Source of the DNA: an uncultured Anaerolineae bacterium
Lineage (GTDB): Bacteria > Chloroflexota > Anaerolineae > S140-20
Direction of reading: 5' to 3'
DNA length: 25,077 bases
NCBI GenBank assembly: GCA_964607235.1
Contig: CAZSJU010000012.1
Location: 1 to 25,077, forward strand
In this document: piece by piece, positions 1 through 25,077 of the stretch
How positions within the stretch are numbered: position 1 is the first letter of the stretch
Layout of the letters: each line of letters starts with the position of its first letter
Made by a program: the position numbers and the translations under genes
Notes under the pieces: model-generated
Databases searched by the model: none
What the model was told of the DNA's origin: nothing
Seen by the model: only the letters and a program-made list of their open reading frames with translations

Positions 1-349
1 CCGGGGGGTTGGGCACTTGGAACAATTGCAAGGCCTCCTGGCCCAACGCCGGCGCCGCGTCCGACCCGACGCGGCCCTGAACCGTCTGCAACGCGGTGAT
101 CAGGTAGGTCCAAAAACGAGGTGGTTCATTGTCGTCGGCGTCCAGTGATAACCAGGCTACCCGTTCGCGCCGCCCTTCCACCCACCCGCTCAACAAGGTG
201 GTTTTGCCAAAGCCGGCCGGTGCCGAGACGAGCGTCAGCCTTTGCCCCTGCTGCAGTCCTCCTTCCAGCCGCTGCATCAGGCGTGGACGGGGCACCAGGT
301 TCGGCGGCGGCGGGACGTAGAGTTTGGTGGTCAAGAGTAGCGCGGTCAT
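1..349 (-). CDS. LuxR/MalT-family STAND (P-loop) transcriptional regulator, N-terminal portion; the gene continues beyond the window start
   Basis: Minus-strand translation from ATG (complement of 347-349) gives MTALLLTTKLYVPPPPNLVPRPRLMQRLEGGLQQGQRLTLVSAPAGFGKTTLLSGWVEGRRERVAWLSLDADDNEPPRFWTYLITALQ. This matches the MalT N-terminus pattern: L.P...V.R.RL, then P-loop APAG(Y/F)GKTTL, then AW(L/Y)SLD..DN..RF..YLI.A.Q. No stop occurs in the window, so it is absent from the ORF track. Confidence 0.6.
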   Translation of the reverse strand, partial: MTALLLTTKLYVPPPPNLVPRPRLMQRLEGGLQQGQRLTLVSAPAGFGKTTLLSGWVEGRRERVAWLSLDADDNEPPRFWTYLITALQTVQGRVGSDAAPALGQEALQLFQVPNPP

Positions 350-390
350 TGTGTCTCTATATTAGCACGATTTAGCCGGTGCTCAAAGTG

Positions 391-482
391 CCCCCCCTCT
401 AACTCCCCCCAACAGGGGGGAGAACTGGGCGCGTCGTCACGGGCGCCGATCTTTCCCCCCGTGGGGGGGAACTGAAGGGGGG
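391..482. repeat. Cluster of C/G homopolymer tracts forming two short G/C hairpins in the divergent regulator/nurA promoter region
   Basis: Seen directly: C7 at 391-397, C6 at 405-410, loop aaca, G6 at 415-420 (hairpin 1). C6 at 455-460, gt, G7 at 463-469 (hairpin 2). G6 at 477-482. Additional GGG at 427-429 and 441-443. Flanking motifs agaactg and aactgaa are similar. Confidence 0.5.
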
Positions 483-493
483 CGCCAACCTAC

Positions 494-522
494 TTGACGC
501 ATGCGAACAGACGTGCTATAGT
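494..522 (+). promoter_or_regulatory. Sigma70-like promoter for nurA-like operon: TTGACG, 17 nt, TATAGT
   Basis: TTGACG at 494-499, 17-nt spacer at 500-516, TATAGT at 517-522. SD-like gagagggg at 538-545, 4 nt before ATG 550. Confidence 0.4.
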
Positions 523-549
523 CCCTTCCATATCTTTGAGAGGGGCACG

Positions 550-1746
550 ATGACGCTAAATCTGTCCGCGTTGACGGCGGACGTCGAAAAGATGGGCGAG
601 GTGCTGGTCCAACTGGACCAGGCGCATCAAGATTTGTTAAAGGTGGCCCAAGAGCGCTTGGAAACCTATGCCGAGGCGCACGCGGCCATTGAGGAGCGGG
701 TGCAGCTCACCCGCCGGCAGAACTTGCACTGGCGCGGCGCTTATCTGGCGGGTGAAGAGCCGCTGAACGCGCGCCATCCCGCCCCGCCGATGCCGCCCCG
801 CGTGGATGTCATTGCCAACGACGGCTCCCAGGTGCCCATCGACCCCCACGCCGCCGCGCTGTATTATGCCATCAACATTGGGACGATCATTTACCCCTAT
901 GGCGCCGATCGGGCGCCCACCGTCGACAGCGACCCTAGCCTGCATTTTTACGAGGAAGACTTGATGGAGCGGGGGTACTTGATCCCCAACGCTGTGGTCA
1001 ATGCGCGCCGCACGGTCCGCGAGCTGCAGCGCCTGGCCGACCTGGGCGCCGCTTATGCCAAGTTAGAGACGCCCTCCGCGCTGTTGAGCGACGGGCCGCT
1101 GATGTGGGTGCAGCCGGGCGACACGCCCCAGGCGCGGCGGCAGAATCTGAAACCGTATCTGGAGAATTTTGAGCGTTTGCGGGACGCGCATGCGACGTTG
1201 GGCGGATACGTGGACCGGCCACGCAGCGGTGGGGTGCTGAGCCTGTTGCACCTGCTCAGCCTGGAACTGGAGCAGATCGACAAAGACCGTCTGGCCGAGA
1301 ACGACCTGGCCGGCCTGACCGACGCACGCCTGTTCGCCACGCTGTTGGGGCCGGGTGAGCGCTCGGCGCTCTTTATCCGGCAGTCGCCCACCAACCGCAA
1401 TTACGCCGACGACGGGCACGAGATCTGGCATTGCTACGTCAATGTGGGCGCGGTAGAGCGGCGGCCGCTGATCGCGCGGCTAGAGATGCCGTGCTGGGTG
1501 GCCCAAGACCCGGCCCGACGCGATCTGCTGCACGCTGTGGTGTGGCAACAGTCGCGGGTGCTGGGTGGTTACCCTTATGTGTTGGCCCGCGCCCACGAAC
1601 TGGCCGTGATCTCGACCGACGAGCGGCGCGACCTGGAAGAGATGGTCGTCGGCGCGCTGCGCCGGCGCGGGCTGGACGCGCGCCCCTCAGAGAAGGCCTG
1701 GCAAAAACAAATGACCGGGGGCGCCAGGAGGAGACATCACTTATGA
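550..1746 (+). CDS. nurA: NurA-like 5'-3' nuclease (putative HerA partner)
   Basis: 398-aa ORF. Contains VIANDGSQVPID, which is a NurA motif-I-like xDGS with a catalytic Asp candidate. Also a downstream acidic EEDLMERG segment and a second LLSDGPLM (DGxL) motif, with spacing roughly as in NurA. Context: translationally coupled to the downstream ORF and followed by an unambiguous HerA. Assignment by eye only. Confidence 0.5.
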   Translation: MTLNLSALTADVEKMGEVLVQLDQAHQDLLKVAQERLETYAEAHAAIEERVQLTRRQNLHWRGAYLAGEEPLNARHPAPPMPPRVDVIANDGSQVPIDPHAAALYYAINIGTIIYPYGADRAPTVDSDPSLHFYEEDLMERGYLIPNAVVNARRTVRELQRLADLGAAYAKLETPSALLSDGPLMWVQPGDTPQARRQNLKPYLENFERLRDAHATLGGYVDRPRSGGVLSLLHLLSLELEQIDKDRLAENDLAGLTDARLFATLLGPGERSALFIRQSPTNRNYADDGHEIWHCYVNVGAVERRPLIARLEMPCWVAQDPARRDLLHAVVWQQSRVLGGYPYVLARAHELAVISTDERRDLEEMVVGALRRRGLDARPSEKAWQKQMTGGARRRHHL

Positions 1747-2354
1747 GCACAGGGGATCAACAGTTCATGGTAGGGCGCGTGCTGCGCTCTAGCATTCGCG
1801 GGTTCATCATCGCCTCGCGCATTCCCGAGCCTGACGTGCCGGTGTTTGGCGCCTTTGTGCGGGTCAAGGTGCAGCAAGGGGCCACCGACCTGATCGGCCT
1901 GGTGTACGACATCCAGGTCGCCGACGATCCCTTTGTGCGCCAGTTGGCCATGCAAGAAGAGCCCGACGAGGTGGCGCTGGCCGACCAGCGCGAGATCCGT
2001 GGGGTGCCCATTGAGGTGAGCGTGCTGGCGGTGGGCTATTGTCAGGACGGGATCATCTTGCATGGTCTGCCGCCTCAACCGCCGATCATGCTCAACCGCA
2101 TCTTTGTGTGTGACCCGGCGTTGGTGCGCGACTTTAGCGCGCGGCTGGATTTCTTGCGCCTGGTGTACAATAGCCGCGAGGTGCCGGCCGACGAGCTGCT
2201 TGTGTCCAGTTTACAGTTGGCGGCCCAGGCCCGCCCCCAGGCCGAGCGCGCGCCGTTTTTGATCGGGGCCGGCCGCGAGTTGGCGCGGCTGATGGGCGCC
2301 GACCCGGTGCGCCTGGAAGCGCTGCTGAGACGATTGGGCCAGGTGGTGGCTTGA
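1743..2354 (+). CDS. Hypothetical 203-aa protein between nurA-like and herA; possible stand-alone HAS-barrel-like fold
   Basis: ATG at 1743 overlaps the nurA stop (ATGA at 1743-1746). SD aggaggag at 1727-1734. N-terminus MVGRVLRSSIRGFIIASRIPEPDVPVFGAFVRVKVQQGATDLIGLVYDIQV shows the same alternating hydrophobic/Gly pattern as the HAS-barrel at the HerA N-terminus (PLGVIVGG..AVGRYVVVEGRTGRRFFSMINDV). The ORF track start at 1431 lies in another frame inside nurA and is rejected. Confidence 0.55.
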   Translation: MSTGDQQFMVGRVLRSSIRGFIIASRIPEPDVPVFGAFVRVKVQQGATDLIGLVYDIQVADDPFVRQLAMQEEPDEVALADQREIRGVPIEVSVLAVGYCQDGIILHGLPPQPPIMLNRIFVCDPALVRDFSARLDFLRLVYNSREVPADELLVSSLQLAAQARPQAERAPFLIGAGRELARLMGADPVRLEALLRRLGQVVA

Positions 2355-2595
2355 GCGGCGATTGAAATCGCGGCAACCGAAACCCGCCTGCGCAGGTTGA
2401 CACAGTGACCTGGAACGTCAATTTTTAACGCAGAGACGGGGAGATGCAGCATGTTTGAGGGACAGATGAAGAATTTTGCCGTGGATGAGAGACCAAGCTT
2501 TATTGGGCGACATGGCGCGCAGAGCATCAAGGCTAACATAAAGGGTCCTTGCGCCTTTGCGTTGGGTTTTTTGTATTGGGCACAGGAGAGTGGGG

Positions 2596-4320
2596 ATGAC
2601 TGAGGAGCTAGAGGGCGCTATTGAACAGCCGGTCGAAGAGCCGGAAGACCTGGACGCGTGGTTCCCGCGCGCGCCCGAACCGCCGCCCGCGCTGCCGTTG
2701 GGCGTGATCGTCGGCGGCTGCCTGAGCAAGGGGTTGGATGTCAAACTGGACCGGCGCGCCGTCATCGAGGGGTTGGCCGTGGGGCGCTATGTGGTCGTGG
2801 AGGGCCGCACAGGGCGGCGCTTTTTCAGCATGATCAACGACGTGGCGCTGGACAGCACCAATCCGTTGCTCGAAAAGTATCCGCCGGCCGAGGAAGAGGC
2901 GTTCGTGCGCCAGGTTTACGCCGGCACGATGACTTTTGGCCGTTTGCACGTCGTCCCCATGCTGGTGATGCAGCCCGACGAGGATGAACCGCGCCCGGTC
3001 AAGACCATCCCGACCCATTTTGCCCCGGTGTACGAGGCCAGCGCTGAGGACGTAAGCTTGATCTTTGGCGACGCGGCGCAAGAGGGCTATTTTCAAATCG
3101 GCGAGCCGCTCGAGATGGAGGGTATCCCCGTGGCGCTGGACCTGTCCCGCTTTGCCGAGCGCTCCAGCGGCATCTTTGGCAAGAGCGGCACCGGCAAGAC
3201 CTTTCTCACGCGGCTATTGTTGGCCGGTTTGATCAAGCAGGGCCAGGCGGTCAATCTGGTGTTCGACATGCACAACGAGTATGGTTGGAAGAGCCAGGCC
3301 GAGGACCGGGCCGAGGTCAAGGGCTTGCGTCAATTGTTCTCCGGCGGCCAGGTCAGCGTGTTCACGCTGGACGACGAGTCGAGCCGGCGGCGCGGCAGCA
3401 AGACCGATTTCACCGTGCATCTGGGCTACGAGCAGATCGAGCCTGAAGACGTCGAGATGGTGGCGGCGCTGATGGGGTTGAGTGACATCCAGATCGGCGC
3501 GCTCTATTTTTTAAAGCGACACCTGGGGCGCGCCTGGATCGCGCGCTTGTTGGACGAGGACGACCCATTGGACGACCTGGGGCAGGCGTTGGAGCGCGGC
3601 AGCCTGCACGCCGGCACGTTGGGCGCCATCCAGCGCAAGCTGGGGATGTTTCGACGGTTTGGCTTTTTGCGCGAGCGTGTCACCGATGACCCGGTGCGGC
3701 GCATCCTGGATTATTTGAACCAGGGCACAAGCGTCATCCTGGAATTCGGGCGTTACGGCAACTCGCTGGAGGCTTATTTGCTGGTGGCCAACTATATCAC
3801 GCGCCGCATCCACGCCAACTATGTGCACCGCAAGGAAGCCGCCCTGGGCCGCCAGGCCGACGAGCCGCGCCAACTGGTGATCACCATCGAAGAGGCGCAC
3901 AAATTCCTGGACCCGCTCATCGCGGGACAGACCATTTTCGGCACCATCGCCCGCGAACTGCGCAAGTACAATGTGACGCTGCTGATCGTGGACCAGCGAC
4001 CCAGCGGCATCGACCCCGAGGTGATGAGCCAGGTCGGCACGCGCGTCACCTGCCTGCTGGACGATGAGGCCGACGTGCGCGCCGTGCTGTCCGGCATTTC
4101 AGGAGCAAGCCAGTTGCGCCAGGTGTTGGCGCGGCTGGACACCCGTCAGCAGGCGCTGATCATGGGGCACGCGGTGCCGATGCCGGTGGTGGTCAAGACC
4201 CGCGCCTATGACGTGGACTTTTACGCCGCGATGGGCTATGCGGCGTCGGTGGACCCGGGCGAGGTGCTGGCGCGCAACCGGGCGTTGCTGCGCGGCGACG
4301 CGGACGAGCAGGGGATTTAG
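2596..4320 (+). CDS. herA: HerA-type ATPase/helicase (FtsK-HerA superfamily, DUF87-like)
   Basis: N-terminal HAS-barrel-like segment. Walker A GIFGKSGTGKTFLTRLL. HerA-typical VFDMHNEYG (D-p-H-G-E-Y). Walker B LVITIEEAHKF. VTLLIVDQRPSGIDPEVMSQVGTRVTCLLDDEAD (HerA QRPS...D motif). Start chosen at ATG 2596 (SD aggagag at 2585-2591, 4-nt spacer). The alternative upstream ATG 2557 has no SD. Confidence 0.8.
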   Translation: MTEELEGAIEQPVEEPEDLDAWFPRAPEPPPALPLGVIVGGCLSKGLDVKLDRRAVIEGLAVGRYVVVEGRTGRRFFSMINDVALDSTNPLLEKYPPAEEEAFVRQVYAGTMTFGRLHVVPMLVMQPDEDEPRPVKTIPTHFAPVYEASAEDVSLIFGDAAQEGYFQIGEPLEMEGIPVALDLSRFAERSSGIFGKSGTGKTFLTRLLLAGLIKQGQAVNLVFDMHNEYGWKSQAEDRAEVKGLRQLFSGGQVSVFTLDDESSRRRGSKTDFTVHLGYEQIEPEDVEMVAALMGLSDIQIGALYFLKRHLGRAWIARLLDEDDPLDDLGQALERGSLHAGTLGAIQRKLGMFRRFGFLRERVTDDPVRRILDYLNQGTSVILEFGRYGNSLEAYLLVANYITRRIHANYVHRKEAALGRQADEPRQLVITIEEAHKFLDPLIAGQTIFGTIARELRKYNVTLLIVDQRPSGIDPEVMSQVGTRVTCLLDDEADVRAVLSGISGASQLRQVLARLDTRQQALIMGHAVPMPVVVKTRAYDVDFYAAMGYAASVDPGEVLARNRALLRGDADEQGI

Positions 4321-4348
4321 GGTAAAATGGACGCAGGGAGAAAAAGAA

Positions 4349-4374
4349 AGGTTTTTAGCAAAAACCTGGTTTCC
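4349..4374 (+). terminator. Intrinsic-terminator-like hairpin downstream of herA
   Basis: Perfect 8-bp stem aggttttt (4349-4356) / aaaaacct (4360-4367), loop agc, followed by ggtttcc. About 30 nt after the herA stop. Confidence 0.45.
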
Positions 4375-4418
4375 GTGGCGCTACATTGAAATACTTTTGT
4401 ATACAAGGAGGTGGACGG

Positions 4419-4709
4419 ATGGCGGAATCAACGGGGAAATCGTATGCGGCCGAGTGGGAGACGTGGACTTTGATCCCGGCCGGGGCGGGATGGATGTTTG
4501 CGGTGGGCATCATTGAGCAGAGCGGGCGGCGGCGCGTGCGCGTGGCCAAGGGCAAGGTCAAGGTGGCCGAGTCCGGCGAGTTGCCGATCTCGCAACAGTC
4601 CAAGTTTAATCTCAAACCGGCCGATTGGAAGCCCCTGCGGGAGGCGATCGACCGCTATGTCGCCCAACTCGCGTCTGAGACTGGCGAGGACGTAGTCAAA
4701 GAGGCATAG
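4419..4709 (+). CDS. Hypothetical small protein (97 aa)
   Basis: ATG at 4419 preceded by strong SD aaggaggtgga. MAESTGKSYAAEWETWTLIPAGAGWMFAVGIIEQSGRRRVRVAKGKVKVAESGELPISQQSKFNLKPADWKPLREAIDRYVAQLASETGEDVVKEA. Contains a hydrophobic segment. No recognisable family. Confidence 0.5.
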   Translation: MAESTGKSYAAEWETWTLIPAGAGWMFAVGIIEQSGRRRVRVAKGKVKVAESGELPISQQSKFNLKPADWKPLREAIDRYVAQLASETGEDVVKEA

Positions 4710-4767
4710 GGGGGGAGGATGTTATTCGAACGGATCGTTTCTCCAGGCCTGGCCGGCTGGAGGATTA

Positions 4768-4803
4768 GGTGACCGGCGCCTGCCAAAGGTGCCGGTCACC
4801 TTT
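4768..4803 (+). terminator. GC-rich 13-bp hairpin followed by TTTGG (possible terminator for the 97-aa gene)
   Basis: ggtgaccggcgcc (4768-4780), loop tgccaaa, ggtgccggtcacc (4788-4800). 13 bp with one G-U pair. Followed by tttgg. Confidence 0.3.
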
Positions 4804-4809
4804 GGCGGT

Positions 4810-5225
4810 CAAAGGAATCCCATCAGTCAGGATGGCGCGGTAAAGGGGCAGGCGGGTGCGGCCTATCTCGGCCCAGCGCTCCGGATCAGTGGTATTGCGT
4901 AGCTCAAAGGCTCTGCCGTAAGCGTGACTGTCCTGCGTCGAAAATATGCCCGGCTTGACCAAGAGCTCTCTGAAAGCAGCTAGCACACCAGAGTGTTTGT
5001 TCCGTGTCAGATCTAGGGACAAAAGTAAAGCTGTGGCTGCATAAAAGAAAACGTAATAGACCCGATTGATAGCGACATCGTAAAGTCGCCGTCGAGACCG
5101 TATTGTGCGCTTTGTAATGCGTCTCGGGCACCGTTGATATAGGAAGCTACTGCTTCTTTATTGATGGGCTCTTGTTTTGCGTCCACGGTGTTAACAGTAT
5201 AGTAGTATATCTGGGTTTAAAAGGC
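4810..5225 (-). pseudogene. Low-GC segment with frame-disrupted minus-strand ORF remnants (possible decayed gene or foreign DNA)
   Basis: GC drops visibly relative to the flanks. Minus-strand translation gives ...VDAKQEPINKEAVASYINGARDALQSAQYGLDGDFTMSLSIGSITFSFMQPQLYFCP* without an ATG. Two other minus ORFs (4765-5022, 4904-5131) lie in different frames. No intact gene can be assembled. Confidence 0.25.
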
Positions 5226-5230
5226 AATAC

Positions 5231-6457
5231 ATGGAGAAAATAAGGCTCCTACATTTCGCAGACTTGCACATCGGCATGGAGAACTATGGCCGGCTGGACC
5301 CCAAGACCGGCATCAGCGGGCGCGTGCTCGACTTTGTGCATCGCCTGGACGAATTAATCGACTATGGCCTGGCGCATGACGTCGATCTGGTGGTTTTTAG
5401 CGGGGACGCTTTCAAGACGCGCGACCCCAATCCTACTTACCAGCGTGCCTTTGCGCGGCGCGTCAAGCGCCTGACCGACGCCGGCGTGCCGTTGGTGCTG
5501 TTGGTCGGCAACCACGACATCCCGGCCATGGTCAAAAAGGCCAACAGCCTGGACATCTTTCATATTCTGGCGGTGCCCAACGTGATTGTCGGCCGGCAGG
5601 ATGAGGTGCACCGCATAGAGACCAAGCGCGGCCCGCTGCAGGTGGTCACCGTCCCCTATCCGGTGCGCTCGCGGCTGTTGGACCATCCCGAGTACCGTGG
5701 GTTAAGCATGGCCGAGTTGGATCAGACGCTGCGGCAGGTCGTCACCGAGTTGATCGGGGCGTTGCGCGACCAGTTGGACCCGGACCTCCCAGCGGTGCTG
5801 GTCGGGCATTTTAGCGTCGCCGGGGCAGTGTGGGGCTCGGAGCGCAGCGTGATGCTGGGGCGTGACGTGGTCGTGCCCAAATCTGCGCTGGCGGACCCGG
5901 CCTTTGATTACGTGGCGTTGGGCCATATTCACAAGCATCAGAACCTGAGCGCGGGGGAAGTCGGCGTGCCGCCGGTGGTCTATGCCGGCAGCCTGGAGCG
6001 CATCGACTTTGGCGAAGAGGGCCAGACCAAGGGCTTTTGCTGGGTCGAGCTGGCGCGCGGCGCGACCGAATGGCAATTTGTCCCGGTCAAAGCGCGGCCT
6101 TTTCGCACCATCCGCGCCGACGTGCGCCAGGCTGAAGACCCTACTCAGACCGTGCTGGACGCCGTCGCCGGACATGACATAGCTGACGCGGTGGTGCGGC
6201 TGATCGTCCAGACCACGCCTGAGGCCGAGGCGCGCCTGCGCGACAAGGAGATCCAAAAGGCGCTGGCGCCGGCCAACTATTTGGCGGCTTTTGTCAAAGA
6301 GACTGAGCATCAAGAGCGGGTGCGTCTGGGTGACGTGGCGCCCGAGTCGTTAACGCCAGCCGAGCTGTTGGCGCTTTACCTGGTGGCCAAAGAGACGCCG
6401 CCAGAGCGGGCCGAGATGCTGTTAACGTATGCCGAGACGCTGTTTCAGGCGTCGTGA
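5231..6457 (+). CDS. sbcD: SbcD / Mre11-family DNA repair exonuclease (calcineurin-like phosphoesterase)
   Basis: MEKIRLLHFADLHIGMENYG...VVFSGDAFK...LLVGNHD...GHIH. These are the canonical Mre11/SbcD phosphoesterase motifs I-IV, plus a C-terminal capping domain. Confidence 0.9.
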   Translation: MEKIRLLHFADLHIGMENYGRLDPKTGISGRVLDFVHRLDELIDYGLAHDVDLVVFSGDAFKTRDPNPTYQRAFARRVKRLTDAGVPLVLLVGNHDIPAMVKKANSLDIFHILAVPNVIVGRQDEVHRIETKRGPLQVVTVPYPVRSRLLDHPEYRGLSMAELDQTLRQVVTELIGALRDQLDPDLPAVLVGHFSVAGAVWGSERSVMLGRDVVVPKSALADPAFDYVALGHIHKHQNLSAGEVGVPPVVYAGSLERIDFGEEGQTKGFCWVELARGATEWQFVPVKARPFRTIRADVRQAEDPTQTVLDAVAGHDIADAVVRLIVQTTPEAEARLRDKEIQKALAPANYLAAFVKETEHQERVRLGDVAPESLTPAELLALYLVAKETPPERAEMLLTYAETLFQAS

Positions 6458-6472
6458 GTCGGGAGAGGACGT

Positions 6473-9034
6473 ATGATCCCCGTCAAGTTGGAACTGGAGA
6501 ATTTCTTGTGCTACCGCCAGCCCGCGCCGCTGGATTTTAGCGGCATCCACGTGGCCTGCCTGGCCGGGGAGAATGGCGCCGGCAAGTCCAGCCTGTTGGA
6601 CGCGATGACCTGGGCCTTGTGGGGCAAAGCCCGCGCCCGCCGCGACGACGAGTTGATTTACTTGGGCCAGGACGAGATGCGGGTCGAGTTTACCTTTGAC
6701 CTGGAAGGTAACCGTTACCGCGTCTTGCGTCAGCGCCAGGCGACCAAGCGCGGGCGCAGCGTGCTGGACCTGCAGATCGCCGACGAGGACGGGCACTTTT
6801 GCGCCATCAGCGAGTCGACCATCCGCCAGACCCAGGTCAAGGTTGATACATTGTTGCGCCTGGATTATGACACCTTTGTCAACTCGGCCTTTTTGTTGCA
6901 GGGGCGGGCTGACGAGTTCACGATCAAGACGGCCGGCGAGCGCAAGCAGATCCTGGCGGACATCTTGGGGCTGGACCGCTGGTCGCGCTACGAGGCGCGG
7001 GCCAAGGCGTGCCTCAAAGAGACCGACGAGGCGGCCGCCGTCGTGGCGGCGCGCCTGGAAGAGATCGACCGCGAGTTGAGCCAGGAAGCGACGTATCGTG
7101 TCGACCTGGCCACGGCCCAGGCGGCGGCGTTACGTCTGTCCGACGCGATGCGCGAGGCTGAGGCCCGTTTGCGCGAGGTGCAGGCCGCGCGCCAGGACCT
7201 GACGCACAAGCGCCAGGGACATGAAGACCTGGCGCGGCGCCTGGCCCAGGGGGAAAGCGAGCTGGCGCGGGTGCGCGACGCGTTGGCCCAGGCTCAGGCG
7301 CGCATTGAGGCATACGAGACGATTCTGGCCCAGGCGCAAGAGATCGCGGCCGGCTATGGACGTTGGACCGCGGCCCGCACGGCGGACGCGGCGTTCAACG
7401 CCTTGCTGGCGGAGCAGGCCGCGTTGTTGGAGGGCCGGGCGGTGTTGGAGAAAAGGCTATCCGACGCGCGCTCCGAGTGGGTGGCCCGCAAGAGCGCCCT
7501 CGACCAGCAGGTGGCCGAACTGCGCCGTCGTGCTGCCGGCGCCGAAGCGGCGGGTGACCTGGCGGCGGCCCGGGAGGAACTGGCGACGCTGGCGGAGCGT
7601 GAGGTCGAGCGCGACCGTCTGCAGGCCCAACTGGCGACGCTGGGCCAAGAGCTGGGAGGGCGCCAGGCCGAAAGGGAAGCGTTAGAGGCCAAGGGCGTCG
7701 AGCTGAACGAGCGATTGGAAAAATTGGAGGGCATTGACACCCAGGCGGCGGCTCTGTGCCCCCTGTGTGGGCAGACGTTGAGCGAGATCCATCGCGCGGA
7801 CCTGGTCGCGCGTCTGGCGTCAGAGCGGGAGGCGATGCGCCAGGATTGGCAGGAAAACAAGACGCGCATCAAGGCCATCACTCAAGAAACCCAAGAGTTG
7901 CAACAAGCGCTGGACCAGGCCCTCAACGCGTTGCGGCGCTTGCCGGCGCTACAGCGACGTCAGGCCGAGCTGGCCCAGCGGGTGGACGATGCCCAGGCGG
8001 CGACCGCCGAACTGGAAGCGGTGCAGGCCGAGCGGGCGCGCGTGCAGGCCCGGTTGGAGGCGCAAGACTATGCGCCGCAGGTGCGCCGCGAGCTGTCGGC
8101 GCTGCAGGCCAAGCAGGACGCCTTGGGCTATGATGCTGCAGCCCATCGCGACGCCCAGCACGAACTGTCAGAGCTGGCGGCTTTTGAGACGCGCTATGCC
8201 GAGTTGGAGCAGGCACGGAAAGAGATCGACGCGGCGCGTGCGGCGGTCGAGGAGGTCTGCGAGCGGGAGAGCCGGTGGGCGTCCTCGCTGGCCGAGGATC
8301 ATGTCAAGCAGGCCGCGCTGGCGGGCGAAATCGAACAACTGGAAGCCCGGCTGGTCGACGCCGACCAGGTGGAGGCGGACGTAGAGACCTTGCGCCGGGA
8401 CGAGTCTCAGGCGCGGATGCGGCTGGGAGCGGCCCAACAGCGGCTCGATGCCTGCCAAGCTCTCAAGGTGCTGCGCCAGGAGCGCTTGCAAGAGCAAACC
8501 CGCCTGGCGGAAGAGCGGGTAATTTACGACGAGCTGCGCGTGGCGTTTGGCAAAAAGGGCGTGCCGGCCATGATCATCGAAGCAGTGCTGCCCGAGATCG
8601 AGGACAGCGCCAACGCACTGCTGAGCCGTATGACCAACGGCCGCATGCATGTACGTTTTGAGACCCAGCGCGAAAAAGTGACGGGCGGCGTCGCCGAGAC
8701 GTTGGACATCCAGATCAGCGACGAGTTGGGCACGCGCAACTATGAGTTGTACTCGGGCGGCGAGGCTTTTCGCATCAATTTTGCCATCCGCATCGCATTA
8801 TCGCAGTTGTTGGCGCGGCGGGCGGGCGCGCGCCTGCGCACCCTGGTGATCGATGAGGGGTTTGGGACGCAGGACGCCCAGGGACGCGAACGGCTGGTAC
8901 AGGCCATCAATGCCATCCAGTCCGACTTTGAGCGGATTTTGGTCATCACCCACATTGACGAGCTCAAGGACGCCTTTCCGGCCCGCATTCAGGTCACAAA
9001 GACCGTGACAGGCTCTCAGATGGAGATCATCTAG
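6473..9034 (+). CDS. sbcC: SbcC / Rad50-family SMC-like ATPase with zinc hook
   Basis: N-terminus LELENFLCYRQ...LAGENGAGKSSLLDAM (Walker A). Long Ala/Glu/Arg-rich coiled coil with central CPLCGQTL (CxxC hook). C-terminus LYSGGEAFRINFAIRIAL (signature) and TLVIDEGFGTQD (Walker B/D-loop). SD gggagagg 4 nt before ATG, 15 nt after sbcD stop. Confidence 0.9.
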   Translation: MIPVKLELENFLCYRQPAPLDFSGIHVACLAGENGAGKSSLLDAMTWALWGKARARRDDELIYLGQDEMRVEFTFDLEGNRYRVLRQRQATKRGRSVLDLQIADEDGHFCAISESTIRQTQVKVDTLLRLDYDTFVNSAFLLQGRADEFTIKTAGERKQILADILGLDRWSRYEARAKACLKETDEAAAVVAARLEEIDRELSQEATYRVDLATAQAAALRLSDAMREAEARLREVQAARQDLTHKRQGHEDLARRLAQGESELARVRDALAQAQARIEAYETILAQAQEIAAGYGRWTAARTADAAFNALLAEQAALLEGRAVLEKRLSDARSEWVARKSALDQQVAELRRRAAGAEAAGDLAAAREELATLAEREVERDRLQAQLATLGQELGGRQAEREALEAKGVELNERLEKLEGIDTQAAALCPLCGQTLSEIHRADLVARLASEREAMRQDWQENKTRIKAITQETQELQQALDQALNALRRLPALQRRQAELAQRVDDAQAATAELEAVQAERARVQARLEAQDYAPQVRRELSALQAKQDALGYDAAAHRDAQHELSELAAFETRYAELEQARKEIDAARAAVEEVCERESRWASSLAEDHVKQAALAGEIEQLEARLVDADQVEADVETLRRDESQARMRLGAAQQRLDACQALKVLRQERLQEQTRLAEERVIYDELRVAFGKKGVPAMIIEAVLPEIEDSANALLSRMTNGRMHVRFETQREKVTGGVAETLDIQISDELGTRNYELYSGGEAFRINFAIRIALSQLLARRAGARLRTLVIDEGFGTQDAQGRERLVQAINAIQSDFERILVITHIDELKDAFPARIQVTKTVTGSQMEII

Positions 9035-9100
9035 GCGGGGATGAAAAAGTCGCCTACGGCAGCGAGAATGAACGGATGCGGGTCTGCCGGACGTGATGGC

Positions 9101-9496
9101 TCAAGACAGGATTGGACTCGCGTTTGTGCCCAGCAACTTTAAAATGCGGTTCCGGAATTCACATGGTTCAAAGGGCTTGAAGGTATAGGAGACGATTGAT
9201 GGCTCGTGCCAGGGAAAACGGTTGGCGTTCCACCAGATCACGCTGAGCACCCACACCGGAGTGTCTTTTAACTGTGGGTCGTCCTGCATCTTGAGGAAAA
9301 GCTCTCGGCCGGTGATGTCGGGCAACATCAGATCGAGGACGACCAGGTCTGGGTCTAACTGGCGGGCAAGCGCCAAACCTTCGCCGCCGGTCGGCGCCAC
9401 GATCCAGTTAACGGGATCGTTCTCAAACAAAGCCTGGACCATCTCGGCGACGTCGTTGTCGTCTTCTATGTGTAAAACGGTTTTGTTTTGAAACAC
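9101..9496 (-). CDS. Stand-alone response regulator receiver domain protein (CheY-like)
   Basis: VLHIEDDNDVAEMVQALF...LVVLDLMLPDITGRELFLKMQ...PVWVLSV. Receiver-domain Asp pocket and phospho-acceptor D in VVLDLMLP. Apparent GTG start at 9496, preceded by the G-rich SD aggggggaca. Confidence 0.75.
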   Translation of the reverse strand: MFQNKTVLHIEDDNDVAEMVQALFENDPVNWIVAPTGGEGLALARQLDPDLVVLDLMLPDITGRELFLKMQDDPQLKDTPVWVLSVIWWNANRFPWHEPSIVSYTFKPFEPCEFRNRILKLLGTNASPILS

Positions 9497-9576
9497 TGTC
9501 CCCCCTAAAGCTCAGAATGCCCTCTATCTATGGCCTATGGCCGGCCGTTCTGATTGCTCATCACCCCCCAAGACTG

Positions 9577-9603
9577 AAACCCACGCAACGCAAGCGCGGG
9601 TTT
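9577..9603. other. Imperfect 10-bp hairpin in an AT-richer intergenic region
   Basis: aaacccacgc (9577-9586), loop aacgcaa, gcgcgggttt (9594-9603). One mismatch. T-rich only on the + side (tttcatgacgcttttg), where no + gene ends nearby. Confidence 0.3.
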
Positions 9604-9714
9604 CATGACGCTTTTGTACAACCAGCATACCCTAAACTTGTTAGTTTTTCGTCAGGGCTGCGTTAGAGTTGTATATGGTTACAGGATGAGCTTTTTGGCC
9701 GTGGACCATGAAAC

Positions 9715-10875
9715 TCATGGGGCCACTTGCTCAAAGCTATCCTGTTGCACCTGGAAAATAAAGAGCCGTTGCTGTTCCAGGTCTCCTTGGTTGTCATAGT
9801 TGATCGCGCCGATGAGCGAATCAAAGCTCAATTGGCGGATTGCCTCGGCGACCTTGGGCCCCTCCAGGCTGTTGGCTTTTTTGGCTCCCTCGGCCAACAC
9901 TTCCATCGCCGTATAGCCGTTGACGCTATAGGTGTCGGGGTTGCGGTATTCTACTTGCTGGTAGGCCTTGATCCACTCTGTGCCCGCGACAGCTTGGGGT
10001 TGGGGCGCGAACCCAATGACATACATCCCCTCGGCGGCATCGTCCGACGCGTCGATGGTCTCTGACAAGAAACAGCCATCAGATGCCAGGAAGGGGATCC
10101 CGTCCAGCCCGGCGTCGCGCAGGTCGGCCCGCAGATAGGGACATTCGACCTCATAGCCGGCGTAGAATATCGCGTCGGGGTTGGCTTGTTGCAGTGCCGC
10201 AATCTCGGTGTCGAATTGATCTTGCTCCACCTGGACCTGGCGGTTCAACACGACCTCGATCCCAGGGCCCAACGCTTGCAGCGCGTCGATAGTGCGCTGG
10301 CCCAGGTCGATGCCATAGCTGTCGTCATTGTACAGCACTGCCACCCGTTGCGCCCCGAACTGATTGACCAAATAGTCGGCCGCGACGCGGGCCTGGGCGG
10401 TGTTGTGGGCGTTGACGCGGAAAAAGTTCCGGTATCCGCTTTGGGTCAGCGCCATGTCGCTGGCGGTGGGCGTGACGACGACGATGGGCAGGTTCTGATA
10501 GATTTCCATACCCACCCAGGTCTGTCCGCTGTTCAAGTGGCCGATGACGCCCAACACTTTTTCGCCCCGCGTGATGGCGTCCGCGATCTCGGCCGCGACG
10601 GCAGCCGCAACCTCGTTATCGCTCTCGTCGTCTATGCCCCGCACCACGACCCGATAGCCCAGCAGGCCGCCCTCCTCCTCGTTGATTTCATCCGCCTTGA
10701 GGCGTGCGCCGCCGACGATCGTTTGCCCGCCGTTGGCTTGAAAGCCAGAGAGCGGCGTGGCGACGTAAACGATCACGTCGCCTTTGGTGGGTTCGTCTTG
10801 GCCATTGCCACACGCGAAAAGTCCGGTCAGTAAAGACAGGATCAGGATCATTAATACTAGCGCTTTAAGCTTCAT
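9715..10875 (-). CDS. ABC transporter substrate-binding lipoprotein, LivJ/LivK (branched-chain amino acid, PBP type I) family
   Basis: N-terminal signal peptide with lipobox-like LTGLFAC. Type-I periplasmic binding protein architecture (VVVRGIDDESD, GVIGHLNSG, VAVLYNDDSYG, IFYAGY). SD ggagag 6 nt upstream of ATG. Confidence 0.75.
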   Translation of the reverse strand: MKLKALVLMILILSLLTGLFACGNGQDEPTKGDVIVYVATPLSGFQANGGQTIVGGARLKADEINEEEGGLLGYRVVVRGIDDESDNEVAAAVAAEIADAITRGEKVLGVIGHLNSGQTWVGMEIYQNLPIVVVTPTASDMALTQSGYRNFFRVNAHNTAQARVAADYLVNQFGAQRVAVLYNDDSYGIDLGQRTIDALQALGPGIEVVLNRQVQVEQDQFDTEIAALQQANPDAIFYAGYEVECPYLRADLRDAGLDGIPFLASDGCFLSETIDASDDAAEGMYVIGFAPQPQAVAGTEWIKAYQQVEYRNPDTYSVNGYTAMEVLAEGAKKANSLEGPKVAEAIRQLSFDSLIGAINYDNQGDLEQQRLFIFQVQQDSFEQVAP

Positions 10876-10925
10876 ACTCGTCTCTCCGCCATTGACGGTC
10901 TGGTTTCTCCTTTGGTATGTGCTGT

Positions 10926-11750
10926 TTACGTGCTGGTGTCCGTTTCGTATACCTCGTCCATAGAATCAAGGACGTCCTGTAGCCCCAACACCTCTCCGGC
11001 GACCTCTTCGCGCAGCCGGTTGGCCCGACCGCTGTCCACATCCTTGGCGCCTACCAGCAACAGTTGGGAGTAAATCGTGCCCATCGCCGTCAGTGTATTC
11101 TCTAATTGTAGCTCGGCCCGCTGCATGCTGTTTTCTAGTTGGTCCAGATTTGACCATTGCAGTTCTTTGGCGCGCAGTGTCTGGCTGAGCTGCTCTCGAA
11201 CCCGGGGGTCGTCTTCGCTCTCCAAATCCTGTCGCAGCCGTTGCATACGCGCCGGCACCGTTTTCATATCCCGATGGATCAGGTCATCTTGCCCGTACTG
11301 GTCCAGGCGCCGAGCGATCTCGTGGATGCTGGCGATCCATTTGTCGATCTGGCGAGCGGTCTCTTTAAAGTGATCTTGTAGCATCCCGCGCCGTCGTCTG
11401 GCCAGTGCACCTTCTATGCGCTCGCGATACTCTAGCGCCCGCGCCAAATAGTTCTTGAGCCTTTGGTCATCGAGCGCATCCATATTGAACTCTTGATGTA
11501 ACATGTCCGCTACGACTCGGCGGCTGAATTCTGGATCGGTCAGGCTGGTGTAAATGATGGCGACTTCGGCCAGCGCGCCGCCGATGAGCCAAAACCACCA
11601 CTGCCACCCCGGAAAGGGCTTGGGTAAGAAAAAAGCCAGCAGGATGACCATAGAAATGGTGGCAGCGCTTTCCCAACGAAAGATCGCGTTGGTGAGCATC
11701 GCCCGCAAGGCCCGGCGTTCGAGATCAGTTTTGACGGATGACTTGGCCAT
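10926..11750 (-). CDS. Hypothetical membrane protein with C-terminal coiled coil (274 aa)
   Basis: Hydrophobic helices around residues 30-70 (ISMVILLAFFLPKPFPGWQWWFWLIGGALAEVAIIY), then long heptad-like charged segments (RLRQDLESEDDPRVREQLSQTLRAKELQWSNLDQLENSMQRAELQLEN). Start lies 18 nt after the upstream VWA gene stop. Confidence 0.6.
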   Translation of the reverse strand: MAKSSVKTDLERRALRAMLTNAIFRWESAATISMVILLAFFLPKPFPGWQWWFWLIGGALAEVAIIYTSLTDPEFSRRVVADMLHQEFNMDALDDQRLKNYLARALEYRERIEGALARRRRGMLQDHFKETARQIDKWIASIHEIARRLDQYGQDDLIHRDMKTVPARMQRLRQDLESEDDPRVREQLSQTLRAKELQWSNLDQLENSMQRAELQLENTLTAMGTIYSQLLLVGAKDVDSGRANRLREEVAGEVLGLQDVLDSMDEVYETDTST

Positions 11751-11768
11751 AGGGACGTTTTCCGTTGT

Positions 11769-13493
11769 CTAAAAGTAGGTGGATAGGATTTTGTACAGTT
11801 GGCGTATGGTCTCCAGTGTGCCCTCGTATACCTGTCCGTCCGTGGCCTCGGCCAAGACCCGCAAGGTTCCATAGTCGGCGTCCTTGCCATAGGCGACGGC
11901 AAAGACAATGACCGGCACGCCGCTCTCGTTGCCCTCTCGCATATAATCTTCCAGTTGCTTTAGCGAGACGTCGGAATAGTTCTCACGGCCGTCGGTCATG
12001 ACGACGATGGCATTGATGCGCTCCGTGTCGTTCAGCGCTTGTAGCCCCTGGTAGGCCTTGTACACCCCATCCAGCAAGGCCGTTTCGCCATTGGCCTCCA
12101 GCCCGTCAATGGCGCGCAGTACATCTTGCCGGTTGTTGGTTAGCTTGTCCAGCGGCACCAGCACGTCCACATAGGTATAGAATTCGATCACCCCGATAGA
12201 CTCTTCCGGGCCTTGGATTTGTTCCACAAAGATGCGCAAGGCCTCTTGGACGTTACTGATCTTGTCCCCTTGCATCGAGCCAGAGGTGTCGACGACCAGG
12301 ATGACGTTGGTGTGCCGTTTGATGTACCACCACACGTCGCGCACTACCTGGACGACGTTCCCGCCCGGGACTTGCAGAGCGGTCTGGGGCTGTGATGCGT
12401 CTACGCCGTTGTCCAGCGTCAGTGGCGAGCCAGGCGCATCAAGGGAGATCAGCGGGTCGGCCGGACGATAACCGGCCGCCAGCACGACTTGTTGGGCCTC
12501 TTGGGTGCGCATGTGGGAGATCAGTTGGGCGAACACCTGGCGCTGTGCGCCGCTCAGTTCGGGTGTCTCGAGCAGCACCAATGGGTGGTCTGCCCATAGA
12601 GACCCTTCGACGGGATAGACCGCGACCAGGTCGGCCCCTTGCTGGTTGGCCCAGACGACGAGTTGCTCCTGGCACACAAAGGCGTCCAGATAGTCTCGAC
12701 CTTCTTGGACCACACGCTGCACCGTCGGCCACTCGCCCTCGCCATAGTAGCGCACCGTGCGCTCGATACGTTCGACGTAATCGAGCGTGGCCGGCGCTTG
12801 CACGTCGGCCGCCGTGAGGCCCCAGGTTTTATCGGCGCCGGCATAGAACACGGCCAACGTGGCCAGTAATCCGCTGGCCGAAGCGGTGGAAGGATGACTC
12901 CATTTGAAATTGGGGTCACTCTGCGCCCGGTCCAGCAGGTCGTTCCATCCCAGCGCGCGCTCACCGTAGCCCATTTCCTGGGCGACGTCGCGCCACATTG
13001 CGATGACGAAGGGGGAAACGGCATAATGGACCGTCTGCCCGACGATAAAGGCCCGTTCATCCCCGATCTGTTCCGCCCATAGCGCGTCCAACTGGGGCAG
13101 CCACACTGAAGAATCGGGGGTGATGGCCTCAAGTTCGCCCGTGACTGCGGCGTCGAGCATGGCTTCGGGGTCCATCTCGACGAGCTCGATGTGCATGGGC
13201 AGCCCATCGGAAGTTTGATAATCTTGCGCGTTGAATTTTTCGACCAACGACTCGACCAGCGTCGCCTTTTCGGGCGAGTAGGCCAGGGTTAGCTCGGCGA
13301 CCGTTTTTTCCTCTTGCGTCTCTTGGTCGATGCGTTCGATGAGTGACGCGCTGATCGCCCAGCACGCGCCACAAATCGCCACCAGGGCGACGAGCCCGAC
13401 CAGCAACACTGCGACGATAGCCCCAGGGTTGCTGGGTTCTTTTTTGCGGCCGACCTTTTTATTGATACCTTGGCGTGCAGAACCTTTCGTCAT
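11769..13493 (-). CDS. Membrane-anchored substrate-binding-like domain fused to a C-terminal von Willebrand factor A (VWA) domain protein
   Basis: N-terminal basic tail plus one transmembrane helix (AIVAVLLVGLVALVAICGA). A central ~300-aa domain is paralogous to the upstream gene. C-terminal VWA with MIDAS motif VILVVDTSGSMQGDKI...ALLDGV...VVMTDGRENYS. Start moved to ATG 13493 (SD aggag 7 nt upstream). The ORF-track start at 13595 overlaps the upstream gene. Confidence 0.8.
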   Translation of the reverse strand: MTKGSARQGINKKVGRKKEPSNPGAIVAVLLVGLVALVAICGACWAISASLIERIDQETQEEKTVAELTLAYSPEKATLVESLVEKFNAQDYQTSDGLPMHIELVEMDPEAMLDAAVTGELEAITPDSSVWLPQLDALWAEQIGDERAFIVGQTVHYAVSPFVIAMWRDVAQEMGYGERALGWNDLLDRAQSDPNFKWSHPSTASASGLLATLAVFYAGADKTWGLTAADVQAPATLDYVERIERTVRYYGEGEWPTVQRVVQEGRDYLDAFVCQEQLVVWANQQGADLVAVYPVEGSLWADHPLVLLETPELSGAQRQVFAQLISHMRTQEAQQVVLAAGYRPADPLISLDAPGSPLTLDNGVDASQPQTALQVPGGNVVQVVRDVWWYIKRHTNVILVVDTSGSMQGDKISNVQEALRIFVEQIQGPEESIGVIEFYTYVDVLVPLDKLTNNRQDVLRAIDGLEANGETALLDGVYKAYQGLQALNDTERINAIVVMTDGRENYSDVSLKQLEDYMREGNESGVPVIVFAVAYGKDADYGTLRVLAEATDGQVYEGTLETIRQLYKILSTYF

Positions 13494-13503
13494 GGTATGG
13501 CTC

Positions 13504-14778
13504 CTAGCGCCGGGCGCTATAGCGGTCAAACCAGGCCAATAACGCCAGCAACACGTCCCGGTCAGGGGAGCGCATTGCGGTGGTGCGCTCGACAAAGGTC
13601 ATCGCCCCTTGTTCGCTCCAGCGCGTGAACAGGCTGTCCGGGCTGTCCACCGGCACTTCAGCGTGGGCCGGGCGCAACCCATAAGCCAGCGCCTGAGTTT
13701 GCACCTCTTTTGTCAGCAGATACTCTTGGAACTCGAGCGCGGCGTTTTTTTCCAGCGCCGTCGTCTCGGGCCCTATCCAGACGGTGAAAGGAAAGTCAAA
13801 CCAGGTGACATAGCTGGGGTAGCGAATGAGCAGCATCTCTGGCGAGCGGGTTTGGATGCCCGCCATGTTGACCAGGATGTCCGCCTCGAGCAACTGGGCC
13901 ACGTCTCCGGTCGTATAACCAAAGAGCGCCAGGTTCTCACCGGGCTGGCTGGCCGCCGAAAAGTCAGTGACAGACATCAGCGCCTCTTCCAGCCACGACA
14001 AAAATTCCGTGTTGGTGAGGTCGGCGACGTCGATGCGCGGCCGATCGTAATACTCACCAGCGGCCGCAATGATGGCCATCATGCCGCCCACGTTTTTGCG
14101 GGGGTGTGGCACCGCCAACTTGAAAAAGCCCCACGAGTTCAGCGTCCCGGGATCATCCAGGTTGGCTTTTTCCCCGATTTGTGGCCAGCCTCGCTCGGCC
14201 ATAGCGGCGTCGTGGATGGCATCCCAGCTCAGTTCATCATAGGCTTCTTCCAGCACCTCAGCGCGGCTGTTAAAGATTCCCCAGGCCAGGAGTGAGATGG
14301 CAATGGGGCGGGCGCGGTACTCGCCGTCGGTCAAAAAGACGTCACGCCCCAACTTTTCCTTATAAGTCGCGTTGACCAGTTCGACCAGATAGCGGCTGTC
14401 GGGAATCCAGACCGTGGGAAAATCCGCCAACTGTTCTTTTTCGGCGTCGGTCAGCGTCTCGCGGTCACGGTCGCCCAGCACAAAAAACTCTTCCCGGTCC
14501 CATTTGCTCAGAGCGGATAACCCGTCCATCGGCACGACGGTGATGTGGATGGGTTGGCCTTCTAGCGTGGGGCGCTGTGCGTTAAACTGGTCGGCGGCAG
14601 CGCGCACCCAGGGTTCTACCGGCAGTGCCGTGACGACTTGCACCTCAAGTTTATTCCCTGTCGCTTGTTGGGCGTCTTGCCCCGCATTGTCCCGCAACAT
14701 GGGGAGCAACGCGGCGACGCCAACGACGATGAGGGCTGCACCGACGATGAGCACGAAAACCCAACGTGTTTTGTTCAT
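13504..14778 (-). CDS. Membrane-anchored substrate-binding-like domain protein (paralog of the N-terminal region of the VWA protein)
   Basis: Transmembrane helix VFVLIVGAALIVVGVAALL. Shares FNAQ, W.P, P(I/F)(A/V)I(S/A)..W motifs with the downstream protein. Start ATG 14778 lies 9 nt after the pspA stop, with AAGGGAG immediately upstream (coupled). Confidence 0.7.
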   Translation of the reverse strand: MNKTRWVFVLIVGAALIVVGVAALLPMLRDNAGQDAQQATGNKLEVQVVTALPVEPWVRAAADQFNAQRPTLEGQPIHITVVPMDGLSALSKWDREEFFVLGDRDRETLTDAEKEQLADFPTVWIPDSRYLVELVNATYKEKLGRDVFLTDGEYRARPIAISLLAWGIFNSRAEVLEEAYDELSWDAIHDAAMAERGWPQIGEKANLDDPGTLNSWGFFKLAVPHPRKNVGGMMAIIAAAGEYYDRPRIDVADLTNTEFLSWLEEALMSVTDFSAASQPGENLALFGYTTGDVAQLLEADILVNMAGIQTRSPEMLLIRYPSYVTWFDFPFTVWIGPETTALEKNAALEFQEYLLTKEVQTQALAYGLRPAHAEVPVDSPDSLFTRWSEQGAMTFVERTTAMRSPDRDVLLALLAWFDRYSARR

Positions 14779-14787
14779 ATCTCCCTT

Positions 14788-15468
14788 TTACTCTGACATT
14801 CCTAGGCGGCGCTTGCGCTCTTCTAACTGGATGTCGATCTCGCTGCGCTCTAGCACCTCGTCCATCTGATCCTCGAGCCGGCTGGCGGCCATTTCGCTGC
14901 GTGCGGAGGCCTTGTCCAAGCGGGCGCGGATCGAATCTCCAATGCGAGCAATATCCGAGTCGCCCACGCCAACGACGTCATCCAGTGACTGGATGGCTTT
15001 GGCGGTGAGCTCTTTGGACTTGGCCAGCTCTAGCAGAGCCTGTAGCTCTTCGCGTTCTTGCTTGATAGTGGTCAACTTGGCTTCTAGTTTGAGCTTGGCG
15101 TTGATGAGCGATTGGTATTCCTTTTGTTGCTGTTGCCACTGGGCCTGGTAATCTTGGGCCAGGCGGCTGGTAGAGTTGAGCTTGCTCTGGGCTGCCATAG
15201 CCAGCTCATCTTTATCCTTCTGGAGCAAGATGTCAATATCGCGGTCGAGCTTGTCCGCCTTTTCTTGATACTCTTTGTACTTACGTTCCAAGGTCCGGAC
15301 GTTGCCGCCGACCGTCGCTGCTGCGTCTTCGAGGTCTTCCAGGTTATTCTCGGCTTGGCGGATATACTCGTCCAATACGGCTACAGAGTTCTTTTTGAGC
15401 GCTTCGTCCACCAACGAGTGCAGGTTTGCGCGGAGTAAAGTGCCGACTTTATCTAACAACGACGCCAT
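14788..15468 (-). CDS. pspA: PspA/IM30 (Vipp1/LiaH) family membrane-stress protein
   Basis: MASLLDKVGTLLRANLHSLVDEALKKNSVAVLDEYIRQAENNLEDLEDAAATV..., 226 aa. All-helical, heptad coiled-coil composition. The N-terminal region resembles the PspA amphipathic helix and NxxxLLDKAEDP region. Start at ATG 15468 with SD aggagg. The ORF-track start at 15540 has no SD. Confidence 0.6.
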   Translation of the reverse strand: MASLLDKVGTLLRANLHSLVDEALKKNSVAVLDEYIRQAENNLEDLEDAAATVGGNVRTLERKYKEYQEKADKLDRDIDILLQKDKDELAMAAQSKLNSTSRLAQDYQAQWQQQQKEYQSLINAKLKLEAKLTTIKQEREELQALLELAKSKELTAKAIQSLDDVVGVGDSDIARIGDSIRARLDKASARSEMAASRLEDQMDEVLERSEIDIQLEERKRRLGMSE

Positions 15469-15632
15469 AGGTGAGCCTCCTTTAGTTAACAGTTGCCCTG
15501 GTACATCTTTATATCTGCGTGTGGGTGGCAGGCATACCAAGGCTAAAATGAGTCATGCTTTGAAAGATATAGTAGCATAGTTTAATATTTTGCGCCAGAC
15601 AACGCCCTGACGCTCAACTGACCGACGAAATC

Positions 15633-16748
15633 TTATTTTTCCACGCGGGGCAGCGTCATCGTAAAGGTAGTGCCCTGATCTAGCTGGCTCTCGACTTGAA
15701 TCTGCCCACCGTGCAGTTCGACGATGCCTTTGACGATGGACAACCCGGCGCCAATGCCTCGTTGTTCCAAGAGTTCGCGGTTAATTTGGTGCAGGCGCTT
15801 AAAGAGATGGGGCATATCTTGGGCCGCGATGCCGATGCCCTCGTCTTGAACGGTCAGATAAATCCATTTTTCGTCAGCCGTGGCCCGCACGACGACGCGT
15901 CCGCCTTTTTCCTTGGAAAATTTAATAGCGTTATCTAGCAGCCGTATCAAAGCATCTTTGATATACTCAACTTGTAACGACGTGCCGGGTAAAAAAGCGG
16001 GAATGTCCATCTCTAGTTGAACGTGATGCGCCTGGGCTTGGGCCCGTTGTTGATCGATCACGTCCGCGATTAACTGGCCCAGCTCGGTAAAATATTCGCG
16101 CTTCCAGCGAAATGTGTCGAGCACTTCACCGGTCTCGAGCATTACCAGGAAGATAAAGTCGTCCACCAATTGTCGCAGGCGGTCGCTGCCCTTTTTCATA
16201 CGTTGCAAAAAGTCGCCCAGTTCTTCTACACTCAGTTCGTCTGGGCCCTCTTGCAGGATCAAGTCCAGATAACCGTGGACGTAGGTCAAAGGCGTGCGGA
16301 ATTCGTGGCTGAGGGTGTTGAGGATGTTGTGTTTTAGCTTGGCCATCTCGGCTTCGGTGACGGCCTTGAGTGCCGCGGTGCGTTCGAGTTTAGCGCTCAC
16401 CGCCACCAACAAATCCTCCGGCTCGAAGGGTTTGGTCAAATAGTCGTCAGCGCCCAATTGCTTTCCCAGTCGGACATCTATGCGCTGATCTTTGGCTGTG
16501 AGAAAGATAAAGGGAATGCCGAACCATTTTGGGTTGGCGCGTACTGCCGAAAAGAACTGATACCCGTCCATGCGCGGCATCATAATGTCCGAAACGATGA
16601 GCGCTGGAGAGTTTCGTTTCAGCAGGTCTAACGCTTCTTGTCCATCTAGAGCGGAAATCACTTGGTAATCCGCCATTTCCAATATATCCCGAATGCCATC
16701 CAGCATGATGGTGTTATCTTCGACTACCAGGACGGTAACTTTTGACAT
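15633..16748 (-). CDS. Hybrid response-regulator receiver / histidine kinase (REC-HisKA-HATPase_c)
   Basis: N-terminal receiver (VLVVEDN...IVSDIMMPRMDG...LTAKD). H-box LSHEFRTPLTYVHGYLDL. C-terminal HATPase (LIRLLDNAIKFS, DEGIGIA, GIGAGLSIVKGIV). 12 nt after the upstream kinase stop. Confidence 0.85.
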   Translation of the reverse strand: MSKVTVLVVEDNTIMLDGIRDILEMADYQVISALDGQEALDLLKRNSPALIVSDIMMPRMDGYQFFSAVRANPKWFGIPFIFLTAKDQRIDVRLGKQLGADDYLTKPFEPEDLLVAVSAKLERTAALKAVTEAEMAKLKHNILNTLSHEFRTPLTYVHGYLDLILQEGPDELSVEELGDFLQRMKKGSDRLRQLVDDFIFLVMLETGEVLDTFRWKREYFTELGQLIADVIDQQRAQAQAHHVQLEMDIPAFLPGTSLQVEYIKDALIRLLDNAIKFSKEKGGRVVVRATADEKWIYLTVQDEGIGIAAQDMPHLFKRLHQINRELLEQRGIGAGLSIVKGIVELHGGQIQVESQLDQGTTFTMTLPRVEK

Positions 16749-16760
16749 CTTGGTCCTCCC

Positions 16761-19700
16761 CTAGTCAAGGTTTTGATCGAGCCCGGATTGTGCTTGGCGT
16801 TCTGGTGGAATGGCGGCCGGCAAGCCAACGGTGAACAGGCTACCGACGCCCACCTGGCTATCAACGGTGATCCACCCCGCGTGTTTTTCCAAGATATCTT
16901 GAACAATGGACAGTCCGAGTCCCGTGCCGGCGCTCATGTGGCGGTGGTTAGGGCCACGGAAAAAGCGATCCCAGATGTGCGGCAGGTCGCCGGGCGCAAT
17001 ACCCACGCCCGTATCTTGGACGGTAAAGATGATCCATTGCCCGCGTTGGTCTGTGCGCTGACTGAGATTGAGCGTGACTTGACCGCCTGGCTCGGTATAG
17101 TTGATGGCGTTGGCGCTCAGGTTCATGACCATTTGGACCATTTGATCTCGGTCAGCCTCTAACCACAGGTCGCCGCGTTCCGCCCGGCATGCGTTGGTCA
17201 GCGTGATGTGCTTGGCGGCGGCTTGGGGCGCCAGTATGGTCATCACGTGAGAAACCACATCGTATAGGTTTAACCGTGCTTTGGCCATCTTGCTCGCACC
17301 GGCTTCTAGCCGCGAGAGATCCAGCAAGTCTTGGATCAGATTTTCCAGGCGATTGACCTCTTGTACCAATACTTGCTGATAGGCTTTGCGCTTTTCTGCC
17401 CGGCCTTTTTCCAGCAACGACAGATAGAGTTTCAGGTTTGACAGCGGCGTGCGTAGTTCGTGGGATACGGTCGAGACAAATTGCGATTTCAGATGGTTGA
17501 TTTTTTCAAAGTGTGTGACGTCGTGCAGCACGATGACGGTGCCCATTTCTATGCCCTCTTGGATAATTTTTGCCGCCCGAGCTTGGAGCGTTTGCCCTTT
17601 CAAGGTGATGGTAGAACCGGGCACCGCGCTGTCAGGCTGTTGGGTGACCGTGCGTATGAAATCGTGCAACCGTTTGGATTGCTGGGGAATGTCGAGCAAG
17701 GCCTCGGCTGCGGGATTGGTCAACAGGATGTTTGATTGGTTATCGACGACAAAGACACCGTCCGCGACGCTGCGCAAGATGGCCTCGGTTTGCTCTTTTT
17801 CGCGGCGGATTTCGGACGTGCGCGTTTCGACTTGGGCTTGCAAGGAGGACGCGTACTGGGTCAGCGCTTGGTACAGTTGCGCGTTTTCGTAAGCGATGGC
17901 CGCGATGCCGCCCAGCGTTTGCATAAAGTCAAGGTCGTCGCTCGTCAAATAGTCCCGTTCTGACGCGGTGACGACTTCCAAAACCCCGATGTCTTGGGCT
18001 TGCCCGCGCAGCGGTGCCGCTGCGCGGTAGCCGCGTTTGCCAATGACCGTGGGGCCTACCCATTGTTGGGGGTTCTCGCGTTGCCCCCAGAGCACGCCCT
18101 CGTCCGAATGTAACACCTGCGTGACCTGCTCGGCCGCGGCCGCAATGGCGTCACTGTCTTGAACAGAAAGAGTGCCCAGGGCTAGATGGGGATAGAGATC
18201 TTTTTCATCGTTGTGCAGCCACAACATCGCGCCGCCGGCTTGCAGTTCGCTCACCGTAATCTCTAGTATATGTTGTAATAAAGTGCGCGAGGCCAGTACG
18301 GAGGAGAGGGAACGTGCCGCTTCGTAAAGACGCCGCAGCCGTCGTTCTCGTTCGCGCGTGTGACGATAGAGCACTGTGTTTTGAACCGCCACGCCGATTT
18401 GCTGGCCGATGGCCCTGAGCAAGTTGATTTCGTGGGGTTGTAGCTCGCGCGGACGATGCCCTAGCACGGTGAGCAGGCCCACGGTTTGATCTTGGGCGGC
18501 CAGGGGAATGGCGGCATAGCACCGATAGTCTGACAGGAATGGGATGGGCGACCGGGGATCCCGGTCAAAATCGCCAATGATGGTGGATTTCCCGCTGGAC
18601 ACCGTCTCTTGGTAAAGCCCTTTGTCCACGCTCATCTCTAGTATGCCGCGCACGACGTCCGAGGTCAGGTGTTTCTGGCTGACCAGGTTGAGCGTTTGCT
18701 CGCCCTCTTGGTACAGGTGGAACGCTCCGGCGTCTAGCTGCATCTCGTTCAACAAGACAGATAGCGCCTCATCCAGCAGCGTTTCCAGGTCAAAAGAATG
18801 GCTGACGATGGCCGACAGCTTGTTGAGGACCGACAGCTCCCAGTTGCGCTGCCGGGTTTCTTCCCAGAGGCTCACCTTTTCCAGCGCTGTGGCGACCTGG
18901 GTAGCGATGCCACGGCATAATCGCTGGTGACCGGCGTCAAAAGCATTGGGCTGGCGGCTTTGAACCGTCATCACCCCCACCAGTTGATCGCCCGCGATTA
19001 ACGGGAATCCCATCCAGCATCGGACGGGGCTTCCGACCAGGACGCCGCGCGCCGGCAGGCGCTCTTTTTGTGTGTCGTTGATGATCAATTCTTGACGGTT
19101 ATGCGCCACCCAAATGGTTAAACCCACGTGATCTTGGAGGGACAACCGTTGGGGGGAAAGGGTTTGCCCCCCATCGCGAATGAGTGCATAGTTGAGCGCA
19201 TCGTTGGCCGCTTGATACAGCCCAATAGCAAAGGTATCCGCCCCGGTGGCCCGGTGGATGGCCTGATAAGTCACGTCTAGTACGTCAGAGACGTTGAGCT
19301 GGGCGCCCAAAGCCAGGGCAACCTGGTACAGCGTAGACATGTCTTGGTTACGCCGTTTCAGGTCTTGATACAGTTGCGCCCTTTCGACTGCCGCCGCTGC
19401 CTGGTCGGCCAACAGGCTCAGCACGTGTTGCTCGGCCTGGTCAAAGCGATGGACGCTCAAATAGGTGAGCGTAAAGACACCCAGCACCTGCCCGCTGCGG
19501 ATCAGGGGATAGCCGGCGATGGCCTTGACGTGCCACGCTCTGGCTTCTGGCGTCTGGTAGAGGGGGTGCCGCGCGGCGTCATTGATCAACAGCGGCGCTG
19601 CCTTTTGGGCGACTTGGGCGACCAGCCCATCGGGGCGTGGCTGGTTCACCGCTGGCGTGGTGCCGCCGCTCCGTTCGCGCGCCGCAGCAAAGTGAAACCC

Positions 19701-20420
19701 TTTTGGGTCTACCAGGTAGATGTGACAGTTGTGCGCGGCGGTGATTTCTAGCGCGGCCTCTGTGATCGCTTCCAGCAGCACGTTGATTTCCAGGGCGGCG
19801 CTGAGCTTAAAGCTGACGTCTTGCAAGGTGGCCAGTTCTTTGACGCGCCGTTGGGCGTCTTGATAGAGACGGGCGTGCTCGAGCGCGGAGGAGATCTGTG
19901 ACACAAAAGCGCGCGTCGTAGGCACGCTTTGCTCGCCCAGGTCACCGTGCACCAAGAGCAACCCTTCCACCTGGTCGGCGATGAAAAAAGGCAGTAGGGT
20001 GGCTTGGTGCAGGTTAAAATGTTCGGTCACCCACGCGATCAACGCCGCGTCGTCAGTGCCCAACATCTGGCTGATGGCTTGTGTGGCGTCATCCAGGTAG
20101 ACGGTCTCACCTTGCAACACCCGCTCCCAAAAGTTCAGGCGCGTGACGGGCACGCACAGGTCGCTGGGATCCGATCCGATCTTGGCCGCGAATTGATCTT
20201 GGTTCGCTTGGGCATAAGTCGTGTGCAGAGGACACAGGGCTTGCCTGTCCTTGCTGAGATACCACATGCTGGATAGCAGGCCCAACTCTAGCAGGACGTG
20301 TGCCACGGCCCGGTAGATGGCGTCCGGGTCCAGTTGATTATGGGCTGCCAGGGCAGCCTTGTTCAGTGCTTCCCACACCTGTTCTTGTGTGGTGGGAGCG
20401 TCTCGATTTGGGGTTTTCAT
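16761..20420 (-). CDS. Large multi-GAF / PAS sensor histidine kinase (1219 aa)
   Basis: Several GAF-like modules (repeating L..A...D...IY, G.P.....G motifs). A PAS-like segment (ILRSVADGVFVVDNQSNILLTNPAAE). HisKA SHELRTPLSNLKLY. HATPase N/G1/G2 boxes (NLSANAINYT, QDTGVGIAPGDL, GTGLGLSIV). Confidence 0.85.
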   Translation of the reverse strand: MKTPNRDAPTTQEQVWEALNKAALAAHNQLDPDAIYRAVAHVLLELGLLSSMWYLSKDRQALCPLHTTYAQANQDQFAAKIGSDPSDLCVPVTRLNFWERVLQGETVYLDDATQAISQMLGTDDAALIAWVTEHFNLHQATLLPFFIADQVEGLLLVHGDLGEQSVPTTRAFVSQISSALEHARLYQDAQRRVKELATLQDVSFKLSAALEINVLLEAITEAALEITAAHNCHIYLVDPKGFHFAAARERSGGTTPAVNQPRPDGLVAQVAQKAAPLLINDAARHPLYQTPEARAWHVKAIAGYPLIRSGQVLGVFTLTYLSVHRFDQAEQHVLSLLADQAAAAVERAQLYQDLKRRNQDMSTLYQVALALGAQLNVSDVLDVTYQAIHRATGADTFAIGLYQAANDALNYALIRDGGQTLSPQRLSLQDHVGLTIWVAHNRQELIINDTQKERLPARGVLVGSPVRCWMGFPLIAGDQLVGVMTVQSRQPNAFDAGHQRLCRGIATQVATALEKVSLWEETRQRNWELSVLNKLSAIVSHSFDLETLLDEALSVLLNEMQLDAGAFHLYQEGEQTLNLVSQKHLTSDVVRGILEMSVDKGLYQETVSSGKSTIIGDFDRDPRSPIPFLSDYRCYAAIPLAAQDQTVGLLTVLGHRPRELQPHEINLLRAIGQQIGVAVQNTVLYRHTRERERRLRRLYEAARSLSSVLASRTLLQHILEITVSELQAGGAMLWLHNDEKDLYPHLALGTLSVQDSDAIAAAAEQVTQVLHSDEGVLWGQRENPQQWVGPTVIGKRGYRAAAPLRGQAQDIGVLEVVTASERDYLTSDDLDFMQTLGGIAAIAYENAQLYQALTQYASSLQAQVETRTSEIRREKEQTEAILRSVADGVFVVDNQSNILLTNPAAEALLDIPQQSKRLHDFIRTVTQQPDSAVPGSTITLKGQTLQARAAKIIQEGIEMGTVIVLHDVTHFEKINHLKSQFVSTVSHELRTPLSNLKLYLSLLEKGRAEKRKAYQQVLVQEVNRLENLIQDLLDLSRLEAGASKMAKARLNLYDVVSHVMTILAPQAAAKHITLTNACRAERGDLWLEADRDQMVQMVMNLSANAINYTEPGGQVTLNLSQRTDQRGQWIIFTVQDTGVGIAPGDLPHIWDRFFRGPNHRHMSAGTGLGLSIVQDILEKHAGWITVDSQVGVGSLFTVGLPAAIPPERQAQSGLDQNLD

Positions 20421-20451
20421 GGCCGCCAGCTTTAAAATAGATTACTGTGAC

Positions 20452-20479
20452 TATTATACAGCAAAAATCGTGGTGCTCA
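20452..20479 (-). promoter_or_regulatory. Sigma70-like promoter for the sensor kinase operon (minus strand): TTGAGC, 16 nt, TATAAT
   Basis: On the minus strand, TTGAGC (complement of 20474-20479), 16-nt spacer, perfect TATAAT (complement of 20452-20457). About 30 nt upstream of kinase start 20420. Confidence 0.45.
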
Positions 20480-20495
20480 AATCGTTCTGGCGTTT

Positions 20496-21218
20496 TTAGC
20501 GCTCCCCCAGGGGATGCTTGGCGGGCATCCCCGGTCGGCGAGGGTACTTGTCGGGGGTGCAGGCGATTTTGTTGATGAGCACCAGGTGTCGCGTTTCTGC
20601 CAGGCCGGGCAATTCGACGGGCAACAGGCGGCCCAGGCGGCCGCCCAAAATCTGGATGGCGGACTCGGCGGTAGCCGTTTCGGCAGCAGCCGTTTCCCCC
20701 TTTTGAGCCAGGCAATGTCCACCCAGGCGGCACAGGGGCAACAAGTACTCGACCAGCGTCGGCATAGTGGCCACAGCGCGCGCCACTACCCAGTCATACG
20801 CTTCGCGGTGTTGGGCCTCCTGGCCGATCTGTTCCGCCCGGGCGTTGATGATCGTCACGTCGCCCAGTTCCAAGCGTTCTACTATGTGCTGCAAAAACCC
20901 TGTCTTTTTGCGCGTGGCTTCCAACAGTGTCAATCTCAAGTCGGGGTAGACGATTTTTAGGGGTAAGCCAGGAAACCCTGCGCCACTGCCCACGTCAATC
21001 AGGCTTTGTCCGCGCAAACTGGCGTCCATCACCAGCAAACAGGAAAGGGAATCGAGAAAATGGCGAATTTGAACGCCCTCAGGGTCGGTGATGGCCGTCA
21101 GGTTGAAACGCGCATTCCAGGTTTTTAGCGCTTGATAATATGTCTGGAACGCCCGATTTTGTCCCGGCGTCAATTGTAGCCCCAGCAAACGTTGGACGTT
21201 GCCACCTAGTCTTTCCAT
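20496..21218 (-). CDS. rsmG: 16S rRNA (guanine527-N7)-methyltransferase RsmG (GidB)
   Basis: MERLGGNVQRLLGLQLTPGQNRAFQTYYQALKTWNARFNLTAITDPEGVQIRHFLDSL...LIDVGSGAGFPGLPLKIVYPDLRLTLLEATRKK. Classic RsmG N-terminal and SAM-binding motifs. Start chosen at the internal ATG 21218 (alignment to RsmG N-termini); ATG 21236 is an alternative. Confidence 0.85.
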   Translation of the reverse strand: MERLGGNVQRLLGLQLTPGQNRAFQTYYQALKTWNARFNLTAITDPEGVQIRHFLDSLSCLLVMDASLRGQSLIDVGSGAGFPGLPLKIVYPDLRLTLLEATRKKTGFLQHIVERLELGDVTIINARAEQIGQEAQHREAYDWVVARAVATMPTLVEYLLPLCRLGGHCLAQKGETAAAETATAESAIQILGGRLGRLLPVELPGLAETRHLVLINKIACTPDKYPRRPGMPAKHPLGER

Positions 21219-21325
21219 AAACTGCCTTGACCTCATTTGCAGACGTGACTTTTATTTTTCCGATTATACCCCAGGCCGTCGCGCGCGTCGAGTGGGTGAC
21301 CGCTTGGGTGTTTGCCCTTGGCGCC

Positions 21326-21355
21326 TTGCCATCAATGTGCCAATCACAGTATAAT
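21326..21355 (+). promoter_or_regulatory. Sigma70-like promoter for the beta-helical repeat protein gene: TTGCCA, 18 nt, TATAAT
   Basis: TTGCCA at 21326-21331, 18-nt spacer, TATAAT at 21350-21355. About 45 nt upstream of ATG 21400. Confidence 0.45.
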
Positions 21356-21399
21356 AGGGGCATAATCTCTTTTATATCCAAAAGATCAAGGAGCGGGTG

Positions 21400-21996
21400 A
21401 TGGCACAGCAGAAAGAGTTAAACGGCGACGTTTCTGTCAAAGGCAAGGACTTGGGGGATGTCACAGCCAACGCGGTATCTATCAAGCACGGTAATGCTCA
21501 AGACATCAAGGGCACGTCGGTAGAGATCACGCTGGGCACGGCGGGAGCCGTGCAGGCTGAACATGTGACCTTGCGTCAGGCGTCTGCGCAAGCGGTCAAG
21601 GCCCAAGACGTCATCATTCGTCAAGGGGCGGCTGTCCGGCTAGAGGCGGAGACGGTCAAAGCGACCCAGGCAGCCCTGGCATTCACCCAAGCGCAGCGCG
21701 TGACGGCCGTGGGCGGTCAAATAGGCGGCTTGTGGGCTGGTCAGGCCGAGTTGGACCAGTCAGCGGCCGGGGTGGTCATCGCTCCCCGAGGGACCTCGCG
21801 CGTGGAACAATCGGCCGTCGGCGCGCTGCTGACCGGCAAAGCCGAGGTGCGCAACGGCGTGGCCGGTTTGATCATCGCCGCCAAGGTAGAGGGGGATTGC
21901 CAGGCGTTGTTTGGCACCCGTGCCGCGCTGGCTTTTGGCGCTGCCTTGGGCGCTGTGTTGGGGATAGTGCTGCGCCTGACGCGGCGCGAGCAGTGA
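21400..21996 (+). CDS. Bactofilin-like (polymer-forming cytoskeletal) beta-helical repeat protein with C-terminal hydrophobic tail
   Basis: SD aaggag 6 nt before ATG 21400. Sequence is built of ~17-18-aa repeats with the V.G..V.A..V.I..G pattern typical of bactofilin/DUF583 right-handed beta-helices. C-terminal AALAFGAALGAVLGIVLRL is hydrophobic. Family call is by pattern only. Confidence 0.4.
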   Translation: MAQQKELNGDVSVKGKDLGDVTANAVSIKHGNAQDIKGTSVEITLGTAGAVQAEHVTLRQASAQAVKAQDVIIRQGAAVRLEAETVKATQAALAFTQAQRVTAVGGQIGGLWAGQAELDQSAAGVVIAPRGTSRVEQSAVGALLTGKAEVRNGVAGLIIAAKVEGDCQALFGTRAALAFGAALGAVLGIVLRLTRREQ

Positions 21997-22097
21997 TTTT
22001 TCTTCACATTACACTTTTTCCCGGAAATATGGTATATTCATAGCAATATGCCGTCTTGGCTAGCGCGTGACATGCATTGAGGTAGGGAGGGGCGAAC

Positions 22098-23312
22098 ATG
22101 AGTGACAGTTTACAAATGGCCGTCTTGAGCGTGATGACCATCGTGGTGTTCATTGCGGATGGTTTGTACGTCCTGAACAAAAAAGAGCAGGTGGGCATAA
22201 AGCGCATGTTGGGCATTATCAAGGTGATGCTGGCCCTGTTGTGGATTTCGTTCAGCGGCTGGTACCTTTCTGGGGTGCTGGGTGCGATCGCCGGGCTGCT
22301 CATCTTTGCGATGGTGATCCTGGGCGCTGCTTATTTTGTCTCTTTCACGTTCGAATTGCCCAACTTGACGGATGCCTTTTTTGCGACCCTCAAACTGATT
22401 TTCGGATACCCTTTTACCATGGTCAAGATTTCTGGGGGTCTCGTCGAGCAAAAGTCGCGCGGGATGCCCGGCATTAAAATTGGCGGCCCCGGGCTGGTCA
22501 AGGTAGAAGTGGACAGCGCGGCGGTGTTAAAGCGGGGTGGTAAGCCGGTGGTCGTCGGCGTGGGGACGCACATGCTCGGACCCGGCGACAATGTGATCGA
22601 GGCGATCGATTTGCGCCCCCAGTCCCGTGGGGGCGAGATGACGGCGATGACCAAGGACGGCATCGAGATCACGGTGCCCTACTTTGTGGGCTTTCAAATA
22701 GATACCGGGGGACGGGAACCCACCTCCGAGGACCCTTGGCCTTTTTCCGAAGAGGCGGTGTTAAGGGCCGTGTTCCGCAGCAAGCAAGTTAGTCCCACCG
22801 GAGCGAGTCAGTGGCACGAGCGCGTGCCCGGCGTGGTGTCGGGCAACGTGCGCGAGATGGTCGCGTCGCACTATTTGGAAGATTTTTTCAAACCGGAGCA
22901 AGATGGCGTTAACCCCCGCGGAGACCTGAAGCAGTCGTTGAAGGACCAGTCTGTAGGTGGTGCCAATAACGTCGGCGCCCAACTGAATTGGGTCAACTTT
23001 GCGACGCCCAAAATTCCTGACGAGACAGTCAAAAAGTACATTGAGCACTATACCAAAAAACTGCAAAGAAGAATTGAGTACATTGAGGCCGATATCAAGC
23101 AAATTGAGGCGAATGCTCAACTACAAACGTTGTCAACGCTGGTCGAGGCTTTTAAAGAATTGACATCGGCGGACACTAAAATTGATCAACTGGTGCGCAT
23201 TCGTTTCGTGCAGGCGTTGGAAGCCATAAATAAAAAGGCGTCGACTTTTGTGTTGCCGCAAGCCGCGATTGCGGCTCTGACGCAACCACTTGCGGAGGAG
23301 GAAAAGCTGTAA
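22098..23312 (+). CDS. SPFH/band-7 (flotillin/stomatin-like) domain membrane protein
   Basis: Three N-terminal transmembrane helices. Then an SPFH-like core (PGLVKVEVDSAAVLKRGGKPVVVGVGTHMLGPGDNVIEAIDLRPQSRGGEMTAMTKDGIEITVPYFVGFQI), comparable to the PGlhf..P.id.v..vdlr.q...TkD...v.vd..v.yrv pattern. C-terminal coiled coil. SD gggagggg before ATG 22098. Confidence 0.6.
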   Translation: MSDSLQMAVLSVMTIVVFIADGLYVLNKKEQVGIKRMLGIIKVMLALLWISFSGWYLSGVLGAIAGLLIFAMVILGAAYFVSFTFELPNLTDAFFATLKLIFGYPFTMVKISGGLVEQKSRGMPGIKIGGPGLVKVEVDSAAVLKRGGKPVVVGVGTHMLGPGDNVIEAIDLRPQSRGGEMTAMTKDGIEITVPYFVGFQIDTGGREPTSEDPWPFSEEAVLRAVFRSKQVSPTGASQWHERVPGVVSGNVREMVASHYLEDFFKPEQDGVNPRGDLKQSLKDQSVGGANNVGAQLNWVNFATPKIPDETVKKYIEHYTKKLQRRIEYIEADIKQIEANAQLQTLSTLVEAFKELTSADTKIDQLVRIRFVQALEAINKKASTFVLPQAAIAALTQPLAEEEKL

Positions 23313-23323
23313 CGGCATCTTGG

Positions 23324-23605
23324 CTAAATATCGTCAGCTTTAGAGATCAGCCAATCTTCAGCCAGGAGAGAGGGGGGGAGCAAGCAGCCTTTTTCATCCC
23401 ACGTGCGCGCGTCCAATCTTTGACGCTGAATTTGAATCTCGACGCCCAGCCCTTGCGCGACGACCATTAATGCCGTGACATAGCCGTCCAGATAAGCTTC
23501 CAGTTCGGGAGAACCGGGCAACCGTTGGGCCGTTTCCAGCACGGCAGTTTGGGCCGCTTGTAAAAGATTTTCGATTTCTCGTTTCGATCTCAGGTCCCAT
23601 CCCAT
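23324..23605 (-). CDS. Hypothetical small protein (93 aa)
   Basis: ATG 23605 with SD ggaga 7 nt upstream. No recognisable motif. Confidence 0.4.
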   Translation of the reverse strand: MGWDLRSKREIENLLQAAQTAVLETAQRLPGSPELEAYLDGYVTALMVVAQGLGVEIQIQRQRLDARTWDEKGCLLPPSLLAEDWLISKADDI

Positions 23606-23719
23606 CGTCTATTCTCCATCACTTTAACCATATCCAAATCTAGGGGTAGAACTTGTGTTCTGCCTGGGTTTATCTTATCGCAGCTTGTGCAAGATGTCAA
23701 CCAATCTGAGAGGTTGCTC

Positions 23720-24667
23720 ATGATGGATTCTATAGAACTCACCAAACCGGTGCTCGTCATTGGAGCCAGCAGCCTTGACGTCAAGGGGCGTGCGCTGGGG
23801 CCGCTGGTCGCGGGCACTTCAAACCAGGGGTTGGTGCATAGCAGCCTGGGCGGCGTGGGGCGCAACATTGCCGAAAACCTGTCGCGGCTGGGCGTGCCGA
23901 CTGTGCTGTTGTCAGCCGTCGGCGCCGATGGGACCGGGAAACGGCTGATGGCGCAAACGGCCGACAGTGGCGTGGACATCCGTCACGTGCTGGTGGATGC
24001 CACGGGCCGTACGGGCAGTTACATGGCGATCCTCGATGACCGTGGGGCGCCGGCCGTCTCTATCGATGACATGGCCATTTTGAATCAACTCACGCCGCGC
24101 TATATTAATGACCGCCGGCGATTGGTGCGCGACGCCGCGTTGGTTGTGATTGATGGGAACCTTTCGCCCGAGGCGATCAAGACCGTCTTTCGCCTGGCGC
24201 AAAAGTACGGGGTGCCCGTGTGCGCCGACCCGACCAGCAAAAACCTGGCGCTGCGCTTAAAGCCTTATCTGGACCAATTGTACTTGATCACGCCCAACCA
24301 GGTCGAAGCTGAAACGTTGTTGGATCTGGAGGCGCCTATCAGCGGGCGTAGCACGGCCATTGCCGCGGCCAAGGGGTTGGTGGCGCGCGGCGTCGAGATC
24401 GCTGTGGTCGCTCTGGCCGAGATGGGGGTGTGTTACGCCACGTCGAACGAGAGTGGACACGTGCCGGCGCTGGACATCGACGTGGTAGACTTGACGGGCG
24501 CGGGGGACGCGCTCACCTCGGCCGTCATCTTGGGCTTGTTGGAAGGGATGCCGATGAACGAGGCCATCCGTCTGGGCGTGTCGGCAGCCGCGTTGGCGCT
24601 CCAGTCGCGTGAAACGGTGTGTCACGACCTCAGCCTGGAAAGATTGTACGACCAGTTGATCCTGTAG
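23720..24667 (+). CDS. PfkB-family carbohydrate/ribokinase-like kinase
   Basis: N-terminus VLVIGASSLDVKG. C-terminal anion-hole/ATP motif DLTGAGDALTSAVILGLLEG. Start at ATG 23720 (SD gagagg 6 nt upstream). The ORF-track start at 23687 is a GTG with no SD. Confidence 0.85.
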   Translation: MMDSIELTKPVLVIGASSLDVKGRALGPLVAGTSNQGLVHSSLGGVGRNIAENLSRLGVPTVLLSAVGADGTGKRLMAQTADSGVDIRHVLVDATGRTGSYMAILDDRGAPAVSIDDMAILNQLTPRYINDRRRLVRDAALVVIDGNLSPEAIKTVFRLAQKYGVPVCADPTSKNLALRLKPYLDQLYLITPNQVEAETLLDLEAPISGRSTAIAAAKGLVARGVEIAVVALAEMGVCYATSNESGHVPALDIDVVDLTGAGDALTSAVILGLLEGMPMNEAIRLGVSAAALALQSRETVCHDLSLERLYDQLIL

Positions 24668-24673
24668 GTCCAG

Positions 24674-25077
24674 TTACCCTTGCGCTTGTACCACCGAGAA
24701 CACAGTCCGGATTTTTAACCGTCCTCCCAGCCACACCTGCACCTCATACTCCCCGACCGCAAAGCCATCGCCCAGGGTCAGATAGACGTGCCATTCGCCC
24801 GCCGATTGTCCTGTTTCCCACAGAGCGGTTCCACCGCTCAAGAGCTTGCTATTATAATACCATAGGACGGTCCACGGGACGTTGGGCAACAGCCCGTCGT
24901 AGCGGAAGAAAAGATAGATGCGCTCGGTCCCTGACGGAAATTGCTGGGAAGGGTTCACCGGTCGGTTCTTCTCATCTACCCCTTGGGCCAGCGTCCAAAA
25001 CTCGATTTGGGCATCGGCCGGCGGCGGTACCGCCCCCGAAATCGCCTGGGTAAAGGTGACCGGGAGCGTCGCTTGAG
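24674..25077 (-). CDS. Hypothetical protein, C-terminal part (the ORF continues beyond the window end)
   Basis: The minus-strand frame stays open from the window end (…QATLPVTFTQAISGAVPPPADAQIEFWTLAQGVDEKNRPVNPSQQFPSGTERIYLFFRYDGLLPNVPWTVLWYYNSKLLSGGTALWETGQSAGEWHVYLTLGDGFAVGEYEVQVWLGGRLKIRTVFSVVQAQG*). Beta-rich composition. No family recognised. Confidence 0.5.
   Translation of the reverse strand, partial: QATLPVTFTQAISGAVPPPADAQIEFWTLAQGVDEKNRPVNPSQQFPSGTERIYLFFRYDGLLPNVPWTVLWYYNSKLLSGGTALWETGQSAGEWHVYLTLGDGFAVGEYEVQVWLGGRLKIRTVFSVVQAQG

What the first reader, a model, noticed from the sequence alone, without database searches (positions are those of the whole stretch)
550..4709. Three-gene nurA-like / unknown / herA module, with a trailing 97-aa ORF, as a candidate nuclease-helicase system
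HerA is unambiguous: Walker A, D-x-H-x-E-Y, EEAH, QRPS motifs. The 398-aa upstream protein carries NurA-like xDGS/DGxL motifs. Unlike canonical adjacent herA-nurA pairs, a 203-aa protein of unknown family sits between them. It is coupled to the nuclease by an overlapping ATGA and separated from herA by a 240-nt lower-GC spacer. HerA-family ATPases also scaffold several recently described anti-phage nuclease systems. This module could therefore be a housekeeping double-strand-break resection machine or an uncharacterised HerA-based defence or repair variant with an extra subunit.
Basis: partly seen in the sequence, partly recalled or inferred. Interest (0 to 1): 0.7.

Follow-up and report, generated by a model that had tools for sequence, protein, structure and literature searches.

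The report
NurA–HerA repair cluster with extra subunit
This is a bacterial (Chloroflexota) copy of the archaeal-style DNA-break-processing gene cluster (NurA nuclease, HerA motor, Mre11, Rad50). It carries one extra, never-annotated small protein that looks like the NurA-docking domain of HerA cut loose, and that protein is probably a third subunit of the machine.

Summary
The + strand carries nurA (550-1746), a 203-aa gene "X" (1743-2354, ATGA overlap with nurA) and herA (2596-4320).

The locus is therefore a bacterial version of the archaeal herA-mre11-rad50-nurA end-resection cluster. It sits among housekeeping genes, not in a defence island.

The family has about 800 clusters at 50% identity. 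All named members but one are Chloroflexota, including cultured Thermoflexus hugenholtzii. It is under purifying selection, lies directly after nurA in 52 of 58 informative lineages, and is followed by herA in 21 of 27.

The 96-aa trailing ORF is a real, highly conserved gene but is not part of the module. The 240-nt spacer is lineage-specific.

Best reading: X is a NurA-binding accessory subunit of a NurA-X-HerA resection machine. This is inferred, not shown. It is a new variant of a known kind.

The parts
494..522 (+). Promoter-like site (TTGACG, 17 nt, TG-TATAGT), 28 nt upstream of nurA. Candidate operon promoter.
   Evidence: Best-scoring sigma-70-like match in 1-9300, at 10 of 12 positions with an extended -10 TG. 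This is a consensus match only. No such site, and no terminator-like site, lies in the X-herA spacer.
550..1746 (+). nurA: 398-aa NurA-family (RNase H-like) 5'-3' nuclease with a conserved basic C-terminal tail.
   Evidence: PF09376 NurA at E = 5.1e-24, 85.6 bits against a cut-off of 21, covering profile positions 2-254 of 254. D91-G92-Q94 (the DGSQ motif), E158 and E350 are invariant across 21 orthologs. D91 is read, by motif rather than by an alignment, as the counterpart of the catalytic D53 of Deinococcus NurA (PMC9960219). The last 30 residues carry net charge +7; the mean over 46 orthologs is +6.9.
1743..2354 (+). X: 203-aa stand-alone HAS-barrel protein (beta-barrel about residues 12-122, C-terminal helical bundle about 125-202). 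Translationally coupled to nurA. Proposed third subunit.
2355..2595 (.). 241-nt non-coding spacer between X and herA. Lineage-specific and not part of the mechanism.
   Evidence: No significant RNA structure (z = -0.41). No Rfam family. No promoter- or terminator-like site. It is conserved only in a near-identical contig, L007. The same position holds MNT/HepT cassettes in L005, L022, L027, L058, L066 and L048. It is absent in L002, L003 and L010, where the genes abut or overlap.
2596..4320 (+). herA: 574-aa HerA/FtsK-superfamily hexameric DNA translocase ATPase with its own N-terminal HAS-barrel.
   Evidence: PF01935 at E = 1.4e-28. The HAS-barrel hit is weak here (16.9 bits) but above threshold in the L003 ortholog (28.0 against 25.2). 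Best solved relatives by sequence are a bacterial HerA from a SIR2-HerA complex (8wiv, 1.4e-17), Sulfolobus HerA (4d2i, 1.4e-16) and Thermococcus HerA (9x1l, 2e-15). Walker A GKSGTGKT, IEEAH and DQRPS are seen in the translation.
4419..4709 (+). 96-aa highly conserved small gene lodged between herA and mre11. Not a component of the module.
4765..5190 (-). HEPN-like gene disrupted by a frameshift (probable toxin-antitoxin remnant). Not part of the module.
   Evidence: The reading frame switches between frames 2 and 1 of the minus strand. Intact relatives (61-63% identity) lie between herA and mre11 in L022, whereas L027 holds one downstream of herA with no mre11 detected there; L004 holds a partial match (72% over 57 residues).
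5231..6457 (+). mre11/sbcD: 408-aa Mre11-family nuclease.
   Evidence: TIGR00619 sbcD at 140.8 bits against a cut-off of 77.65. Metallophos at E = 6e-14.
6473..9034 (+). rad50/sbcC: 853-aa Rad50/SbcC ATPase with coiled coil and zinc hook.
   Evidence: AAA_23 at E = 4.6e-20. SbcC_Walker_B at 33.2 bits. Rad50_zn_hook at E = 7.8e-5 for residues 404-451. TIGR00618 sbcC at E = 5e-85.

Best explanation
**What the locus is.** It is a chromosomal double-strand-break end-processing cluster of a Chloroflexota bacterium: nurA-X-herA followed by mre11(sbcD)-rad50(sbcC). It is the bacterial counterpart of the archaeal herA-mre11-rad50-nurA operon.

**Roles inferred from family knowledge.** Mre11-Rad50 recognises and trims the DNA end. 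The HerA hexamer translocates duplex DNA through its pore. The NurA dimer is docked on the ring of HerA N-terminal HAS-barrels and degrades the 5' strand to leave a 3' tail for recombination.

**What is new.** X is a 203-aa protein made of a HerA-type HAS-barrel plus a small helical bundle, with no ATPase domain.

**Proposed mechanism for X.**
- X is made in fixed proportion with NurA. The two genes are translationally coupled through the ATGA overlap, and X has its own Shine-Dalgarno sequence inside nurA.
- X binds NurA through its acidic barrel, in the way the acidic HAS-barrel face of bacterial HerA binds basic patches of NurA.
- X would then act either as an adaptor or collar between NurA and the HerA ring, or as a chaperone or decoy that holds the nuclease in check until it is handed to HerA.

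**Shown versus inferred.**
- Shown: the gene identities, the HAS-barrel fold of X, its conservation and purifying selection, and its tight linkage to nurA and looser linkage to herA and mre11-rad50.
- Inferred: physical binding of X to NurA or HerA, its stoichiometry, whether it activates or restrains NurA, and the repair role in vivo.
For: **Gene identities.** NurA PF09376 at 5e-24. HerA PF01935 at 1e-28. SbcD TIGR00619 above its cut-off. Rad50/SbcC domains with a zinc hook.

**X fold.**
- AlphaFold2 model: pLDDT 79.9, pTM 0.77.
- All 50 best Foldseek PDB hits are HerA chains, E down to 4.7e-5, with 124-146 columns aligned in most of them.
- 13 of 80 diverse members hit Pfam HAS-barrel. P0270 scores 28.1 bits against a cut-off of 25.2. 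No other family recurs.
- A profile-profile alignment of the X family to the N-terminus of the cognate HerA is weak but in register: X 8-61 against HerA 33-87, P = 8e-4.

**X is a real gene under selection.** 988 homologs and 794 clusters at 50% identity. 33 invariant columns in A1. dN/dS is 0.23-0.25 against the three closest relatives, the same as NurA (0.23-0.27) and higher than HerA (0.16-0.22).

**Linkage.**
- nurA is directly upstream in 52 of 58 informative X lineages.
- herA is downstream in 21 of 27 lineages with at least 3.5 kb of flank, and within 300 nt in 13 of them.
- The ATGA overlap occurs in 20 of 46 complete pairs.
- Tight nurA-X-herA-mre11-rad50 occurs in L011, and nurA-X-herA-mre11 in L010 and L018.
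- The triad is present in the complete genome of cultured Thermoflexus hugenholtzii.

**Electrostatics.** The NurA C-terminal tail carries +7, the X barrel -5 and the HerA N-terminal 170 residues -16. In Deinococcus, acidic HAS-barrel residues D78/E80/D81 bind basic NurA motifs (PMC9960219 section 7). In Sulfolobus the HAS domain also mediates NurA binding (PMC3326311).

**Context.** Neighbours are housekeeping genes: GidB, PfkB kinase, sensor kinases, PspA, solute-binding proteins. X has no relatives in viral contigs and no PHROG or PADLOC hits.
Against: - No direct evidence of any X-NurA or X-HerA contact.
- HerA here keeps its own HAS-barrel, so X is not needed to supply one.
- In a few lineages X is unlinked from nurA and herA (L013, and the L069/L086/L088/L092 group). 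In six lineages no herA lies within at least 3.5 kb downstream (up to 8 kb in five of the six). A role independent of HerA is therefore possible.
- The in-vivo role of bacterial NurA-HerA is itself unsettled. Deinococcus and Thermus deletion mutants show little or no repair defect (PMC9960219 Background).
- Sequence-level homology of window X itself to HAS-barrel is below detection. The assignment rests on a predicted structure and on other family members.
- dS is near saturation (0.7-1.0), so dN/dS values are approximate.
Confidence: 0.6

Rival explanations
1. The nurA-X-herA module is an anti-phage or anti-plasmid defence system. HerA would scaffold a nuclease effector (NurA) and X would be a sensor or regulator, analogous to SIR2-HerA, DUF4297-HerA or TdpAB.
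For: - The best NCBIfam and PADLOC matches of HerA include anti-phage HerA models: NF042943 at E = 2e-22 and PDLC04105 at E = 3e-31.
- The best sequence match among solved structures is a HerA from a SIR2-HerA complex, 8wiv.
- The top structural match of X is TdpA of the TdpAB defence complex.
- Toxin-antitoxin cassettes repeatedly nest inside the cluster.
- Bacterial NurA-HerA mutants lack clear repair phenotypes.
- A genome-protection role for HerA-NurA has been proposed before (PMC3326311 Discussion).
Against: - The anti-phage HerA equivalog scores are far below their cut-offs (79 against 800 bits), and archaeal repair HerA models score similarly.
- NurA and X have no PADLOC or PHROG hits.
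- The module is linked to mre11-rad50 in the window and in distant relatives.
- The flanks are housekeeping genes and differ between genomes. This fits a vertically inherited core gene set rather than a mobile defence island.
- All named members but one (a MAG labelled Clostridia) belong to one phylum (Anaerolineae, Thermoflexus, Herpetosiphonaceae), not the patchy distribution typical of defence genes.
- No viral-contig relatives were found.
Confidence: 0.12
2. X works with NurA alone as a HerA-independent nuclease module. For example, an ATPase-less HAS-barrel ring could act as a passive DNA-encircling platform or clamp for NurA. The linkage to herA would then be secondary.
For: - NurA-X linkage (52 of 58) is tighter than X-herA linkage (21 of 27, often interrupted).
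- Several long contigs carry nurA-X with no herA within about 8 kb: L065, L078, L079, L081 and L098.
- X and NurA evolve at the same rate, faster than HerA.
Against: - herA still follows X in most lineages and overlaps it in the most compact operons: L002, L003 and L010.
- Contigs cannot show that herA is absent from those genomes.
- The oligomeric state of X is unknown.
- Characterised NurA nucleases depend on HerA for processive resection (PMC3326311, PMC9960219).
Confidence: 0.15
3. X is a conserved neighbour with an unrelated function, or a decaying remnant of a duplicated herA 5' end. It would play no part in NurA-HerA function.
For: - Window X has no family hit of its own.
- A few lineages carry X away from nurA and herA, next to RtcA-like and RNase Z-like genes or an AAA_15/DUF4276 pair.
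Against: - Purifying selection (dN/dS about 0.23-0.25 against the three closest relatives), about 800 clusters of full-length proteins around 200 aa, and many invariant residues argue against a remnant.
- A HerA-specific fold, translational coupling to nurA, and synteny kept at 30% identity make a coincidental neighbour unlikely.
Confidence: 0.08

Closest known systems
Archaeal herA-mre11-rad50-nurA end-resection operon (Sulfolobus, Pyrococcus, Thermococcus)
   Same: The same four protein families are encoded together on one strand. HerA has a HAS-barrel plus the DUF87 ATPase core. The NurA domain is full length with its catalytic DGS aspartate. By sequence, the window HerA matches archaeal HerA structures (4d2i at 1.4e-16, 9x1l at 2e-15), while Deinococcus HerA does not reach E = 1e-3.
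   Different: - The host is bacterial (Chloroflexota).
- Gene order is nurA-X-herA-mre11-rad50.
- Mre11 and Rad50 are of the bacterial SbcD/SbcC type.
- An extra conserved gene, X, sits between nurA and herA. It was not found in the literature searches made here.
- NCBIfam equivalog cut-offs for archaeal HerA are not met (57-69 bits against 800-970).
Bacterial NurA-HerA of Deinococcus radiodurans and Thermus (PDB 7F6D; PMC9960219)
   Same: A bacterial two-enzyme nuclease-translocase pair. NurA docks on the HerA HAS-barrel through ionic contacts (acidic barrel, basic NurA motifs). This matches the charge pattern seen here: basic NurA tail, acidic X barrel and acidic HerA N-terminus.
   Different: - No third gene is described between nurA and herA in Deinococcus.
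- From my own knowledge, not tested here, that pair is not linked to sbcCD.
- The HerA sequence is too distant to be found by phmmer.
HAS-barrel domain (Pfam PF09378), the N-terminal domain of HerA and of F1/V1/FliI-type ATPases
   Same: The X model superposes on the N-terminal barrel of many HerA structures (2.5-4 Å over roughly 125-145 residues). It also superposes, with lower scores, on ATP-synthase and FliI N-terminal barrels. Some family members pass or approach the Pfam threshold.
   Different: X is a free-standing protein with no P-loop ATPase domain, and it carries its own C-terminal helical bundle. Window X itself scores nothing against PF09378. It has family-specific invariant motifs: DDPFVRQ at residues 61-67 and LPPQPP at 109-114.
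HerA-scaffolded anti-phage systems (SIR2-HerA/Nezha, DUF4297-HerA, TdpAB)
   Same: In each, a HerA hexamer carries a partner enzyme bound on its HAS-barrel face. These HerA chains are among the best structural matches of X.
   Different: There is no SIR2, DUF4297 or TdpB-like effector here. The partner is a canonical NurA. The module is linked to mre11-rad50 and embedded among housekeeping genes. Anti-phage HerA equivalog thresholds are not met.

Membership tests
NurA nuclease family (PF09376) | Full-length match to the NurA domain profile above the curated threshold | tested here: met
   85.6 bits against a cut-off of 21, E = 5.1e-24, profile positions 2-254 of 254, residues 86-354.
NurA nuclease family (PF09376) | Conserved catalytic acidic residues of the RNase H-like site (first-motif Asp, equivalent to drNurA D53) | tested here: met
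   D91-G92-(S93)-Q94, E158 and E350 are invariant in 21 aligned orthologs. The equivalence of D91 to drNurA D53 is by motif, not by structural superposition.
NurA nuclease family (PF09376) | Mn2+-dependent 5'-3' exo/endonuclease activity stimulated by HerA | not testable with these tools
   Requires biochemistry.
HerA / FtsK-HerA superfamily translocase | DUF87 (HerA central ATPase) domain with Walker A, Walker B/catalytic Glu and Arg finger | tested here: met
   PF01935 at 101 bits against a cut-off of 23.2. GKSGTGKT, IEEAH and DQRPS are present in the translation.
HerA / FtsK-HerA superfamily translocase | N-terminal HAS-barrel on the same polypeptide | tested here: inconclusive
   Window HerA scores 16.9 bits against a cut-off of 25.2. 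The ortholog in L003 scores 28.0 bits, and the L010, L012 and L097 orthologs carry weak precomputed hits. The domain is very likely present, but window HerA was not modelled.
HerA DSB-repair equivalogs (NCBIfam NF040937, NF040819) and anti-phage HerA equivalogs (NF042943, NF042944) | Score above the curated equivalog cut-off | tested here: not met
   Scores of 54.6-79.4 bits against cut-offs of 800-970. The protein belongs to the superfamily but to none of these curated subfamilies.
HAS-barrel domain (PF09378), for protein X | Sequence match to the Pfam profile above the gathering score | tested here: not met
   Window X has no hit even at E up to 1. Within the family, 13 of 80 members hit at E up to 0.01, and one (P0270) is above threshold at 28.1 against 25.2.
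HAS-barrel domain (PF09378), for protein X | HerA/ATP-synthase type N-terminal beta-barrel fold | tested here: met
   [not shown]
Archaeal-type herA-mre11-rad50-nurA cluster | All four genes co-located and co-oriented | tested here: met
   Window 550-9034, all on the + strand. The same holds in L004 and L011, and partly in L010, L018, L076 and L091. Linkage to mre11-rad50 is not universal; it is absent within about 8 kb in L005, L012 and L097.
Archaeal-type herA-mre11-rad50-nurA cluster | Co-transcription as one operon | not testable with these tools
   Only a promoter-like site upstream of nurA was found, with no terminator-like site before herA. An opposite-strand HEPN remnant lies between herA and mre11. 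RNA data are needed.
HerA-based anti-phage defence systems | Dedicated effector partner (SIR2, DUF4297, TdpB and similar) and matches to defence-system models for the partners | tested here: not met
   PADLOC gives hits only for HerA, and generic SMC-like hits for Rad50. NurA and X give none.
HerA-based anti-phage defence systems | Protection against phage or plasmid | not testable with these tools
   Requires a challenge experiment.
SbcCD / Mre11-Rad50 | SbcD/Mre11 phosphoesterase and SbcC/Rad50 ABC-type ATPase with coiled coil and zinc hook | tested here: met
   TIGR00619 at 140.8 bits against a cut-off of 77.65. AAA_23, SMC_N and SbcC_Walker_B are above their thresholds. The zinc hook scores 22.8 against 24.3, just below. 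TIGR00618 scores 286 against 478.5, below.

The most novel reading that the evidence does not exclude
X is a true third structural subunit. An ATPase-less HAS-barrel paralogue of HerA would oligomerise and bind the NurA dimer, giving a three-tier NurA-X-HerA machine, or a NurA-X nuclease that can act without HerA. That would make the Chloroflexota enzyme the first HerA-NurA resection complex with a dedicated adaptor or regulatory ring. It would also show that the NurA-docking domain of HerA can evolve into a free-standing regulator.
Probability: 0.3. Interest if true: 0.7.

Novelty: new variant of a known kind. Interest (0 to 1): 0.55.

Why it matters
How HerA and NurA couple DNA translocation to strand-specific cutting is still debated, as is how the nuclease is kept from destroying the chromosome. 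The physiological role of the bacterial pair is also unsettled.

A conserved, co-translated protein that mimics the NurA-docking domain of HerA offers a natural handle on that coupling. It could be an adaptor, a gate or a decoy.

It occurs in a cultured thermophile, Thermoflexus hugenholtzii JAD2 (CP076326.1, about 2,760,845-2,764,550). The proteins should therefore suit reconstitution and cryo-EM.

It also documents an archaeal-style four-gene resection cluster, built with bacterial SbcCD-type Mre11-Rad50, across a bacterial phylum. Finally, it assigns a fold and a likely role to about 800 clusters of proteins whose source names, in the members sampled here, are only 'hypothetical' or 'uncharacterized' protein.

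Tried and rejected
- **Complex prediction.** No interface prediction was possible.
- **AFDB fold search.** The afdb50 library was unavailable.
- **Profile of X against PDB sequences.** Only chance hits, E at least 0.9.
- **hhalign of the X family against cognate HerA N-termini.** The alignment is in register but weak (P = 8e-4 to 7e-3, probability 4-25%). I use it only as supporting evidence.
- **Natural NurA-X fusions as Rosetta-stone evidence.** The candidates P0242 and P0245 are frameshifted, low-quality gene calls, not real fusions.
- **Metagenome locus scan with the broad alignment A2.** It failed because no conserved 7-10 column stretch exists. The scan was rerun with A1.
- **The 241-nt spacer as a regulatory RNA, promoter or terminator.** No Rfam hit, z = -0.41, no consensus sites, and no similarity outside a near-identical contig.
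- **Phage or mobile origin.** No viral-contig relatives of X and no PHROG hits for NurA or X.
- **The precomputed tag PF26500.1 on homolog P0047.** It could not be reproduced with the local Pfam copy or found in the literature.
- **Iyer et al. 2004 (PMC521647).** The paper is not held, so I could not check for an earlier mention of stand-alone HAS-barrel proteins.


Full report
**1. Observation**

- nurA lies at 550-1746 (398 aa).
- A 203-aa gene, here called X, lies at 1743-2354. Its ATG overlaps the nurA TGA (ttATGAgc), and a GGAGGA ribosome-binding site lies inside the end of nurA.
- A 241-nt gap follows at 2355-2595.
- herA lies at 2596-4320. I prefer the ATG with an AGGAG site over the upstream TTG at 2557, because ortholog N-termini start at the same place.
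- A 96-aa ORF lies at 4419-4709, behind AAGGAGG.

Pfam confirms NurA (PF09376, E = 5e-24, whole profile) and HerA (PF01935, E = 1.4e-28). X and the small ORF match nothing in Pfam, NCBIfam, PADLOC or PHROGs.

**2.

The same strand continues with an Mre11/SbcD gene at 5231-6457 (TIGR00619, 140.8 bits against a cut-off of 77.65). A Rad50/SbcC gene with a zinc hook follows at 6473-9034.

All four families of the archaeal herA-mre11-rad50-nurA end-resection operon (PMC3326311) are therefore present within 8.5 kb.

The rest of the window encodes housekeeping and signalling proteins: GidB, a PfkB kinase, GAF/PAS histidine kinases, PspA and solute-binding proteins. There are no tRNAs or Rfam RNAs. 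The best sigma-70-like site in the region lies 28 nt upstream of nurA. None lies in the X-herA gap.

**3. What X is**

*Family size and conservation.* X has 988 homologs in the 90% collection. A profile search finds 794 clusters at 50% identity, 475 of them at E up to 1e-10. The family is strongly conserved, with 33 invariant columns among 49 sequences. These include DD at residues 61-62 and LPxQPP at 109-114.

*Predicted structure.* An AlphaFold2 model built on that alignment has pLDDT 79.9 and pTM 0.77. It shows an N-terminal beta-barrel (about residues 12-122, with a helical insert) and a C-terminal helical bundle (about 125-202).

*Fold comparison.*
- F1/V1/FliI ATPases follow. They share only the N-terminal barrel.
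- All 50 best Foldseek hits are HerA chains.

*Sequence evidence.*
- Window X is too diverged to detect directly.
- 13 of 80 diverse family members hit Pfam HAS-barrel. One is above the gathering score, and no other family recurs.
- A profile-profile comparison with the N-termini of the cognate HerA proteins is weak but in register.

*Conclusion.* X is a free-standing HerA-type HAS-barrel with an added helical domain and no ATPase. HerA in these operons keeps its own HAS-barrel, so X is an addition and not a split-off piece.

**4. Is X part of the system?**

I collected 98 loci. These were contexts of homologs, three genome contigs, and 80 metagenome contigs found with the X alignment. Collapsing X at 90% identity gives 71 lineages.

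*Linkage to nurA.*
- nurA lies directly upstream of X in 52 of 58 lineages with enough flank.
- Two of the six exceptions merely have a gene inserted between nurA and X.
- In 20 of 46 complete pairs the nurA stop and the X start overlap as ATGA.

*Linkage to herA.*
- herA lies downstream in 21 of 27 lineages with at least 3.5 kb of flank.
- In 13 of these the herA reading frame opens within 300 nt of the end of X (in several it overlaps X). In 8 it lies 359-2314 nt away. In 6 it is not within reach.

*Distant relatives.* At about 30% X identity the three genes are packed tightly and are followed by mre11, or by mre11 and rad50. Examples are L010, and L011 from a MAG labelled Clostridia.

*Taxonomy.* The triad is present in the complete genome of cultured Thermoflexus hugenholtzii JAD2. 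The nurA-X pair (with no herA within about 8 kb) is in a Herpetosiphonaceae MAG. Named members are otherwise Anaerolineae or Chloroflexota.

*Selection.* dN/dS of X against close relatives is 0.23-0.25. NurA gives 0.23-0.27 and HerA 0.16-0.22. dS is near saturation, so these values are approximate.

*Exceptions.* One lineage (L069, L086, L088, L092) carries X next to RtcA-like and RNase Z-like genes. L013 carries it next to an AAA_15/DUF4276 pair. Neither has nurA or herA within reach.

**5. The spacer and the trailing ORF**

*Spacer.* The 241-nt spacer is not a property of the system.
- It is absent from the compact operons.
- It shows no structure, motif or conservation.
- In close relatives the same position holds MNT/HepT-type toxin-antitoxin cassettes.

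*Trailing ORF.* The 96-aa ORF is a real and remarkably conserved gene, with 40 invariant columns of 96.
- Homologs at 73-87% identity sit beside an Hrq1-like helicase or near groEL in other genomes.
- It is missing from the compact operons, so it is a lodger.
- Its model (three strands plus a helix, pLDDT 71.7) finds no convincing fold relative.

*HEPN remnant.* A frameshifted HEPN-like gene lies on the opposite strand at 4765-5190.

**6. Mechanism**

*From established knowledge of the families.* Mre11-Rad50 processes the end. The HerA hexamer pumps duplex DNA. A NurA dimer sits on the ring of HerA HAS-barrels and degrades the 5' strand.
- In Sulfolobus the contact is made by the HAS domain and a hydrophobic patch of NurA.
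- In Deinococcus it is made by acidic HAS-barrel residues D78/E80/D81 and basic NurA motifs.

*In the window.*
- NurA ends in a conserved basic tail: net +7 over the last 30 residues, mean +6.9 in 46 orthologs.
- The X barrel is acidic (-5) and carries an invariant DD.
- The HerA N-terminus is strongly acidic (-16).

*Inference.* X is a copy of the NurA-docking domain, co-translated with NurA, evolving at NurA's rate, and most tightly linked to nurA. I therefore infer that X binds NurA.

It could act as an adaptor or collar within a NurA-X-HerA complex. Alternatively it could act as a chaperone or decoy that restrains the nuclease until it is loaded on HerA.

The binding itself, the stoichiometry, and whether X activates or restrains NurA are not shown.

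**7. Rivals**

*Defence system.* I cannot exclude this reading.
- For: HerA resembles anti-phage HerAs as much as repair HerAs. Toxin-antitoxin cassettes nest in the cluster. Bacterial NurA-HerA mutants lack clear repair phenotypes.
- Against: the mre11-rad50 linkage, the absence of any defence effector or PADLOC hit for NurA and X, the housekeeping and variable flanks, the distribution almost wholly within one phylum, and the absence from viral contigs.

*HerA-independent NurA-X module.* The contigs that lack a nearby herA suggest this. Such contigs cannot prove that herA is absent from those genomes.

*Non-functional remnant or unrelated neighbour.* Purifying selection, the HerA-specific fold and the conserved synteny argue against both.

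**8. Comparison and novelty**

The cluster works like the archaeal HerA-NurA/Mre11-Rad50 system and the Deinococcus NurA-HerA pair.

By family tests, NurA and HerA are members of their Pfam families. They belong to none of the curated NCBIfam equivalogs.

X is a HAS-barrel by predicted fold and through its family members, but not by its own sequence score.

Four full-text searches found no description of a third, HAS-barrel-only component of NurA-HerA systems. Among the members sampled here, source names where given are only 'hypothetical' or 'uncharacterized' protein. One caveat: a homolog carries a precomputed Pfam tag (PF26500.1) that I could not resolve. The family may therefore already be catalogued as a domain of unknown function.

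I rate this a new variant of a known kind, of moderate interest. It would be a useful lead for people working on end resection and HerA machines. It is directly testable with thermophile proteins, but it is not a new category of system.

Noticed in passing
window 4765-5190 (- strand): A HEPN-domain-like gene is interrupted by a frameshift. The N-terminal part reads in one frame and the NRVYYVFFYAA...HSGV core in another. It is either a toxin-antitoxin remnant or an assembly error. Intact relatives (61-63% identity) lie between herA and mre11 in L022 and downstream of herA in L027 (no mre11 detected there); L004 holds a partial match (72% over 57 residues).
   Followed up: partly
L005/L006 8618-9513; L022 8723-10514; L027 9592-10490; L058 1342-3763; L066 6315-8955; L048 5705-6178: The gap between X and herA is a recurrent landing site for nucleotidyltransferase/HEPN (MNT-HepT, DUF86) toxin-antitoxin cassettes and MNT-HEPN fusion genes. 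The window has an empty 241-nt spacer at that position.
   Followed up: partly
[not shown]
   Followed up: yes
L069 3275-3943, L086 2950-3807, L088 1103-1723, L092 7926-8576: One lineage carries the X homolog away from nurA and herA, directly upstream of an RtcA-like (RNA 3'-phosphate cyclase) gene and an RNase Z-like gene. Either X has a second role, or the cluster was broken up in this lineage.
   Followed up: partly
L013 3755-6421: An X homolog lies immediately after an AAA_15/AAA_21 ATPase plus DUF4276 pair and before an aminotransferase. No nurA or herA lies within the 13-kb locus.
   Followed up: no
protein P0047 (X homolog): It carries a precomputed Pfam tag, PF26500.1. The local Pfam copy does not reproduce it even at E = 10, and no paper mentions it. 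A newer Pfam release may already hold a family for X.
   Followed up: partly
L012 5970-7001; L022 7257-7688 (- strand): Genes are occasionally inserted between nurA and X as well. L012 has a 299-aa unknown protein there. L022 has a PIN-like ORF there, judged from its sequence only.
   Followed up: no
L011 (GCA_030445865.1, labelled Clostridia bacterium) 5797-13097: This is the most compact version of the cluster: nurA-X-herA-mre11-rad50 with gaps of only 11-64 nt. It lies in a MAG not labelled Chloroflexota. That means horizontal transfer, a wider distribution, or a mislabelled bin.
   Followed up: no

Follow-up and report, generated by a model that had tools for sequence, protein, structure and literature searches.

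A conserved five-gene pspA neighbourhood of Chloroflexota with exported binding-protein-like proteins and an XpaC-like membrane protein

Gene layout and conservation of the module

The pspA gene of Chloroflexota is almost always accompanied by the same four genes, which encode a membrane-anchored binding-protein-like protein (SBP1), a fusion of such a protein with a VWA domain (SBP-VWA), an XpaC-like protein with two transmembrane (TM) helices and a LivJ-like lipoprotein. The best explanation of this association is a conserved five-gene envelope module of the phylum. The stretch of DNA analysed, here termed the window, comprises 25,077 nt of contig CAZSJU010000012.1 (GCA_964607235.1) from an uncultured Anaerolineae bacterium, and all coordinates are window positions.

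All genes of the module are carried on the minus strand, in the order pspA (14788-15468), SBP1 (13504-14778), SBP-VWA (11769-13493), the XpaC-like gene (10926-11750) and the LivJ-like gene (9715-10875). The original prediction was of a four-gene operon with spacings of 9, 10 and 18 nt (pspA/SBP1, SBP1/SBP-VWA and SBP-VWA/XpaC-like, respectively), and these coordinates and gaps hold. The four genes are as it described; however, the unit has five, as the LivJ-like gene, which starts 50 nt after the XpaC-like gene, is conserved with them. The start of pspA was placed at ATG 15468, which has an AAGGAGG ribosome-binding site upstream, and the mechanical open reading frame limit at TTG 15540 was rejected. 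Likewise, the mechanical start of SBP-VWA at TTG 13595 would overlap SBP1, and ATG 13493 gives the 10-nt gap.

Conservation was assessed in SBP-module loci of 80 species-level Chloroflexota genomes, with anchor identities of 49-73%. All 80 loci come from this one phylum (Anaerolineae and related orders), and each gene was counted over the loci with enough sequence. In 54 of 55 loci pspA precedes the SBP genes and shares their strand, SBP1 keeps its order and strand in 69 of 71, the XpaC-like gene does so in 59 of 61, and the LivJ-like gene is found downstream on the same strand in 41 of 45. The neighbourhood check thus bears out the original prediction, as almost all of the related genomes examined retain this gene order. 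This arrangement is far beyond chance, and its order and strand are held down to 49% anchor-protein identity while the flanking genes vary. The hybrid kinase gene that precedes pspA in the window occupies that position in only 10 of 50 loci; therefore, it is the five genes that are under selection, rather than the region as a whole.

Further genes are inserted at a subset of loci. About 10 loci carry NfeD and Band_7 genes that separate the XpaC-like gene from the LivJ-like gene, the Band_7 insert being of the flotillin type in 4 loci, and in 8 loci a small PLDc_N membrane protein is encoded between pspA and SBP1. Some loci have an inserted gene for a TPR membrane protein. The window also contains a Band_7 gene, 6.6 kb from pspA.

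The 164-nt region upstream of pspA (15469-15632, minus strand) is the only long gap on the 5' side and is likely a promoter or regulatory region, where a consensus promoter scan stayed at background level and was uninformative. Directly upstream lies a receiver-histidine kinase hybrid (15633-16748, minus strand; Response_reg, HisKA and HATPase_c by Pfam), a candidate regulator in this lineage only, as a STAND NTPase-Trans_reg_C regulator occupies the upstream position instead in 36 of the 80 loci. It is preceded by a large histidine kinase (16761-20420, minus strand) with four GAF domains, PAS, HisKA and HATPase_c, which lies outside the conserved core. The two kinases co-occur in a subset of loci (e.g. 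L005, L008 and L019), and the large kinase is a possible phosphorelay partner of the hybrid.

The encoded proteins

The pspA product (226 amino acids, no TM segment) matches PF04012 (PspA_IM30) with an E value of 3.6e-18 and a score of 66.4 bits, the Pfam gathering cut-off being 33.9; residues 4-216 align to profile positions 2-208 of 220. It is accordingly classified by HMM in the PspA/IM30 (bacterial ESCRT-III) family, as originally predicted, and is expected to be cytoplasmic.

SBP-VWA (574 amino acids) consists of a basic N-terminal tail of charge +6 that is predicted to be cytoplasmic, one TM helix, and an exported SBP_bac_11-type domain (E 9.4e-10, 39.1 bits against a cut-off of 25) followed by a VWA domain (E 6e-18). 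Fusions of this kind are annotated by NCBI as 'substrate-binding and VWA domain-containing protein'. The MIDAS motif named in the original prediction, DTSGS, comprises residues 402-406 (D402, S404 and S406) and is completed by T471 and D501; all five residues are invariant across 45 homologs, and DxSGS is retained in the actinobacterial and Thiodictyon homologs. The metal-dependent binding site of the VWA domain is thus complete. In the AF2 model (overall pLDDT 69) the VWA domain is modelled at about 90 and the SBP domain is patchy. Foldseek matched the VWA part to VWA domains, the best being those of adhesion or receptor proteins; BatB (3ibs) was matched as well. The moderate-quality model of the SBP part matched sulfate-binding (1sbp, 6ddn and 5um2) and ferric-binding (3wae and 4elq) proteins, with E values of about 1e-10 for 1sbp and 6ddn. 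Together with the Pfam match, this places the SBP part in the SBP_bac_11 family with a predicted class-II binding-protein fold; the ligand class suggested by the domain model is a weak inference. The SBP domain has an invariant loop rich in Ser and Gly, WSHPSTxSASG, whose pLDDT stays under 50; a helix of residues 206-219 begins inside it in this low-confidence model.

SBP1 (424 amino acids) has an N-terminal signal-anchor TM helix and a binding-protein-like ectodomain with only a sub-threshold Pfam match (SBP_bac_8, E 1.3e-3). It aligns collinearly with SBP-VWA over 339 columns in BLASTP (E 5e-7, 23% identity), and reciprocal phmmer matches between the two occur in many loci. These comparisons support SBP1 as a paralog of the SBP part of SBP-VWA, in agreement with the original description of two TM-anchored, substrate-binding-like paralogs of which one is VWA-fused. 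The SBP1 loop is divergent (HPRKNVGG) and has lost the Ser residues of the SBP-VWA loop. The LivJ-like protein (386 amino acids) is a type-I binding-protein lipoprotein with the lipobox LFAC and a Peripla_BP_6 match of E 2.7e-52.

Three binding-protein-like products are therefore located at the external side of the membrane, two through TM anchors and one as a lipoprotein. No ABC component is encoded in the window, and ABC genes were found in 7 of the 80 loci without a fixed position, by queries suited to ABC ATPases and not to LivH/M-type permeases. Within the same detection range, LivHMGF transporter genes do not adjoin the LivJ-like gene in the window or the 80 loci. In two loci an ABC ATPase lies between pspA and SBP1.

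The XpaC-like protein (274 amino acids) starts with a TM hairpin (about residues 28-46 and 52-70), after which comes an all-helical domain. Hydropathy and the all-helical AF2 model (pLDDT 73) show helices at 26-41 and 52-71 and then five long helices. The original prediction of a membrane coiled-coil protein stands as regards a helical membrane protein, for which the better description is a two-TM XpaC-like protein whose helical domain lies in the cytoplasm. The window protein itself has no Pfam match, and none to PF10112 (XpaC / Halogen_Hydrol) at E <= 1. However, PF10112 is matched by 4 of 20 family members (best E 1.2e-7), and among 8 homologs 64-70% identical to the window protein three exceed the gathering score of 29.8 (30.6, 31.4 and 32.4 bits) and five score 25-28 bits. 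In the homologs the match extends over the hairpin and the helices that come first after it (profile positions 5-119 of 191), and the window protein has the XpaC architecture of an N-terminal hairpin and cytoplasmic helical domain. Through these close homologs with borderline scores it may be regarded as a divergent XpaC-like protein.

Fusion proteins join the helical domain to Ser/Thr kinases, to a BTAD regulator or to pentapeptide repeats. In these fusions it always follows 2, 4 or 6 TM helices and shares the membrane side with the kinase domains; because of this even TM count and the side of the kinases, we infer that it lies in the cytoplasm. The repeated fusion to kinases and a transcription activator domain suggests a signalling role. 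On the short contigs that carry them, the variants that contain a kinase or 4 TM helices are accompanied by neither PspA nor SBP genes.

The SBP-VWA and XpaC-like pair in Actinomycetota

In nine of nine actinobacterial contexts SBP-VWA is directly followed by a gene for a two-TM helical protein of 226-276 amino acids. Profile alignment of this protein with the window XpaC-like protein by hhalign yielded a probability of 95.5% and an E value of 1.6e-8 over 236 collinear columns, a score that the helical nature of both proteins may inflate. On this comparison the actinobacterial proteins are remote homologs of the XpaC-like protein, and SBP-VWA with its XpaC-like partner is an older two-gene pair. 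PspA adjoins the pair in only one of the nine contexts and is absent from the other eight; therefore, PspA would not be needed for the basic function of the pair. In the single exception (L107) the order is PspA, AAA+ ATPase, SBP-VWA and XpaC-like protein, and this PspA has no pairwise similarity to that of the window; we take this locus to have recruited an unrelated PspA and an AAA+ ATPase independently.

These results support and extend the original suggestion of an undescribed envelope module. No description of the five-gene module was found in the main PSP survey or the literature searched, as far as these sources were covered. At the evolutionary core stands the SBP-VWA and XpaC-like pair and not PspA.

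Relation to known systems and possible function

The PspFABC system of Proteobacteria, LiaIH-LiaFSR of Firmicutes and ClgR-PspAMN of Actinobacteria resemble the module in combining a PspA effector, small membrane proteins thought to anchor or regulate PspA and an adjacent regulator gene, and in their presumed protection of the membrane under envelope stress. Their partners differ from those of the module, which has three exported binding-protein-like proteins (one VWA-fused) and an XpaC-like two-TM protein. PspB, PspC, LiaI/LiaF (Toastrack), PspM/N and a PspF-type regulator were not among the neighbours classified by Pfam in the window and three related loci. The text and one supplementary file of the main survey of PSP contexts make no mention of VWA, SBP_bac, XpaC or Peripla_BP, consistent with the original view that such partners are not classical.

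YqiJ/YuaF membrane proteins are presumably NfeD-like. The PSP survey names operons with Band-7/flotillin and YqiJ/YuaF membrane proteins as PspA partners (e.g. B. subtilis ydjFGHI/L; PMC11237479, PMC8581546). The NfeD and Band_7 inserts recall these operons, but such genes are optional in the Chloroflexota module, whose constant partners are SBP, VWA, XpaC-like and LivJ-like. Operons of PspA/Snf7, an AAA+ ATPase, an ABC transporter and a PBPb-OmpA solute-binding protein have also been noted (PMC11237479). These set a precedent for PspA operons that include a solute-binding-type protein outside the cytoplasm and share with L107 the combination of PspA and an AAA+ ATPase; they differ in having an ABC transporter and PBPb/OmpA, whereas the module has SBP_bac_11-VWA and Peripla_BP_6 proteins without an ABC transporter.

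The XpaC-TelA pair of Firmicutes, of which B. subtilis xpaC-yaaN is presumably an instance, likewise joins a PF10112-like two-TM protein to a soluble all-helical stress protein acting at the membrane. In the module the soluble partner is PspA, the window protein lacks a PF10112 match of its own, and TelA (PF05816) is absent from the window and annotated related loci, PspA occupying the neighbourhood instead. In E. faecium, XpaC with TelA affects daptomycin binding and phospholipid microdomains (PMC6811118); the exported SBP-VWA, which is the constant partner across phyla here, is not named as a partner in that work. The Bat proteins of the Bacteroides aerotolerance operon include TM-anchored VWA proteins with a MIDAS (BatA/BatB), and the TPR membrane protein of some module loci recalls BatC. 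The module VWA differs in being fused to an SBP domain, MoxR AAA+ ATPase and DUF58 genes are absent from the window and annotated Chloroflexota loci, and to our knowledge PspA and XpaC-like proteins are not part of Bat operons. Against the PADLOC anti-phage models, PspA gave only weak matches, of the coiled-coil type, to JetC and LmuB, and the other four proteins gave none.

The probable role of the module is to couple conditions at the cell surface to intracellular PspA. Our best reading, which we favour tentatively, is that an exported SBP/VWA complex signals through the XpaC-like protein to PspA. SBP1, SBP-VWA and the LivJ-like protein would assemble into a surface complex whose SBP pocket, of the sulfate/ferric type, and MIDAS site bind an anionic ligand or some component of the envelope. 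Through its TM anchor, SBP-VWA would touch the TM hairpin of the XpaC-like protein, whose cytoplasmic domain would recruit or release PspA at the inner face, where PspA may polymerise and seal or remodel the stressed membrane. The XpaC-like protein would thereby be the counterpart of PspB/C, LiaI or PspM, and PspA would stand where TelA adjoins XpaC in Firmicutes. Expression is probably under the upstream regulator, here a histidine-kinase relay and in most relatives a STAND-wHTH protein. The inserted NfeD and Band_7 genes, known PspA companions, count in support of envelope surveillance.

The same proteins could instead form a structural tether without a signal, in which SBP-VWA, SBP1 and the LivJ-like protein use the MIDAS to fasten the cytoplasmic membrane to the wall, the S-layer or a filament sheath, the XpaC-like protein anchors them inside, and PspA and flotillin/NfeD stabilise the attachment sites. 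Adhesion is a classic task of VWA domains whose MIDAS is intact, and the adhesion/receptor structural matches, the missing ABC transporter, the inserted TPR and flotillin/NfeD scaffold proteins and the PspA-free pair in 8 of 9 actinobacterial contexts all suit a tether. We nevertheless consider it unlikely, as the repeated fusions of the helical domain to kinases and a transcription activator domain point to signalling, and a dedicated regulator gene immediately precedes the module in most loci, which suggests that the module is induced and not expressed constitutively.

A role in oxyanion or metal stress is quite improbable. In this reading the SBP_bac_11-type domains would bind a specific oxyanion or metal of the sulfate/thiosulfate/molybdate/ferric class, and the module would protect against toxic anions as attributed to the TelA/XpaC 'toxic anion resistance' genes while PspA preserves the proton motive force. 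The SBP_bac_11 match, the sulfate- and ferric-binding folds, the invariant loop with its modelled helix and the XpaC relationship of the fourth protein would fit such a role. However, the loop is modelled with low confidence, the paralog SBP1 lacks its Ser residues, and TelA, TerC and TerD genes were not seen in the Pfam-annotated neighbourhoods. The tellurite link of TelA/XpaC is only a name based on phenotype. The E. faecium XpaC work concerns membrane lipids (PMC6811118).

Ordinary nutrient uptake through ABC transporters encoded elsewhere, with pspA adjacent by inherited synteny, is very hard to credit: uptake is the usual task of the SBP and Peripla_BP_6 families, all 80 loci are from Chloroflexota and two have the ABC ATPase noted above, but the five genes stay linked down to 49% identity while their flanks shuffle, ABC genes are missing from 73 of the 80 loci, a VWA-fused and membrane-anchored SBP domain is unusual for uptake, membrane-scaffold genes are inserted within the module, and in a second phylum the pair has acquired an unrelated PspA.

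Chloroflexota have atypical envelopes and abound in wastewater reactors as well as in soils and sediments, and we know of no envelope stress system described for them. The module is a concrete, nearly universal candidate for such a system, with partners that face outside. PspA, IM30 and Vipp1 are bacterial ESCRT-III proteins whose targeting to damaged membrane is known in few models (PspBC, LiaI and PspM). The module joins XpaC-like proteins, implicated in enterococcal daptomycin tolerance, with membrane-anchored SBP-VWA fusions and transporter-less orphan binding proteins. A broader and somewhat doubtful reading takes SBP-VWA together with the XpaC-like protein as a device for transmembrane signalling that has so far gone unrecognised and is widespread across Chloroflexota and Actinomycetota. 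Ligand and metal binding by the exported ectodomain would be passed to a cytoplasmic helical output domain that can recruit PspA or, in proteins of other architecture, is wired directly to Ser/Thr kinases and transcription activators. If true, this would provide the first mechanistic role for the XpaC family and a new class of PspA membrane adaptor.

Gene content and layout of the module

The pspA module lies on the minus strand and comprises five genes. The original prediction had recognized the first four of these as an operon, namely pspA (14788–15468), SBP1 (13504–14778), SBP-VWA (11769–13493) and the gene of an XpaC-like protein (10926–11750), and its positions and intervening gaps of 9, 10 and 18 nt are correct. 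It had not included a fifth, LivJ-like gene (9715–10875) located 50 nt after the fourth. The pspA start was placed at the ATG preceded by AAGGAGG, as a longer mechanical open reading frame beginning with TTG at 15540 was unsupported; the ATG chosen for SBP-VWA leaves the 10-nt gap. The flanking spacers measure 164 nt upstream of pspA and 218 nt downstream of the LivJ-like gene. A promoter and terminator consensus scan yielded counts at the level of shuffled sequence and was left unused, and an Rfam search of the whole window returned no RNA family match. Convergent to the module on the plus strand is an archaeal-type double-strand-break repair cluster (550–9034) encoding NurA (550–1746), a 307-aa open reading frame with no family given, HerA/DUF87 (2557–4320), an Mre11-like Metallophos protein (5231–6457) and Rad50/SbcC with a zinc hook (6473–9034). 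The ~900 nt between 4320 and 5231 contain no open reading frame of 120 aa or longer, and the GC content there falls to ~0.57.

The product of the first gene, predicted to be PspA-like, matches the Pfam family PspA_IM30 (E 3.6e-18, 66.4 bits against a cut-off of 33.9), and topology analysis assigns it no TM segment. SBP-VWA combines SBP_bac_11 (E 9.4e-10) and VWA (E 6e-18) Pfam domains, and the LivJ-like protein matches Peripla_BP_6 (E 2.7e-52) and carries the lipobox LFAC. The sole Pfam match of SBP1, to SBP_bac_8, falls below threshold. SBP1 and the SBP portion of SBP-VWA nevertheless form a collinear alignment of 339 columns (BLASTP E 5e-7, 23% identity), and the two proteins match each other in many related loci too; thus they are paralogs, as had been proposed. 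SBP1 has a signal-anchor helix at its N-terminus, and the first 23 residues of SBP-VWA form a strongly basic tail (net charge +6), followed by a single TM helix and the acidic start of the ectodomain. The MIDAS residues D402, S404, S406, T471 and D501 show no variation among 45 homologs.

The AlphaFold model of SBP-VWA has an overall pLDDT of 69, with a confident VWA domain (~90) and a patchy SBP domain. Foldseek comparison with the PDB matched the former to VWA domains and the SBP part to sulfate-binding (1sbp, 6ddn, 5um2) and ferric-binding (3wae, 4elq) proteins with E values of ~1e-9 to 1e-10, consistent with the Pfam family SBP_bac_11. The SBP-VWA profile searched against PDB sequences retrieved VWA domains only, with no match for the SBP part. 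The loop HPSTSASG is invariant in SBP-VWA, and residues ~224–232 of SBP1 read HPRKNVGG in the same spot. The presumed ligand site of SBP1 may have been lost or altered.

Conservation and optional inserts in Chloroflexota

SBP-VWA has many homologs, and the ones with a source name are labelled Anaerolineae or Anaerolineales; three divergent homologs on long contigs have the same neighbors. With each species represented by a single genome, a scan located signature peptides of the SBP-VWA family in 329 genomes. The best 80 loci, with SBP-VWA identities of 49–73%, served as the comparison set and all belong to Chloroflexota (Anaerolineae, Thermoflexales, Ardenticatenales and Caldilineae). Their open reading frames were searched with the window proteins, and a locus was counted only if the sequence on the relevant side was sufficient. 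The same order and strand are kept by SBP1 in 69 of 71 loci, by pspA in 54 of 55, by the XpaC-like gene in 59 of 61 and by the LivJ-like gene in 41 of 45, contrary to the case of a gene order kept in no other genome that would have refuted the original prediction. The receiver–kinase hybrid found ahead of pspA in the window recurs in only 10 of 50 loci, and a STAND-NTPase regulator with a Trans_reg_C domain takes its position in 36 of the 80, at a distance of 1 kb or less in 27 of these. Thus the five genes stay together while their surroundings vary, a pattern that argues for selection on the five-gene unit rather than inherited synteny. The STAND regulator (L005–L084) is ~450 aa long, ends in a Trans_reg_C winged helix and shares the strand of pspA; the window instead carries a GAF-PAS kinase together with the hybrid.

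Where the module has long gaps, the same kinds of genes recur as inserts. In ~10 loci the XpaC-like and LivJ-like genes are separated by NfeD and Band_7 genes (Band_7 being of flotillin type in 4); in at least 7, a TPR/multi-TM protein is encoded after SBP-VWA and before the XpaC-like gene; and 8 have the gene of a small PLDc_N membrane protein inserted after pspA and ahead of SBP1. The association of PspA with Band-7/flotillin proteins and YqiJ/YuaF membrane proteins is recognized (PMC11237479), so the Band-7/flotillin insertion places the module within the theme of membrane dynamics. The window itself contains, at 21397–23312 on the plus strand and ~6.6 kb from pspA, a Band_7/SPFH protein gene (22098–23312, 404 aa) preceded by a 199-aa open reading frame with no Pfam match. 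Since NfeD and Band_7 occur within the module in related loci, this pair may be a displaced counterpart of those inserts.

ABC ATPase or permease genes were found in only 7 of the 80 loci and have no fixed position, and the three binding-protein-like genes are therefore regarded as orphans. In two Ardenticatenales loci (L033 and L041) pspA and SBP1 are separated by an ABC ATPase gene, at ~4754–5841, the sole cases among the 80 of an ABC component within the module.

The XpaC-like protein and its pairing with SBP-VWA

The fourth protein had been described as a coiled-coil membrane protein. Its helical and membrane-bound character stands, and the PF10112 (Halogen_Hydrol/XpaC) matches of its homologs suggest that this protein, which has a TM hairpin, is XpaC-like. 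The window protein itself has no match in Pfam or NCBIfam, and its own assignment is borderline. PF10112 is matched by 4 of 20 family members (best E 1.2e-7), and 3 of 8 homologs that are 64–70% identical to the window protein exceed the Pfam gathering score; in all 8 the matched region covers the first helices as well as the TM hairpin. AlphaFold predicts an all-helical structure for the window protein (pLDDT 73, pTM 0.60), and a fold search of this model against the PDB gave generic helical bundles alone, none with E below 0.1.

At E ≤ 1e-3, an exhaustive profile search with the family yielded 844 representative clusters. Of 10 proteins examined, 4 have Ser/Thr protein kinase domains fused to the C-terminal helical domain; other fusion partners are a BTAD transcription activator domain and pentapeptide repeats with a 2TM domain, and some proteins carry N-termini with 4 or 6 TM helices. 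In all cases read, an even number of TM helices precedes the helical domain, which places it on the kinase side of the membrane. It is thus predicted to be cytoplasmic and to serve in signalling or as an adaptor close to the membrane, and it looks like a member of a signalling domain family that lacks a name. The fusion proteins, all outside the window, are P0303, P0357, P0370, P0388, P0262 and P0356; their kinases are Hanks-type Ser/Thr kinases, one of which also has a TCAD9 domain. The BTAD regulator P0262 shares no sequence similarity with the regulators encoded ahead of pspA in most loci, and its fusion therefore backs only a generic signalling role. Across 15 metagenome loci, a set with many short contigs, the 4-TM and kinase-fused variants had no PspA or SBP neighbors. 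One such locus (L096, 4031–6450) contains two adjoining tandem paralogs of the 4-TM variant, with neither PspA nor SBP genes nearby.

The SBP-VWA architecture also occurs, at 23–30% identity, in Miltoncostaea, Streptomyces, Thiodictyon, Stanieria and Nonomuraea, as found by protein search on annotated plasmids and chromids. Stanieria has an SPFH gene near SBP-VWA. In Thiodictyon SBP-VWA adjoins an SBP1-like paralog; the stretch 380–10972 of the gammaproteobacterial plasmid pTs417 (L087) encodes these two and then a 224-aa protein with a hydrophobic N-terminus, a putative signal peptide. The locus also carries pstB, pstS and a CHAD-domain gene, which hint at a phosphate or polyphosphate context.

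In Miltoncostaea and Streptomyces, SBP-VWA is directly followed by a 264–271-aa protein whose TM segments are N-terminal and whose remainder is helical, and in all 7 further Thermoleophilia-type contexts its immediate neighbor is 226–276 aa long, in otherwise unrelated surroundings. The XpaC-like family profile was not significant against single actinobacterial neighbor sequences. An alignment of six neighbors compared with the family gave 236 collinear columns including the TM hairpin (hhalign probability 95.5%, E 1.6e-8). Profile scores can be inflated when proteins are helical. Because the neighbors in both phyla match by this profile–profile comparison, the evolutionary core is the two-gene pair of SBP-VWA and the XpaC-like protein, common to two phyla. 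PspA adjoins the pair in 1 of 9 actinobacterial contexts, too few for a rate. This metagenome contig of actinobacterial type (L107, 4047–8429) encodes PspA (PF04012 E 6e-20), an AAA+ ATPase (AAA and AAA_lid_6), SBP-VWA and a 226-aa XpaC-like protein. In pairwise comparison this PspA is not similar to that of the window (BLASTP E 13), and PspA has therefore joined the pair at least twice, which is independent evidence for a functional link.

Proposed mechanism and relation to known Psp systems

Composition, topology, the intact MIDAS, the orphan binding proteins, the cytoplasmic XpaC-like helical domain and the tight, recurrent linkage to PspA are established by evidence that is comparative throughout. 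The favored reading is a signalling route from a surface complex through the XpaC-like protein to PspA. The three exported proteins would assemble at the surface and bind, as a complex, either an envelope component or a candidate ligand that is anionic or a metal. The state of this complex would be relayed by way of the SBP-VWA TM anchor and then the XpaC-like TM hairpin. The cytoplasmic domain of the XpaC-like protein would then recruit or release PspA, and PspA would polymerize on the inner face and protect the membrane. Two rival readings are a structural tether from membrane to wall and an oxyanion or metal stress module, in keeping with the sulfate- and ferric-binding folds matched by the SBP part. 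Plain uptake proteins kept adjacent by inherited synteny are poorly supported, as the variable surroundings of the five genes argue against such synteny.

In the proposed signalling route the XpaC-like protein parallels the anchor or regulator roles of PspB/C, LiaI and PspM, and its module with pspA parallels the XpaC–TelA pairing of Firmicutes, where the effect of XpaC on daptomycin binding and phospholipid microdomains requires intact TelA (PMC6811118). VWA, SBP_bac, XpaC and Peripla_BP partners are absent from the main text and one supplementary file of a survey of PSP systems (PMC11237479), in line with the earlier claim that VWA and SBP-like proteins are not classical Psp partners. The nearest case in that survey comprises PspA, an AAA+ ATPase, an ABC transporter and a PBPb-OmpA binding protein (PMC11237479). 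A literature search on PspA with VWA, SBP-VWA fusions and Anaerolineae PspA systems found nothing relevant, and a known defence system was rejected since no module protein belongs to one. As the survey and the literature searched lack this combination and no defence system matches, the module is, as judged from gene content, a putative system of PSP type whose conserved set of partners is new.
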